Shown here: in pieces, positions 1 to 64,000 of the stretch
How positions within the stretch are numbered: position 1 is the stretch's first letter
How the letters are laid out: each line of letters starts with the position of its first letter
Assembly: GCA_963850905.1 (NCBI GenBank)
Contig: CAWKMU010000004.1
Span: forward strand, 1-64,000
Length of the DNA: 64,000 bases
Direction: 5' to 3'
Source of the DNA: an uncultured Gemmatimonadales bacterium
GTDB lineage: Bacteria; Gemmatimonadota; Gemmatimonadetes; Gemmatimonadales; Gemmatimonadaceae
Notes under the pieces: model-generated
The model's database searches: none
What the model was told of the DNA's origin: nothing
What the model saw: the letters and a program-made list of their open reading frames with translations, nothing else
Made by a program: the position numbers and the translations under genes

Positions 1-1468
1 CCAGAGTCAATCGGTCGTCGCAACGGTTTGTGTGTGTGAGAGTAACAGCTCGTTCAGCGCTTCGGCAGGCGTTCTCCAGCCGAGCGTCTTGCGCGGTCGC
101 GTGTTCAGCGTGAGCGCGACCGCAGCCACATCAGGGGCGTTGTGCGCGCTCAGATCCGTGCCCTTTGGGAAGTACTGCCGCAATAGTCCGTTCGTATTCT
201 CGTTCGTCCCCCGCTGCCAGGGACTCTGCGGATCGCAGAAGTAGACCGCGAGCCCCGTATCAACGCGTAGTTGTGCGTGCTGTGCCATCTCTGCCCCTTG
301 ATCCCACGTCAGCGACCGCCGCAGTTGGGCGGGTAGTGTCTGGATCGCGCGCGTGATCGCATCACGCACCGCCGGAGCACCGTGCCCGGCGAGCGCGGGC
401 CCGTTCTTTGTGTCGGTCGTGCGCGCGCCAGCCGCGTGGCCCCGCATGCGCGGGAGGTGGAGCAGTAGCGTGAAGCGTGTAGTGCGCTCGACCAACGTGC
501 CGATGGCGGAGCTGTCGAGGCCTAGGATCAGATCGCCCTCCCAGTGCCCCGGCACCGCGCGGTCGTCCGCCTCGGCTGGTCGAGCGCTGATCAGCAGGTC
601 GGACGTGACAAAGCCTCTGCCCGCGGCCCGTGTGCGGGCACGCGGCACGCGCAACGCCCGGCCCGTGCGTAAGCAGGCGGTCAGCTCGCGACGGAGCGCG
701 CCGCGGCCCTGGACGTAGAGTGCCTGGTAGATCGCTTCGTGGCTGATGCGCATGGTGGGATCCTCCGGGAAGTCGACGGGGAGCCAATGCGCGATCTGCG
801 CCGGACTCCACGCGCGACCCCATCGCCGGTGCTGCCGACGCCCGTGCCTGCGGCCCCTCCACGGCACCGCCGGCCCGCGCGCCGCCGCGCCGTCCGGCGC
901 CGTGATCACACCCGCGAGGCGGTCCTGCACATACTGCCGGAGCCGCGCGTCTGTCGCCAGCTTCGCCGGCTTCGGGCGGCGGCCCGCCCGGTCGGCGTGC
1001 CACTGCGCCGTGGTCGCACGGTAGTCGAGCGCGCCACCACGGGTCGCCGCATTCCGGCGCAGCTCGCGCGAGATGCTCGAGGGCGCGCGCCCAAGCTGGC
1101 GGGCAATCTCGCGGACGCCGTAGTGGTGGGCGTGGAGGAGCGCCAGCTGCTCGCGCTCGGCGAAGGATAGATAGCGCCCCGACAGCGGCGACGCGGATGG
1201 GGCGAGATGTGACGGCGGCATGCCTCCAGCTTGTCGGAACCAGCGTGCCCCGACCACCCACGAGACTCGCGCATCGGCAACCGCGGTCTCGGAGTAGCAG
1301 CCGCGGGCGATAGCGCCCCAGAACCGCTGCCGGTCCTCACGCCGCCCGACCGGCGGGCGGCCCAGTGAATGCAGCTTGCCACGTCCAGACCGATCCGAGC
1401 GCCGTCGCCTCGGTGCTGTCATCGCAACCTCCTCGGTGAGAGTGTTGCGACGACCAATTGAATCCACC
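1..1468 (-). mobile_element. IS30-family insertion sequence, copy 1 (first base cut by the window edge), nested in an IS3 orfB
   Basis: Near-identical to 33632..35100 and 42712..44180. Subterminal inverted repeats GAGTCAATCGGTCGTCGCAAC / GTTGCGACGACCAATTGAATC. Followed by CAA and the 3' part of IS3. Confidence 0.95.
7..1422 (-). CDS. IS30-family DDE transposase
   Basis: Motifs YLSFAERE, ISRELRRN, PGHWEGDLI, SLTWDQGAEM, SPWQRGTNENTNGLLRQYFPKG. ATG at 1422 has a GAGGAGG RBS. Confidence 0.95.
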   Translation of the reverse strand: MTAPRRRRSDRSGRGKLHSLGRPPVGRREDRQRFWGAIARGCYSETAVADARVSWVVGARWFRQAGGMPPSHLAPSASPLSGRYLSFAEREQLALLHAHHYGVREIARQLGRAPSSISRELRRNAATRGGALDYRATTAQWHADRAGRRPKPAKLATDARLRQYVQDRLAGVITAPDGAAARGPAVPWRGRRHGRRQHRRWGRAWSPAQIAHWLPVDFPEDPTMRISHEAIYQALYVQGRGALRRELTACLRTGRALRVPRARTRAAGRGFVTSDLLISARPAEADDRAVPGHWEGDLILGLDSSAIGTLVERTTRFTLLLHLPRMRGHAAGARTTDTKNGPALAGHGAPAVRDAITRAIQTLPAQLRRSLTWDQGAEMAQHAQLRVDTGLAVYFCDPQSPWQRGTNENTNGLLRQYFPKGTDLSAHNAPDVAAVALTLNTRPRKTLGWRTPAEALNELLLSHTQTVATTD

Positions 1469-1778
1469 CAATATGCCAGTTTTGCGTATCAGCGCCTGCT
1501 CCAGCAAGCTGGGTTCGCCTGCAGTATGAGTCGCGTCGGCGATTGCTGGGATAACGCCGTGGTGGAGAGCTTCTTCGCCACACTCACGAAGGAGCTGCTA
1601 GTCGACGGCCTGTTCGCCACGCGGGCTGAGGCGAGTCGCGTCCTGTTCGAATTCATCGAGATCTGGTACAATCGTCAGCGTCGGCATTCCTCGTTGGGCT
1701 ACCGCACGCCGGCCGAGTTCGAGGAGCAGTTGCAGCAAGTCAGCTAACTCACGTGTCTACGAAATCGGGGCAACTCCA
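1469..1778 (+). mobile_element. IS3-family element, 3' part of copy 1 (orfB C-terminus 1469..1747 and right IR)
   Basis: Encodes QYAS...SMSRVGDCWDNAVVESFFATL...WYNRQRRHSSLGYRTPAEFE. Ends GTGTCTACGAAATCGGGGCAACTCCA. Matches 35101..35410. Confidence 0.92.
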
Positions 1779-1936
1779 GTGAGTCACTTGTCTCGCGTGC
1801 GTGGCTTCGCGCTTCCACGTCTCGCTGCTAACCCCTCGGCAGTATGCGGCACGCAATGTGCTTGACCGCTTGCGACAGCGGTAGCGTGGCGGCGCTGGTC
1901 GGTACGCCGGCGCTCACATCACACTGGAGGAAGACA

Positions 1937-2161
1937 ATGCCAGATCAATCGAACCCCAACGACTACGCGACCGGCTCTCACAAAGGAGCAGCCGATTCTG
2001 TCGCGGGCAAGGCGAAGGAAGGCGCAGGCAAAGCCAGAGAAGATCTGGGCAAAGAACGGGACGATCCGCAGCTCGAGGCCGAAGGACGGTTCGAGAAGGA
2101 TGCGGGTAAGGCTCAAGACAAGCTTGGCAAGTCCGAGCGCAAACTCGAGCGGGATCATTAG
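1937..2161 (+). CDS. csbD: CsbD-family stress protein
   Basis: GKAKEGAGKA...DPQLEAEGRFEKDAGKAQDKLG pattern; GGAGG RBS. Confidence 0.8.
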   Translation: MPDQSNPNDYATGSHKGAADSVAGKAKEGAGKAREDLGKERDDPQLEAEGRFEKDAGKAQDKLGKSERKLERDH

Positions 2162-2491
2162 CACGCGCTGCATCCGCGGGGCCTGACGGGCGTCAATACA
2201 AGTCGGATGGGAGTGACACCGCAGGCCCCAAGCTGGTTGTCCTAGCTCGTGCGCGTCGAACTTCGACATGCGCCAACGATCATTGCAGTCGGCGATGGCA
2301 CTCGTGGGTCCGCTGTCGGAACCGTCCGCCGACCTCGTGGCCTCCTCGCACCGAAGGCGTGGAGATCAGCGGACTGTTTCCGCAGTTAGGGCACAAGTGG
2401 GAGGAGCCAGCCGCACGGCAACGGACGGGATCGGCGATTGCATTGGCCGGCACCATCAGGCTCGATTGCGCGCTCACGATCCGGAGGATCA

Positions 2492-3085
2492 ATGACCCCG
2501 AAGACGCTCGAGGATCTGTACGTCGACGAACTCAGGGACTTGTATAGCGCCGAGCGGCAGATCCTGATGGCGCTACCCAAAATGATCAAGGCAGCAACAC
2601 ACGAGGAACTCAAGGAGGCGTTCGAACTTCACCTTCTGCAAACGGTGACGCACGTCGAGCGGATCGAACGCATCTTCTCCGATTTGGATGGGACCCCAAA
2701 GGGCAAGAAATGTCGCGGCATGGAGGGCGTCATCGAAGAGGGTGCCGAGCTGATCGACAAAGCAAAGCCCTCGGCGGTCTTGGATGCTGGCCTCATTGCC
2801 AAGGCACAGCACGTTGAGCATTACGAGATGGCGGGATACGGAAGCGCGTACGAATGGGCGATGCGCCTCGGTCACACGGCCCAGGCGACGCTCCTACGGC
2901 AGACGCTCGACGAAGAGAAACACACCGATGCCCTGTTGACGGACTTGGCAAGGCGGTCGGTCAATGCCGAGGCAGAGGTCAAGATCACCCGTAGCGGAGA
3001 AATGGGTGATGCGCCGGCGCGCCGATCAGCGGCCGATCGACATCCAGCTCACCAGCGGGGGCGCCAGTCGGCGGAGCGACGATGA
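2492..3085 (+). CDS. yciF: Ferritin-like DUF892 (YciE/YciF) protein
   Basis: LEDLYVDELRDLYSAERQ, CRGMEGVIEEG, AQHVEHYEMAGYG; GGAGG RBS. Confidence 0.85.
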   Translation: MTPKTLEDLYVDELRDLYSAERQILMALPKMIKAATHEELKEAFELHLLQTVTHVERIERIFSDLDGTPKGKKCRGMEGVIEEGAELIDKAKPSAVLDAGLIAKAQHVEHYEMAGYGSAYEWAMRLGHTAQATLLRQTLDEEKHTDALLTDLARRSVNAEAEVKITRSGEMGDAPARRSAADRHPAHQRGRQSAERR

Positions 3086-3507
3086 ATCGCGCACAGTGTG
3101 CTCGGACCGCACGGACTCGTCTTAGCCGGACGGCGTGTGTCATTGGAGCGATGTTCCTCTTCGGCGCCTGCGGCTCGACGGCGCCCAAACCAAAAATTGG
3201 ATTCAGCCCGAGCACCGTCACGCTCACGGCGACGGCCGGCGCTACGGCGTCCGGTTCAGTGGAGGTTAAGAATGTCGGCGGTGGAACGCTATCAGGAGTC
3301 TCGGCGTCGGTCGGTGCGTATTCGACCGGTGCATCTGGCTGGCTCACGGTCACGCTGTCGGCGGCCACGGCGCCCGCGTCGCTCGAGCTGGCGGCGAACG
3401 CCGCTACCGTGAGCGCCGGAACCTACTCCGCCGTCGTAAATGTGAGCGCCGCCGGCGCGAGCCCCCCGACCGCGACGTTGACGGTGAATCTGACAGTGAC
3501 GCAGTAG
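3082..3507 (+). CDS. Putative lipoprotein with an Ig-like (BACON-like) domain
   Basis: Lipobox-like FGAC; VEVKNVGGGTL...GWLTVT...GTYSAVVNV...VNLTV. Confidence 0.6.
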   Translation: MNRAQCARTARTRLSRTACVIGAMFLFGACGSTAPKPKIGFSPSTVTLTATAGATASGSVEVKNVGGGTLSGVSASVGAYSTGASGWLTVTLSAATAPASLELAANAATVSAGTYSAVVNVSAAGASPPTATLTVNLTVTQ

Positions 3508-3550
3508 AAGGTCGGAGGTCTCGAACTCGACGCGTCGCACCACGCGCGCG

Positions 3551-5494
3551 ATGGGGGCCTCGCAGGCTTTCAGCCGCCTGCTGTTGGCGCTGTTGATGGT
3601 GGTATCACTGTCGACTGGAGCCACCGCCCAGGATACGTCACACGTCCTGCGTGACACGAGCCACCTGATTCACATCACTGTCGACACGGCGCCTGTCGAT
3701 TCGCTCGCGCTCGATACCCTCCGGCGCGCGGTGATCCGGGACTCGCTCCGAGGGGCGAATCGACGGGATTCAGCGAAGAACGCCAAAAACTGCCAAGGCC
3801 GGATCATCACGGCCGTCGTGATCCGGCCACAGCCGCCGGCGTTTTTTTCGCCCTCGACCGATCCGCGCGTTACGGCACGTCTGCGTCGCCTCAATGCTTT
3901 GCACTTCACTACGCGGCGCTACGTGATTCGTCGATTCCTCGCCTTTCAGGTGGGGAATGTGTGCACCGAGCCACGTCGCCTCGAATCCGAGCGCTTGTTG
4001 CGGGCCCAGCCATTTCTGGACCGCGTGCGCATTTCGGCGATTCGCGATGGGCCGAATGGCGTGCGGATGGATGTGCTGACGGTCGACGCGTTCGCCGCGC
4101 ACGTTGGCCTCAGCATCGAAAGTCGACCGCCATTGATCAATTTGCTGGCCCTCGGCAACGGGAACTTGCTCGGTTCGGCCATACGCGTCGACGGACTGTG
4201 GTCGTTCGAGGAAGGTTATCGAGACCAGTTCAGCGGCCAGATCACGGACTATGCGTTCTTGGGCCACCCGTGGGTCGCCGACGTAAGGGCCAACTTGGCC
4301 CACGTCGGTCAGCAGATCGACGGATCCGTGTCCCATCCGTACTTCACGAATCTGCAGCGTACGGCGTGGCGCGTTGCTGCTGGCAATCTCCAGAACTACT
4401 TCGAGTTCGTGCGCCCTGGGAGTGTGCGTCCAGCCCTGGACTTCCAGCAGAGCTACGCCAGCGCGGGCGGGTTGTTCCGTCTCGGAAGCCCATCCCGGTT
4501 CGAGTCGACGGGGCCGACCAACCTCGCCGTTCAGTACAGCCAGACCGTGCTCATCGGCGCCGCGCTGTCGCACGAAAGCAATGGTATCGCGGGCCAAGCG
4601 CTCGATCTCACGGGAAGGGGCCCTGTGTCCGACACGACAGTCGGCAGCCCCCCGTTTGGGGGACGCTACGCCGCGCACAATGTTCGGCGGGTGAACGGGC
4701 TGGCCGGATTTCGAGCCCTGCACTACATGACAGTCCGCGGCTTCGAGTCGCTGCTTGGTGAGGAGGACGTCCCGATCGGCGTGCAGGCATCAAGCGTCGT
4801 GGGGCGGAGCGTCCCATGGTTCGGCGGCGCTGGAGACCCTGACATTTTCGTATCGGGTCGCATGGATATGGGAGCGGGCAACCGTCGGTCCGTGGTCCAA
4901 GCCGGGCTCGAGACGGAAGCGCGACGGGATCTGCGCACGGGGGCGTGGGACGGACTCATTGCCAGCGCTCACGGGGCGTGGTATTACAAACCGACGCTCG
5001 CGCAGACACTGATTTTCACGACTGACGCCGCGCTCGGTCGGCGCGTGATTGTGCCATTCGAGCTCACTCTCAGCGACCCCCTGGGCGGTGTCGAGGGCTA
5101 CGACGGGGCACAGGTCGCCGGCGGCGTTCGGGCGGTTGGCCGCGCCGAGTATCGGCACCTGTTTCGCATGCCGTGGTCGTTGCCCCGGTCTGCGGCGGCG
5201 TGGGGTCTCGCCGGCTTTGCCACAACGGGTCGCATCTGGAACGGAGGCGTGCCATACGGGGCCACCTCCCCGGTGGTGGCGTCGGCCGGCGCGAGCCTGC
5301 TCGTCGGACTGCCCATCGAGGCTCGACAACTGTGGCGGCTCGACGTGGCCGCTCCCCTCGTCCCCGAGGTTCACACTGGCTGGGTGCTGCGCATCTCGTC
5401 GATATCCGCGGTCCGGCTAGGATGGTTGGAGCCTCGCGACGTCAGCCGGAGCCGAGAGCAAACGGTCAGCCCCAACCTGTTCGGATATCCCTAG
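3551..5494 (+). CDS. Omp85/BamA-TamA-like outer membrane protein (POTRA plus barrel)
   Basis: Signal peptide; POTRA-like HFTTRRYVIRRFLAF..G...RLESERLLRAQPFL; beta-rich C-terminus. Confidence 0.65.
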   Translation: MGASQAFSRLLLALLMVVSLSTGATAQDTSHVLRDTSHLIHITVDTAPVDSLALDTLRRAVIRDSLRGANRRDSAKNAKNCQGRIITAVVIRPQPPAFFSPSTDPRVTARLRRLNALHFTTRRYVIRRFLAFQVGNVCTEPRRLESERLLRAQPFLDRVRISAIRDGPNGVRMDVLTVDAFAAHVGLSIESRPPLINLLALGNGNLLGSAIRVDGLWSFEEGYRDQFSGQITDYAFLGHPWVADVRANLAHVGQQIDGSVSHPYFTNLQRTAWRVAAGNLQNYFEFVRPGSVRPALDFQQSYASAGGLFRLGSPSRFESTGPTNLAVQYSQTVLIGAALSHESNGIAGQALDLTGRGPVSDTTVGSPPFGGRYAAHNVRRVNGLAGFRALHYMTVRGFESLLGEEDVPIGVQASSVVGRSVPWFGGAGDPDIFVSGRMDMGAGNRRSVVQAGLETEARRDLRTGAWDGLIASAHGAWYYKPTLAQTLIFTTDAALGRRVIVPFELTLSDPLGGVEGYDGAQVAGGVRAVGRAEYRHLFRMPWSLPRSAAAWGLAGFATTGRIWNGGVPYGATSPVVASAGASLLVGLPIEARQLWRLDVAAPLVPEVHTGWVLRISSISAVRLGWLEPRDVSRSREQTVSPNLFGYP

Positions 5495-6449
5495 GAAGTG
5501 CGGGTCACGACGGGCACCGGCGAATTGAAGCACGTTATATGGGTGCGATAGCGTACTCTGTCGTCGAACGGTATGACCCCTGCTCCATTGCAGTCGCCCA
5601 TGGTAGCTCTCTGGCGGTACCGTCGCTGTTGGACAGCGAGGGGTGATGGTCTGGGGCGTTGATGTCTGGCGGCGCCGCTGGGCACAGTCCCATGTGGCTT
5701 CGTCGCCCCGCCAGCGGCTTCTCGGCTGCGCGGCGGTGATCGTTCTCGTCCTTGCGATCGTGGTCATGATCTCCTGGCATCGATTGCGTGCTGTCCTCCG
5801 ACAGGAATCACCCAGCTCTGTGGTCTCACCTCCTGCCCAACCGCTACGCACGCGAGGGGGTGGGGGGCCACACGGCTCGGGAACGGCGCGGTAGCGTTCG
5901 GACGTCGCTCGGCAGCCGTGCGTTGGTGGGAGGAGGTCACGGGTCACTCCCCTGCATTGTGGCCATGGATCCGACGTCGAAGTCAATGAAACGGCCGTTA
6001 GAATCGTCCTCGCGAACATACGTGTCGAACACCATCGAATACAGTGATTCGAGCGTGGACGAGCGGTGGATCGACGTTTGTGCGCGAGCGCCGTCCGATT
6101 CGTGACGGACCAAGTCGCTGAAATAATCATCTAAGTGGCGGGCAATGGCGCAATGTGCCCCACGCGGATAGAGCCAATGCGTGCAAGCAAGAGTTGTGTG
6201 CCATCAGAGTGAGACAGCAGTAGAGCCGCTGGGGCACCACTCGGTACGCCGGCGCTCGCATCACACCGGAGGACGAGAATGCCTCATTCAACGACCCCTA
6301 ATGACTACAGAACCGGTACCAGGCCACGCGTCGCGGGTCCTACGCCTCTGTCTATTTGATCCTCCTGGGTTTCAGGTGTTGCGTGGTCTCGCACCGCTGA
6401 GACCTGATCCTGACGCCTGCAATATCGGCCCATCCCTTGCGATAACCTG

Positions 6450-6827
6450 AACTGATGCAGCCGGCCTGGGTCGCGATATTCGCGCGTGTAGCGTCGAGCT
6501 TACTCGGGTGGACAATGCGTACGCGCGGCGCGGTCACATCACGCTCGGGCTGTCCGGTCCCGATCCAGTGGTACACCACCCGACGGCTCACCCCGAACTG
6601 CCGGGCGATTGCCGCTTTCGAGAGGGCTGCTCCAGCAAGTGTTTGAGCGGCACGAGTCGCTCCCATCCGTACACCGGCGCCTCCCGCGGCCAAGAAAGGA
6701 GACGCAACGTGGCACAAACAGCTGGGGCCTGCCGAGGATCGCGCCCACCGCCGCCCCGCTAGGATCAGGAGACCCGAGTTTGCAATTTCAATCGGTGCTT
6801 GCGTGCAATATCAGATCGGTGGTGAGA
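6450..6827 (-). pseudogene. IS21-family relic (IstA N-terminal HTH plus degenerate left end)
   Basis: LSKAAIARQFGVSRRVVYHWI...SKLD. Two tandem TGCAAT..CA(G)ATCGGTG repeats at 6781..6821 resemble IS21 end repeats. Confidence 0.6.
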
Positions 6828-6903
6828 ACACGCGCGTGGCGTTCTGTCGCGCCAGGCGGGAGGAGCGCCCACTGCCGCCGATCGCTCGAGGGTCCCGCTC
6901 CCG

Positions 6904-7200
6904 CTAAAAGCGCGTCGGAGGTGGGCGCGAGAGCAATCTGGCCGTTCTGCGGGATCCAGAAGTCGTACCTGGTGGTGGCCAGGGCCGCCGCACTGCCGCG
7001 GCGAATCGCACCGCACCGATGATCGTGGACTTTGCGTTGTGCCCAATCACTTGGCCGAGGATACCACCAGCAGCCGCACCGGCGCCCGCCTTCGTCGCGT
7101 CCTGCCCCATGCCCGTCGCCCGGACTTTGTCTGTCGTGGCTGACGTGACGTAGGCCTCAGCCGGATCATTCACGCCGTTCAACCCGATCGAATCGACGCG
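6904..7200 (-). pseudogene. Degenerate glycine-zipper membrane protein fragment
   Basis: KAGAGAAAGGILGQVIGHNAKSTIIGA followed by an apparent frame break; no credible start. Confidence 0.45.
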
Positions 7201-7359
7201 ATGCCGATTTCTCCGGGCATCGTACGCGAGCGCACGTCCCAGATGCGGCGGCGCTCTGCGCACGGAGCGCGATCGCGTGCAAGGCTGCTGTGGCCGCGCA
7301 GGTCGACCTTCGGATGCGTTCACTCCCGAGCGGACGGGACTCGATGCGAGCGGCGTCGC

Positions 7360-8265
7360 TCACCGCTTATCGGTTGGTCCGGTATCGCTGGTAGCCGCTC
7401 GGTGTCGATCGCCCGGGGTCCGATGCCCGGAGCGCTCCCCGTGCACTTCTGCGGCAACCACGCCGGCAGTCAAAATGGCGAGCATCGTGAGATACATCCA
7501 TATCAAGAGCACCATCACGGCGCCGATGGTGCCATACGTCTTGTTGTAACTCCCGAAGTGCTGCACGTAGGCACGAAAGGCGAGCGTGGTGATGACCCAC
7601 GCGGTCGTCCCGATCGCGGCGCCAAGGAGTGCCTCGCGCCACGTGAGGCGCAGATCGGGCAACACGAAGTAGATCGCCCAGGTCAAAAGCCCGATGAACC
7701 CGACCGCAATGGGGAACTCAATGACGGTCCAGATGTCTTTCGCCGTGCTGCCGAGGCCCGCGACTCTCGCTATGAACTGGATGACATTTTCCCCATCGAG
7801 CAGCACCACCGCCGCGACCAGAACCACGACGGAGGTGCCGATTACGAAGGCCAAGGCCAGCAGCGTGCGCTTCCACCACGCCCGTGACTCGTTGACGCCA
7901 CAAGCCCGATTGAGGGTGTCGGTGAGGGCCGAGAACACGTTGGAGCCGGCCCAGAGGGCGAACACGGCGCCGACCGCTACGATCCCGGGCGCGGCCTTCG
8001 CAAAGACGACGTCGTTAACAAATCCCAAAAGCAGACGATACGCGTCTTGCGGTACCGTCTTGCCCAACTCCGTCATCAGGAAGTCGACCACGGTGCGCTT
8101 GTCGCCGGCGAGGCTGAAAAGCGGCGTCGCGAAGAGGAGCAGCGGGAAGAGCGAGAAGAAGAAGTAGTAGGCCGTCTGCGCCGAGAGGCCGAGCACGTTC
8201 GTCGCGAGGATGCTGCGACCCACCTTCCGCAGCAACGAACCGATCGCGATTCCGCCGACGGTCAT
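7360..8265 (-). CDS. YihY/virulence factor BrkB-family membrane protein
   Basis: SAQTAYYFFFSLFPLLL and YNKTYGTIGAVMVLLIWMYL; multiple TM helices. Confidence 0.9.
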   Translation of the reverse strand: MTVGGIAIGSLLRKVGRSILATNVLGLSAQTAYYFFFSLFPLLLFATPLFSLAGDKRTVVDFLMTELGKTVPQDAYRLLLGFVNDVVFAKAAPGIVAVGAVFALWAGSNVFSALTDTLNRACGVNESRAWWKRTLLALAFVIGTSVVVLVAAVVLLDGENVIQFIARVAGLGSTAKDIWTVIEFPIAVGFIGLLTWAIYFVLPDLRLTWREALLGAAIGTTAWVITTLAFRAYVQHFGSYNKTYGTIGAVMVLLIWMYLTMLAILTAGVVAAEVHGERSGHRTPGDRHRAATSDTGPTDKR

Positions 8266-9038
8266 ACGCCACGGCGAGGCAAACCCCGGGCCTCACCGCG
8301 CCGCCCGCATACTGCGTACGTCGACGGTCGTACCAGCCATTGAACGGACCCTGACCGTGAAACGCCCTGCGAATGGAACGCTCCCGCTCCGATGCATGCT
8401 GCGGCCCGGGATCCGCTGCACGTCGTCGTCATCGAGCGGACGTTGCTGTCCGCGTCGCGTCAGTTCGCGGAGCACACGAAGCCGCAAACCGTGCCGGGCT
8501 CGGATCGCCTCGCGACAGCGATCGTGCTGGCTCGCCTCCCGCGCGCTCACGACGATGTACTCGGGCCACGCGCCCGCGGGGCGCAGGTGTCCTCCGAGCT
8601 GCTGCATCATCTCGCGCACCCCACCCTCGTCGCGTGGGACTGCAGCCAGGTCGTCGACATACGCCGCGGCGAGTCGCCGGGGTGATACGCGCGCAGCTCT
8701 GTGCGGCTTCTCGGGCCGTGCCGCATCGACCGCGGCAGCGTAGCGCAACGTGGAGGTGACCAGGCCTGTCTCCTCTGGGGGAGTGAACGGTTGATCGACC
8801 GGTGTGCCGAGGGAGTGGTCAGACGACAACACGGTCCGAGTGAGGGGCAGCGACTGGGCGTGCCGCTTGATCACGTGTCGCTCGCGTGCGCACCGACGCG
8901 CGAAACGCTACGAGCGCTCAGCGAAGCGCCCGGAGCGTGCCGATCGACCAACGGCGTAAGGGGCAGTTCAAGCGGTGTACCCCCCCAATCCATAGGCGTG
9001 ACGCTGCAAGAGTCCAGTGCTGGAGCGGTCCGCCAGCT

Positions 9039-9449
9039 TTACGACCGCGGCTCGTTAGTTCGGTCACTGAAGTACGCGGCGATCGCCCATTGGACGATAT
9101 CCCGTTCCATCGCCATTCTCGCTTCGGCCTGCAAGCCCGGTACGTTCCGCAAGAGATTCTTGAGCTCAATAAGCAGCCGCTCGGGGGGTCGGCCGTGCGC
9201 GCGCTCCAGGCGAGCAACCATTTCGGTGTTCTGGCGCAGCGCGTTGCAAAGCGCCGCGTGCTCGCCAAGCAGATGGTCCGACCACACCCCGCGTGTATGC
9301 GAGTTGCTCCGCCGCGGTCGGCGCCAGTCCCGACGATCCCGGACGGCGGCGATCGCCTCAACGGTCCGGCCAAGCATGGCGCGAGCGTGCTGCACGTCGC
9401 CGGGTAGTACATGTGGGGGGTCGCTGCGGTCGCTGGTCGCGTCACCCAT
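9039..9449 (-). CDS. Hypothetical helical protein
   Basis: GRPPERLLIELK...IVQWAIAAYF pattern, which I recall from small Gemmatimonadota proteins; not verified. Confidence 0.55.
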   Translation of the reverse strand: MGDATSDRSDPPHVLPGDVQHARAMLGRTVEAIAAVRDRRDWRRPRRSNSHTRGVWSDHLLGEHAALCNALRQNTEMVARLERAHGRPPERLLIELKNLLRNVPGLQAEARMAMERDIVQWAIAAYFSDRTNEPRS

Positions 9450-9804
9450 AGATATGCGATGCGGGTCACGGAAACCGAAGGGCTGAAAAGATGCCACCGA
9501 GTTCAGCCATTGACAAGCCCAGTCTCGCGTGGAGCCCTGGCGGAGTGCGCTCCGCCATCCGGGCACCGGCGTACAGAGCGCTAGACCGACGCGCGGCTAC
9601 CTATCGCCCGAGCGGGTGTGCCCACGCAAACGTCCGCGAGTAGTGGCACGGAGAAGCGCCGCTGAACGGGGCAATATCGCTGGGGTATACCGACGAGTTC
9701 GTGCACTACGTTTGTGCGCGCGAGAGTCGTCTCGGCCCGCAAATGGCGTCGACAGGCTATCGGGAGTGGCCGAAGCGTTTCGGTTGTAGACGCCTGTTGC
9801 CCGC

Positions 9805-9988
9805 GATGAAACCGACCACGCCCCGCGCACTTATGGCACGCTTCCGCAATCGTCCGCTGCGATTTCCCCCTGGGTTTCGCTTCGAGTACAACTCCAGCTA
9901 CGTGCTTCTCGGGCTCATTATCGAGCGAGCGTCGGGTGAGTCATACCAGACATTCCTGCAGCACGCGGTCCTAGACGTCTCGCGCTGA
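9805..9988 (+). pseudogene. Serine hydrolase (beta-lactamase family) internal fragment
   Basis: PLRFPPGFRFEYNSSYVLLGLIIERASGESYQTFL matches the YxN region. No SxxK motif and no C-terminus. Confidence 0.7.
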
Positions 9989-10230
9989 CGATCCGTCGCG
10001 ACGCGACCACCCCGCCGGGCGGCTGTCGGGAGTGAGGCCACTCGCTTCGACCTGCATCCCGAATCCGATGTGCACTTTGTGAGCGACTCCCACCGGTGGA
10101 CCTGGTGTTTACGGTGGATCGGCAAGGCCACGTGACGGAGGTGACCATAAATGGTGCATTCAAGGCACACCAGTTCACTGACGGCGAGCGGGACTCACAC
10201 GGCACCTGAGTTGCAAAGTGGTGCGAGTCC

Positions 10231-10672
10231 ATGGTCGCCGCCTTGATCGAAGGGTCCTGGGCCTGCGGACGCCTGCAAACGGTCCGACGCAGCGCTGTCG
10301 GCTTGTTCATGACAGTCGTGGCCACCCTCGCCGTTGCCAGCTGCACGACGGCTGCCGGCGACCCGGCGGCGCCTGGCGTCGTCGACATACAGGGCACATG
10401 GGAATCGGCCGATTTCACGTATACCCTGACACAGTCTCAAGATCAGGTGCGCGGTGTCGCAGTGTGCACGATCGAAGCCGCCTGCGGCGGAGTGGTTGAT
10501 GGGTCGCCCGTACACGGTTCCGTTAACGGTGTGGCTCTCCAGAATGTCTTTCGAGGTGCCACCCAGAGCAGCGACGTTTGCCGGCACGATCGTAGACGAC
10601 ACCACCATCGTAGGCACCCTCACGACCGGCTCCGCTGCCGCCATCGACACGCTTCGGCGACTGTCGGCATAA
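10231..10672 (+). pseudogene. Putative lipoprotein with one frameshift near 10540
   Basis: Lipobox-like VASC and DIQGTW. Beta-strand sequence continues in another frame (MSFEVPPRAATFAGTIVDDTTIVGTLT). Confidence 0.45.
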
Positions 10673-10999
10673 AACGAGTCGCACCGCGGTGCGCGCTACG
10701 CCTGGGTCGCTTCGTCGATCGTTCCCCGACTACGTCTCGTTGGGTCGCGCGCGGCGACCTAGGTGGCGCACGGTGCCTCAGCGCCGCGCCTGAGGGTAAA
10801 GCGCCGATGATCAGCGCGGCGTACGGCCAGGCGTGATCTCCGTACTTCGCTCACCTACCAGCCGTCCTGTCGGCATAGTATGGCTCAGCTCAGTACGAGT
10901 TGCGGCCACGTGCCGTGTCGTGGATCCGTTCTAGCCCTCGACGTTCTTGCAGTTCTCCAGACCCGCAAGCCGAGGCCCAAATACTCGTGCGTCTTGCTC

Positions 11000-11560
11000 C
11001 TAAAACGTGATTCCGACCGTGAGCGGAATGAATTGGGGATTGAACGCCGACTGGAACGCATAGTGATAGCGGGACTCGACAAAGAGCGACAAGGTCGAAA
11101 TACCGAAACGGAATCCGGCACCGCCATTGATACCAAACGAGTTGTTGTGGACGTTGCCACCGGCGCTCACACTCGACCCGTTTAGCGAAACGTTGTAGCT
11201 GTCGTTGTAATAGCCTGCGCCACCAATGAGGTACGGGGTCACGCCCTTTCCCGGAACGATGTTCCAGACAACATTGGCATTGAGTGTCCAAATTTGCAGT
11301 GTTCCTGCGGAAACCCCCGATGCGGAGTGCATTCGGTTGAACATGCCGTCGATTCGCAGGTTCACTGGCCACGCTGGCATGCCGATGCCCAACGCCGCGA
11401 GCACATTGTATCCGGTGTTATAGGAGTCGCCGAGCGTGCTGAGCGGCCACGTGGCGCCACCGCCCGCACTGAAGGTGAGCTGGGCGTGCGCCACGCTCAA
11501 AGGTGCGCTGACGCACGCCGCGGCAATGGCGGCTGTTTGCAGAGTACGACGGATGGACAC
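11000..11560 (-). CDS. Outer membrane beta-barrel protein (OmpA-like 8-stranded)
   Basis: Signal peptide ending AHA; PYLIGGAGYY; FGINGGAG; C-terminal Phe. Confidence 0.85.
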   Translation of the reverse strand: MSIRRTLQTAAIAAACVSAPLSVAHAQLTFSAGGGATWPLSTLGDSYNTGYNVLAALGIGMPAWPVNLRIDGMFNRMHSASGVSAGTLQIWTLNANVVWNIVPGKGVTPYLIGGAGYYNDSYNVSLNGSSVSAGGNVHNNSFGINGGAGFRFGISTLSLFVESRYHYAFQSAFNPQFIPLTVGITF

Positions 11561-11666
11561 GACCGGCTTCTCCGAATGACGGGGGCTCGTGTGACTTCCA
11601 CGGGACTAGAGCAAAGCTCGTGCGCATGGCCCCGCGGGCCGGCCGGAGACCTGGCACCCTTGGACG

Positions 11667-12665
11667 TCACCTGTAGACGCCGAGGACAAGGATTTCATAC
11701 GGCAACCGCCCCGTGAGGAGAGCGGGGTTGGTCGCGGAGTGCATCACTCTCCGCGAGATCTCAGCGAAATCCAGTCTCGGTATTCCATAAACATGCAGGC
11801 GGTCTCCTGCCTTGAGGGCGCGGACCGCCCGTTCAGGAGCTGTCCCTTTGGTAAAGACCATGCGGAGGCGCGCCACGAGCAGGTTCCCGTCGAGATCCCT
11901 CGCCGAAGCGACCACGAATCTCCCGTCGGCCACCAGATGCTGCGGGTCTTCACCAATCTGCATGATGAACTCGACGTCGTTGTAAAGGCCTGTCTCGGTA
12001 ACGATTGAAATCGTCGGAGATTTGATCGTGATCGTGGACGAGATCTTTTCATAGATCCCAAAGGTTCTCTGAGCGCCTCCTGGACTAAAGCCCTTGACTG
12101 GTTTGAAGGAATCGAGCAGTTCAAGTTTGTCGATCCCCGTGACCGGGTGAATCTCGAAGACATGATCGGGATTGTCGGTGTCAAAGGCAGGCAGAGGCTT
12201 CCTTTGGTCTTCAGGAGCTCTTCCCGCATGCTCCGGCCAGATCCGCCAGACGCCCGAGACCCTGATGGGTCTACCGGTTCCTGCGACATCGTGAACGAGG
12301 GCGATCGCCGCCTGCTGATCCTTGGCGTTTGTGATCTCAGCAACGATCGGGAGCGCTACCTGGGGAGCGCGTCCCGCAAAGTGCAGGTCCCCGTCAATTG
12401 CGCTCGGAAGCGGCGATGCCATCGCCTTGTCGACGGTGAACGTCGTATGCATGCCAACTCGATTCTTGTATTGCTCGATGAACGACCGGTCGATCCGTAC
12501 CTCGATCTTCTTGGGAGCGAAAAGAGAATTGACCGCAATGTATCCAATCGTCGCCTGGCGCACGATCAACCCGCAGCCAGTCAGGATGTGCACGGAGACG
12601 ACGAGCAACGGTGTCAATCGCGCACGCGCGCGCCTGGAAGGCGCGTTCGCATCTGTCGCCTTCAT
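11667..12665 (-). CDS. Hypothetical exported protein (possible OB-fold)
   Basis: Long ORF with GGGAG RBS, LTGC lipobox-like segment, and motifs DGDLH, WPEH, HVFEIHPV. Confidence 0.65.
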   Translation of the reverse strand: MKATDANAPSRRARARLTPLLVVSVHILTGCGLIVRQATIGYIAVNSLFAPKKIEVRIDRSFIEQYKNRVGMHTTFTVDKAMASPLPSAIDGDLHFAGRAPQVALPIVAEITNAKDQQAAIALVHDVAGTGRPIRVSGVWRIWPEHAGRAPEDQRKPLPAFDTDNPDHVFEIHPVTGIDKLELLDSFKPVKGFSPGGAQRTFGIYEKISSTITIKSPTISIVTETGLYNDVEFIMQIGEDPQHLVADGRFVVASARDLDGNLLVARLRMVFTKGTAPERAVRALKAGDRLHVYGIPRLDFAEISRRVMHSATNPALLTGRLPYEILVLGVYR

Positions 12666-13247
12666 TGTCCGCTCCCAGTCAATCCTGTCGCATTGCGAAC
12701 GCGCCGACTGTGCTGCTCGTGGTAGAAGCATGCATCGAGCCCTCCCGCAAGCTCACACAAAGCGCTCGATCTACGTACGCCGTCGCTCGGTGCCATCACT
12801 GGCGGTGCCGTTCTCCATCACGGGCTGCACGGGCCAGCGGACGTTGCCGCGCGAGGTGATGCCGATCACGGACACCTTGACCGGAGAATGGTAGTTATTC
12901 CCGCAGGCTTGCGACACCGGCGGGCCGTCTCTCAACCCGCCGGGGTTGCGTGAGGGCCGGCTAACTAACTGCTCCGACATGCGCGACTTCTGCGATTTGC
13001 GGAGGGCTTGATGCAGGTTGAACAGCATCTCGACACCTGCGTCTTGACCGAAGCAGTCTCGGACACCATGACTGGGCAGGGGCCTAATAGCGATACGGTT
13101 GCGGCACAATTCCCCACGCGGTTCGGCCCCCGCTCGATGGGGAAATCCACTGGCGATTTGTTTGTTTTCAGAGGTCGTGCGGCGGTGGCGGAGCCGCCCC
13201 GCGAGTAACGCGGCCGATTGATGACGCAGGCGGGAGAGACCCCGACC

Positions 13248-13472
13248 ATGCGCGCCATCCCCGTCGATGGCGTGTGGTGGAGCGTGACCGTGCAGGAGCA
13301 TCGGCCTACCGTCGCAGGCGACCAGGTGCCAGTCGTGACCTCTGTGTGGTTTACCGCCGGACTGGTGACGCGCCTCGCATATGCAAGCCTACCGGCCCGC
13401 CAGGTGCTCGAATGGCCGGAACGCGAATTGCGCGCACTTTTCGATCGCTCGGTCCCCGCGACTGCGGGCTGA
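13248..13472 (+). CDS. Small hypothetical protein
   Basis: GGAGAG RBS; DGVWWSV...SVWF...WPERELRALFDRS pattern. Confidence 0.5.
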   Translation: MRAIPVDGVWWSVTVQEHRPTVAGDQVPVVTSVWFTAGLVTRLAYASLPARQVLEWPERELRALFDRSVPATAG

Positions 13473-13779
13473 CGCCGGGCCGGCGTCGAAGCGCGACTCG
13501 GGATGCGTCTCGGTCTTCTAAAGTGAGCAAAGGGACCGCATCACAGGAAGAGCAGCAGCCAGAGCCTGTTTCAGAACGGCCTCTGGCCGCTCGGTGTACT
13601 CATCTTCTGCACGAGCATCCACATCCCGGTGGTTAAGATCTTTGCGATCGCCTGATGGATTCTCTCGGTGTGGCGTCGCTCCAATCGCCACTTGGTTGGC
13701 ATGGGTTGAGAGAACACCGGACCCACTCCAGAGGATGCGCCGAGCGGCGGAATGCCAGTCAACAGTCACGCAATACCGC

Positions 13780-14469
13780 TTATGGCGTCTCCTGCGATCC
13801 ATTGAGCGGCTCCCGCCAATCGCCCGGCGCGTTGGTGGTGGGCTGTTGTGCGGACCCAGGCGCGGCGTGACCGCCTGTCGCCGCCTTCGCGGCTGTGTCG
13901 GGCAGCGTGCGGATGAACGCGACCAGCTTCCAGATCATGTCCTCGGTGAGTGCGTCCCGCCATGCGGGCATTCCTTTGCCACGCCCGTCGTAGATGGAGT
14001 TGAAAATGTCGGCGTCGCCGCCGCCGAAGCGCCAGTATGCGTCTGCGAGCGCGGGCCCCATACCACCGCCGCCCTCAAAGCCATGGCAGGACGCGCAGTT
14101 CATGTGGATGAAGAGCTCGCCGCCTTCGTTGATGGCGCGCGGATTGCCGGTGTATGGATTCTTGATCGCCTTGCGTGCTGGATTCGTCGCATCACCCGCG
14201 AGTGGTCCGACGCTCACGGAGGTGACCGCAGCGAGGTCGGGCAGGCCGGCTGTCGCAGCGCCTGTTTCAGCCCCGCTCACGGTGGCGCCACCCAGCCCCG
14301 TTTGTTCCTCTGGCGTCGCGTAGGTCGCGGCCGTCGTGCGCGCGACACGGACGCCGGTGTCGCCGGTTTGCGTTGGCGACGAGACCGCGGCGGTCGTACC
14401 GTGTGGATGTTCGCCACAGCTCATGACGAGGAGCGTGACCGCTCCTAGAAGGAACAGATGATGTCTCAT
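13780..14469 (-). CDS. Monoheme c-type cytochrome lipoprotein (probable electron acceptor of the PQQ enzyme)
   Basis: NCASCHG heme motif, GMGPAL, GMPAW; LVMSC lipobox; ATGA overlap with the upstream PQQ gene. Confidence 0.88.
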   Translation of the reverse strand: MRHHLFLLGAVTLLVMSCGEHPHGTTAAVSSPTQTGDTGVRVARTTAATYATPEEQTGLGGATVSGAETGAATAGLPDLAAVTSVSVGPLAGDATNPARKAIKNPYTGNPRAINEGGELFIHMNCASCHGFEGGGGMGPALADAYWRFGGGDADIFNSIYDGRGKGMPAWRDALTEDMIWKLVAFIRTLPDTAAKAATGGHAAPGSAQQPTTNAPGDWREPLNGSQETP

Positions 14470-16421
14470 GGCGACCCCGCCGCTCGAGTCGCAGCCGATG
14501 TGGGCGCGGCCGTCTGGCCGTTGTTCGGCGCTGTCGGCGGGCCCAGTTGGTATACGTACAGCGTCCCGCCTTGCGGCGTGTATCCGGCGATCCCTTTCTG
14601 CGTGGCCGCCGCGCCGCCGACTCCGCTTAAGACCGCGACGTACTGCTTCCCGTCGGGCCCAAGATAGGTCATCGGATTCCCGATGATCCCGGAGCCGACC
14701 TTTGTCTGCCACAGTGCCTTGCCGGTCGTGGCGTCGACGGCCTTGAAGTAACCGTCGACCGTGCCGTAAAAAACCAGGTTGCCCGCGGTGGTCAGAACAC
14801 CACCGAACAGTGGGAACTTCTCTGGGATCTGCCACCGAGCGGTACCCGTCGTCGCATCCCAGGCGATGAGCTCGCCGCGATGCCCACCCGGCGCTGGGTA
14901 TCGCTTCATGCGCACACCCCAATACGGTGTGCCGGGGATGTAGCTGACCCTGTATGCCTGGTAGTCCATGCATAGGTTGATCGCCGGGACGTAGAAGAGT
15001 CGTGTTTTTGGCGAAAACGCGGCGGGCTCCCAGTCCTTTCCACCCACGTCCGGGGGACAGATGTCGTGAACCGTGGCACCAGCCATCGTGTTCTTGTCCT
15101 CGTTCGGCTCTGGCGCACCAGTCTTGAGATCAACGTCCTTCGCCCAGTTCTCGTACGCATATGGTTTGGCGATCAGGATCTCACCGGTCGTCCGATCGAT
15201 GGTATAGGCAAACGCATTTCGGTCGAAATGCACTGCGAGCTTCCGCATCTGCCCGCTGATCGGCAGGTCCACCAGGATGTACTCGTTGACCGCATCGTAG
15301 TCGTGTTCATCGTGCGGAGTGATTTGATCGGCCCATTTCGCCATCCCGTTATCGACGTCGCGCGCAAACAACGTACTCGTCCACTTGTTGTCGCCGGGCC
15401 GCTGATCCTGGGTCCATGGGCCCGGGTTGCTGGTGCCATAGTAGACGAGGTTTTGCGCGGGATCATAGGAGACCCATCCCCACACGGCACCGGCGCCGTG
15501 CTGCCACGCGCCCGCCGGCCAGGTTGTCACTCCCAGGTTCTTGCCGCGGTCTTTCGCATAGAATGGATGGAAGTCGTTCCCGATGCGCGCCACGCTATCA
15601 GGGCCGGTGCTGTAGGCGCGCCAGAGCAACTTGCCCGTCTTGACGTCGAGTGCGGCGACCCATCCCAACACACCCATCTCGCCGCCCGAATTACCGACGA
15701 TCACTTTGTCCTTCGCGACGAGCGGCGCCATGGTCATCGTGACGCCCTTGCGGACATCGTCGAGCTTGGTTTCCCACACCTCTTTGCCGGTGTTAGCGTC
15801 GAGCGCAATCGTGCGATCGTCGAGCAGGTTGTAGATCAACTTCCCGTCGGCATACGCCCAGCCTCGCGTTACCACATCACAACAAGCGACACCGACTGAC
15901 CACGGGTCCGTGTTGGGATGGAACTCCCACTTGATCTGGCCGCCGTGTGCGAGATCGAGCGCGTACGCCACTCCGGGAAACGGCGTGACGATGTACATGG
16001 TTGAATCGACAACGCGTGGCGTCCCCTCATGACCGTGCAATTGTCCCGTCGAGAACGACCAGGCGGTTTGCAGCTGCGCGACATTGGCGGTCGTGATCTG
16101 ATCGAGCTCGCTGTATCGCGTCAGCGCAGTGTTCCGGCCACCAATGCGCCACTCACCGACGGAGCCGGCCGTTGCACCGACAGTCGGCTCAGGCGAAGGA
16201 GTCGGATCAAAATTTACCTCGCCACCGACCGACGCCCGCGGATTGGCGGCCGCTTTGTCCGCCCTTGTTGCATCGCCCTGGCAGGCCGCCAAAACAACGA
16301 GCGCTACGAGCACCAGGCCACACGCGCGCCGCCTCCCATCACGATGCCTCTGACCCTGAGCCAGTGATTGAGCCGCACCCGGCGCGCCGTCGGCGCGAAT
16401 AGCAATTCGTTGCGGGGCCAT
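14466..16421 (-). CDS. PQQ-dependent methanol/ethanol-family dehydrogenase, XoxF-like (lanthanide motif)
   Basis: Vicinal CC (VACCDVV), GGEMG, GTSNPGPW, RPGDNKW, TPHDEHDYDAVNE; LAAC lipobox; GGAGGAG RBS. Confidence 0.92.
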   Translation of the reverse strand: MAPQRIAIRADGAPGAAQSLAQGQRHRDGRRRACGLVLVALVVLAACQGDATRADKAAANPRASVGGEVNFDPTPSPEPTVGATAGSVGEWRIGGRNTALTRYSELDQITTANVAQLQTAWSFSTGQLHGHEGTPRVVDSTMYIVTPFPGVAYALDLAHGGQIKWEFHPNTDPWSVGVACCDVVTRGWAYADGKLIYNLLDDRTIALDANTGKEVWETKLDDVRKGVTMTMAPLVAKDKVIVGNSGGEMGVLGWVAALDVKTGKLLWRAYSTGPDSVARIGNDFHPFYAKDRGKNLGVTTWPAGAWQHGAGAVWGWVSYDPAQNLVYYGTSNPGPWTQDQRPGDNKWTSTLFARDVDNGMAKWADQITPHDEHDYDAVNEYILVDLPISGQMRKLAVHFDRNAFAYTIDRTTGEILIAKPYAYENWAKDVDLKTGAPEPNEDKNTMAGATVHDICPPDVGGKDWEPAAFSPKTRLFYVPAINLCMDYQAYRVSYIPGTPYWGVRMKRYPAPGGHRGELIAWDATTGTARWQIPEKFPLFGGVLTTAGNLVFYGTVDGYFKAVDATTGKALWQTKVGSGIIGNPMTYLGPDGKQYVAVLSGVGGAAATQKGIAGYTPQGGTLYVYQLGPPTAPNNGQTAAPTSAATRAAGSP

Positions 16422-16543
16422 GCGACACTCCTCCGGTTTCAACAGTCCGGGCGGTCTCGAGCTGGCAATCGCGATTGGGATGACGGACTGACGGTGTCGG
16501 GGTGATCCGTATCAATCCAGTCGCCGAAATACAACCCGGGCAC

Positions 16544-17119
16544 TCACTGCGCGGCGACGAGTGGAGCCATTGGGATAGACAAGCCGATGAGGAGCAGAGC
16601 GGGTCGCGCATTGGTGAAAAACACACGCTCGCCCTTAAGTACCTCGTCCCCTGCTTGTGGCATGCCTGTAGCTCGATAGTCCATGACGAATACGGCACCC
16701 AGCTGGTGGATCCAGACGTACTTCGGCGTCCAGTTGAAAGCGTGCACCGTCGCGCCAAGGCCGAGGTCGAGCTTGTGCGTGAACGTACTCGCATCGGTCG
16801 GGCGTTGCGCCGGGCTGAAGTTGTCGCCGATGTACGGCGTCACCGTCAACCAGCCGCCCGTGAGCTGCGGCGTCACGACGTCGTAGGAGACGGCTCCCGT
16901 TACCGACAGCCCTGGCGTCCGAATCGGCGTCCCAAGCTCGCTCGCCGTGTACTCCGTGTACGGGTTGGCGTTGGCGGTCGCCGTCGGCAGCCACTGCGTG
17001 CTGACGAACAGATTGAGGTGCGGCACGAGGGTGGGGATGTTCGTGAACAGGATGAGCTCCAGGTTGACCCGGCGACGACTTGCGCCGCAACGAGCATCGG
17101 CACTGGCGACATCGAGCAA
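16544..17119 (-). CDS. Hypothetical protein, probably a 5'-truncated outer-membrane protein
   Basis: Protein-like composition from about 17070 downward; no signal peptide or good start. Confidence 0.45.
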   Translation of the reverse strand: MLDVASADARCGASRRRVNLELILFTNIPTLVPHLNLFVSTQWLPTATANANPYTEYTASELGTPIRTPGLSVTGAVSYDVVTPQLTGGWLTVTPYIGDNFSPAQRPTDASTFTHKLDLGLGATVHAFNWTPKYVWIHQLGAVFVMDYRATGMPQAGDEVLKGERVFFTNARPALLLIGLSIPMAPLVAAQ

Positions 17120-17302
17120 ATATATGAACGGCAGGCGCTGCCGTCCCCTGCCGTCGGGCGTCCGTCAACTGGCCACACGGGGTCGCCCCAACACAGTCGT
17201 CCAGACTGGCGAGCTCAGGCATTGAAAGGCAGTCTTGGCGCGCCGCGCCCCAACATTGACCATCAGGGCCGCGCGCGAGGCCACTGCAGGGAGCCTGTGT
17301 CC

Positions 17303-18955
17303 ATGACTGTTCCGACAGCCCTGTCGCATCCACCCTTCGGAGCGGCCGACCTCAGCAACTGCGAGCGTGAGCTCATTCACCTCGCGGGATCGATTCAGCC
17401 CCACGGAGTGCTAATGGTGCTGCGGGAATCCGATCTCACCATCGTCCAGGTCACGGCGAATGTGCCGGCGCTGCTCGGCGTCTCGCTGGAGGATGCGCTC
17501 GACGGTCGCATCGCGATCTTGGGTGGGGACCTCGAGGTGCAACTCCGACGCCTCACGGGCACGGACTGCTCAGCCATCCGACACCGTTTCTCTGCAGCGC
17601 AGGACGTGATCACTGGCTGAATCCATTCGTCGGGACCGCCCACCGGTCGAACCGGGGGGGGTTGACCGTTGAGCTAGAGCCGCTCGACGATGGTCTGACC
17701 GCGCGCGAACTGCCGCGCAAACTCGCGGCGAGCGTCGCACAGATTGGGGCGGCGAATGACGAACGGTCGTTGTGTCAGGTCGCAGTCACGCACATTCGGA
17801 TGCTGACTGGCTACGATCGGGTGATGTGTTACAAGTTCGACGCCGACGGCCACGGGGACGTGTTGGCCGAGGCAGTCGCCGAGGACCATGAACCGTTTCT
17901 CGGTTTACATTATCCCGCCTCCGACATTCCGCTCAGGGCGCGCGAGCTCTACATCCGCAATCGTGTGCGGGTACTGGTCGACGTCAACTACACGCCGGTG
18001 CCCATCGTGCCGCGGGTCTCCCCGCTAGACAATGAAGAACTCGACATGTCGCTCTGCCGGTTGCGCAGCATGTCCCCGCTCCACTTGCAATACCTGCGCA
18101 ACATGAGGGTGACGGGCACCCTCGTGGCCTCGATCGTCTGCGAGGGTCGCCTGTGGGGCCTCATCGCTTGTCACCACTATTCGCCCAAGGTGGTGTCGTA
18201 TGATGTGCGATCCGCATGCGAGCTCCTGAGCGAAGTCATCGCGACGCGCATCGCGGTCGTCGCGGGACACGAGCAGGTCCAGGCGGAGCTGGCCGTCCGG
18301 CGACTCGAACAGCGCTTGATGCAGTCGGTGCGGACGCAGGGGGACTGGCGCCCGGCGTTGTTCGAGCCGCCGCGTGGGCTCCTCGACTCACTCGACGCGA
18401 CCGGCGTGGCGCTCGTGTACGAAGGCGAGGTTCGGAGTGCCGGCGAGGTGCCGGGGCCCAGCGATCTGCGGCTGCTCTGCGACTGGCTGGGGAAGCGCAT
18501 GACCGAGCCGCCGTTTGCCTGCACGTCGTTGTCGCAGCTCGCGCCCGCATTCTCGCATCTCGCCGCGGTGGCGAGTGGTGTGCTCGCGGTCGAGCTCTCG
18601 CGCGACGACGGCGAGTATCTCATTCTGGTTTCGGGCAGAGCAGCGCGGCACCGTTCGCTGGGCCGGTGATCCCAATAAGCCGGTCGCGATCGGCAACGAC
18701 CCGCGCGAGCTCTCACCGCGGCGCTCGTTCGCGGTGTGGAGCGAGCAGGTCCGCCATACCGCGCACGCCTGGTCGCCGACTGAGACGAAGGTGGCGATGC
18801 ACATCCGGACCTCGCTCTTAGACCTCGCGCTCCAGGTGCGATCGTTGCGGGTGGTCATCGCAGAACATCACGTGGCGCGCGCGCGGCACGCCGTGATGAC
18901 GGCAACCGATCCGGTCCTCATCGCCGACGCCGACGGGCAGTTGCTCATGGTGAAG
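17303..18955 (+). pseudogene. bphP: Bacteriophytochrome (PAS-GAF-PHY) with two frameshifts (~17563, ~18623), truncated before any output domain
   Basis: NCERELIHLAGSIQPHG (biliverdin Cys), YDRVM, YPASDIP, SPLHLQYLRNM, WAGDP, SPRRSF, spread over three ORF segments. Confidence 0.9.
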
Positions 18956-19157
18956 TTCAAACGGCTAACGATTGCTTCCAGTGCAGCCTCCGCGGCCCTA
19001 GCCGCATTTTTCCGCGATCGCTACCCCCTAATGGTCCGGCGCGAGCGCGCGGCGTCACAACACGGTCAGGTCTGCGGCCGTCTTTTTCGGCGCGCGCTTA
19101 CCCGCCCACGTCGTCACGGTCGCGAGGCTGGAGCGCGCGCGCACGCGCGAGAGCCTT

Positions 19158-19179
19158 CTAGCCTCAGCTAATGTATGTT
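19158..19179 (+). promoter_or_regulatory. Candidate DtxR/MntR operator (CTAGCCTCAGCTAA) abutting a -10 hexamer TATGTT
   Basis: YTAG-N6-CTAA palindrome, also present at 21924..21937. A DtxR-family gene lies in the same locus. Confidence 0.5.
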
Positions 19180-19185
19180 CTATGC

Positions 19186-20610
19186 ATGGGACCTGACGGG
19201 GGTCAACCCCAACTAACTCTCCCACCCCGGGCGTGCGGAGTGGGGCCGGCACAGGCGAGCGGTGACGCGGACATCGTCATCACGCACGAAGATATCGATC
19301 GCGCGCAGGACCGGGCTCGCGTGCAGTCCGCTCGTCAGCGCGGTGGCACCTCGTCACGGGTGCGCCTGCTGTGGCTCCTGGTGGGGCCGGGTATCCTGGT
19401 CATGTTGGGCGAGAACGACGGGCCCAGCATGCTGTCCTATGCAGCCACGGGCGCGAAGTTCGGGATCGGCTTCTTTCTGCCGTTCATCGTCCTGACGTTC
19501 GTCATGGCCGTCGTTGTCCAGGAAATGACGGTCCGGTTGGGCGCCGTGACGCACCGGGGCCATGCGGAGCTGATCTTCGAGCGTTTTGGGCCGTTCTGGG
19601 GCTGGTTCTCCATGATCGACTTGGGCATCGGGAACTTTCTGACGCTGATCACGGAATTCATCGCCGTGCGCGCCGGACTTGGCTTCTTTGGGGTGCCGCC
19701 CTGGGCCGCCGTGCTCGCCGCACTCGTGCTGTTGTACACGGCGCTCTTGACCCACCGGTATTGGACGTGGGAACGGATCACGCTGGCCGTCGCTGCGTGC
19801 AACCTCGTGTTCATCCCGGTTGCACTCTTGTCGCATCCCGACTGGCATGCCGTCAGTCGCGCGTTCACGACCTGGAGGCCCCTACCGGGCGGCCTGAATA
19901 AAGACACCTTGCTGATCGTGTTGGCTGACATTGGCGCGACGGTGACGCCCTGGATGCTGTTCTTTCAACAGAGCGCGACGGTTGACAAGGGATTGACGAA
20001 GCCCGACGTCGGCTTCGGGCGCTTCGACACGCTGCTTGGGGCGACACTGGCAGCGGCGGCCGCGGTGGCCACGGTCATCGCGACGACCCCGCTGTTCATG
20101 CACCACATGGCGGCCGACACGTTCCAGGCTGGAGAGTTTGCCCAAGCTCTGCAGCCGCTCATCGGTCGCCTGGGTGCGTCGCTCTTCGCCCTTGGCATCG
20201 TGGAGGCGGGCCTCGTGGCGACTGTCACGATCTCGATCTCATCGGCGTATGCCTTCGGCGAGGTGGCCGGCCGGCCGCACAGTCTCAATTTGCCGATCGG
20301 CCAGGGCAAGGCTTTCTACTCGGTGCTGTTCCTGTGTTCGGCCGTCGCGGCGGCAGTTGTGCTCATACCCGGCCTACCGTTGGTGTTCGTCGTTCTGGTC
20401 GTGAACGTCATAGCCGTACTGGCCATGGCGCCAGCCCTCGCGTTCCTTTTCATGCTCGTGAACGACAAAGAGCTCATGGGCGACGCCGTCAGTCCGCGCT
20501 GGGCAAACATGCTCGCCACACTGGTGGTCATCTTTCTGACGGCAGCCGGCATACTCTTTGGGGTCAGTGTGATTGCGCCGAACTTCTTCGCTGGTCTGGG
20601 TGGCAAGTGA
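19186..20610 (+). CDS. NRAMP-related divalent metal transporter
   Basis: GPGILVMLGENDGPSM, QEMTVRLGAVTHRGHAELI, GATVTPWMLFFQQS, NDKELMG; about 11 TM helices. Confidence 0.9.
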   Translation: MGPDGGQPQLTLPPRACGVGPAQASGDADIVITHEDIDRAQDRARVQSARQRGGTSSRVRLLWLLVGPGILVMLGENDGPSMLSYAATGAKFGIGFFLPFIVLTFVMAVVVQEMTVRLGAVTHRGHAELIFERFGPFWGWFSMIDLGIGNFLTLITEFIAVRAGLGFFGVPPWAAVLAALVLLYTALLTHRYWTWERITLAVAACNLVFIPVALLSHPDWHAVSRAFTTWRPLPGGLNKDTLLIVLADIGATVTPWMLFFQQSATVDKGLTKPDVGFGRFDTLLGATLAAAAAVATVIATTPLFMHHMAADTFQAGEFAQALQPLIGRLGASLFALGIVEAGLVATVTISISSAYAFGEVAGRPHSLNLPIGQGKAFYSVLFLCSAVAAAVVLIPGLPLVFVVLVVNVIAVLAMAPALAFLFMLVNDKELMGDAVSPRWANMLATLVVIFLTAAGILFGVSVIAPNFFAGLGGK

Positions 20611-20622
20611 CGGGAGAAGGCC

Positions 20623-20835
20623 ATGACTGATCCCGCACACGCATCGATCGGGCCCGTGGAGCAAGCGCTTGTGCTATCGTCGCTCGAGCGCGACCAGCTC
20701 GCCGAGGTGAAAAAGCGGCACATTCCCCGACGTCCGCTCAAGGCGATCGAATTGCTTGTCCTCTTGGGTCTGCGCATCTATCTCTTGTTCATGATGGCCG
20801 TGGTGTTCTATCAGGTCTGGACTGCTGTACACTGA
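20623..20835 (+). CDS. Small single-TM protein, co-transcribed with the NRAMP-like gene
   Basis: GGAGAAGG RBS 12 nt after the NRAMP stop; hydrophobic C-terminus. Confidence 0.7.
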   Translation: MTDPAHASIGPVEQALVLSSLERDQLAEVKKRHIPRRPLKAIELLVLLGLRIYLLFMMAVVFYQVWTAVH

Positions 20836-20996
20836 TGCCCGAGGATTCGATTCATGTGGCGTGACGCGTGGACTTGCGCCATGGCTCCGCCGGTGCGTGA
20901 GCGGGACGGCCGCGATCCGGACCGGCGCGATCTCTCCTGGCACCCGCTGACGTCCGGCGCGGTCGGCCAGTGTACTCAGCGTGGCGACCGGGCCCT

Positions 20997-21731
20997 ATGA
21001 CGGCATCGCGGCGTGCATCTGATCCGGCTGGCGGTCCCACGGCCACCCACACCGGGCCAGTCGAGGACTATCTCAAGGCGATCTATGAGCTCGAGTGCCG
21101 CGGGCAAGGCGCCACGGCCACGACGTCGGAGATCGCCCACCGACTCAACATCGCGCCGGCCTCAGTCACCGGCATGGTGCATCGCCTCTCTGAGCAAGGC
21201 CTACTGGAGCATGAGCCCTATCGGGGAGTCCGACTGACCAAGGCCGGACAGCAGGTGGCGCTGCGCACGATTCGACATCACCGCGTCATCGAAACCTTTC
21301 TGACGCGCATGCTCGGGTATCAATGGGACGAGGTGCATGGGGAGGCCGAGCGACTCGAGCATGCAGCGAGCGACACGCTGATCGACCGGATGGCGGCGGC
21401 GCTGAAGGAGCCGGGGTTCGATCCGCACGGGGCGCCGATTCCCACGCGCGAGGGAATATTGCACGAGCCGCGATGCGCGTCGATCGGCGATCTCGGGCCT
21501 GGCGAGCGCGCGCGGATCGTGCGCGTGAGGGGTGAAGATCCAGCCCGTCTGCGGTACCTGGGTGAGCTCGGCCTGGTCCCCGGCGCGATCGTTCTCGTTG
21601 CGGCGCGGGCGCCGTTCGACGGGCCCATCACGGTGCGCGTGGGAAGTGGGCCGCGCGCAGTGGATCACGCAATCGGGCCGGGCCTCGGTGATGGGATCTT
21701 GGTGGAGCCAATCCCTTTGAAGAGCAAATGA
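20997..21731 (+). CDS. mntR: DtxR/MntR-family metal-dependent repressor with C-terminal FeoA domain
   Basis: VEDYLKAIY, PYRGVRLT, RHHRVIETFL, EAERLEH, DPHGAPIP, LRYLGELGLVPGA. Confidence 0.92.
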   Translation: MTASRRASDPAGGPTATHTGPVEDYLKAIYELECRGQGATATTSEIAHRLNIAPASVTGMVHRLSEQGLLEHEPYRGVRLTKAGQQVALRTIRHHRVIETFLTRMLGYQWDEVHGEAERLEHAASDTLIDRMAAALKEPGFDPHGAPIPTREGILHEPRCASIGDLGPGERARIVRVRGEDPARLRYLGELGLVPGAIVLVAARAPFDGPITVRVGSGPRAVDHAIGPGLGDGILVEPIPLKSK

Positions 21732-21923
21732 CGCGTTACGACCGCCGCGGGACCTAGGACCCGACCGCGGGTCCGGCAACGAGCCTCTCGGGGCGCGCGA
21801 CGCGATCTGGTCGGCCGACGATCATTTCGGCGCAGCCACAAGGACTCGGTCCGGGGGCGGGAGACCCAAGTGTCGACGGACACGCTTCCCATCGATCGCC
21901 AGGCAGCCCCCTTGCGGCCGAAC

Positions 21924-21937
21924 TTAGGGATAGCTAA
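21924..21937 (+). promoter_or_regulatory. Candidate DtxR/MntR operator TTAGGGATAGCTAA
   Basis: TTAG-N6-CTAA in an AT-rich context, upstream of an extended -10 TGGTATATT (21961..21969). Confidence 0.5.
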
Positions 21938-22179
21938 ACTAGGGTGCAGCCAGGACGAAATGGTATATTTGTACCGCAATGTTCTGTCGCGACGCCAATG
22001 CTCCACAGCACGCAACAACCACCGCCCTTGACCCTCATGCGGTTAGTGGCCTTGCATTGCATCCGGAAGGGCGCATTCACGAGCGGCCCATCGATCGGAC
22101 GACCGCGAAGCATTGAGCTACGCGTGAGCGTACGACAGTGATCGAGCTATCTCGCGCCCCACGCGTGGAGGGCTGACAC

Positions 22180-22500
22180 GTGCCTGACAATTCCTGCGGC
22201 ACTTGCAACGCTACGGGAATGGTGGTCGAGCAGCGCATCGAGAGTTCGCCATGTACGACCTGTGGGGCGTCCGGCATCGGGTCTCGTTGCGTGGAGCATC
22301 GACGGATTCCATGCGAGCACTGCATCAAAGGCGTGGTCATCCATGCATCGGGGCCACGACTTTGCGCACGTTGCGAACGGGGGTTCATCCTGTCTCACCA
22401 TGAGCGGACCACCGTCTGCCGTGATTGCCAAGGGACTGGCATAGTGCAGCGTACGTGGCAACATGACAAAGTCATGTGCCGAGTGCCGCAGCACGGATGA
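22180..22500 (+). CDS. Small Cys-rich DnaJ-type zinc-finger-like protein
   Basis: Five CxxC units (CGTCNATG, CTTCGASG, CEHCIKG, CARCERG, CRDCQGTG); GGAGG RBS. Confidence 0.7.
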   Translation: MPDNSCGTCNATGMVVEQRIESSPCTTCGASGIGSRCVEHRRIPCEHCIKGVVIHASGPRLCARCERGFILSHHERTTVCRDCQGTGIVQRTWQHDKVMCRVPQHG

Positions 22501-22748
22501 GCGAAGTCGCCAGGGCGAGCCGACGGGGCACGCGCGGGCGGTACTCGCTCAACGCGCGGCCAGGACTGCAGGCCGAATGCGGTTGGGCGGCCCATCTGTT
22601 CGGGGTTCGTGATTGTTTCATCTGCTGCAACAGCCATCCGCGAGGGCTTTTGCCCGCAGCGCGGCAATTCCCTCGGTAGCAATCAGCGGGACCAGGGCTA
22701 ATGCTGCCGCCGCGGGATATGTCCTCACCCTAATACACCGATAAGACA

Positions 22749-25163
22749 ATGCGTCTCCGCTGTGCTACCATCGCCGCAATCGTCAGCGTGTGGGCCGGGA
22801 CGGCAGTCGCGCAGGGCAGCCCCTCCGGTCGAACGGCATCCGGCTCCGCTGCCTGGTCGATCCACGGAGTGGTGCGCGACAGTGTGTCGCAGAGGCCGGT
22901 CGCCGGCGCCGCCATCGCGCTCAGTCAGGGTCAGACCACGCTCGCGCAGGTGAGTGACGACTCGACGGGCCGCTACGACCTCCGCGCCCCGGGCCTTGGC
23001 ACCTACACCCTGAGCGCCAAGGGACTGGGCTACGCCGAGCAGGTCCGCACGGTCACGCTCGACTCGACCGCGCGAAGGGCGCAGAGCGACTTCATGCTGT
23101 CGAGGGTCCTGCCAACCGTGACGATAACGGAATTAAACAAGGCGCGGGCGCAAATCGCGCCCAGCCTGGGGGCGGTCACTTACAACACTGACGAAAGCCA
23201 GATTCAGTCCATGGGCCAGGGGGAAAACGCCTCGTTTCAGCAGGTGCTCTTGCATGACCCGGGTGTGGTGCAGGATGAATTCGGAGAGATCCATGTTCGG
23301 GGCGATCACGGCGACGTACAGTATCGCATCAATGGCATTTTCCTGCCGGAAAGCCTCAACGGTTTTGCGCAGGAGGTGGACACGCACGTCATCGAGAATG
23401 TCACGCTGCTAACCGGAGCCATGCCGGCCGCATTTGGCGACCGCACGGCCGGCGTCATCGACATCACCACCAAGTCGGGTGCTGAACTCAACGGCAATGA
23501 GTTTCAGACGTATGGCGGCAGCTACGGGACCATCCACTCAACCGCGGTCTTGGGCGGCACCACACGCAATCTGGACTATTTTGTTAGCGCCTCGTATTTG
23601 CGCGACAACGTAGGCATCGACCCCACTACGCCCAGCCCCAATCCGTTGCACGACCTGACGGATCAGGGAAAACTCTATGGTTACTTCTCCCACGTCTTGG
23701 ACCCCACGAGCCGGGTGACGTTGTTGGTGAGCGGTTCCCTGGCGGGCTTTGAGATTCCGGACACCCGAGGGCTTACTCCCACCTACAACATGCTGACCGA
23801 CGCGGTACCGAATTCGGCCATCATTAACGAGAACCAGAACGAAGAGAATAATTACGCCGTGCTCTCCTACCAAAAAACCGAGGGCAACTTTTCGGGCCAA
23901 ATCGCCGCCTTTACGCGATACGCCTACATCCACTATACACGCGATCTGGCACAGAACCTGATGTTCGATGGCACTGCGGGAAACATTATAAATGATGATC
24001 TCGCCAATGGTGTGCAGCTCCAGACGTCTTATACCCTGGGCGATCACCACACCCTCCGGGCGGGACTGCTCGGAACCTACGACATTGAAAAACTCGACAA
24101 CACGTCCACCGTCTTCCCCTCGGCTTCCCAATTCCGGCCCAGCGGCACCGGCCAGAATTTGCCGACCACAGTTGCCCCGCAATCGTCCACGACGCCCGAA
24201 ACCATCGTTGCCAACAGCGGGGCCAACGGGCTGACCTCCGGCATTTACTTGCAGGACGAGTGGCGGTTGAATGACCAACTGACCGTGAACTACGGCGTGC
24301 GCTACGACCGTTTTGACGTGACCTTCGATCACGAAGGCCAGGTTAGCCCGCGCGTGAACCTGATTTGGCAGGCTAACGACGCCATCACAGCTCATCTCGG
24401 CTATGCGCATTATTTCATGCCACCAACCCTGCAGTATGTTCCACTGTCGACCGTACAGCAATTTGAATACACGACTGACGCTCCTTTCAACGATCGAGCC
24501 GATCCTCCCAAAGTTGAACGCGATAATTATTTTGACGCCGGTATTATCTGGCAGGTCGCCCGACCTCTGCAATTGACGGCGGACGCGTTCCTCAAGGCGG
24601 CCCGGAACCTGCTCGACGACGGACAGTTCGGCGCCGCGGTCATTCTGAACAATTTCAATTACGGGTGGGGCGAAGTTTATGGTGACGAATTGGGCGCCAC
24701 CTACAAGCGAGGCCCTCTTTCCTTGTATGGGGAATTTTCCTATGTCCAAACCTGGGCAGACAATATTGACTCGTTTGAAAATGAATTCCCGGACAATGAA
24801 CTGGCCTACCTTCTGAGCCACCACTTCCAACTGGACCACCAGGGTCGTTACACCAGCTCGGCCGGCGTGGCTTACACCTTTCTGAGAGACACCCAGGTCC
24901 ATGGCGATTTTGTGTATGAAAACGGCCTGCGCGCCGGTTTTGCAAATGACGTGAAACTTCCCAGCTATGATTGGACCAACGTCGGGGTGCAACATGTCTG
25001 GCATGTGCACACTTTGGCCGTCGAGCAGGTAAGGCTCCGTGTCGATTGCCTCAATGTGTTCAACAATGTTGGCGAAATTCGCAATGGCACTGGAATCGGC
25101 ATCTCCGCCGCGGCCTATGTTCCGCCCCGCGGCTTCTACGCTGGAATCACGGCAGTCTTTTAG
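22749..25163 (+). CDS. TonB-dependent receptor with N-terminal carboxypeptidase-regulatory-like domain
   Basis: Signal peptide, IHGVVRDS...PVAGA, plug IHVRGDHG, YLQDEWRL, GVRYD, SPRVN, C-terminal Phe. Confidence 0.92.
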   Translation: MRLRCATIAAIVSVWAGTAVAQGSPSGRTASGSAAWSIHGVVRDSVSQRPVAGAAIALSQGQTTLAQVSDDSTGRYDLRAPGLGTYTLSAKGLGYAEQVRTVTLDSTARRAQSDFMLSRVLPTVTITELNKARAQIAPSLGAVTYNTDESQIQSMGQGENASFQQVLLHDPGVVQDEFGEIHVRGDHGDVQYRINGIFLPESLNGFAQEVDTHVIENVTLLTGAMPAAFGDRTAGVIDITTKSGAELNGNEFQTYGGSYGTIHSTAVLGGTTRNLDYFVSASYLRDNVGIDPTTPSPNPLHDLTDQGKLYGYFSHVLDPTSRVTLLVSGSLAGFEIPDTRGLTPTYNMLTDAVPNSAIINENQNEENNYAVLSYQKTEGNFSGQIAAFTRYAYIHYTRDLAQNLMFDGTAGNIINDDLANGVQLQTSYTLGDHHTLRAGLLGTYDIEKLDNTSTVFPSASQFRPSGTGQNLPTTVAPQSSTTPETIVANSGANGLTSGIYLQDEWRLNDQLTVNYGVRYDRFDVTFDHEGQVSPRVNLIWQANDAITAHLGYAHYFMPPTLQYVPLSTVQQFEYTTDAPFNDRADPPKVERDNYFDAGIIWQVARPLQLTADAFLKAARNLLDDGQFGAAVILNNFNYGWGEVYGDELGATYKRGPLSLYGEFSYVQTWADNIDSFENEFPDNELAYLLSHHFQLDHQGRYTSSAGVAYTFLRDTQVHGDFVYENGLRAGFANDVKLPSYDWTNVGVQHVWHVHTLAVEQVRLRVDCLNVFNNVGEIRNGTGIGISAAAYVPPRGFYAGITAVF

Positions 25164-25938
25164 CAGGTATTTATGGTCTTAGACCAACGTGAAGCGCAAA
25201 CAAGCTACAAACCGGAATCGGGATTGTTCCGGGTGTCGCTCGGTGCCACGGAAGGGGACAGCAATTGTCAGCTTGCGTGGATCAACGCTGTTTGCACATT
25301 GGTCTTTTTCGGCGGCGCTGCCGGTTCCAGGCCGGTCTGAATAAACGTTAAGTCACTACCCCAACAAGTCGAAGCCGTTCAGAGCGAGAGGTTGTTAGTC
25401 GAACAGGGATCCCTCCGATTGCGGTGGTGATCGCGGCTATGCCGCGATCACGGGCGCCGTGCTTTTCTGCTTCTACCGAAAAACGAAGCGTGGTGGCCTA
25501 CTACGAGGCCATCAGCAACAAAGGACGTAACGGGCCGTGAACGCAAAATGAACGAGACGCGCGAGAGCCAAAAACTCTCGACTGAGGCAACCGCCAGGTT
25601 ACGCCTCATCGGATTGGCCGAGACAGCGTAGCGGTGGAGGCGGCCCGGGCGGTCGCTCTTTTCCGCCTTTAGTTCGATCCCTGAGCTCACACTACCGGGG
25701 GCGGTCCCGTATCCACCATCGGTATCACTTCACTCCATCGCAAAATGAAGACAGAAATGAAGGCAGTTCGGCACCCGTTCGGGTTCATTGGTGGCGCACC
25801 GTGGCGCGTTGACCCGCGATTGACCCGGTTAAGTGCCTCACGAGAGAAGAACGAGCCCTAAGTGAGTCGTTCAGGACCGCGCTGAACAGCCTCCGATCGG
25901 AGCGCCAAGGGCTGCTCTTATCTCGTGCGGCAAGCTAG

Positions 25939-27997
25939 TGTCGTGTTGCCTCACGTAATTGTGTTACCCGATGCGTCATTGACGAGGTTACCCGTTGGGG
26001 ACCGATAGCAGTTCTGGAAAGCGTACGATGTGAGGCCGCCTTCTCCAGCTATCAGCCGCTCAACAGCGTGTTGTCGCCACGCTCGCACTCGTTTCTGCAA
26101 CGTGTTGAGTTGCTGTAGGCTATAGCGTCCTGGATAGCGGGCTTGGAATTCGATGAGCAGCTCCAGCGCGGTCTGATCGGGATTCTCCTCTAGACATTGC
26201 GCCATCTCCGCCCAGTCTGCGCTGAAGACTTGAGGACGGCGACCTCGCGGCTTGTCGCTGAGCCGTCGGTAGGTTTTCGGACCGATGATAACGCCGCGTG
26301 CCCGCGCATCTCGGCGCCACAGATTGATGCGACGAAGCAGCGCTCTGTACTGTGCGCGGCTAAATCGACCGGGGAACTGGATACAGAGTTCCTCGAAGAG
26401 CTGCATGGCGTTGATGTTTGGCAATCCTTCCAGTCGGCGGTACACGATTGGCCACACCATACGTAGCGCCTGGACACGGGCGCGGCCACGCTCAGCGTAG
26501 ATCGCCCGTGGTCTCTCCTGCGGCTTCGCAGCAATGGCGGTAATGTCCACAGTCACCGGATTGCAGGTCATGACGGGGTTCGCGGTCGGGCGCGGCGACG
26601 AGATCTTCTGCAAGCCGCGCAGGTATCGCGGTTTGGCCTCGCTGGAAAACGTCGGACGGATCTCACCGGCGTGCCAGGCACTGGACAAGCTGGCCACGAA
26701 CGCGGCGAGATTAGGCGGCTCCGAGGTCATTTGCGGCGGCGCCTCACCATCCGCCAGCGCCGCCAGGTAGGCCTGGACGGCCCGCATTTCCTCGAGGAGC
26801 TTCAAGGGATCCAGCGCCGCGACAATCTCACGCAGCTTGTCCTTGGCAAGCGTCGGGATGCTTTCCGCCTGCAGTAGTCGCTCGCAAGGAGTCTGGGGGG
26901 CATGATAGCGCTTGGTCACTTTCGCGCCGTCCCGCTCCTTCGCCGCCAGTTTGAACGAGGGCTGGAAGAAGTTCACGAACAGCCTGGATGCCGCGTACAG
27001 GCGCGTGATCGCTCGGGCAGCGGCGAGACCTTCGAAGCGCCGATAGCCCACGAGCTTGCGCACAATGGCGCCGTTCTTCTGCTCGATCCACGCCTGATCG
27101 TTCTTGCGGTAGGGCCGCGAGCGGGTGAGTTCGATGCCATGGCTCAGGCAATACTCGATGAGCCGGTCATTCACGAACTCACTGCCATTGTCCACGTCCA
27201 ACGCGCGCAGAGCGAAGGGCAGGCCGGCCCGGATCCGCTCGAGGGTCTCGACGACCAAGCTGCCCTCTCGGACCACGATCGGCGCCGCTTCCGTCCATCC
27301 GCTCGCGATATCGGTCAGAACCAAGCTGTGGACATAGCTGCCGCGGTTGACCTCTCCACAGTGAGCCACCAAGTCCATCTCCATGCTGCCAGGCGCAGGC
27401 TCATTCCAATCGGCAAAGGTGCGCATTCTGATGCGCCGCCGCGATTCGGGTACGACGCGCGCGATCTGCCTGGTCCGAGTGGCCTGCCTCGCCACCCGCA
27501 ACAAGCGGTCGATTGTCGAGGCGCTCATCGCCAGGATCTTCGGCCGTATTTCCTCATCAAGCCTCAGATGCCCATGGCGCTCCAAAGCCGGGAGGAGGAT
27601 CGGGAGCAGCGCTCTCAGCCGCTTGCCGCATACCCGATCCGAAGCCTCCCACAGCACAATGATGGCCGCGCGTACGGCTTCATCGTACAGTGACGGACGC
27701 TGCCGTCGCTGGCGGACTATCGCTACAGGAACGCTGTTGAGGACGCGGATCGCAGACTTCTCGTGGTAGCCGGTGGCCGCTATGAACTCCTCGAGGATCC
27801 GGCGCTTCGCCGAACCGGCAGCGCCCCGGTAGCGCCCTCGAATGGCGTCGGTGAGCTCTGCACGAGTCGCACGTGTCATGCTTCGCTTCATGATGCCTCC
27901 CTGTCGTGAGGGCATCATGGTGCAGGTGCCTCACCGGTAACAAGTCAGGTCAGGCAACGGACCTTGTCAGTAACGGTTTTCATGAGGCAATGCGAGA
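25939..27997 (-). mobile_element. Intact ISNCY-type (rve/integrase-core) insertion sequence
   Basis: Imperfect TIRs TGTCGTGTTGCCTCA / TCTCGCATTGCCTCA. Two GGTAAC-N8/9-TGAGGCAA-like sites at each end. 5-bp TSD GCTAG (25934..25938 and 27998..28002). Confidence 0.85.
25951..27891 (-). CDS. DDE transposase (integrase core) with duplicated C-terminal HTH
   Basis: EMDLVAH, LDVDNGSEF, TRSRPYRKNDQAWIEQKN; GGAGG RBS. Confidence 0.92.
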   Translation of the reverse strand: MKRSMTRATRAELTDAIRGRYRGAAGSAKRRILEEFIAATGYHEKSAIRVLNSVPVAIVRQRRQRPSLYDEAVRAAIIVLWEASDRVCGKRLRALLPILLPALERHGHLRLDEEIRPKILAMSASTIDRLLRVARQATRTRQIARVVPESRRRIRMRTFADWNEPAPGSMEMDLVAHCGEVNRGSYVHSLVLTDIASGWTEAAPIVVREGSLVVETLERIRAGLPFALRALDVDNGSEFVNDRLIEYCLSHGIELTRSRPYRKNDQAWIEQKNGAIVRKLVGYRRFEGLAAARAITRLYAASRLFVNFFQPSFKLAAKERDGAKVTKRYHAPQTPCERLLQAESIPTLAKDKLREIVAALDPLKLLEEMRAVQAYLAALADGEAPPQMTSEPPNLAAFVASLSSAWHAGEIRPTFSSEAKPRYLRGLQKISSPRPTANPVMTCNPVTVDITAIAAKPQERPRAIYAERGRARVQALRMVWPIVYRRLEGLPNINAMQLFEELCIQFPGRFSRAQYRALLRRINLWRRDARARGVIIGPKTYRRLSDKPRGRRPQVFSADWAEMAQCLEENPDQTALELLIEFQARYPGRYSLQQLNTLQKRVRAWRQHAVERLIAGEGGLTSYAFQNCYRSPTGNLVNDASGNTIT

Positions 27998-28552
27998 GCT
28001 AGTGGATGTACGACATTTCTTAATCTTCTGGGTTGAGATGGCAGAGATTTCTCCCGTTGATTTCTTAGTTACCGGGGGGCGCGGTAAGATCCAGCGCAAC
28101 GCACGAATGGTCCGAAATGGGCGGCTGAGAACCTGGCGTTGACTCCCGAGTTCAGGGGATCCAGTGGACCGTCGAAGGTGCTCGCATTGGCGCACCTGAT
28201 CCGACGCTATCCTGTACGGCGGCCACTCCTTTGGCCGAGCGGGTCGTGCCCTCCAGGCGATCAACGCCCAGCACCCCCTGCGGTTTACGACGCACCTAAT
28301 GCGCGCGCCGGCCGTGGCTGCGACATACTTAGCCGCGGTCCGATCTGCACCTCGACAAAAACGTCGATGGCCAGGCGTGGCCGTCAAGAGCCGCGAATAG
28401 CTTTGATCTTGATGACGAAGCTGGCGATCGAATTGAGAAGCTTGGAAAGCAGGATAAGTCGTTGAGCGGATAGCAGCGCGGCCCGGCGAGTGATCCAAGG
28501 TCGCACGCTTCGGCCCTGTAGCCGACACCTTCGACTTGTGTATATTGGGTAC

Positions 28553-28975
28553 ATGCGCCGCTCGTGGTCGCAGCGCGTATTCGCTGCCGTGCTTTCGCTG
28601 TGGTTCGCCGTCGTAGTTCCAGGCATGGCGCCCATGCCAATGGCCCAAGATGGCGACGCGACTATGGCCGGGATGCCGGGCATGCCAGCGATGGGACACG
28701 ATGGGTCGGCGCAATGCCAGGCAGCTGCGAGGCATTCGTCACCGGCTGCGCCAGACGGGTCGGTACCCACGAGGCACCCGCAGCACGGCGGATGTGATGG
28801 AGCGTGCTGCACGCCGGCGACTGTCACGCTAGCCGCCGGCAGACTTGTCGCCATTCCTGTCGTGCCCGCCCGCGTCGTCACGACTGCGGCGAAACCGGTG
28901 CAAGATGCTCCTCCACCTGCCGCACCACAGGTCGTGCTTCCGCCGCCCGTCGGTCCTCCTGTGCTTTGGGCCTAA
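28553..28975 (+). CDS. DUF2946-like (CutF/CruR-like) metal-responsive leader protein
   Basis: Signal peptide, Met/His-rich segment, CDGACC, Pro-rich C-terminus LPPPVGPP; directly upstream of copC. Confidence 0.65.
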   Translation: MRRSWSQRVFAAVLSLWFAVVVPGMAPMPMAQDGDATMAGMPGMPAMGHDGSAQCQAAARHSSPAAPDGSVPTRHPQHGGCDGACCTPATVTLAAGRLVAIPVVPARVVTTAAKPVQDAPPPAAPQVVLPPPVGPPVLWA

Positions 28976-29193
28976 CCCCCGACTCGCCGGGGTTGTCTCG
29001 AGCGGCGCGCAAACGCATGCCCGCCGGGCCGAAGCAGTGAGGCTCGGTTCAAACCGGTAAGTCTCGGGTTCTCGTCGTCCAACCATCCGTACGCCCTTTC
29101 TGCGTGACGCGCCATCGCATCGCGTAGCGAGCTATAAGGGCGCGTGCGGTCGTCAATAACGCCTCGTTGGCCATCGTCTGGCCGGGAATTCTC

Positions 29194-29631
29194 ATGTTCG
29201 CTCATCCGATTGCGTTGACGGCGCGTGCCGCTGGTATCCTGGCGCTCGCCGGAATGTTCGCCGCTAGCTCAACGCTCCGCCAAGCGTCGGCCGGGGTTCC
29301 GCACGCCGGGATGTGGCACGTCCACCTCGTCAAGTCCGAACCGGCTGCTAACGACACACTGCGCGCTCCGCCGGGCGCGATCAAACTGTGGTTCAGTGAA
29401 GACCCGGAGCTCGCGATCACCTCCGTTGCGCTAAGCATGTCCATGGGTGCGAGCACGATGCCGATAACCGTGTCCGCCGTACACCGCGACGGCGCGCCGC
29501 ACTCGCCCATTGTGGCGGACATTACAGGCAAGGTGACGCCTGGCGCCTACACGATCGAGTGGAAAACGGCGGCGACGGATGGTCACCCTGCGTCGGGCGC
29601 CATCGCCTTCGTCGTTGCAAGCGGCCGGTAA
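29194..29631 (+). CDS. copC: Copper resistance protein CopC
   Basis: HVHLVKSEPAAN, LWFSE, GAYTIEW, DGH. Confidence 0.9.
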   Translation: MFAHPIALTARAAGILALAGMFAASSTLRQASAGVPHAGMWHVHLVKSEPAANDTLRAPPGAIKLWFSEDPELAITSVALSMSMGASTMPITVSAVHRDGAPHSPIVADITGKVTPGAYTIEWKTAATDGHPASGAIAFVVASGR

Positions 29632-29737
29632 CCCCGCTCAACAAGCGTTCGGGCAGACATCCCTTGGCGCGCCGCCTGTTGACATATCGCGTTGGGGCGC
29701 GTCAACGGCTGCCCACTCCAAAGCCCTGGAGGCCTGC

Positions 29738-30682
29738 GTGATCTGGGATGTACTCCCGGTCGTCACGAGGCTCACGATCTTCGCCGGGGTGATCCTCACC
29801 ATCGGGGCAATCACCTTCGAGCGAGTCGTGCTGGCAACTGTATCCCACCACGACGCCGCGCCGGCATCGGAGGTGTTCGTCTCTGCCGCGGCCGTTCGCA
29901 CACGTCGGCTGTCGCTAGCGGTCGCGGGTGTCACGGCGCTATTCGTACTCGTTCGGTTCATTCTCCAGGTCCGCGAGTTCTTGTTGCCGTCCGGCTGGTT
30001 GGCGACCGCCGGCGCGCTGCTGGGAGGCACCGTGTGGGCCCGGGGCTGGATGGTTCAAATGACCGCGATGTTGCTCTTCATGGCCGCCCGGAGTGCTGAC
30101 GATCCGGCCCGCCGCTTACGCAGTCGATCGGGTGTCACCATGGGTGGCGTCTGGCTTGGCGTCGTCGGCATGGCGATCGCTCCCGCAATCACAGGACACG
30201 CTATTGCCTCGCAGGAGCACCCCGTGCTTGCCGTGGTGGCGGACACCCTGCACGTCGTTGCGGCTGGGACGTGGCTCGGGACACTGGCCGTCATCGTGCT
30301 GGTCGGCGTTCCGACTGCAGCAACAGATCGGACCCGCTGGGGCGATCGGGTCGCCTATATGGTGCGGGCTCTCTCACCGATCGCGCTCACGAGTGCGGCG
30401 GTGATCGTCTGTACCGGCGTCGTCGCGAGCTGCATGCATCTTGACCGCGTCTCCTCACTGTGGACGAGTCCCTACGGGCGCTTGCTCGCCATCAAAGTGG
30501 CGCTATTCGGGCTTGTCGTCGTTGTCGGTGCCTACAACTGGCGCGGCGTCGCCCCGAGGTTGCGAGATGCACGGGGCGTCGAAGTGCTCATTCGGAGTGC
30601 CGCGCTGGAACTTGTGCTTGCAACTGGCGTCTTGACCATCACCGCCGTACTTGTCGCAACCGCAATGCCGGGGGAAGGGTGA
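29738..30682 (+). CDS. copD: CopD-family copper transport membrane protein
   Basis: TGHA, DTLHVVAAGTWLG, TSPYGRLLAIK; GTG start with GGAGG RBS. Confidence 0.88.
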   Translation: MIWDVLPVVTRLTIFAGVILTIGAITFERVVLATVSHHDAAPASEVFVSAAAVRTRRLSLAVAGVTALFVLVRFILQVREFLLPSGWLATAGALLGGTVWARGWMVQMTAMLLFMAARSADDPARRLRSRSGVTMGGVWLGVVGMAIAPAITGHAIASQEHPVLAVVADTLHVVAAGTWLGTLAVIVLVGVPTAATDRTRWGDRVAYMVRALSPIALTSAAVIVCTGVVASCMHLDRVSSLWTSPYGRLLAIKVALFGLVVVVGAYNWRGVAPRLRDARGVEVLIRSAALELVLATGVLTITAVLVATAMPGEG

Positions 30683-30716
30683 TATGAGGACAACCCGTTC
30701 GCGCGAGGTGACGTGC

Positions 30717-31427
30717 ATGACCGTGAATTCACATTTCGTTTCTGCGCGGGACGAGTCAGTTCGGATGTTTCGTCAGGACTGGCTGGAACGGATGAGCCGG
30801 GTGCACCCAGTGATCCCGCACTTCATATATCTGCCGGTGATCGCCGGTCTGCTGTGGTGGGCACCGACGCCGCCGCTCTTGGACGCGTGGCTGGTGGGAG
30901 CAGGACTCTTCCTGTGGACTGCGATCGAATACGTGCTGCACAGGCATCTGTTCCACGCTCCTGACGCCATCATGAGCGAGACGCATGATATCGCCGCTCG
31001 GCTCATGCCTGGCGAAGCCGTCATTCCCAAGCTGCCAGGGTGGCGGCACATCGTGTATTTCATCATGCATGGTGTGCATCACGAGTATCCGAGCGACTCA
31101 TCGCGGCTAGTCATGCCGCCCGGGGCGAGCGTCCCATTAGCGTTGGTATTCGCCCTGTTGTTTCGTGCCGTCGCGGGCGCTCATCTGTGGGCGCCGGCGT
31201 TTGCCGGATTCCTTGGTGGCTATCTCGTGTACGACACTGTCCACTATGCGGTGCATCATCGACGCATGCGCACGGCGATCGGCCGATACACCAAGTGGCG
31301 GCACTACCGACACCACTTTACCGATCCCGATCGCGACTATGGCGTGACGTCGCCTCTCTGGGACCTGATCATGGGCACACGCTCGCGACGGTCCGAGCTC
31401 TCGTACCCGAAATCGAGGCAGGCGTGA
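30717..31427 (+). CDS. Fatty acid hydroxylase / sterol desaturase superfamily (FA2H/Scs7-like)
   Basis: His boxes EYVLHRHLFH, HGVHH, HYAVHH, HYRHH; RLVMPP; YGVTSPLWD. Confidence 0.9.
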   Translation: MTVNSHFVSARDESVRMFRQDWLERMSRVHPVIPHFIYLPVIAGLLWWAPTPPLLDAWLVGAGLFLWTAIEYVLHRHLFHAPDAIMSETHDIAARLMPGEAVIPKLPGWRHIVYFIMHGVHHEYPSDSSRLVMPPGASVPLALVFALLFRAVAGAHLWAPAFAGFLGGYLVYDTVHYAVHHRRMRTAIGRYTKWRHYRHHFTDPDRDYGVTSPLWDLIMGTRSRRSELSYPKSRQA

Positions 31428-31530
31428 GGTCCAAGCCGGCGACCAGAGTCTGCCGATTGCATCTCGATGGGATGTGACTTGCGCTGTCGACGCACCCGCA
31501 CTGAGTAAAGCAGCACTACTCGAGGATCGA

Positions 31531-31974
31531 ATGATTTATCTCGTCCTGTGGCTTGCGTCAGCCATTTTCTTGGGTTGGCTTGTTATCGTCGCGTTGGGCG
31601 TCCTAGGCTTCGGGCTCCGCAAGGTAGGCTTTACGTTTGACCACTGGGCCGATCGACACCCGCGTCTTTCACGCCACGTTGCGAAGTGGTGGCGGGAGTG
31701 GGTCTTCGGGACCATCCTCGCGGTTGAGGTCGTCGTTGCAGCTGTAGGCGGTCCACGCGAGGGCATGCTACAGCGTGCCCTCACAGGATTAGGTCCCCTC
31801 GGCCTCGTGGCTGCCGCGGTGATTGTCGCTGGTACCCTACTATTCTGGGTTACGCGCATCGTCCTTTGCCGTGCGGGGAAGCACGTCGTGGGGCCGGCAA
31901 TGACTAATGCGCACCGCTTGCCGCAGCGGGTCACTGGGCAATCGGACCGTCCCGAAGCAGCGGCCCGCCTTTAG
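31531..31974 (+). CDS. Hypothetical membrane protein (about 3 TM)
   Basis: GAGGA RBS; hydrophobic segments. Confidence 0.5.
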   Translation: MIYLVLWLASAIFLGWLVIVALGVLGFGLRKVGFTFDHWADRHPRLSRHVAKWWREWVFGTILAVEVVVAAVGGPREGMLQRALTGLGPLGLVAAAVIVAGTLLFWVTRIVLCRAGKHVVGPAMTNAHRLPQRVTGQSDRPEAAARL

Positions 31975-32735
31975 CGCTAAGGGCATGCGCTCCATTCGCC
32001 AAGAGCGGGGTGGTTGGTTGCGCACGCTGCGGCGCCGCGCGGAGTGCGTTGGGCAGTCGCGGCGCACCCTCTTGCCGGCCTTGTCGAACGCGTCACCAAT
32101 TCTTCATCCGGTTGTGGCGTGGCATCGACGGCACGCCTGGAAGTGCGGCGGCTAGAGGCGCGGTGGGGTGCGCGCCTGGTGTGCGGAGTGCAGCCATGCA
32201 TGGCACCGGCCGGTGGCTGCGTGGGCGTGGCGGGCGCGCCCGGTGTACATGTGGCGTTGCCGACTGGCCGATTTGCACGCGTCGCCATGAGGCTAGCCGG
32301 CGGCACGCCCATTGCTGCCGCCTGCGCCATCTACGCGTACTGCTCGCCGTCCTGCGCCGTCGCGAATCGGCCGAGTTGTGGCAGGAACTCACCCGTCATC
32401 GGTGCGCCTTATGGACCGCGCCCATCTAGCGAATGAGCCGGCGCTATTCACGGCGTCGGTGCGCGTCATGCGCCAGAGATCGGGCGGCAGTGCACCGCTG
32501 GTCGCGTTCGCGACGCCCACATTGGGACTCAGTGGTCCTTTATGGGCGCTACGTGCAGCCGCGCCCGCGCCTTGCGAGGTGTCTGCGCCGCTCGTGGCCG
32601 CATTGGGCGGCAGCGAGGTGTCCTGGCTCGACACCGACGGCGGGGTAGCGCTCGAGGCTACGCGTGAGGTGTGGTCTTTCCCCGGTTTCGTAGACACCTC
32701 AGTGAGCCCGATTATGTTCGGGCGGGAGGTGTCTC

Positions 32736-33038
32736 ATGGGACGAAGGCGACGGTCATTCACGGCGGAGTTCAAACTCGAGGCCGTGCGATTGGCGAACGA
32801 GTCGGGGCGGCCGCCGGGTGAGATTGCGCGAGATCTGGGCATTCGACCGGACATCCTGCGGCGCTGGCGCGCGCAGCTGGGCGAGTCAGTCCGACGGCCC
32901 GGTGTGGTGGCCACGAGTGGGAAGCTGCTGACGCCGGAGGAGGAGATTCGCCGACTCCAACGTGAGAATGCGCTCCTGCGCGAGGAGCGCGAAATCCTAA
33001 AAAAAGCGACGGCCTTCTTCGCCAAGGATGCACGATGA
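32736..33038 (+). CDS. IS3 OrfA
   Basis: RRSFTAEFKLEAV HTH; leucine zipper ending EILKKATAFF; A7G -1 slippery site at 32999..33006. Confidence 0.93.
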   Translation: MGRRRRSFTAEFKLEAVRLANESGRPPGEIARDLGIRPDILRRWRAQLGESVRRPGVVATSGKLLTPEEEIRRLQRENALLREEREILKKATAFFAKDAR

Positions 33039-33631
33039 GGTTCGTGTTCATCCAAGCGCACGCCCGCATCTATCACATCACGACAATGTGCCGGGTGCTC
33101 CAGGTGTCGAGGGCCGGTTACTACGCCTGGCGTGCGCGGCCGCTCTGTGAGCGCGTGAAAGACGACGTCGTCCTGCGGGAGCGGATTCGGCAGATCCACA
33201 AACAAGTCAAGGGCCGCTATGGCAGTCCACGCGTGCGGATGGAACTCCGGGCGCTCGGGATCCGGTGTGCGAAGAAGCGGGTCGCGCGCCTGATGCGGGT
33301 GGAAGGGCTGCGAGCCAAGAGTGCTCGGCGCTATCGGGTGACAACCAACTCGGATCATGCCCAGCCGGTCGCGAGGAATGTGCTCGATCGGCAATTCTCG
33401 CTCACGAGCAATCCCGAGCCTGATCGGGTGTGGGCGGCTGATCTCACGTACATCCCGACACGGGAAGGCTGGCTCTATCTCGCGGTCATTCTCGACTTGG
33501 CCACGCGCCGGGTCGTCGGCTGGGCGCTGCGCGCGCGGCTCGATCAGGAGCTCGCGCTCAGTGCGCTCCGGATGGCGCTCACGCATCGGGGCGCCCGTGG
33601 CGGTCTGCATCATTCGGATCGCGGAGTGCAA

Positions 33632-35100
33632 CCCAGAGTCAATCGGTCGTCGCAACGGTTTGTGTGTGTGAGAGTAACAGCTCGTTCAGCGCTTCGGCAG
33701 GCGTTCTCCAGCCGAGCGTCTTGCGCGGTCGCGTGTTCAGCGTGAGCGCGACCGCAGCCACATCAGGGGCGTTGTGCGCGCTCAGATCCGTGCCCTTTGG
33801 GAAGTACTGCCGCAATAGTCCGTTCGTATTCTCGTTCGTCCCCCGCTGCCAGGGACTCTGCGGATCGCAGAAGTAGACCGCGAGCCCCGTATCAACGCGT
33901 AGTTGTGCGTGCTGTGCCATCTCTGCCCCTTGATCCCACGTCAGCGACCGCCGCAGTTGGGCGGGTAGTGTCTGGATCGCGCGCGTGATCGCATCACGCA
34001 CCGCCGGAGCACCGTGCCCGGCGAGCGCGGGCCCGTTCTTTGTGTCGGTCGTGCGCGCGCCAGCCGCGTGGCCCCGCATGCGCGGGAGGTGGAGCAGTAG
34101 CGTGAAGCGTGTAGTGCGCTCGACCAACGTGCCGATGGCGGAGCTGTCGAGGCCTAGGATCAGATCGCCCTCCCAGTGCCCCGGCACCGCGCGGTCGTCC
34201 GCCTCGGCTGGTCGAGCGCTGATCAGCAGGTCGGACGTGACAAAGCCTCTGCCCGCGGCCCGTGTGCGGGCACGCGGCACGCGCAACGCCCGGCCCGTGC
34301 GTAAGCAGGCGGTCAGCTCGCGACGGAGCGCGCCGCGGCCCTGGACGTAGAGTGCCTGGTAGATCGCTTCGTGGCTGATGCGCATGGTGGGATCCTCCGG
34401 GAAGTCGACGGGGAGCCGATGCGCGATCTGCGCCGGACTCCACGCGCGACCCCATCGCCGGTGCTGCCGACGCCCGTGCCTGCGGCCCCTCCACGGCACC
34501 GCCGGCCCGCGCGCCGCCGCGCCGTCCGGCGCCGTGATCACACCCGCGAGGCGGTCCTGCACATACTGCCGGAGCCGCGCGTCTGTCGCCAGCTTCGCCG
34601 GCTTCGGGCGGCGGCCCGCCCGGTCGGCGTGCCACTGCGCCGTGGTCGCACGGTAGTCGAGCGCGCCACCACGGGTCGCCGCATTCCGGCGCAGCTCGCG
34701 CGAGATGCTCGAGGGCGCGCGCCCAAGCTGGCGGGCAATCTCGCGGACGCCGTAGTGGTGGGCGTGGAGGAGCGCCAGCTGCTCGCGCTCGGCGAAGGAT
34801 AGATAGCGCCCCGACAGCGGCGACGCGGATGGGGCGAGATGTGACGGCGGCATGCCTCCAGCTTGTCGGAACCAGCGTGCCCCGACCACCCACGAGACTC
34901 GCGCATCGGCAACCGCGGTCTCGGAGTAGCAGCCGCGGGCGATAGCGCCCCAGAACCGCTGCCGGTCCTCACGCCGCCCGACCGGCGGGCGGCCCAGTGA
35001 ATGCAGCTTGCCACGTCCAGACCGATCCGAGCGCCGTCGCCTCGGTGCTGTCATCGCAACCTCCTCGGTGAGAGTGTTGCGACGACCAATTGAATCCACC
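33632..35100 (-). mobile_element. IS30-family insertion sequence, copy 2 (1469 bp)
   Basis: 3-bp TSD CAA (33629..33631 and 35101..35103). Confidence 0.95.
33639..35054 (-). CDS. IS30-family DDE transposase
   Basis: As copy 1, with one visible substitution (AHRLP vs AHWLP). Confidence 0.95.
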   Translation of the reverse strand: MTAPRRRRSDRSGRGKLHSLGRPPVGRREDRQRFWGAIARGCYSETAVADARVSWVVGARWFRQAGGMPPSHLAPSASPLSGRYLSFAEREQLALLHAHHYGVREIARQLGRAPSSISRELRRNAATRGGALDYRATTAQWHADRAGRRPKPAKLATDARLRQYVQDRLAGVITAPDGAAARGPAVPWRGRRHGRRQHRRWGRAWSPAQIAHRLPVDFPEDPTMRISHEAIYQALYVQGRGALRRELTACLRTGRALRVPRARTRAAGRGFVTSDLLISARPAEADDRAVPGHWEGDLILGLDSSAIGTLVERTTRFTLLLHLPRMRGHAAGARTTDTKNGPALAGHGAPAVRDAITRAIQTLPAQLRRSLTWDQGAEMAQHAQLRVDTGLAVYFCDPQSPWQRGTNENTNGLLRQYFPKGTDLSAHNAPDVAAVALTLNTRPRKTLGWRTPAEALNELLLSHTQTVATTD

Positions 35101-35530
35101 CAATATGCCAGTTTTGCGTATCAGCGCCTGCTCCAGCAAGCTGGGTTCGCCTGCAGTATGAGTCGCGTCGGCGATTGCTGGGATAACGCCGTGGTGGAGA
35201 GCTTCTTCGCCACACTCACGAAGGAGCTGCTAGTCGACGGCCTGTTCGCCACGCGGGCTGAGGCGAGTCGCGTCCTGTTCGAATTCATCGAGATCTGGTA
35301 CAATCGTCAGCGTCGGCATTCCTCGTTGGGCTACCGCACGCCGGCCGAGTTCGAGGAGCAGTTGCAGCAAGTCAGCTAACTCACGTGTCTACGAAATCGG
35401 GGCAACTCCAGTGTGCGTAGAGCGCATAATTGCCAATCTATCCTGCTCAACAACAATGCGGTGCCTGACCGCCTCTTCTAACCGATCTCGCTCAATAAGG
35501 CAACGGTTTGCCGAAGACGCCGCGCCTACC

Positions 35531-36160
35531 TCAATTCCTCCGCCGGAGACGCTCGGCATCTAGCTGGGTGGCCTCAAGAAGCCAGGGACGCAATGTCGGG
35601 TCTCGCTGAAGACGCTTACGCGCGCGCCTCAGCTGCGAGCGGACAAGCGCCGAGCTTCGTCCAACGCGGCGAGCAAAATCCCGAACGCGCTCTCCGTCCG
35701 CGATAACGCTCAGGGCGACCTCCTGGAACGATGGCGCGAGCCGCGCACACGCTCGGCGCACGGCAGCGTCGAGCTCCTCTGCGTCAAGGCGTTCACTCGA
35801 GTTGCTCGCCACTGCGAGATTGGGCACGGCGCGAAGCGGTACCCAACGGTCGGACAACGCACTTCCGGGTCGACGGGCGTGACGGCGGGCATCGTACAGG
35901 CGGCTCATCGTTGCCGCCCTGAAGTACGACCCACAGGTCGCGACGTCGATGGCCAGCAGATTTGCATTCACCGCAATGACAATCTCCTGGACGCAGTCCT
36001 CCGCCCGCGGCGCTGACATGTGTCGACGGAGGTATTGCATTGCCACTGCTCGCAATTGCGTCAACAGTTCGGACACAGCCTGATCCCGGCGCGGGCCTCC
36101 ATACACGCGTTGCGCCGTGTCGAGATAGGGAGCGAGCTCGGCAAACGAGCGAGGTGACAT
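35531..36160 (-). CDS. Divergent ECF-type sigma-70 factor
   Basis: Region 2-like AEDCVQE...YF...SRLYDARR; region 4-like FARRVGRSSALVRSQLRRARKRL. Confidence 0.75.
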   Translation of the reverse strand: MSPRSFAELAPYLDTAQRVYGGPRRDQAVSELLTQLRAVAMQYLRRHMSAPRAEDCVQEIVIAVNANLLAIDVATCGSYFRAATMSRLYDARRHARRPGSALSDRWVPLRAVPNLAVASNSSERLDAEELDAAVRRACARLAPSFQEVALSVIADGERVRDFARRVGRSSALVRSQLRRARKRLQRDPTLRPWLLEATQLDAERLRRRN

Positions 36161-36309
36161 TTGACGACCCCCAAAGCGGCGTTGTTGAGAGAACGGCCTC
36201 TCTAGAGAGAATTCTCCCCTCGTGGCGAAAACGTGACATCACACTCGCCGCGACCCGCTTTGCACCTCGAACAGAGACCAATTTCGTCCGGCGTGACTAA
36301 CCGACGGCG

Positions 36310-38112
36310 TCAGCGCTCTACGTCGGGCCTTCCGAGCGCGATCTCACGGACCGCCCGACGCACGCTGTGCATCAGCATTCGCTCTGGTGCGCTAAGCACA
36401 GCACGAAGCGCCGCGACCTCGACTGCTCGGAGTTGAGAGACCATGCCGCGAAGTGTGCTCAGGGTCGGCCCTCGGTTCGAGAATTCCCGATGGCGGGCAC
36501 GCGCAACGGCTGCCGCCCGCTCCGCTTGCTCAACGACTGCCTTCGCCACGTCACGTTCGCTCGCGAGGCAATTGGCTCCCCGGACGTAGGCCTCTCCCGA
36601 CACCACCGCTGCGGAGCGGGCTGTCTCCGATCTCGCGCTCGCGGCCACGGTTCGCTCGAGCGGCCCCAGTTGCTCGGGATCCAGATCGAGCACACGCCAA
36701 GCGTGCGGGCCACCTCGGGCAGCCCGAATGGCGTGAAAGCGATCTAGCGCTCGATCGGGATCGGAGTACACCGTCTCCAAACCCCGACGGAACTCTTGAG
36801 CGAGCACTGACTCACCGCGAACCTGCGGCTCTCCGAGCGTAATCGGCAGCGCTTCGCCTTCCAGTCGTTCGCGTTGGGAATGGAGCGATCGCGTCTCAAG
36901 AGCTCGCTCCGCGTCAATGGCGCGGCTCCCGGCTTCGACGATCGCGCTAGCGACATTGCGTGTGGTCGTCTGCGCGGCTGGAAACACTACCGACCCCAAC
37001 GATCGCCAGCCACGTTGCTCCGTCACCGGCTCCAGTGCCGCCCTGAGCGCCTCGCGCGCCGCTGAAGGAGACGAGTGCGTCGAGATCCGCGTGAACGCTG
37101 CGCGGACCTTTTCCGTATCCGTAACGTCCGGCCACACCTGGCGCAGCGCGCGATCAAAGTCTTGCCACGCGCCGTCGGCTCGCGTGAGGGCCGCGTCCAG
37201 AACGTTGAACCGATGCCGGGCGCCAGCCAGTATGGTCTCCGCCTCCGCCGCTGCACGATCGGCCGCTAGTGCCTGACCATGCTTCGTCACCGCATCACGC
37301 ACTTCCATGATGCGCTCATGATCTGGTGTCGGAGCCCGTGGGACGGGCTCGCCAAATCGTTTGGCAAGCGCTGGCCCCGAGCAGTCAGGTGCCACCTGCG
37401 ACGCGCGCACGTGCCGCTCGCCGTCTGTCACGACTGCACCCCGCTCGCGCGCTTCAACCCACAGCCCGGCCACGTCGAGCCGCTTCGCGAGATCGGCCCA
37501 CGACGTCGCGCGCCGCCAATCGGAGAGCCGCTCACGCGCGCGCTCAAGAAGGGACAGGTCCGGACGCGGTAGAGTGTCGCTGAGCCTGAGCGACGCTGTG
37601 AGTTCCGCCTCGATCGCCGGGGATCGACCGACCGCGGGCGTAAGCCGTCCTGGAATTACACGAAGTCCGAGATTCCGCTCTTCTTCACGCAACACCCGCT
37701 GCGTCACCACCATGTCATGCCACCGGTCCCAGGCCCGGAGCGTGTCAGGATGCACCCGGTTGACCATCACATGGATGTGCGCGTGCGAGCGATCCTTGTG
37801 CGCGACCAGCAAGGCCTGGTGTTCCGACAGCTTATGAGCCGCGAGGACCCGATCCACAATCCGTTCCATGTCTGACCGCGAAACGGCGTCCCTCCGGTCA
37901 AAGGAGAGCACGAAGTGATACACGGGGTGCTGCACTCGACGATTCTGAGCGGCCGTCTCGCGCATGATTTTCCCAGCCAACTCGATATCTTCGGTCGGGA
38001 GATTGCGCTCCGCGCTCCAGTCGACGCGACCGAGCTCTTCTCCGGACCGGCCGAGACGAAGATAGGCCGCCAATCCGCGGAAGCTCGCTCCGCTACTCGA
38101 CACTGAAATCAC
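36310..38112 (-). CDS. Relaxase (MobA/VirD2-like, MOB-P type)
   Basis: SFRGLAAYL (motif I Tyr), VYHFVLSF (motif II), HKDRSHAHIHVMVNRVHP (HUH motif III). Confidence 0.92.
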   Translation of the reverse strand: MISVSSSGASFRGLAAYLRLGRSGEELGRVDWSAERNLPTEDIELAGKIMRETAAQNRRVQHPVYHFVLSFDRRDAVSRSDMERIVDRVLAAHKLSEHQALLVAHKDRSHAHIHVMVNRVHPDTLRAWDRWHDMVVTQRVLREEERNLGLRVIPGRLTPAVGRSPAIEAELTASLRLSDTLPRPDLSLLERARERLSDWRRATSWADLAKRLDVAGLWVEARERGAVVTDGERHVRASQVAPDCSGPALAKRFGEPVPRAPTPDHERIMEVRDAVTKHGQALAADRAAAEAETILAGARHRFNVLDAALTRADGAWQDFDRALRQVWPDVTDTEKVRAAFTRISTHSSPSAAREALRAALEPVTEQRGWRSLGSVVFPAAQTTTRNVASAIVEAGSRAIDAERALETRSLHSQRERLEGEALPITLGEPQVRGESVLAQEFRRGLETVYSDPDRALDRFHAIRAARGGPHAWRVLDLDPEQLGPLERTVAASARSETARSAAVVSGEAYVRGANCLASERDVAKAVVEQAERAAAVARARHREFSNRGPTLSTLRGMVSQLRAVEVAALRAVLSAPERMLMHSVRRAVREIALGRPDVER

Positions 38113-38142
38113 ACGCGGTCCGGTCTTCGGATTCGAGCCCGA

Positions 38143-38460
38143 TTACAGGCGAGCAATCGCGTCCAGCGTCGCCTGATAGACCGCGGTGAGAAGGACGACC
38201 TGGTTGTCGTCGCCCTTTGGCGTCATCGATCGCAACAGTCGTCGAAGATCGGTCGCGATGCGCCCGAGCTCGTACACCGCCCAGGCCTGGTGGGCGCGCC
38301 GGCGACCGTGAGGTGTCGCTCGGAGCGCCGCTCGCCGCACGTATTCCGAAACCGAGATGCCGCATTCGGAGGCGTACGCAGCAATGCGCGCCCACTCCTC
38401 CGGGCGCCAGCGATGGTCTGTGCGCCGTGTGCGGCGCGCGGGTCGTGTGGCGTTTGGCAA
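38143..38460 (-). CDS. mobC: MobC-like ribbon-helix-helix relaxosome accessory protein
   Basis: RWRPEEWARIAAYASECGISVSEYVRRAAL...ELGRIA; immediately upstream of the relaxase. Confidence 0.8.
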   Translation of the reverse strand: MPNATRPARRTRRTDHRWRPEEWARIAAYASECGISVSEYVRRAALRATPHGRRRAHQAWAVYELGRIATDLRRLLRSMTPKGDDNQVVLLTAVYQATLDAIARL

Positions 38461-38799
38461 CGGGGTCTCTCGATTGATCGTTGTGCTCGAGACCTGAGAC
38501 GACGTCTTCGTCACCCCACGACCAGCATCGAACAGGCCAACAACAAGGGATCTCGTGAGCGAGCCCCTTCTACTACATACGATGGAATCGTGCAAAGCGT
38601 GCCTGATGTCACGGAAAGCGGTAGAGGAGAGACTCCTGAGATAGACGCTGAAAAGCACTCGACCTTTGACACTCTCCCACCGGCGCCTGGGCACATGAGC
38701 GAGTCCGACAGGGCAGATCTTCTCCATCCACCACGCTCTCCTCCGACGGCGGTAGCATTTGGCGAGCATGTCCGCAGTCCGCACGACCCCGTGGCGGTC

Positions 38800-40017
38800 A
38801 TGTCAACGACGGCCGACGCCCTCTATCAGTTCTTCGAACCGATGGAATTCACGCTGGTGGCAATGCTCCGCATCCTCTACGCGCAATCGTGCAGGAAAGG
38901 CCGCATCGTGCCACCCGTCCCACCTGGCGAGGAAGTCACGCTGGACGTCAAGGATGACGAGCTCGCCGCCCGCCTACACTGCTCGCTCAATGCGATCAGC
39001 GCGATGCGTCGGTCGATCCAGCACGGCGTCTCGCCAGTCGCCGTACTCGTGCGCAGCGTCACTCCGGTGACACGCCAGTACGGATCCCTCACCGCGGTCC
39101 ATTGCTGGCGCTGGGTCTTCTACGACGTGGACCCCGAACTCACGCCTCAACTCGTGGAGCACGCCCATATGTTGGCGCTGGCACGAGCGACTCGACTCCG
39201 AGGCAGGGGTCGGCGTGTGACGATTGGCATAACTCTCGAAGGACGCCGCGCGGAGCTCGTGCGACAGCGCTCGGCGAAACACGCACCGAAAGAGCGGGGC
39301 GCCGAGCAGGACACCAGGACCCGGGATGCGGGCGGACCGTCGGCCGTCCACCACCGTCGCGCGTACCCGGACCGCCCGGGCGCCGTCCCGCCGTCCGCGG
39401 CACCACCATCAGGTGCCGTCACGGGCGCACGATCAGGTGCCGCCGCGTCGCCAGGACCAGGTGCCGCTCGGGCTCCTGTTCTCGAAGCCCGATCCCCAAC
39501 TACGAACCACATGTACGTCACAAGCTGTGGAATACAAGAGCATGTAAAAGAACATGTAGTTCGAGCCGCACGAGCCACGCGTGCCCCCCGTGCACACCCG
39601 AGAGCAACCCGCGGCGGCGTGCGACGAACCGAGGCTGCCGGACGATACGGCGACTATCGGCGGGTCCTCATGGCGAACGCCGGAGCGAGTCGTGCCGACC
39701 TCGCCGATTTTGAGGGCTTCCTCGAACGCTACGTTCAAGCGCTTCGGCCAGGGAAGGGTCAGTTAGCGTGGCCACAATACCGGGGATTTTTTCGCCATTG
39801 GAAAAAGCTCGGGGACGCGCGAGCAACGGGCATCGCAGCGACTGTGCTTGAGCGCGTCCGCGAAGGAAGCGTGCGGTCGCCAGACGCCTATTTGATGGCC
39901 GAGCTGCAACGCTGCGCTGCGCTCGCGGTTGGGAGGGCGGATTCGTCCGCGCATTGGATGGCGCGTGAGCTCACTGCGCGCCCGCACCCGTCGGCAGCGA
40001 GGGACGAGGCGCCATGA
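38800..40017 (+). CDS. Putative replication initiator (N-terminal wHTH, linker with repeats); start uncertain
   Basis: DDELAARLHCSLNAISAMRR HTH-like; C-terminal VRSPDAYL. Lies between the mob genes and xis/int. Confidence 0.5.
   Translation: MSTTADALYQFFEPMEFTLVAMLRILYAQSCRKGRIVPPVPPGEEVTLDVKDDELAARLHCSLNAISAMRRSIQHGVSPVAVLVRSVTPVTRQYGSLTAVHCWRWVFYDVDPELTPQLVEHAHMLALARATRLRGRGRRVTIGITLEGRRAELVRQRSAKHAPKERGAEQDTRTRDAGGPSAVHHRRAYPDRPGAVPPSAAPPSGAVTGARSGAAASPGPGAARAPVLEARSPTTNHMYVTSCGIQEHVKEHVVRAARATRAPRAHPRATRGGVRRTEAAGRYGDYRRVLMANAGASRADLADFEGFLERYVQALRPGKGQLAWPQYRGFFRHWKKLGDARATGIAATVLERVREGSVRSPDAYLMAELQRCAALAVGRADSSAHWMARELTARPHPSAARDEAP
39408..39466 (+). repeat. Three AYCAGGTGCCG direct repeats with exact 24-bp period
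   Basis: Copies at 39408, 39432 and 39456, followed by an A-rich tract at 39501..39560. Confidence 0.8.
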
Positions 40018-40289
40018 CGAATCGAAGATCCGCCAGTTCTTCTCGCGCCCGACACGCACCCGCGCCCACGATTCCCGTGTATGTGTGCCGTATCCTGGAC
40101 GCCGCGCGGCAGGGGTTTGCCCGGCGCGGAAAGGTGACCGCCGTTGAAGTCTGGCACGATGCGTACTGCAAGCTCCTACACGGGCGCGGCCCGTGCAATT
40201 GCGATCCCGACATTGTGTTCGCCTACAACGACGGGCGGCGCGCTGATGCCCCACCAATGAAAGCGGCCAACAATGGGGCGCCAGCATGA
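40014..40289 (+). CDS. Small protein with HDxxC...CxC putative Zn site
   Basis: VWHDAYC...GPCNCDPDI; ATGA overlap with the upstream gene. Confidence 0.6.
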   Translation: MTNRRSASSSRARHAPAPTIPVYVCRILDAARQGFARRGKVTAVEVWHDAYCKLLHGRGPCNCDPDIVFAYNDGRRADAPPMKAANNGAPA

Positions 40290-40756
40290 ACCCGGTCGCG
40301 TTCAGCATCGCGAAGCGAGCCGCGTCGTCTGTCTCCATTTGCTACTACGAGAAGGAAGGACTGGGCGGCGTGCCGCCCGCCTGGCTGGAGTGCACCGAGC
40401 CCCTTTGCCCATTCGGTGACACGGGGACAGCGGACGCAAAGGGTCGCTCGGGCCAAGTGGCTCTGGCGCTCCCTTCCAGGGTATCGAGACCAGCCGAGCG
40501 CAATCCTTTAGCTAGTACGCCCTTCCACGCAAGCGGAGCAGAAGTTAGCGTGGCGACCCCGGCCAGATCGACGAACGAGACAAATCTCCCGTCCGGAGTG
40601 GTAGGGCTTCTGGCGTCGATGGCTCGAGCTGAAGTCGCGCCACATTGATGCGGGTGCGGGGCGCTTCGCCGACATCCTGGCGACGGAGATAGTCGTGGGG
40701 CGACGGGCAGTGAGTAGAGATCTGGCTCACTAGGAGGCCGCCTGAGCTCGACAGCG

Positions 40757-41266
40757 TTGGCTCCTTTCACGCTAGCCCAGCTACCAGGCGTTTGGCTCGA
40801 GCGCGCTGATCTACTCGAGCGACACGGTGCCGCACCGCACGCCACTGCGTTGCGCGTCGCGGTCGCTGAGCTCGAGCAAGCGCTGACGAACCGCGCTGGG
40901 TCCATTGGCCGGACTGAGCAGCCGACGCACTCGTCGACGGTACCACCGGAAATCACATGGCGCGAGCGTTTGTGGCTCGTACCCGATGAGACACGTCTGG
41001 GCGTGCGTGAGGTCGCGGAGGCGATGGGTCGATCAACGCACTATGTCCATTGCCACACCGCGGCGGGTGGGGATGGCTTCCGTCTTCCACACCGAAAGGT
41101 CGACGGGCGCCTCGTATTCACGGCGGGCAGCGTACGCAACTGGATCCAGCAATCGGAGTGTGTTATCTCCTCTGGCGTTCCCCTGCCCCTTCGGCTGAGC
41201 GGCACGCCGGTCCGTCGCACGCGGATGCACTCTGCTCGTGGGGGTTCCATTACCACCGGAGCCTAG
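40757..41266 (+). CDS. Excisionase-like HTH protein
   Basis: LGVREVAEAMGRS...LPHRKVDGRLVF...VRNWI; directly upstream of the integrase. Confidence 0.7.
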   Translation: MAPFTLAQLPGVWLERADLLERHGAAPHATALRVAVAELEQALTNRAGSIGRTEQPTHSSTVPPEITWRERLWLVPDETRLGVREVAEAMGRSTHYVHCHTAAGGDGFRLPHRKVDGRLVFTAGSVRNWIQQSECVISSGVPLPLRLSGTPVRRTRMHSARGGSITTGA

Positions 41267-41279
41267 AAGGAGATCCCCA

Positions 41280-42506
41280 ATGCGAAGGAAGCGACGACTC
41301 ACTGGACTCGAGCGCCGTGGAGATGGCTATCGGGTCCGCATTCGGATTGGTGGCAAACGCGAGAGTGTCACTGCCGCCACGACCGACCGGCGCACCGCCA
41401 TTGCTTTGATCGAGCAACGCATTGCGGAGCTCGAGCGAGACGCGGAGTGGGAGCGAGTCAGCGCTGCGCTGGGTCAGGTCACGAAGCGTCGCATGCGTGA
41501 GCTCTTCCAGTGGTTCGAGGAGACGCACGTCCCGGCGCTAGCACCGGGAGCTCAGGCGTCATATCGCGACAGCCTGCGCCCGCTCCGCGCCTACTTCGTC
41601 GACACGATCGACAATCCGCTCGCCGATTCGATCGAGGGACGCCACGTAGACGACTATCTGGCGTGGCGGCGCGTGCATTGGCTCGGCGCAGAGCGAAAGC
41701 TTAAGAACACGCCGAAGGCAACGGGCGACACTGCACAGCCAGCTGAGAAGCCCGCGCCGCGTCCGGTCAGCAACCGGACGCTGGCGAAGGATCGGGCCGT
41801 TCTGCATCGCGTCTTCAGGTTGGCCAAGAAGCGTCGGGAGGTTACGCACAACCCAGTCACCGACACCGAGAAGCCGAAAGCGGATCCCCGCAATCCGGTC
41901 ATTTTGAGCGATGACCAGTTCGAGGCGCTGCTCAAGGCGATTGGTGATCGCCCGATGCTCAAGCTGTACGCGCTCATGCTGAACGAAACCGGCATGCGCT
42001 GCGAGTCCGAAGTCCTGTGGCTCCACTGGGGCGACGTCTCGTTCGACGGCGGAAGCATCACCGTCGTGAGTGGTCGCGGTGGGCATTGGACGAAGAGCGG
42101 CAAAGGTCGCGTGGTACCAATGACGCCGCGGCTCGTGGCGGCGCTCCGCGAGCACTTCGCACGGTTCCGCTTCAACGTCGCCGACTCACCGTGGATCTTC
42201 TTTCACCAGTTCACCGGCCGGCGCTTCAGCACCGGCGCTCGGATCGCATCACTCCGCGAAGGGTTCCACGCCGCAGCGCGACGGGCGAAGTTACCGCTCG
42301 AGTTTCGGCAACACGATCTTAGGCACCGCCGAGTGACGACGTGGCTCGCCGCGGAGAAGTCGCCGGTCAAGGTGATGAAGGCGCTGGGGCACTCCGATCT
42401 CAAGGTGACGATGGGGTACTACAGCTTTGTGTCGGACGACCTCAAGTCACTCGTCGAGTCGTGTCCGACGCCTCAGCACCTGCGCGAGACAGCGAGCAGC
42501 GCGTGA
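41280..42506 (+). CDS. Tyrosine recombinase/integrase
   Basis: ETGMR, TKSGK, HDLRH, LGHS, TMGY (catalytic R-K-H-R-H-Y set present); N-terminal arm-binding-like domain; AAGGAG RBS. Confidence 0.95.
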   Translation: MRRKRRLTGLERRGDGYRVRIRIGGKRESVTAATTDRRTAIALIEQRIAELERDAEWERVSAALGQVTKRRMRELFQWFEETHVPALAPGAQASYRDSLRPLRAYFVDTIDNPLADSIEGRHVDDYLAWRRVHWLGAERKLKNTPKATGDTAQPAEKPAPRPVSNRTLAKDRAVLHRVFRLAKKRREVTHNPVTDTEKPKADPRNPVILSDDQFEALLKAIGDRPMLKLYALMLNETGMRCESEVLWLHWGDVSFDGGSITVVSGRGGHWTKSGKGRVVPMTPRLVAALREHFARFRFNVADSPWIFFHQFTGRRFSTGARIASLREGFHAAARRAKLPLEFRQHDLRHRRVTTWLAAEKSPVKVMKALGHSDLKVTMGYYSFVSDDLKSLVESCPTPQHLRETASSA

Positions 42507-42516
42507 TTCGATCCGA

Positions 42517-42539
42517 ATGGGACCACGGATGGGACCACG
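42517..42539 (+). repeat. Tandem ATGGGACCACG direct repeat (candidate integrase arm-type sites)
   Basis: Two perfect 11-mers separated by 1 bp, between the integrase stop and the tRNA. Confidence 0.65.
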
Positions 42540-42593
42540 CCACCCCACACGGCGTCCCCCGAACGATGTATCTTGTACTGCAGCAACACCTTG

Positions 42594-42678
42594 GGAGGGC
42601 TGGCAGAATGGCTAATGCACCGGTCTTGAAAACCGGCGGGCCGGAAGGCCCTTGCAGGTTCGAATCCTGCGCCCTCCG
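42594..42678 (+). tRNA. tRNA-Ser(TGA)
   Basis: Acceptor GGAGGGC/GCCCTCC; anticodon arm CCGGT-CTTGAAA-ACCGG; long variable arm; T arm GCAGG-TTCGAAT-CCTGC. CCA is not encoded. Confidence 0.97.
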
Positions 42679-42711
42679 TTGAACCTGCGCCATTCCGACT
42701 GACGAGGAGAG

Positions 42712-44180
42712 CCCAGAGTCAATCGGTCGTCGCAACGGTTTGTGTGTGTGAGAGTAACAGCTCGTTCAGCGCTTCGGCAGGCGTTCTCCAGCCGAGCGTC
42801 TTGCGCGGTCGCGTGTTCAGCGTGAGCGCGACCGCAGCCACATCAGGGGCGTTGTGCGCGCTCAGATCCGTGCCCTTTGGGAAGTACTGCCGCAATAGTC
42901 CGTTCGTATTCTCGTTCGTCCCCCGCTGCCAGGGACTCTGCGGATCGCAGAAGTAGACCGCGAGCCCCGTATCAACGCGTAGTTGTGCGTGCTGTGCCAT
43001 CTCTGCCCCTTGATCCCACGTCAGCGACCGCCGCAGTTGGGCGGGTAGTGTCTGGATCGCGCGCGTGATCGCATCACGCACCGCCGGAGCACCGTGCCCG
43101 GCGAGCGCGGGCCCGTTCTTTGTGTCGGTCGTGCGCGCGCCAGCCGCGTGGCCCCGCATGCGCGGGAGGTGGAGCAGTAGCGTGAAGCGTGTAGTGCGCT
43201 CGACCAACGTGCCGATGGCGGAGCTGTCGAGGCCTAGGATCAGATCGCCCTCCCAGTGCCCCGGCACCGCGCGGTCGTCCGCCTCGGCTGGTCGAGCGCT
43301 GATCAGCAGGTCGGACGTGACAAAGCCTCTGCCCGCGGCCCGTGTGCGGGCACGCGGCACGCGCAACGCCCGGCCCGTGCGTAAGCAGGCGGTCAGCTCG
43401 CGACGGAGCGCGCCGCGGCCCTGGACGTAGAGTGCCTGGTAGATCGCTTCGTGGCTGATGCGCATGGTGGGATCCTCCGGGAAGTCGACGGGGAGCCGAT
43501 GCGCGATCTGCGCCGGACTCCACGCGCGACCCCATTGCCGGTGCTGCCGACGCCCGTGCCTGCGGCCCCTCCACGGCACCGCCGGCCCGCGCGCCGCCGC
43601 GCCGTCCGGCGCCGTGATCACACCCGCGAGGCGGTCCTGCACATACTGCCGGAGCCGCGCGTCTGTCGCCAGCTTCGCCGGCTTCGGGCGGCGGCCCGCC
43701 CGGTCGGCGTGCCACTGCGCCGTGGTCGCACGGTAGTCGAGCGCGCCACCACGGGTCGCCGCATTCCGGCGCAGCTCGCGCGAGATGCTCGAGGGCGCGC
43801 GCCCAAGCTGGCGGGCAATCTCGCGGACGCCGTAGTGGTGGGCGTGGAGGAGCGCCAGCTGCTCGCGCTCGGCGAAGGATAGATAGCGCCCCGACAGCGG
43901 CGACGCGGATGGGGCGAGATGTGACGGCGGCATGCCTCCAGCTTGTCGGAACCAGCGTGCCCCGACCACCCACGAGACTCGCGCATCGGCAACCGCGGTC
44001 TCGGAGTAGCAGCCGCGGGCGATAGCGCCCCAGAACCGCTGCCGGTCCTCACGCCGCCCGACCGGCGGGCGGCCCAGTGAATGCAGCTTGCCACGTCCAG
44101 ACCGATCCGAGCGCCGTCGCCTCGGTGCTGTCATCGCAACCTCCTCGGTGAGAGTGTTGCGACGACCAATTGAATCCACC
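42712..44180 (-). mobile_element. IS30-family insertion sequence, copy 3 (1469 bp)
   Basis: 3-bp TSD GAG (42709..42711 and 44181..44183). Confidence 0.95.
42719..44134 (-). CDS. IS30-family DDE transposase
   Basis: As copy 2, with one visible substitution (HRQWG vs HRRWG). Confidence 0.95.
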   Translation of the reverse strand: MTAPRRRRSDRSGRGKLHSLGRPPVGRREDRQRFWGAIARGCYSETAVADARVSWVVGARWFRQAGGMPPSHLAPSASPLSGRYLSFAEREQLALLHAHHYGVREIARQLGRAPSSISRELRRNAATRGGALDYRATTAQWHADRAGRRPKPAKLATDARLRQYVQDRLAGVITAPDGAAARGPAVPWRGRRHGRRQHRQWGRAWSPAQIAHRLPVDFPEDPTMRISHEAIYQALYVQGRGALRRELTACLRTGRALRVPRARTRAAGRGFVTSDLLISARPAEADDRAVPGHWEGDLILGLDSSAIGTLVERTTRFTLLLHLPRMRGHAAGARTTDTKNGPALAGHGAPAVRDAITRAIQTLPAQLRRSLTWDQGAEMAQHAQLRVDTGLAVYFCDPQSPWQRGTNENTNGLLRQYFPKGTDLSAHNAPDVAAVALTLNTRPRKTLGWRTPAEALNELLLSHTQTVATTD

Positions 44181-44304
44181 GAGGACACAAATAGCACCTT
44201 CGGTGCAGTAGCGTCACCCCGGCGCGCCTGCGTATGTCGTGAACGGGGCGGGCCCGCGCGTGGAGACGCCCGCCTGCCTGTTCGCCAGGCAATCGAGGTG
44301 GAGC

Positions 44305-44619
44305 ATGCACAAGCAACACGGTCTTCGCGGTGCGTTTGTCGCGTTGGCGGCAGTGGCGGCGCTTGCTTGGCCCGCCCTGTCACAAGCCCAGGTGTATGTC
44401 AGGGTGGGACCGCCTCCGCCGCCGCATCAGGTCGTCGTCGTGCGTCCCGGGCCCGCCTACGTCTGGACGCCCGGGTACCAGTCGTGGAGCGGAGGGCGGT
44501 ACGTCTGGGTGCCTGGGCGCTGGCGGATGCCGCCTGCCGGCTACCGCGTGTGGGTCGCCGGCCGCTGGGTCGCGAGCCCGCGGGGCTGGTACTGGGTCAG
44601 CGGCCACTGGGCGAGGTAG
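44305..44619 (+). CDS. YXWGXW (WXXGXW) repeat protein
   Basis: Signal peptide; YVWTPGY, YVWVPGRW, VWVAGRW, YWVSGHW. Confidence 0.85.
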   Translation: MHKQHGLRGAFVALAAVAALAWPALSQAQVYVRVGPPPPPHQVVVVRPGPAYVWTPGYQSWSGGRYVWVPGRWRMPPAGYRVWVAGRWVASPRGWYWVSGHWAR

Positions 44620-44738
44620 CGGCGACGCCAGGACTTGCCGCCGTTGGTCGTTGAAGCCGTCGGCGAGAGCGCTCCTCTTACCACATCTAGAGACATTGAG
44701 GGCGGCCCGTGAGGCCGCCCTGGGGTCCGCCGCCTTCG

Positions 44739-46313
44739 CTAGCTGACCGCGGCCGCCGGCTGCTGGGCCTGCATCTGCTGCGTCGTGTGCAGGTAGGCGT
44801 TGTGATCGTGAGACAACGCCCCCGAGGGCAGATACTGCCAGAAGGCACCCAGGTCCCGCTGGATCCGGCTCTTGTAAAAGTCAGGCAGGACCGTCGACGT
44901 GCCTTCGAAGTAGCCGCGGACCGACCGATCACGCTCGAGCAGCGATCGGACCTGCGCGAAATACTTCGTACGGCCAAATCCCTCGGTCGAGACCGCACGC
45001 ACGACATTCATCCAACGGGGAATCGCGCCGCGGTTGGCCTGGAAGCGCCGAGCGATTGCGCGCGTCGAGAAGGTATACCGGGTGAGGTCGACCACACGCT
45101 CGTAGAACCGTCCCCACTCGTAGTTCTTCGGCCGCACATTCATCGCCCCGTGGTTGTTCAGGAAATGATGGGGGAATGGGAGGACCCGGCCCGCCCGCTG
45201 GAGATCGAGGTTGAGCGGTGCGGCGCGGCCAAAGGCCGACAGCAACGAGTAGCCGGGGAAGGTGCCGGGCGTGAGATCGATGAATCGCTTCGTGAGCTCG
45301 AATGGCTCGTCGCCCTCGTCGGTATCCAGCCCGAGCACAAAGTTCGCCTGTACGTAGCCGATATGGCGCATGATCGTGTTGATGTGATCCGAGACCTGGC
45401 GGACCTTGTCCATCCCGACGTTGCGGCCAGTTTTTGCCTTGTTGCCGAGCGAGTACCAGGATTCGATGCCCGGCAGGATCGCGCGGAAGCCGTTCTTGGC
45501 CAGGCGGGGAAGGCGATCCTCGCCAAGGAGAGAGAGACTGCTTTCCGCGATGAACTCCATGCGGCCCGGAGGTACGACATCCTCGATGGCCGTGAGCGTC
45601 TCGTCGAATCGCACGCCGAAGTTGGGGTCGTGCCAGGCCACACGCGGCTTCCGCACCGTCTTGAGAAGGAACGTCAAGTCCTCGCGGAGTTGGTCGGTCG
45701 CCATCGCGTGGTAGTCCACGGTCGAGTCGATGCAGAAGCTGCAGGTGTACGGACACCCCAAACTCGCCAACATCGGCACGATTTTGATCGTCGGCGCCTT
45801 CGACAGCGTCTCATCGATGAACTTCCAGCGCTCTCGGACCCCGGGCAGATAGGTCGGCTGCTTGCGAGCACCGACCATGACACCCGTATGGCCCTGCGGA
45901 GCGCAGTCCCGCAGCACGTCGTTGACGGTGTTCTGATCGGTGAACCCAAACACGTAGTCGAAGTACTGCGCGGAGTCCTCGGGATAGCACCGCGCGTGCG
46001 GACCGCCGAGCGCCGTGACCGTTCCGCGACTGCGGTACATGGCGCTGATCGCGTACGCGAGCTGCGCGGCTTCGCTGAAGGCTCCGATAAAAAGCAGGTC
46101 CGTGTCGCCGGGCAACACGGCGGCCAGATCCTCGAAGCCCGTGTAACAGACATATCGAACGTCATGACCGGCCGCTTCACACCAGACAGCGATCACCTGC
46201 GGCATGATGCTGGCAAGATTTGCGTTCATGATCCGCGGATAGAGCCCGGTCGTCGGGCCCTTACTGACGAGATCGAGAATGCCGATGCGCAAGCGCTTAC
46301 CCTGTCGCTGCAC
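44739..46313 (-). CDS. B12-binding-domain radical SAM protein
   Basis: TALGGPHA and SLGCPYTCSFC; GTG start with GAGGAG RBS. Confidence 0.9.
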   Translation of the reverse strand: MQRQGKRLRIGILDLVSKGPTTGLYPRIMNANLASIMPQVIAVWCEAAGHDVRYVCYTGFEDLAAVLPGDTDLLFIGAFSEAAQLAYAISAMYRSRGTVTALGGPHARCYPEDSAQYFDYVFGFTDQNTVNDVLRDCAPQGHTGVMVGARKQPTYLPGVRERWKFIDETLSKAPTIKIVPMLASLGCPYTCSFCIDSTVDYHAMATDQLREDLTFLLKTVRKPRVAWHDPNFGVRFDETLTAIEDVVPPGRMEFIAESSLSLLGEDRLPRLAKNGFRAILPGIESWYSLGNKAKTGRNVGMDKVRQVSDHINTIMRHIGYVQANFVLGLDTDEGDEPFELTKRFIDLTPGTFPGYSLLSAFGRAAPLNLDLQRAGRVLPFPHHFLNNHGAMNVRPKNYEWGRFYERVVDLTRYTFSTRAIARRFQANRGAIPRWMNVVRAVSTEGFGRTKYFAQVRSLLERDRSVRGYFEGTSTVLPDFYKSRIQRDLGAFWQYLPSGALSHDHNAYLHTTQQMQAQQPAAAVS

Positions 46314-46419
46314 TGTGTGCGAGCTCCTCACCAGAGGGGACTGCTTTCCATCCGCATCTCGAATATACCGCCGGGGACCGCAGGCGCGACTCTCACCGGG
46401 CCTGCGGCCCTCGGGCGTG

Positions 46420-47082
46420 CTACTCCGCCGCGACGGAGGCTGTGGGCCGGTCACCCGGATGGACGCTCTCTGACACTCGCGGCGCCGGCCGACTGGCCAC
46501 ACTACGCCAGATCATCCATCCGAGTGTCACCAACATGCCGAGCCAACCCGTGACGCGCACGAGGTGGGCAATCTGGGTGTCGTGATTGAGGCACCCGAGT
46601 TTGCCAAACAGATAGTTCCAGTCGTGAATCACGTCGTCGGAGTCTCCGACGCTGAGGAGCGGGAGCGCCATAGCCCGGGCGTCCGCCATGTAGCGCGCAG
46701 TAGGCAGGCACTGCTCGAAGAAGAAGAACAGGCAAAAGGCCGTTCCCTGAACCTGCCGCTGCAGGGCGAAGTACGCCGCTAACATGACCGGCACCCCGAG
46801 TTGCAGCAGAGTGCCGCCGGCGACCATGAGGAACTGCCCGAAGTACGAGAACAAGAGGTGCCCGCCCTCGTGGATCGGGACAAATGCGAGGTCCATCGTA
46901 AGGAGCAGGCCGGAGCCCCGCGCCGCCTGCAGCAAGAACAGCCCGTAGCCCACGCAGGCGCCGATCAGCACGATGCGCGGAACCGCCTGCCAGGGCTGCT
47001 CGAGGCCCTCGAGAGCGGGGAAACGCTGCGTCCAGGCGCGAGGTATTTGCACGTCAGTCGAGGGACGGCCGCCGCCTGGCAC
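46420..47082 (-). CDS. Membrane protein with HExxH (peptidase M50B-like)
   Basis: PIHEGGH, YMADA, HDWNYL. Confidence 0.7.
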   Translation of the reverse strand: MPGGGRPSTDVQIPRAWTQRFPALEGLEQPWQAVPRIVLIGACVGYGLFLLQAARGSGLLLTMDLAFVPIHEGGHLLFSYFGQFLMVAGGTLLQLGVPVMLAAYFALQRQVQGTAFCLFFFFEQCLPTARYMADARAMALPLLSVGDSDDVIHDWNYLFGKLGCLNHDTQIAHLVRVTGWLGMLVTLGWMIWRSVASRPAPRVSESVHPGDRPTASVAAE

Positions 47083-47142
47083 CGCAACATTGAGCCGGCT
47101 AGGTTGACCGCGAGCCGACCTCGCGATCGATGCGGCGACGGC

Positions 47143-48558
47143 CTACAACTTCACGAGCAGCGCGAAATTGAATCGCGTCTCCGCCCGCACGAGATCGGGG
47201 GTGAATCCCGGTACGATCGAGCCCGGCGTGCCCTGATTACCGCCGACGGGAGTGACGCCGCCCCGTCCAACGAAATAGGGCTCGGCCGCCTCCCGATGGT
47301 TTGCCTCGGCCCGAAACATCACGTAGTCATTCGGCGCCCAGTCGAACGTGATGGACGAATCCCATGCCTGAAACTGCTGGCCCGGACTCGTCGTGAAGTA
47401 CGGAGTGCCAGAAATCGCTGTCGCACCGTTGATCGGGGGAAGCAGCACCAGGTACCGGCCTGGGTTGTTGATCGCTCCGCCTCCTACGGTCAATCCGTAG
47501 TGGTTGTGCACGAACCAGGCACGATTGTACACCATGAAGCCCAGGAAGAACTGGTCCGGGTTCGTCGCCGGATTCCCGTTGAAGCACGCGACGCCGTTGC
47601 CGCTCTCACAACCGGCGTCGACTGTGACCGAGAACGCAGAACGGCTAAAGAAGTTCAGCGGCTCATCATAGTACTTCATCAAGAAGCTGTCGTCCGTGTG
47701 AATTCGCATTCGGTCCGGTTCGCCGAGGTCGTCGTAGCCATAATAGTTGTTGCTGATGATCGTGAACCGCTCGGCTGGCCGCCACGTCAACGAAAGGCCC
47801 CATCCGGGCTGATGATTGAACATGCCGTACGATTGCCATCCGTTGATCAACCAGACCTCGAGCTTGAGCTTGTCGCTGGGAAACGTCTGCAGTCGAGCGC
47901 CGTTGAAAAACCACGGCGTATTGGCCGAGACATACGATGGCTGGTACGCCCAGTTGTCGGCATTGTAGTAGCTGAATAGCCCGATGTAGGACAAGAAAAT
48001 GCCGACATCGAGGTTGATGCCATTCCACGTGTTCCAGTGGTAGCCGCCGTACGCCTCGGACACATACCGATAGGCGTCTTGCAGGTTCCATTGACCTCGC
48101 CCCGGGCTCGCGTCGTTACGCGGCGTGAGCTCTGAGTACATCCCGAACTGGGTCATCAGTCGGCCCCGCACGTTGTCGTAGCGAAAGTCGCCGCCAATAC
48201 CGAGTTGCTGGACCTGGAACTCGTTAGTCCGCCCCATCTCGGCCGATCCGTCGAGGGTGTGGTCGGTCGGCTGATTGACGTCCGATATGAAGTTCATATC
48301 CGCCCGGAATTCTGGCGTGAAGTATTTCGTCGAGAGCGGGGAGGTGTGGGTCCGGCCATAGCCGTTCACCCACGTAAAGTCACCCCATGCGAAGGGCGTG
48401 GCTTTCGAGTTCCGCTCCGCTGATGTCGTGTCAGGCTGGGCTGCCGCGGCTTTCGAGGTGTCTGCCTTGGTTGTGTCCGCAGACGGTTTCTGCGCCAGAA
48501 GTGGTGACACCGCGGCCAGTGCGAGACCGGCAGCAGCGAGACGAACAATGACGTGCAT
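47143..48558 (-). CDS. Outer membrane beta-barrel porin (kdp-associated)
   Basis: Signal peptide; PFAWGDFTWVNG; aromatic/Asn-rich beta strands; follows kdpC. Confidence 0.8.
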   Translation of the reverse strand: MHVIVRLAAAGLALAAVSPLLAQKPSADTTKADTSKAAAAQPDTTSAERNSKATPFAWGDFTWVNGYGRTHTSPLSTKYFTPEFRADMNFISDVNQPTDHTLDGSAEMGRTNEFQVQQLGIGGDFRYDNVRGRLMTQFGMYSELTPRNDASPGRGQWNLQDAYRYVSEAYGGYHWNTWNGINLDVGIFLSYIGLFSYYNADNWAYQPSYVSANTPWFFNGARLQTFPSDKLKLEVWLINGWQSYGMFNHQPGWGLSLTWRPAERFTIISNNYYGYDDLGEPDRMRIHTDDSFLMKYYDEPLNFFSRSAFSVTVDAGCESGNGVACFNGNPATNPDQFFLGFMVYNRAWFVHNHYGLTVGGGAINNPGRYLVLLPPINGATAISGTPYFTTSPGQQFQAWDSSITFDWAPNDYVMFRAEANHREAAEPYFVGRGGVTPVGGNQGTPGSIVPGFTPDLVRAETRFNFALLVKL

Positions 48559-48668
48559 GGACTGATCTCCAATTGAAAGGACTGGATCGGGAATCAGCGG
48601 GTGCTTGCGTACATGACGCGCACAATCAGGGTCGCACCGGCAGGACGCTGGTGAGAGACGGAGCGAGG

Positions 48669-49373
48669 TCAGTGCGAAAGTGCCGTGTGCGAGAGGGTTC
48701 CCCCTGGGGCGACGTGCCTGTCCGTCATGGGACTCGCCTGGGAGTCTCCGGGCGATGCAGCCTGCGATAGCGCGTGCGGCGCGCCCGCTGGAGGCCGCGG
48801 ATACACGGAGTCGAGCGCCAGATTCAGAAGCAGCACATTCACGCGCGGCTCCCCGAAGATGCTGAATTGGCGACCCATCGTGTGCGCGGCAACCAGTGCC
48901 CGGATGGCCTCTACACTCGCGCTGCGCTCGCGTGCGACCCGCTCGACCTGCAGCGCCGCGTTGGCGGGTGAGATGTCCGGATCGAGACCGGACGCCGATG
49001 AGGTCACCATGTCCGAGGGGATTTGGCCTTTCACGGCACCCTCGGTCTTGATCGCGCTGTCGATCGCCGGACCAATCATGCTGTCAACGAGCTTGCGGCT
49101 GGTTGGACCGAGATTCGTGCCACCCGAGGAGTCCCCCACGTAGCCCGAGCCCGCCGCCGAAGGCCGCGGGTGGAAGTAGTATGGCGCACTGAACGCCTGG
49201 CCAATCAGCGAGCTGCCAACCGGTTGTCCACCGCGTTCCACGAGCGAGCCGTTCGCCTGATGTGGAAACAACAGCTGCGCGATGCCGGTGACGACGCCGG
49301 GGTAGATGAAGCCGGTCATGACCATCAGCGACAACGTCAGCACGATGGCCGGCCGGATTTGCTTGCGGAGCAT
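48669..49373 (-). CDS. kdpC: K+-transporting ATPase subunit C
   Basis: FPHQANGSL, YFHPRPS, VTSSASGLDPDIS, GEPRVNVLLLNLALD. Confidence 0.95.
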   Translation of the reverse strand: MLRKQIRPAIVLTLSLMVMTGFIYPGVVTGIAQLLFPHQANGSLVERGGQPVGSSLIGQAFSAPYYFHPRPSAAGSGYVGDSSGGTNLGPTSRKLVDSMIGPAIDSAIKTEGAVKGQIPSDMVTSSASGLDPDISPANAALQVERVARERSASVEAIRALVAAHTMGRQFSIFGEPRVNVLLLNLALDSVYPRPPAGAPHALSQAASPGDSQASPMTDRHVAPGGTLSHTALSH

Positions 49374-49384
49374 CGGGATCCGCA

Positions 49385-51493
49385 TCACGCGAGATGGGCA
49401 GCCACGAGGAGGACGTCGATCAGCTTGATGAAGACAAAGGGGATGATCACCCCGCCGACGCCGTAGATCAGAAGGTTCCGGCGCAGGATCGCCCCGGCCC
49501 CCATCGGCCGGTACCGCACGCCACGCAGGGCCAATGGAATCAGAGCAATGATGATCAAGGCGTTGAAGATCACCGCAGCCAGAATCGCGGATTCCGATGA
49601 ATGCAGGCGCATGATGTTCAGCGCCTGCAGCTCGGGGAACGTCACGATGAACATCGCCGGGATAATGGCGAAATACTTCGCCACATCGTTGGCAATGGAA
49701 AATGTCGTCAGCGACCCCCGGGTCATGAGCAGCTGCTTCCCGATCTCCACGATCTCGATGAGCTTCGTCGGATTGGAGTCGAGGTCGATCATGTTCCCGG
49801 CTTCCTTGGCGGCCTGCGTGCCCGTGTTCATGGCGACGCCGACGTCGGCCTGGGCGAGAGCGGGCGCATCGTTGGTCCCATCGCCCGTCATCGCGACCAG
49901 CCGTCCGCCGGCCTGCTCGCGCCTGATGAGCGCCATCTTGTCCTCCGGAGTCGCTTCCGCGAGGAAATCGTCGACGCCAGCTTCTTGAGCGATAGCAGCC
50001 GCGGTCAGTGGGTTGTCGCCGGTGATCATCACCGTCCGGATCCCCATGGCGCGCAGCCGGTCGAATCGCTCGCGCATGCCGCCCTTGACGATGTCCTTGA
50101 GGTAGATCACGCCGAGCACTCTCGCGCTGCCGTTCTCGCTCTCTGCGACGACAAGCGGCGTCCCCCCCTCGCGGGCAATCCGCTCGATCGTCGACGGCAG
50201 CGTGCCGGGGATCGTGCCGCCGTGGCCGCGTACCCACTGCGCCACCATGTCACCAGCGCCTTTCCGCAGCTGCACGCCAGTCGGGAGATTGACGCCGCTC
50301 ATGCGCGTCGTCGCGGAGAACGGCACGAACTCGATCGCCGGAGCGGCGACCACGACCCCCGCGCCATCGCCCTCTTCGGCCGCGCTCCCATCGCCGAGCG
50401 TTCGCCCGCGCAACCCAAACTGTTCTTTGGCCAGGACGACAATGCTTCGTCCTTCAGGCGTTTCATCGGCCAGCGATGCGAGTTGCGCTCGATCGGCGAG
50501 ATATTCTGGCGGCACGTCGGTCATGGGGACGAACTCGACAGCTTGTCGATTGCCCAGTGTGATCGTACCCGTCTTGTCCAGCAGCAGGGTATTCACATCC
50601 CCCGCCGCCTCGACGGATCGCCCGCTCATGGCGATCACGTTCTGCTGAATCACTCGGTCCATCCCGGCGATGCCGATCGCCGAGAGCAGCCCCCCAATCG
50701 TGGTCGGGATGAGACACACGAGCAGCGCGACCAGAACCGGAATCCCGAGCGAGGTACCACTGTAGATCGCGAACGGCTGCAATGTCACGACCGCCAGCAG
50801 GAACACAATGGTGAGACCTGACAGCAGGATCGTGAGCGCGATCTCGTTGGGCGTCTTCTGGCGCTCGGCCCCTTCCACCAGCGCGATCATCCGATCGAGA
50901 AAGGTCTCGCCGGGATTCGCCGTCACCCGGATGATGAGATAGTCGGACAATACGCGCGTACCGCCGGTGACTGCCGACCGATCGCCGCCGGACTCGCGGA
51001 TGACAGGGGCCGACTCGCCCGTGATGGCCGATTCGTCGACCGAAGCGACACCTTCGATGACTTCACCGTCAGCCGGGATCAGATCTCCGGGCATGACCAC
51101 CACCAGGTCACCCTTGCGAAGGCTCGAGGCGGGCAGCGTGACCGTCTCGGCTTTGCGCCCGACGCTCGGGATCCGCTTCGCCTGGGCTTGAGTCCTGGCT
51201 CTCCGTAACGTGTCCGCCTGTGCCTTGCCCCGCCCCTCCGCCATCGCCTCGGCGAAATTGGCGAAGAGCACCGTGAACCAGAGCCAGATCGTGAGTTGCA
51301 GGGTGAAGGTTGCGTGTCCCTGCCGGGTGATGACGTCGCGGATGAGGATCAGCGTCGTCAGCACGCTCCCGACCAGCACCACGAACATGACCGGGTTCCG
51401 CACCATGTGCTGCGGCGCGAGCTTGATGAACGAGTCCCGGATCGCCCGCTTGACAATGGGCGGGTCGAAGAGAGGGCGTGCCGTCGCGGCCAT
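49385..51493 (-). CDS. kdpB: K+-transporting ATPase subunit B
   Basis: NPVMF, TGES, DKTGT, TGDN, GDGTND. Confidence 0.97.
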
Positions 51494-51507
51494 TGGCAGC
51501 AGACCCG

Positions 51508-53226
51508 TTAGAAAAGGTGCCCGGATCGCATAAGCAGCTGCTCGACGATCGGGCCGAGCGAGAGCGCGGGGAAGAACGTCAATGCCGTGACGATGAGGGT
51601 GACGCCGAGCAGGAGCGCGACGAACAATGGAGTCGTCACCGGGAACGTACCCGCCGTTTCCGGCGCCACTCGTCGCTCGGACAGAAAACCGCCCAACGCC
51701 AGCACAGGCACCTTCATCGCGAAACGGCCAAAGAGCATCGCGATCGCGAACATCGTGTTGTAGTAGTAGGTGCTCCCGGTCAACCCGCCGAACGCGCTGC
51801 CGTTGTTCGCCACGACCGAGCTGAACGCATACAGGATCTCGGAGAAACCGTGGGGTCCGGCGTTGTTCAGTCCAGCCAAGCCGGACTTGGTAACCGCCGA
51901 CGCCCCCGCAAACGTCAGGACGACGAACGCGTAGACGAGCACGAACAACATCACCACACGCACCTCGCGGCTCTCGATCCGCTTCCCGAGGTACTCTGGC
52001 GTCCGCCCCACCATGAGACCCGCGATGAAGACCGTGAGAATGATCTCGACCAGCATTCCGTAGAGGCCGGCACCAACGCCGCCGTACACCAGCTCCCCGA
52101 GTTGCATGTTCACCATGGGCACGAGACCGCCGATGGGCGTGAACGAGTCGTGCAGCCCATTGACCGCTCCACACGACGCATCGGTCGTGATCGTGGCGAA
52201 GAGCGTGGTTCCGGCAATGCCAAACCGAACCTCCTTCCCCTCCATGTTGCCGCCTGGATTGCCCAGGCTTGCCACGACATCGATCCCGCGCGCGGCATGA
52301 ATCGGGTTGCCACGGGCCTCAGCCCAATACGCAGTCGCCGTCCCACCCGCGAAAAGGATGAACATCGTGACCCAGACCGCCCACGCGTGCCGCCTGTTAT
52401 TCACCATGCGACCCAGCATGTAGACAAGACCCGCTGGGATGAGAAAAATCGCGACGATCTGCAGGAAGTTGCTCCACGGCGTGGGGTTCTCGAACGGATG
52501 CGCGGAGTTGGCGTTGAAGAACCCGCCACCGTTCGTCCCCAGCTGCTTGATCGCTTCCTGACTCGCGACGGGACCCATCGGAAGCGTCTGATGCACGCCT
52601 TCGAGCGTCGTGGCGTGGATATACGGATGGAAGTTCTGAATGACACCCTGCTGCACGAACAGGAGGGCCAGTACTACGGCGAACGGGAGCAGCACGTAGA
52701 GCGTGCCCCGAACGAGGTCGCAGTAGAAGTTTCCGACTCGGCCTCCGGCCTGCCGCCGCGCGATGCCGCGGACGAGCGCAGCGGCGGACGCCATCCCGAC
52801 AGCGGCCGACGCGAAATTGTGGAACGCCAGCTGCGTCATCTGCGAGAAGTACGACATCGTCGACTCCCCGGAATACGACTGCCAATTGGTGTTCGTCGTG
52901 AAAGAGGCGGCTGTCTCGAACGCCTGCCGGTCGACGACGTTGGCGAAGTGCTCCGGATTCAACGGTAGTGCGTGCTGCAACCGGAGCACGAGGTACGTGA
53001 CGAGCATCCCCACCGCGCTGAAGATGAGCAGCGCCGCAGCATATCGCGTCCAGTGCTGATCCTCGGTCGGGTCCACACCGGCCGCGCGATACAGAGCCCG
53101 CTCGACGGGGGCCCACCAGCGGAGCGAACCGTCATAGACGCCGACGAGATAGACGCCCACTGGCTTCGTCAACGCCAACAGTACGGCCGAGTACACGAGA
53201 ATCTGTGTCCACCCGCTGAGCGTCAC
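51508..53226 (-). CDS. kdpA: K+-transporting ATPase subunit A
   Basis: [35 protein letters not shown]. Confidence 0.97.
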
Positions 53227-53227
53227 G

Positions 53228-53317
53228 TCAGAATCGCTCCGGCCTGAGCAACGAGTAGACCAGGTAGATCAACAGTGCCGCAGCGACCGCGACGCCGATG
53301 ACGCTCTCGGCGTTCAT
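53228..53317 (-). CDS. kdpF: K+-transporting ATPase subunit F (29 aa)
   Basis: MNAESVIGVAVAAALLIYLVYSLLRPERF, ending in the typical YLxxxLxxPExF. Confidence 0.9.
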   Translation of the reverse strand: MNAESVIGVAVAAALLIYLVYSLLRPERF

Positions 53318-53433
53318 GAATGCTCCGGGGCATCGGCCCCCGCATCGCGCCCAAGGACCGCCAGTCCGCGGACGAACGCGAGCATGAGAGCGAAGAACAG
53401 GACAGTGGCGACCACGTACACAACGTCGAGCAT
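53314..53433 (-). CDS. 39-aa single-TM peptide upstream of kdpF (not in the ORF track)
   Basis: MLDVVYVVATVLFFALMLAFVRGLAVLGRDAGADAPEHS; its TGA overlaps the kdpF ATG. Confidence 0.75.
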   Translation of the reverse strand: MLDVVYVVATVLFFALMLAFVRGLAVLGRDAGADAPEHS

Positions 53434-53877
53434 CCTCAACGACCCCCTGCCTCAGCTTGCCGGCCCCTTCCCCAACGGTACACCACCAAGAGTTCGACCC
53501 CCACGGTGCACAACGGCGTAGCTCTTTTCCGACATCGCGGCGGACCAATGGCACCACATCCTCGCCTGGCCTGTCCGCCGACCACCGGAGCGGCTTCGAC
53601 ATCCTCAGCGATGACCGGGTGCCACGAACCAGGCTGGTTGCCCTTGGGAGACCCGTAAGGCGTCGCGGCGACCATCCGGCGACCGCAGCAGAGCCGCTAC
53701 GCGTGAGCGATGTCGTCGACGGCTCTCAGCCCCATCTGCACGAGCGAGTCATGCGCCGACATGGTGCGTCGAATCCGCCATCAGGTCACTTCTCCACGTG
53801 TCCGCGTCGGATCGTCACAGTGCGCAACGTCGATCGCTCAGCACCTGAATTATGCGTGGGCTGTCAGTGCGCTCAAA

Positions 53878-53918
53878 TAAAATGTTCGTGAAATCGGACT
53901 CGTAAAATGTTCGTGAAA
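53878..53918 (-). promoter_or_regulatory. Duplicated 16-bp site, candidate KdpE boxes
   Basis: TAAAATGTTCGTGAAA at 53878 and 53903. On the minus strand each has T-rich half sites 11 bp apart, upstream of the kdp operon. Confidence 0.55.
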
Positions 53919-53997
53919 ACGAACACGTCAGCCGCAGTCACTCGTCCGCTGTCCGTCACCGTGTGCGCGTTGCATCACCAGAGTATTCGGGACGCAC

Positions 53998-54654
53998 TCA
54001 CCACGCTATCCCAAAGACGACAGGCACGAACGTCGTCGGGGCGTAGCGAGTGTATGCCGTGTTGTATCTGGCCTCGACATACATGCGGAAGGATGTCACC
54101 CGAAACCGCACACCGCCGCCCACGTCCCAACCCAGTACATTCTGGGTCCGCGTCCTGTTCGCTGGCGCCCCGTACACGCCGCAAAAGCCAAGGAACGGGT
54201 CGCACGTCGAATTCCCCGTGAACGTGTCGAGTTCGACTTTGCGCGAATAGCCGCCCCCGCCGCCCACCACGTAGGGAGTGAAACGCCCAAACAGGTCGCG
54301 CGCATTGGCGACCACGTTGAGCGTCAGCGACAAGATGTTGGCACCGCCGCCGACCGCACCGAACGCGTTCTGTGTTGAGGTATTCATCAGTTGCGCTTGC
54401 CCGTTGAAGTGCCCCTCCAGCCAGATCCCGCTGCTCGGCAGGGACGCCCATGCGACGCTGATGCCACCGTCGTACGCGGCTTCGAAGCTATTGCGCCATT
54501 GACCCGTCGGAAACGACCCGCCGGCAAACGCGCTCGCGTGAAGCGGATGCAACCAATAGTTGTCGGCGGTCGTGTCGGATTGTGCAACCGCGCGGGGTGC
54601 CATCCAGACACCAACGAGGATCAGAACGGCACGCGCACCAACGCGAAGCCTCAC
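53998..54654 (-). CDS. Outer membrane beta-barrel protein
   Basis: Signal peptide; PYVVGGGGGY; YVEARY; C-terminal Trp. Confidence 0.8.
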   Translation of the reverse strand: MRLRVGARAVLILVGVWMAPRAVAQSDTTADNYWLHPLHASAFAGGSFPTGQWRNSFEAAYDGGISVAWASLPSSGIWLEGHFNGQAQLMNTSTQNAFGAVGGGANILSLTLNVVANARDLFGRFTPYVVGGGGGYSRKVELDTFTGNSTCDPFLGFCGVYGAPANRTRTQNVLGWDVGGGVRFRVTSFRMYVEARYNTAYTRYAPTTFVPVVFGIAW

Positions 54655-56064
54655 GGCGCGCGATCTCGTTCGGGTGCTGGCGGCATCGCCTGCGGCGTGT
54701 GTCGCGGCAGAGACACATGTCCCTGCTCGACCTCGATGTATCCGTCGCGGATCACGAGGGACACGTTCGCCAAATCGTCGAGTGTCACATCCGGGCGGCC
54801 GCTAACGACCGTTACGTCCGCGAGCTTTCCGGGCTCGAGCGTGCCCAGTTTGTCGCCCATGTCCAGCATCTGCGCGTTCGTCCGCGTCGCGATCTGCAAT
54901 ACCTCAGGTACGGTGTAGCCGAGTCGCACGAACTGCTTGAGCTCCGTGATGTATGGGGCAGGCAGATATCGGAACCAGTCACGCACGAGGTCCGTGCCAA
55001 CGCCCAGCTTGATACCGGCCTGCTTCATTTTCCGCACCAACTCGAAGTCTGCGTCCTTCGAAAACGTAAACCGGCGCGAGGGCGTCCCGTAGTACGCGCC
55101 GGCTGAATTGAAAATAATGATGTAGGGGATCAGAGTCGGATCTGACTCGGTGCCCATGCGTGCCATGAGCTGGATGGTTTCGTCGGAGCGCGGCAGAGGG
55201 TGCTCGATCATGTCGATCCCGGCCTCGACCGCCCACTTGGTGTAGAAGGTCTCACAATCGCACGTCACCTTGAGCCCGAGTGCGTGGGCCTCCTGAATGG
55301 CGGCGGACACCTCGGCCGGGCTGAAGTGGCTCGCGATCTTGATGAGGTCCGCGCCCTGGGCGAACTCTTCGCGCACCGCCTCGCGCCAATCGTCCGGGCC
55401 CGAAGCGACGCGGATCATCCCCTCGGCCGTGCTGTTGTAATCCCCGCCGTCGTCACCGTGGCCGCCTTTCCCGGTGATGAGCTTCCCCGCGGCAAAGACG
55501 CGCGGCCCAATCACCCGATTGCGTGCGACCCACTCCTGCAGACGGAACGGCGCGTCGCCCTGCGATCCGACATCCCGCACGCTCGTGATCCCGCTCTCGA
55601 TGTAGTAGCGCAGATGCTCGACGCCTCGCAACGCCGCATCCGCACGGCTATCGGCGACCGGACCCGGAGTATCTGGATCGGGATAGGTGAGGTGTGTGTG
55701 CAGATCGATGAGCCCGGGGAGCACCGTCATGCCCGCGACATTCGATCACACGCGCGGCGGCAGGCCAGTCGGTCGCGGAGGGGGGTAAAATCCGGTCGAT
55801 CCGGTTGCGCACGATGACGAGCGTTGCCTCGTGCGCCGGCGTGCCAGTGCCATCGAAGATGCGCCCACCCCGCAACACCAGCGCACCCATCGGCCCACCT
55901 GATCCGGGTGGCACCGGCGTGCGCCGCGGGTCATCCGACACCGAGGTGGATGGGGAGAGAAACCGCCATCGTTCCGTGCGAGCCACACTCGTGTCCTGGC
56001 CTCGCGCCGTTGCCGCAAGTGCGACGAGCCCTGCCCCCGCCAGCGCGATCGCATGCCGTACCAT
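54651..56064 (-). pseudogene. Secreted amidohydrolase with a single +1 frameshift at ~55741 (possibly a sequencing error)
   Basis: Removing one base restores RVIDVAGMTVLPGLIDLHTH. Also GITSVRDVG and GTLEPGKLAD. Confidence 0.85.
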
Positions 56065-56478
56065 TCGGTCCGCTCCTTGGTGTCGCCGGCTGCCAAGATA
56101 CGCCCTCACAGGAGGCACGGCACGCGAACCTCGGCGGACCCGCCGCGAACCATCCCAGGCAGCGCGGTTCGCCCTTGTCTCCTTTCTCCTTTCTACCGGC
56201 GCGCCACGCCCGATCGGCCCGGTCGGCGCCCGGTCGAGTCTGCCTGCGCCCCTGGTACGCGGCAAACCGCCTGTCTTCGCGTTAACCCCTGCCACGCAGG
56301 TCGGGCGGCGCGACGACCAACTGCAAGACGTTGACCCCAGCGCAATAGTCGTTCGTCCCAAACCCAACGACAGGGGCTCACGAACGGGATATCCCTCTAT
56401 GCGAAAGGAACCGGGCGATGGTCGCAGGGCGGCGGCCGCCGGCCGGATAAACCCAAGCCAACCTCAGAGGGGTGAAGA

Positions 56479-56883
56479 ATGCGCGCACACGGAACGACGA
56501 TCGGATTGACCCTGGCATTGGCAACTCTCGCCGCCTGCAGCAGTAGCACGGCGCCAACTAGCGGCGGCGGTGGCGGAAGCGGCGGTGGCGGCGGGGCGTC
56601 CAGCAACACTATCACTGCCAGTTCCCAAACGACGGGCGGAGCGTACGGGAGCGGGGGAAACTACTTCTTCTCGCCGACGCCCGATACCGTAAAGGCGGGA
56701 TCGCAGGTCACGTACGCGTTCGGCAGCGTCACGCACAACGTCCATTTCGACGCAGTCGCGAACGCACCCGACAGCATTCCCTCCTCGAGCAACACGAACG
56801 TCAACCGGACCTTCGGCACGGCCGGCACGTACAACTACCACTGCACCATCCACAATATTTCCGGCATCGTCGTCGTGCAGTAA
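56479..56883 (+). CDS. Cupredoxin/plastocyanin-like lipoprotein
   Basis: LAAC lipobox, Gly linker, HNVHF, GTYNYHCTIH. Confidence 0.85.
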   Translation: MRAHGTTIGLTLALATLAACSSSTAPTSGGGGGSGGGGGASSNTITASSQTTGGAYGSGGNYFFSPTPDTVKAGSQVTYAFGSVTHNVHFDAVANAPDSIPSSSNTNVNRTFGTAGTYNYHCTIHNISGIVVVQ

Positions 56884-56886
56884 GCC

Positions 56887-56910
56887 GCGCGCAGGCTCTC
56901 GCCTGCGCGC
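56887..56910 (+). terminator. GC-rich hairpin after the cupredoxin gene
   Basis: GCGCGCAGGC-TCTC-GCCTGCGCGC; no U-tract. Confidence 0.4.
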
Positions 56911-57186
56911 GCCCTGCGCGCCATCGCTTGCGCTCTCGGATCACGGGGAGCGAAGGCGGCTGATGGTGCCTCGCGCCTCCGCGGCCGCGTCTTCCAGGGT
57001 CACAAGAACCGCACCGGCCGCGGCGAGATCGTCGCCGATCGCATGTGATCGGCCGGCGATTCGCACCTCCCTATCTCTCCGCCGCGCCCAGCCCGCCGTA
57101 TATTGACGCGGGCCCGACGCGGGGAGCGCGCCCCCCGCAGGAGCCGACGCTGCGACGCGCATTCACATCCCGACCCGCCGACACTC

Positions 57187-59058
57187 ATGCTGCACCGCCG
57201 CCATTTGCGCCCGATCGCTGCCGCCGCTGCGATCCTCTTCACGCTTGCCCGGCCCTGCCTGGGTCAAGGCGGCACCCCCGAGAGCGGGTTCACCAAGCAG
57301 GAATTCATGGTGGCGATGCGGGACGGAGTGAAACTGCACACGTTGGTCTTCACGCCGACAGCCGCTCATCCCCCTCTCCCCATCATCTTCATACGCACGC
57401 CGTACGGCATCGACGCCTCGGAACGCCAACTCACCAGCTCCCTCAAGGAGTTGGCCGCCGACGGGTACATCTTCGCCTTCCAGGATATTCGAGGTCGCTA
57501 CAAGTCCGAGGGGCAGTTCGTGATGCAACGCGCCCCGCACGACCCGAAGGATGTGCATGGAGTCGACGAGGGTACCGACGCCTACGACACGATCGACTGG
57601 CTGGTCAAGCAGGTGCCCAACAACAACGGGCGGGTGGGAATGACCGGCGTATCCTACCCCGGCTGGCTGACGGTGATGGCGATGCTCGACCCCCATCCGG
57701 CCCTAAAAGCGGTGTCTCCGCAGGCCTCACCCGTCGACATGTTCCTCGGGGACGACTTCCACCACAACGGCGCGTTCCGCCTGAGCTATGGTTTCGAATA
57801 CGCGACGCGTATGGAGACAAACAAGGAGCAGCAACCGTTTGCTTTCGATCGGTACGACACGTACGACTGGTACCTGCACGCGGGCGCGCTGTCGAACTTC
57901 AACGCGCGGTACCTCCACGGCACGATCCCGACCTGGAACGATTTCGTCTCACACCCCAACTTCGACCAGTTCTGGCAGCGCCAGACCGCCATCACCTACA
58001 TGAATCGGGTGACGGTGCCGACGCTCAACGTGGCAGGCTGGTGGGATCAGGAAGACTTCTACGGGCCCGTGACGATCTTCGAGCAGTTGGAGAAGTACGA
58101 CACCAACCACATGAACTACCTCGTCGTCGGGCCCTGGAATCACGGGGGCTGGATGGGGCCGGACGGGCAGAAGCTGGGCGCCATCGACTTTGGCAGCCCG
58201 ACATCGCTCTACTTCCGCCAGCACATCCTCGCGCCTTTCTTCGCGCACTTCCTCAAGGACCAGCCCGGCCTCGATCTGCCCAAGGCCATCACCTTCGAGG
58301 GCGGCGCAGATGCGTGGAAGCGATTCGATAGCTGGCCACCCAAGAGAGGCATCTCCCCCCAGCGCCTCTACTTCCAAGCCGACCACCAGGCGTCGTTCGA
58401 GGCACCCAAGCCCGCCACGGGTGACAGCGGCTTCGATCGCTACGTCTCCGATCCCCAGCATCCGGTACCCTATCGCCCGAGGCCAATTCCGCCGACCTAC
58501 TTCCCGGGCGGCTCTGGCTGGACGACGTGGCTCGTGCAAGACCAGCGGTTCGTCGACGGACGTCCAGACGTCCTCACCTTTTCCACGCCCCCCCTCACGC
58601 ACAATGTGGTGATCGCCGGATCCGTGACGGCGCACCTCTTTGCGGCGACCACCGGCTCGGACGCCGACTGGATCGTCAAGCTGATCGACGTATATCCGGA
58701 CACGATGCCGCAGACCCCAGCGTTCGGCGGGTACGAGCTCATGGTGGCCAACAATGTCTTCCGCGGACGCTTCCGTCAGAGCTTTGTGACGCCGCACCCG
58801 ATCACGCCCAACAAGGTGGAGGAGTACGCGGTCGACCTCCACACACAGGATTACCGCTTCTTGGCCGGCCACCGGATCATGGTGCAGGTCCAGAGCACCT
58901 GGTTCCCCATCATCGATCGCAATCCGCAACGCTACGTCCCCAATATCTTCCAAGCGACGGACGCAGATTTTCAGATCGCGCGCGAAACGATCTACCGCTC
59001 TGGCCCGCGCGCATCATACCTCGATTTGCCGGTCGAGACCGGGGAGACGACGCAATAA
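57187..59058 (+). CDS. CocE/NonD-family hydrolase (alpha-amino acid ester hydrolase-like)
   Basis: MRDGVKL, RTPY, QDIRGRYKSEG, GVSYPG, GPWNHG, QSTWFP. Confidence 0.93.
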   Translation: MLHRRHLRPIAAAAAILFTLARPCLGQGGTPESGFTKQEFMVAMRDGVKLHTLVFTPTAAHPPLPIIFIRTPYGIDASERQLTSSLKELAADGYIFAFQDIRGRYKSEGQFVMQRAPHDPKDVHGVDEGTDAYDTIDWLVKQVPNNNGRVGMTGVSYPGWLTVMAMLDPHPALKAVSPQASPVDMFLGDDFHHNGAFRLSYGFEYATRMETNKEQQPFAFDRYDTYDWYLHAGALSNFNARYLHGTIPTWNDFVSHPNFDQFWQRQTAITYMNRVTVPTLNVAGWWDQEDFYGPVTIFEQLEKYDTNHMNYLVVGPWNHGGWMGPDGQKLGAIDFGSPTSLYFRQHILAPFFAHFLKDQPGLDLPKAITFEGGADAWKRFDSWPPKRGISPQRLYFQADHQASFEAPKPATGDSGFDRYVSDPQHPVPYRPRPIPPTYFPGGSGWTTWLVQDQRFVDGRPDVLTFSTPPLTHNVVIAGSVTAHLFAATTGSDADWIVKLIDVYPDTMPQTPAFGGYELMVANNVFRGRFRQSFVTPHPITPNKVEEYAVDLHTQDYRFLAGHRIMVQVQSTWFPIIDRNPQRYVPNIFQATDADFQIARETIYRSGPRASYLDLPVETGETTQ

Positions 59059-59129
59059 ACGGCATTTCGGGATTCGGGATCAGGATCAGAAACCACTTCA
59101 CCGCTCCCACAGAATCGGCTGATGGGCGG

Positions 59130-59153
59130 GTAGGGGCGACGCATGCGTCGCCC
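59130..59153 (+). repeat. GTAG-type REP palindrome
   Basis: GTAG followed by GGGCGACGCATGCGTCGCCC, between convergent genes. Confidence 0.7.
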
Positions 59154-59175
59154 TCCATCACCGCCCGCACCCATC

Positions 59176-59901
59176 CTAGGTTTTTCGCACCACCGCCAGC
59201 TCCTTGTCATTGAACGGCACCGTCTCGACCACCTGCGCCGTCGGCCCCCAGAGCGCAGTATAGGCGGAGAGCGGTCGCGGCTTCTCGATGCGATTGAGCC
59301 GGAGTTTGGTCGTGAGCGAGGTGCTCGCGCGAGGGTCCCAGTAGGTCACGAGGAACGTGCCGCCGGGCGCCAACGCCCGCCACACGTTCTGCATCGCGCG
59401 AGCAAACGCGACGTCCTCCGTGATGTGCTGGGTCACGTCGATCATCATCGCAAGCGCGAAATGCGCAGGGGGGAGCACGATGTCCCCGGCGTCGCCCTGC
59501 ACGAAACGGAACTGCGGGTATCGCTTCGCGAGTGTCGCCACGGAGATCGGCGTGATGTCGTTGCCCGTGTAGTCGCGCACGCCTCGGTTCATGAGGTACT
59601 CCGTCCAGAAGCCGACGCCGCATCCGATCTCCAACACGCGCGTCGCCGGCCCGACCTCGACGCCGTGTCGCGCCAGCTGGGCGTCAATGATTGCGCCTTT
59701 GGCCTCGTACATCCGGCGGTTGGCTTCTTCGCTGAGCCGAAAGTGCCCCACCCCCCGCAGGTCGAACGATTCGGTCAATACCTCGTTCCAGAATTCGCGG
59801 GGCCGGTACCGGAACAGCATCTGGGCGTAGATCCGCAAGCTGCGCATGCGCGAAAAATAGCCGACATCAAAGGATTCTGTGGACGCGACCCGGCCCCGCA
59901 T
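59176..59901 (-). CDS. Class I SAM-dependent methyltransferase
   Basis: RVLEIGCGVGFW, FVQGD, LAPGGTF. Confidence 0.88.
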   Translation of the reverse strand: MRGRVASTESFDVGYFSRMRSLRIYAQMLFRYRPREFWNEVLTESFDLRGVGHFRLSEEANRRMYEAKGAIIDAQLARHGVEVGPATRVLEIGCGVGFWTEYLMNRGVRDYTGNDITPISVATLAKRYPQFRFVQGDAGDIVLPPAHFALAMMIDVTQHITEDVAFARAMQNVWRALAPGGTFLVTYWDPRASTSLTTKLRLNRIEKPRPLSAYTALWGPTAQVVETVPFNDKELAVVRKT

Positions 59902-59973
59902 GCCACGCCGGTGCCCAATCCGGGTCCTGCGTCCCGAGTCCCGGATTCCACTCGTTATGCTACACTGAGAGCC

Positions 59974-60489
59974 ATGATCGAAACGCCTGCCCGCGAGCAT
60001 GACCCCGGCTATCGCCTCCGTACGCACGCACCCGGCGACATGGGCTGGATCGTCCATCGACACGGCGTGCTCTATGCGCACGAATATGGCTGGGACATGC
60101 GGTTCGAAGCGCTGGTCGCGCGCATCGTGGCCGACTTTATCATGGAATACGATCCTGCACGCGAGCATTGCTGGATCGCGGAGCGCAACGGCGCCAGAGT
60201 CGGATCCGTCTTTCTCGTCAAAGATCCAGACGCCGCCGACACGGCACGTTTGCGGCTCCTACTCGTCGAGCCGGAAGCCCGCGGACTGGGAATAGGCAGG
60301 CGACTGGTCGATGAGTGCGGCCGCTTTGCCCAGTCGAAGGGCTACCGCCGGATCACTCTGTGGACCAACAACGTGCTCCATTCGGCTCGCCGCATCTATG
60401 AAGCGGCAGGTTACCGACTCATCCGGGAAGAGGCACACAACAGCTTCGGCCCCGATTGCGTCGGTCAAACCTGGGAGCGGATCCTCTAA
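59974..60489 (+). CDS. GNAT acetyltransferase
   Basis: PGDMGWIVHRHG, LRLLLVEPEARGLGIGRRLV, ARRIYEAAG. Confidence 0.9.
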   Translation: MIETPAREHDPGYRLRTHAPGDMGWIVHRHGVLYAHEYGWDMRFEALVARIVADFIMEYDPAREHCWIAERNGARVGSVFLVKDPDAADTARLRLLLVEPEARGLGIGRRLVDECGRFAQSKGYRRITLWTNNVLHSARRIYEAAGYRLIREEAHNSFGPDCVGQTWERIL

Positions 60490-60558
60490 AGCGATCAAGG
60501 GCTCCGCGGGCCACGGCGTTGTGGCCTTGCCCTCGTCTGCTGTCTCCTTTCTGTGGTT

Positions 60559-61119
60559 CTACTTTCTCGGGCGCGTAGCGCCCGACGCCAACGCCCCGAC
60601 CTTTAGCACGGTGTTCCAATTGCGGGCCGTTCCGCGCACGCCAAGCTTGGAGTCGATGAGCGCAGGGGTCAGGCGCGACTGACCGATGCCGGCGGGATAC
60701 ACGATGTAGAGATCACGGCCCACGCCCTCGACGCGCTCCGGGCCAATGATCGCCGACCGCAACGCATCGACTGCGCCCGCCGCCGGTGAGGTCTTGAGGC
60801 ACACCGCGACGAGATGCGCCGGATCACGCTTCGCCTCCTCCGGAAAGGGATTCGCCGCAATGAGGGCCTTCCACTCCCTGGCGCTGCGCACGCAGATGCC
60901 CGTCCGCACGCCGAGTTGCGCCGCGACCGCATCTTCCAGCCAGCGCTCCAAGGCGCTCCCCGTGCGGTGCCCGCCACCAAATACCACGTTGCCGCTCTGC
61001 AACAATGTCTGCACGTCGACACATCCAAGCTCGGTCAGACATTCCCGCAACGCCGCCATCTTCACGGCTTTGTGACCGCCCAAGTTGACGCCGCGGAGCA
61101 GCGCAATGTGCCGAAGCAT
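60559..61119 (-). CDS. DUF1697 family protein
   Basis: ALLRGVNLGG, VQTLLQSGNVVF, TARNWNTV. Confidence 0.9.
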   Translation of the reverse strand: MLRHIALLRGVNLGGHKAVKMAALRECLTELGCVDVQTLLQSGNVVFGGGHRTGSALERWLEDAVAAQLGVRTGICVRSAREWKALIAANPFPEEAKRDPAHLVAVCLKTSPAAGAVDALRSAIIGPERVEGVGRDLYIVYPAGIGQSRLTPALIDSKLGVRGTARNWNTVLKVGALASGATRPRK

Positions 61120-61528
61120 AGAGAAGGATATCGGCAGCTCGGCCCAATTCCTCCGTTTGGTCTCACCCCACCCCGGAAGCCGACTCGAGATGTCCGCCGG
61201 ATGTTTCGCCGCCGGACGACAAACGACTCAGGGTCAGGGTGTCGGTCCGCCACCCGGTTGATGCGACTGGACTGTGGCGGCGCCGCATCGATTCATCACG
61301 TGGCGTAACCCCACGCGGCCACTCGGATGCCCCCATACCCTGTCGAGGAGGAAATAACCACCGAGTGCGGTTGGGCCTGCTGATTGCAGGACGACGGACG
61401 CCATGCCCTCGAACGGCGGCGCTTCCGCAGTGACGTTCCCTTCTCATCAAGCGCCCCGCGAAGCGGGAGGCGACGTGATGATCGGGGGGACGCATCCCAA
61501 TGTCGCGGGCGACACCGCAGCATCACTC

Positions 61529-62104
61529 ATGACCGATCGGCAGCCCGTCGATCTGAACGACGTGATGGTGGGGCGGCGTTCATGCCGGTCCTTTGGCCCG
61601 ACCCCGGTTTCGGATACGGTCATCGCCTCGTTGCTCGATCTCGCGCGGCATGCGCCATCCTCGATGAATGGCCAGCCGTGGCACTTCCTCGTGGTACGAG
61701 AGTGCGAGAGCAAGGCACGCCTCGCCGAGATCAAGAATCACTATTGCCCGGCGGCCAAACAGCAGTACCGGGCTGACTTTCTCGCCGATACCCCTGCGGT
61801 CGTCGTGGTCTGCGTCGACCTGGCCCGGTCCTTTGGCCGGCACCTCGAGGACGGCGTCCTGGCGGCGTTCTCCATCATGCTGGCGGCGACTCGCCACGGT
61901 CTTGGCACCGTCTACCTCTCCGCGCTAAGCGCCGAGGAGCCCGGTCTGACCGCCGACATTCGTCAGCTGTTCGCGATTCCCGATTCGATTCTGCCGGTCT
62001 CGCTCATCCCGCTTGGCTATCCCACCGGAGAGGCCGACGTGAAGGTCCTTCGCCCTCTTCAGGACATGATCCATTATGACCGCTTCGGCTGTCCGAACCT
62101 CTGA
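61529..62104 (+). CDS. Nitroreductase-family protein
   Basis: RRSCRSF, APSSMNGQPWHFLVV, GLGT, IPLGYP. Confidence 0.9.
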   Translation: MTDRQPVDLNDVMVGRRSCRSFGPTPVSDTVIASLLDLARHAPSSMNGQPWHFLVVRECESKARLAEIKNHYCPAAKQQYRADFLADTPAVVVVCVDLARSFGRHLEDGVLAAFSIMLAATRHGLGTVYLSALSAEEPGLTADIRQLFAIPDSILPVSLIPLGYPTGEADVKVLRPLQDMIHYDRFGCPNL

Positions 62105-63362
62105 TCGCCGGGGCCTGGCGTACGGCCCCGCGTCCGACGCGGCCGTTGCCGTCCCGGCCAGCCGCACGCGGTCCCAGCTCGCGGACTGGATCGATCGCGA
62201 CGTCCCTGCGACACAGAGCATCGTCCTTCGATACCGCCACGCGTTTGCATTCGGCGAGCCGTCCGTCGACCGACTGTTCAAGGACCTGCTCGCCGCCGCC
62301 AGCATTCGTGAAGGCGCCCGCATCGTCCCGCTCGTCCGCTACAAGGGAGTGGATATCTGGCTCATGGACGAGACGTCCATGATGCACAGCCGGACGCTCA
62401 AGTCCATCGACGGATGCGTCACCACCGCGCGCTGCAAGCTCGGCGGGGTGGACCGCGTGGTGCTCGAGACAGGCGGCAACACGGGCTCGGCGCTCACCGC
62501 TTATGGAACCCGCTGCGGACTCGATACCTATTGCTTCGTCCCCGCCGAAAATCTCTCGCTGCTCGACAGTAAAGCGTTTGCCTCACCCCGCGCCCACCTG
62601 GTCGCCGTCGAGGACCCCGGATCGGTCAAGCCGGCGGCGCGAGCGTTCGGTGAAATGCACGGCCTCACACACATCCCAAAGGTTGCCTGGCGCTACAATG
62701 CGTCGCGCTTTCGCGGGATGCTCATCCTGGAACACGGTCTCGAGGACGGTCGCTTCGACTGGATCGCGCAAAGCATCAGCGCCGCCTTCGGTCCAATTGG
62801 GATCTATTGGACGCTCCGGCATTTCGGCGCGAAGGGCGGCCGTTTGCCGCGCTTCCTCGGCGTTCAGCAGCGAGCGAATTGCCCGATGTACCGGTCGTGG
62901 GCCGGCCGACGCAAGACGCTCCGCGCCACGACGCTCACATCGACGAGCGGCCTGCTCGCCCGGACAATGTACGATGTCAAGCCTCACACATATGGCACGT
63001 ACCGCGAGCTCGTCGGCCTGTTGGAGGAAACCAGAGGCGAGTTGCTCACGGTCGACCACGCCGAATTCGACCGATTCCTGACCACTGATCTCGGCGGGCA
63101 ATCGGTGCGCGAGTTGCTCGTGGCGCTCAGTATCGACGTCGGCCAGAGCGTGGTCGAGAAAACGGGGCTCATGGCACTGGCCGGCACACTCAAGCTCATC
63201 GATGCCGGTGAGGTACCCCGCGGGAAGCGTATCCTGTGCTGCCTGACGAGTGGCATCCCAACCGGCGACGGACAAGCGACCCCTGAGTTCACGATTCGGA
63301 ATCTCCACAGTGTCCTCGGCGACTACAGCGAGCAGGTGATGCAGGTCGACGCGCGTGCGTGA
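62076..63362 (+). CDS. Fold-type II PLP-dependent enzyme (divergent threonine synthase-like)
   Basis: DET...SRTLKS (PLP Lys), ETGGNTGSAL, LPRFLGVQ, C-terminal CCLTSG. Confidence 0.75.
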   Translation: MTASAVRTSDRRGLAYGPASDAAVAVPASRTRSQLADWIDRDVPATQSIVLRYRHAFAFGEPSVDRLFKDLLAAASIREGARIVPLVRYKGVDIWLMDETSMMHSRTLKSIDGCVTTARCKLGGVDRVVLETGGNTGSALTAYGTRCGLDTYCFVPAENLSLLDSKAFASPRAHLVAVEDPGSVKPAARAFGEMHGLTHIPKVAWRYNASRFRGMLILEHGLEDGRFDWIAQSISAAFGPIGIYWTLRHFGAKGGRLPRFLGVQQRANCPMYRSWAGRRKTLRATTLTSTSGLLARTMYDVKPHTYGTYRELVGLLEETRGELLTVDHAEFDRFLTTDLGGQSVRELLVALSIDVGQSVVEKTGLMALAGTLKLIDAGEVPRGKRILCCLTSGIPTGDGQATPEFTIRNLHSVLGDYSEQVMQVDARA

Positions 63363-64000
63363 GACCGGGCCGGCAGTCGCGCTGCGCGACGTCACGCTTC
63401 GCGAAGGACTCGACACCCCCGGTGTCGCCTTCACGAGAAGTCAGCGAGCAACAATTGCCCGCGCCCTTGCTACTGCTGGCATTCGTGAGCTCGAGGTGGT
63501 CGCACCGAGCCGCGTCCGGGCCGACGTCGGGATCGCCGCCGGCATCCGTGATATCGGCACGCCGGTCCGGCTGACGGGCTTGATCTATGCTTTCGCACCA
63601 ACGGCGGAACAAGACGTGTGCGCGACGGTCGGCGTGTTGGATCACATCGACCTGTTGGTGCCACTCGCCGCAGCGCGCGGACCGGCGAGCACCGATGCGA
63701 AACGCGACCGTCTCCTCGAGGTGCTTGCGATGGCGCGCAACGTGGGTGCAGAGACGGGTGTCGGCTTTCCACACGCCACCCAGGTGGAACCATCGATCGT
63801 CGCCGAGCTCGCGGCGGCGGCCGCGGCCGCTGGCGCGACGCGCGTGACCATCTACGACACCAATGGCAGTGCAACGCCGGCCACCGTCCGATCCCTCGTT
63901 GCCGCGGTCGGCCGGGGCGTCGCCATCGACATCTTTTACCACGGCCACAATGACCTGGGGCTCGCAACCGCCAATGCCCTGGCGGCTGTAGATGCCGGCG
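63355..64000 (+). CDS. DRE-TIM metallolyase (LeuA/homocitrate synthase-like), truncated by the window end; not in the ORF track
   Basis: From GTG at 63355: LRDVTLREGLDTPGVAF...IYDTNG...HGHNDLGLATANALAA, all in one frame. Confidence 0.88.
   Translation, partial: MRETGPAVALRDVTLREGLDTPGVAFTRSQRATIARALATAGIRELEVVAPSRVRADVGIAAGIRDIGTPVRLTGLIYAFAPTAEQDVCATVGVLDHIDLLVPLAAARGPASTDAKRDRLLEVLAMARNVGAETGVGFPHATQVEPSIVAELAAAAAAAGATRVTIYDTNGSATPATVRSLVAAVGRGVAIDIFYHGHNDLGLATANALAAVDAG

What the first reader, a model, noticed from the sequence alone, without database searches (positions are those of the whole stretch)
33611..44189. An IS30-family element that appears to target the catalytic-motif codons of IS3 transposases
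Seen: copy 2 sits at CAT TCG GAT CGC GGA GTG [CAA] TAT GCC AGT, which encodes H-S-D-R-G-V-Q-Y-A-S, the second catalytic Asp motif of IS3 OrfB. Copy 1 has the same right junction. Copy 3, in unrelated non-coding DNA after tRNA-Ser, sits at CAT TCC GAC TGA CGA GGA [GAG] GAC ACA AAT. Aligned on the 3-bp TSD, 11 of the 18 upstream bases match in the same orientation. Within the first nine bases the only mismatches fall at third-codon positions (CAT TCN GAY). Established: IS30 members use long degenerate targets, and the N-terminal HTH of IS30 transposase is implicated in target choice; this transposase carries such an extra N-terminal GRP/HTH segment. Inference: the element reads an asymmetric, wobble-tolerant target (CATTCNGAY-N9) equal to the most conserved codons of IS3-type DDE enzymes. 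It would thus parasitize, disable and possibly hitch-hike in other IS, with copy 3 as an off-target mimic. Only two independent sites are visible, so this is a strong hint rather than proof.
Basis: partly seen in the sequence, partly recalled or inferred. Interest (0 to 1): 0.85.

Follow-up and report, generated by a model that had tools for sequence, protein, structure and literature searches.

The report
IS30-type element that hunts IS3 transposase genes
A 1.5-kb jumping gene of the IS30 family lands, here and in relatives from many bacterial phyla, at one particular codon inside the catalytic core of the transposase gene of a different jumping-gene family (IS3), so it is a mobile element that specifically targets and disables other mobile elements.

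Summary

**This genome.** The 1469-bp IS30-family element has 3-bp target duplications. It splits the only two IS3-family orfB genes found in the assembly, at ...H-H-S-D-R-G-V-[Q]|Y-A-S. Two further loci carry copies at sites that weakly mimic this target.

**Other genomes.** I scanned with patterns taken only from inside the element.
- In genome contigs, 71 of 113 assessable elements abut the same codon. For 57 of 114 junction-flank views, Pfam places the junction at one rve-domain position.
- In metagenome contigs, 80 of 124 junctions abut it.
- In plasmids, 6 of 8 regions read do so.

The 71 host flanks are all different at 90% nucleotide identity, so these are many independent events. Both orientations occur (93:58).

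**Target.** The consensus is CAY-NNN-GAY-CNN-GGN-NNN-[CAR]-TAY. Third-codon positions vary freely. It has no dyad symmetry and does not resemble the element's ends. In five other genomes, 12 of 30 Q-Y/F-type rve genes were occupied against 0 of 31 other types.

**Open points.** How the site is recognised, perhaps by an extra N-terminal helix-turn-helix, is inferred. Hitch-hiking on IS3 is not shown.

**Prior work.** Eight literature searches found no description. Earlier notes of this scan record E. coli IS30 at a different spot in IS3-family elements.

The parts
33632..35100 (-). IS30-family element, copy 2 (1469 bp), inside the IS3 orfB gene
   Evidence: Self-BLAST and exact extents. The transposase matches NF033563 at 2.9e-70, plus HTH_38 and rve.
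33639..35054 (-). IS30-family transposase gene of copy 2 (ATG at 35054; the open frame runs on to 35099 at the element's tip)
33632..33656 (.). Terminal inverted repeat distal to the transposase start (IRR), CCCAGAGTCAATCGGTCGTCGCAAC
   Evidence: The core TCAATYGGTCGTCGCAAC is shared with the other end.
35076..35100 (.). Terminal inverted repeat next to the transposase start (IRL). Its reverse complement is GGTGGATTCAATTGGTCGTCGCAAC.
   Evidence: This end is conserved in relatives and was used as the scan pattern.
33629..33631 (+). Left copy of the 3-bp target duplication CAA (Gln codon of HSDRGVQ)
35101..35103 (+). Right copy of the 3-bp target duplication CAA
33608..33631 (+). Target half-site CATCATTCGGATCGCGGAGTGCAA (H-H-S-D-R-G-V-Q). 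It has the top PWM score in the genome.
   Evidence: score 26.4, ranks 1-2 of 8.97 million.
32669..33631 (+). IS3-family host element, left part: orfA 32736-33038 and the orfB N-terminal part 33035-33631
   Evidence: (PF01527; HTH_21 plus rve profile 2-77).
35104..35413 (+). IS3-family host element, right part: orfB C-terminal part (reads QYASFAY...DNAVVESFF from 35101, stop at 35379) and the right end
1..1468 (-). IS30-family element, copy 1. Its first base lies on the preceding contig. It sits in a second IS3 copy at the identical position.
   Evidence: contig C3 ends ...GGAGTGCAA+C.
1472..1781 (+). Right part of the second IS3 copy (identical to 35104-35413)
42712..44180 (-). IS30-family element, copy 3, in non-coding DNA 33 nt after tRNA-Ser. 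TSD GAG at 42709-42711 and 44181-44183.
   Evidence: One soil-metagenome contig joins 42708 to 44181, which is the empty site.
42688..42711 (+). Off-target half-site CGCCATTCCGACTGACGAGGAGAG, a weak mimic of the IS3 motif
   Evidence: score -1.6; p = 1.4e-3 against all 24-mers of contig C4.
42594..42678 (+). tRNA-Ser(TGA) upstream of copy 3

Best explanation
The element belongs to a widespread clade of IS30-family insertion sequences. Their ends read GGTGGATTCAA....TCGT.GCAAC. Their transposase is about 470 aa, with two N-terminal helix-turn-helix modules and a DDE core.

This clade chooses its insertion site by DNA sequence. The preferred site is an asymmetric stretch of about 24-27 bp, CAY-NNN-GAY-CNN-GGN-NNN-[CAR]-TAY. 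This stretch encodes H-x-D-x-G-x-Q-Y, the region of the second catalytic Asp in IS3-family OrfB transposases. The element joins on either side of the Gln codon and duplicates it as a 3-bp TSD. It can enter in either orientation. The insertion separates the second Asp from the Glu of the host transposase and so inactivates that IS3 copy.

The conserved bases of the site are the non-wobble positions of a motif that IS3 elements cannot change. The same site is therefore available in any bacterium that carries such IS3 elements, and it costs the cell nothing when hit.

In this genome both IS3 copies are occupied. The remaining copies sit at two loci that only partly resemble the site.

**Shown:** the site, its recurrence, the independence of events, both orientations, the TSD, and family membership.

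**Inferred:** copy-out-paste-in transposition through a circle (from the family); recognition by the transposase's N-terminal DNA-binding region; and any advantage to the element.
For: **(1) This genome**
- Both junctions, the 3-bp TSDs and four fully assembled copies at 99.86% identity or more.
- The transposase matches the IS30 family at 237 bits against a cut-off of 80.
- The host is an IS3-type element with orfA PF01527 and orfB HTH_21 plus rve, cut at rve profile position 77.
- Only two IS3 orfB genes are present and both are occupied.

**(2) Relatives in the same family and order**
- Homologous elements at 70-78% nt identity in G044, G017, G079, G006 and G003 abut HHTDRGSQ|QYAS, HHSDQGSQ|QYTS and similar sequences.

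**(3) Genome-contig scan with an IS-internal pattern**
- It gave 121 junction views, of which 116 were assessable: 47 sense xHSDxGxQ, 25 antisense Q-[YF], 44 other.
- Pfam on 114 flank translations gave 37 that end in rve at profile position 75-77 exactly at the junction, and 20 that start rve_3 at residue 15.
- After removing double views there are 113 assessable elements: 45 A, 26 B, 42 other.
- The 71 host flanks form 71 clusters at 90% identity and 60 at 80%. There are 65 distinct IS-cluster/host-cluster pairs.
- The TSD is identical in 30 of 40 full-element views.

**(4) Replication**
- Metagenome contigs: 48 A, 32 B and 44 other of 124 assessable junctions.
- Plasmids: 6 of 8 regions read lie at HHSDxGxQ|QY, with PGAP calling the flanks 'IS3 family transposase' or 'integrase core domain'.

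**(5) Specificity within rve genes**
- In five other genomes I read 70 rve_3 matches. Twelve of 30 Q-[YF]-type genes were occupied, against 0 of 31 DNGxEF, RDRDxKY or TDNAxAY types (Fisher p = 5e-5).

**(6) DNA-level recognition**
- Third-codon positions vary among occupied sites: -16 is C41/T14, -10 is C39/T17, -4 takes all four bases, +3 is A28/G24.
- The two off-target sites in this genome score above random 24-mers (p = 1.4e-3 and 3.1e-4, combined 2.5e-5).
- Non-rve mimic sites L041 and L049 carry GAY-CNN-GGG.

**(7) Specificity belongs to the element**
- A nested, 100%-supported alphaproteobacterial sub-clade uses a different, REP-like target.

**(8) Recent activity**
- One soil-metagenome contig shows the exact empty site of copy 3.
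Against: - About 35-37% of junctions are not at the motif (42 of 113; 44 of 124). Most off-motif sites for which both flanks are known do not resemble it.
- In this genome many unoccupied sites score higher on the left-half matrix than the two off-target sites that were used. Examples are C3:3057880 at 25.6, and 521 sites at 8 or above. The matrix mixes protein-driven conservation with real recognition, so the true determinants are not defined.
- 18 of 30 Q-type rve genes in the five-genome census are unoccupied. They include six copies of one IS3 in a genome that carries the IS30 clade.
- CAA at the duplicated codon is also common in unoccupied copies, so no wobble preference can be claimed.
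They sampled only elements that match my end pattern. Copies within a genome and related genomes are not independent.
- No transposition intermediate or circle junction was seen, though only contigs were available.
- The structural model is poor (mean pLDDT 50).
Confidence: 0.9

Rival explanations
1. Target specificity is real, but its match to the IS3 motif is incidental. The transposase simply prefers a degenerate GC-rich sequence (GAYC..GG....CAR TAY). IS3 orfB happens to be the most abundant carrier of that sequence. There is no adaptation to parasitise, disable or ride on IS3.
For: - Off-motif and non-rve mimic sites are used (L041, L049, and copies 3 and 4 here).
- Sister lineages target palindromic REP-like repeats, as is usual for the family.
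- Hitch-hiking and any fitness effect are untested.
Against: - The conserved positions of occupied sites coincide codon for codon with the non-wobble bases over eight codons.
- The preference persists across a clade spread over at least five phyla.
- Higher-scoring chance matches in this genome are unused, while both IS3 sites are used.
Confidence: 0.25
2. Insertion is more or less random, and selection keeps only copies that landed in dispensable DNA such as other insertion sequences.
For: Insertions in other mobile elements are harmless and are commonly enriched in genomes (general knowledge).
Against: - Selection cannot explain the same codon, rve profile position 75-77, in 57 Pfam-verified flanks from 71 different host sequences.
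- It also cannot explain 0 of 31 insertions in equally dispensable non-Q rve genes.
Confidence: 0.02
3. One ancient insertion into an ancestral IS3 was inherited as a composite IS3::IS30 unit. That unit then diversified and spread, so the recurrence is common descent and not repeated targeting.
For: - In this genome the two IS3::IS30 composites are nearly identical. They differ at 4 of 1273 positions in the IS3 part and 1 of 1469 in the IS30 part (Fisher p = 0.19).
- No intact IS3 copy remains. These two could therefore be one event that was copied.
Against: - Both orientations occur, even within one IS30 cluster at 90% identity or more (L064/L129, L098/L110, L138/L143, L132/L134).
- Host flanks are far more diverse than the inserted elements.
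- Intact and occupied IS3 genes coexist in the same genomes.
- The same IS30 elements also lie outside IS3 with their own TSDs.
- A split orfB cannot move its own element.
Confidence: 0.03

Closest known systems
IS30 of Escherichia coli (prototype of the family)
   Same: Same transposase family, 2-3 bp TSD, and long specific targets. IS30 is described as having dual target specificity, for hot-spot sequences and for its own inverted repeats, and as moving through joined-end circles or dimers (PMC9333248: abstract and passages read).
   Different: IS30 hot spots are nearly palindromic (PMC9333248 passage). The site here shows no dyad symmetry (my reading of the base counts). It also shows no likeness to the element's ends: 355 of 500 shuffles score as high. 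The site is a coding motif of another IS family. Earlier notes of this scan (e1-019857, e1-005720; not tested here) say E. coli IS30 repeatedly sits near the frameshift site of IS3-family elements, which is a different spot.
Tn7 TnsD / attTn7
   Same: The target selector reads a highly conserved protein-coding sequence, the glmS active-site region. The conserved bases are the non-wobble positions, which gives a site present in almost any host (PMC2918618: passages read).
   Different: Tn7 uses a separate selector protein and inserts about 25 bp downstream, sparing glmS. Here a single transposase is encoded, insertion is inside the recognised motif, and it destroys the gene. That is tolerable because the gene belongs to another mobile element.
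ISLxc3 / ISLxx5 of Leifsonia xyli (IS30 family)
   Same: Similar ends (GGCGGATTCTAGTGGTCGTTGCAACA) and length (1511 bp), in Actinobacteria (PMC2516522: passages read).
   Different: The authors report that they failed to detect a conserved target. No link to IS3 is described, and I did not examine those copies.
IS110/IS1111-family elements that insert into features of other mobile elements (for example the ends of Tn21-type transposons) or into REP sequences
   Same: Insertion sequences whose preferred targets are repeated or mobile DNA. The examples are recalled from memory. For 10.1101/2024.04.26.591405 and PMC12288879 I saw only search listings and the start of the abstracts.
   Different: They use a DEDD transposase with RNA-guided site choice and target non-coding sites. 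Here the transposase is a DDE enzyme, no guide is evident, and the target is a coding motif.
Homing endonucleases and inteins at conserved active-site codons
   Same: They follow the same logic of aiming at codons that cannot change, while tolerating synonymous variation (recalled; no call).
   Different: They restore gene function by splicing. This element does not.

Membership tests
IS30 family (the element) | Transposase matching the family model | tested here: met
   NF033563 at 2.9e-70, 237 bits against a cut-off of 80. Also HTH_38 at 2e-16 and rve.
IS30 family (the element) | Single long ORF between terminal inverted repeats of about 20-30 bp; length 1.0-2.5 kb | tested here: met
   1469 bp. 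One ORF at 33639-35054 or 35099. The ends share the 18-bp core TCAATYGGTCGTCGCAAC.
IS30 family (the element) | Target duplication of 2-3 bp | tested here: met
   CAA, GAG and CAA at copies 2, 3 and 4. Identical 3-bp TSD in 30 of 40 full-element views elsewhere.
IS30 family (the element) | Transposition through joined ends (circle or dimer) | not testable with these tools
   Only assembled contigs of public runs were available, and no end-to-end joint was listed.
IS30-type 'hot spot' targeting (nearly palindromic site) | Dyad symmetry of the target around the duplication | tested here: not met
   By my inspection, the base counts of 56 left and 42 right half-sites show no complementary pattern. 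Insertion nevertheless occurs in both orientations.
IS30-type inverted-repeat targeting | Target resembles the element's own end | tested here: not met
   The best column similarity of the end profile to the target profile was reached by 355 of 500 shuffles.
IS3 family (the host element) | orfA (HTH) followed by orfB with an HTH_21 plus rve core | tested here: met
   PF01527 at 1.8e-16; HTH_21 at 4e-17 and rve at 7.8e-16. In other genomes the flanks match rve, rve_3 and rve_2. PGAP names them 'IS3 family transposase'.
IS3 family (the host element) | TG...CA ends, 3-4 bp duplication, programmed -1 frameshift | tested here: inconclusive
   The ends read TGG...CCA with GTG on both sides in both copies. 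The frameshift signal was not examined.
Tn7-like site-specific transposons | Separate target-selector protein and multi-protein transposase | tested here: not met
   The element is occupied almost end to end by one long transposase frame. The small overlapping ORFs were not examined.

The most novel reading that the evidence does not exclude
This IS30 clade is a dedicated hyperparasite of IS3-family elements. An extra N-terminal helix-turn-helix of its transposase reads the non-wobble bases of the H-x-D-x-G-x-Q-Y codons. This gives the element a harmless landing site that exists in any host with IS3 elements and that travels on IS3-rich plasmids. At the same time it knocks out a competitor's transposase. 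Switching this reader domain would explain how sister lineages moved to REP-like targets.
Probability: 0.4. Interest if true: 0.85.

Novelty: new variant of a known kind. Interest (0 to 1): 0.8.

Why it matters
It shows one insertion-sequence lineage systematically aiming at the catalytic-core codons of another family's transposase gene, in Gemmatimonadota, Actinomycetota, Alpha- and Betaproteobacteria, Deinococcota and Rokubacteria.

- It gives a natural, sequence-defined model for how a single-protein DDE transposase reads an asymmetric target, which is an open point for the IS30 family.
- It is an example of conflict or parasitism between mobile elements that may limit IS3 activity in genomes.
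- It explains many 'split IS3 transposase / integrase core domain' pseudogene annotations in public records.
- The wobble-tolerant use of an unchangeable coding motif parallels Tn7/glmS and homing endonucleases, but the outcome for the target gene is the opposite.
- A compact, host-independent, site-specific DDE insertion system may also interest genome engineers.

Tried and rejected
- **Likeness of the target to the element's ends (IR-mimic targeting).** None was found.
- **Palindromic target.** None was seen in the base counts.
- **Preference for CAA over CAG at the duplicated codon.** I dropped this claim because unoccupied IS3 genes also use CAA.
- **Filled/empty pair L183 versus L188.** The occupied copy has IS3 sequence on one side only and is probably rearranged, so it is not a clean pair.
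- **Order of events for the two IS3::IS30 composites here.** The question was independent hits against copying of the composite. With 4 of 1273 against 1 of 1469 differences (p = 0.19), it stays undecided.
- **Residues that distinguish the sub-clade with another target.** I found 10 columns, 7 of them at residues 76-205, from only three sequences. This is a weak lead only.
- **Pfam on the N-terminal 95 residues.** No family matched.
- **Structure prediction.** Mean pLDDT was 50, so only the two N-terminal three-helix modules are usable, and I ran no fold search.
- **Sequencing runs.** No RNA holder is listed. All four runs laid are contigs, so starts, ends and circle junctions cannot be judged.
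- **Literature.** Searches returned no paper describing IS30-family targeting of the IS3 orfB motif. Subscription papers (Olasz 1998; Nagy 2004; Kiss 2007) and ISfinder/TnPedia could not be read.
- **Reference errors.** The coordinates were corrected.

Full report
**What is in the window**

The window is the start of contig C4 of a 4.49-Mb, six-contig assembly with 64% G+C. A 1469-bp element occurs three times in the window, at 1-1468, 33632-35100 and 42712-44180. It occurs once more on contig C3 at 14734-16202. All copies are at least 99.86% identical.

Its single long frame lies on the window's minus strand (33639-35054, open up to 35099). The frame matches the NCBIfam IS30 transposase model at 237 bits against a cut-off of 80, and Pfam HTH_38 and rve. 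The ends share the core TCAATYGGTCGTCGCAAC. Each fully assembled copy has a 3-bp direct duplication: CAA for copy 2, GAG for copy 3 and CAA for the C3 copy.

Copy 1 is cut by the contig start. Contig C3 ends ...CATTCGGATCGCGGAGTGCAA plus the element's first base. Copy 1 therefore has the same two junctions as copy 2.

**The host of copies 1 and 2**

The host is an IS3-type element of about 1.27 kb. Its orfA matches PF01527. Its orfB matches HTH_21 plus rve, and the rve match stops at profile position 77 of 102 exactly at the junction.

The N-terminal part ends ...LHHSDRGVQ. The C-terminal part resumes QYASFAY...DNAVVESFF. From recalled knowledge of the family, the insertion separates the second catalytic Asp from the Glu.

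The assembly holds only these two IS3 orfB genes, at different chromosomal places, and both are occupied. The two composites differ at 4 clustered positions in the IS3 part and at 1 position in the insert. I cannot tell two independent hits from copying of a composite (p = 0.19).

**Is the position special? Evidence from elsewhere**

Homologous elements at 70-78% nt identity in five relatives of the same family or order already showed the same neighbours, for example HHTDRGSQ|...|QYAS and HHSDQGSQ|...|QYTS.

*Genome-contig scan.* I scanned the genome-contig collection with a pattern made only of bases inside the element (GGTGGATTCAANNNNTCGTNGCAAC).

- There were 121 distinct junction views, of which 116 had enough outside flank.
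- 47 flanks read x-H-S-D-x-G-x-Q in frame towards the end, 25 read Q-[YF]... away from it, and 44 were otherwise.
- I sent 114 flank translations to Pfam by reference. 37 ended in rve at profile position 75-77 at their last residue. 20 began rve_3 at residue 15, plus rve_2. Four of these 57 fall below the curated cut-off because the fragments are short.
- Three symmetric elements had been seen from both ends. After removing these double views, 113 assessable elements split into 45 A, 26 B and 42 other.
- The 71 IS3-type flanks are all different at 90% nucleotide identity and form 60 clusters at 80%. The inserts form 84 clusters at 90%, and there are 65 distinct insert/host cluster pairs.
- Identical 3-bp duplications flank 30 of 40 full-element views. 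Several of the other ten differ only as CAG against CAA.

*Replication.* A slightly different pattern on metagenome contigs gave 48 A, 32 B and 44 other of 124 assessable junctions.

Among the 25 best plasmid matches to the transposase I read eight regions. Six lie at HHSDxGxQ|QY:
- Deinococcus aetherius NZ_AP026561.1
- Bradyrhizobium barranii NZ_CP088101.1
- Rhizobium sp. 007 NZ_CP064191.1
- Sulfitobacter sp. SK025 NZ_CP025811.1
- Rhodovastum atsumiense NZ_OW485602.1
- Bradyrhizobium ottawaense NZ_CP150477.1

Two lie elsewhere (Methylorubrum extorquens DM4 p1METDI and Mesorhizobium sp. L-2-11). Two of the eight had been picked because IS3 was already annotated under the match. Of the six picked without that label, four are at the motif.

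**Which rve genes are hit**

In five other genomes that carry such elements I read the motif region of 70 rve_3 matches.

| Class | Count |
|---|---|
| Element end directly before a Q-Y codon pair (occupied) | 12 |
| D-x-G-x-Q-[YF] type, intact or decayed, unoccupied | 18 |
| Other types (DNGxEF, RDRDxKY, TDNAxAY and the like), none occupied | 31 |
| Unreadable | 9 |

Occupancy of 12 of 30 against 0 of 31 gives Fisher p = 5e-5. The caveat is that copies within a genome are not independent and that some genomes were chosen because they hold an insertion.

**The target at base level**

Base counts come from 56 left and 42 right half-sites.

- Invariant or nearly so: C-18, A-17 (His); G-12, A-11 (Asp); G-6, G-5 (Gly); C+1, A+2 (Gln, the duplicated codon); T+4, A+5 (Tyr).
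- C at -9 occurs in 47 of 56 sites.
- Third-codon positions vary: -16 is C41/T14, -10 is C39/T17, -4 takes all four bases, +3 is A28/G24.
- The Ser codon may be TCN, AGC, ACC or GCG.

The consensus is thus CAY-NNN-GAY-CNN-GGN-NNN-[CAR]-TAY. I see no dyad symmetry in these counts. A profile comparison finds no likeness to the element's ends (355 of 500 shuffles score as high).

I cannot separate bases that the transposase reads from bases that are conserved because the protein needs them. CAA is also common in unoccupied genes. In this genome 521 sites score 8 or more on the left-half matrix, yet the off-target copies used weaker ones.

Even so, the matrix ranks the two IS3 sites first and second of 8.97 million 24-mers. 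The two off-target sites here score above random DNA: p = 1.4e-3 for CGCCATTCCGACTGACGAGGAGAG after tRNA-Ser, and p = 3.1e-4 for CACCGATGCGATCACCGGATACAA in an alanine-racemase C-terminal remnant. Combined, with a factor of two for the two flanks, p = 2.5e-5.

Two mimic sites elsewhere without an rve match (L041, L049) also carry GAY-CNN-GGG. Most other off-motif sites do not resemble the target.

**Orientation**

Both orientations occur, even within one insert cluster at 90% identity or more. Pooled counts are 93 with the transposase gene co-directional with orfB against 58 opposite (p = 0.0055). This is a mild bias. The copies here are of the minority type.

At the alanine-racemase locus the assembly has the element in one orientation (C3). 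The end of contig C4, a 92% paralogue or strain variant, runs into the other end of the element. A soil-metagenome contig joins that other end to the far flank with TSD TTG. The same off-target site therefore seems to have been used in both orientations, or the element was inverted in place.

**The specificity belongs to the element**

In a tree of 28 transposases the IS3-associated elements are spread over the whole clade. A 100%-supported alphaproteobacterial sub-clade nested among them always lies in a different, palindromic REP-like repeat. Other recurrent off-motif targets in metagenomes are palindromic too.

Ten alignment columns separate that sub-clade from the IS3-associated sequences. 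Seven of them lie at residues 76-205, upstream of the catalytic core. With only three sequences this is no more than a lead.

All transposases share a conserved N-terminal segment (SPGRP...FW..IA.G.S.E.AA...GVS..VG.RWFR..GG) before HTH_38. Pfam has no model for it. A low-confidence AlphaFold model (mean pLDDT 50) draws it as a three-helix module (residues 28-64, block pLDDT 57-73) in front of the HTH_38 module (residues 87-123, block pLDDT 63-81). That an N-terminal HTH of IS30 helps choose hot-spot targets is my recollection of Nagy et al. 2004 and Kiss et al. 2007, which I could not read.

**Activity and context**

One 163-nt contig of a soil-metagenome run joins 42708 to 44181, which is the exact empty site of copy 3. 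It has only 23 letters on the shorter side, so the evidence is weak. Other runs reproduce the IS3 junctions.

The IS3::IS30 copy 2 lies beside a relaxase gene (36310-38112) and a tyrosine-integrase gene (41238-42506) next to tRNA-Ser. It is therefore probably inside an integrated mobilisable element.

**Mechanism, with its status**

*Shown:* the element is a member of the IS30 family. It makes a 3-bp duplication of the Gln codon. It is found at one position of IS3-type orfB in dozens of independent hosts, in either orientation, and this splits the catalytic core.

*Inferred from the family* (PMC9333248, abstract and passages): copy-out-paste-in through joined ends, with the joined ends attacking the target.

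*Inferred here:* the site is read as double-stranded DNA by the transposase's N-terminal region. A two-fold symmetric transpososome could then dock on an asymmetric site either way round.

*Speculative:* benefit through a universal safe site, spread with IS3-rich plasmids, or suppression of a competitor.

**Comparison with what is known**

IS30 itself has long specific targets, but they are near-palindromic hot spots or its own ends. Both features were tested here and are not met.

Tn7's TnsD reads conserved glmS codons in which only wobble positions vary (PMC2918618 passages). The logic is the same, but Tn7 uses a separate selector protein and spares the gene.

For Leifsonia ISLxc3, which has similar ends, the authors found no target (PMC2516522 passages).

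Earlier notes of this scan (e1-019857, e1-005720; untested) record E. coli IS30 at a fixed spot near the frameshift site of IS3-family elements. An affinity of IS30 relatives for IS3 elements may therefore be broader, but that is a different site.

Eight full-text searches returned no description of the present site.

**Verdict**

I file this as a new variant of a known kind, a site-specific IS30-family element with an unusual and biologically pointed target.

Noticed in passing
window 36310-42678: Between copies 2 and 3 lie a MobA/VirD2-type relaxase gene (36310-38112, minus strand), an unassigned 575-aa ORF, and a tyrosine-recombinase gene (41238-42506) directly before tRNA-Ser. This looks like an integrated mobilisable element that hosts the IS3::IS30 composite.
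   Followed up: partly
window 25951-27918 (minus strand); second copy near G000:C3:3503790: A 655-aa protein with an rve core (PF00665 at 3.7e-11) is present in two copies in the genome. A 251-aa ORF without a Pfam match lies upstream of it. It is another, unidentified transposon-like unit. Its rve motif is not occupied by the IS30 element.
   Followed up: partly
G000:C3:13708-16230 and the end of contig C4 (C4:712688-713697): A truncated alanine-racemase C-terminal remnant (PF00842 at 2.1e-9) carries the IS30 element in one orientation on C3. Its 92% paralogue or strain variant at the end of C4 runs into the opposite end of the element. One metagenome contig supports the opposite orientation with TSD TTG. 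The contig ends suggest C3 and C4 join through IS30 copies into one chromosome.
   Followed up: partly
loci L045, L071, L082, L097, L114 (also L293, L341): An alphaproteobacterial sub-clade of the same IS30 group always sits in a REP-like non-coding repeat (...AGCCATCGCGCAGGGAAGGCCGGG|...) that contains long inverted repeats. This is a derived switch of target.
   Followed up: partly
loci L268/L287/L361 and L246/L347 (metagenome contigs): These are two further recurrent off-motif targets. Both are short perfect palindromes (CGCCCGGCTTGACCGGGCG and CTGCACAGGTTGCAACCTGTGCAG types), the classical kind of IS30-family target.
   Followed up: no
locus L148; locus L128: One element lies elsewhere in an IS3 orfB, about 54 residues after HTH_21, at ...VAFVLDA. 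One abuts AIWDDGSQ, which looks like the homologous motif of a non-IS3 DDE gene. These are possible secondary targets in rve genes.
   Followed up: no
window 35055-35099 and the left tips of most related elements: The transposase reading frame stays open right to the first or second base of the element (VDSxGRRNT... or WIQxVVAT...). It is not in frame with orfB when co-directional. Whether this matters for expression from the joined-end junction or from read-through is unknown.
   Followed up: no
window 32669 and 35413; G000:C3:3652285 and window 1781: Both IS3 copies are flanked by GTG on both sides. Either the IS3 prefers GTG as a 3-bp target or these bases belong to the element.
   Followed up: no
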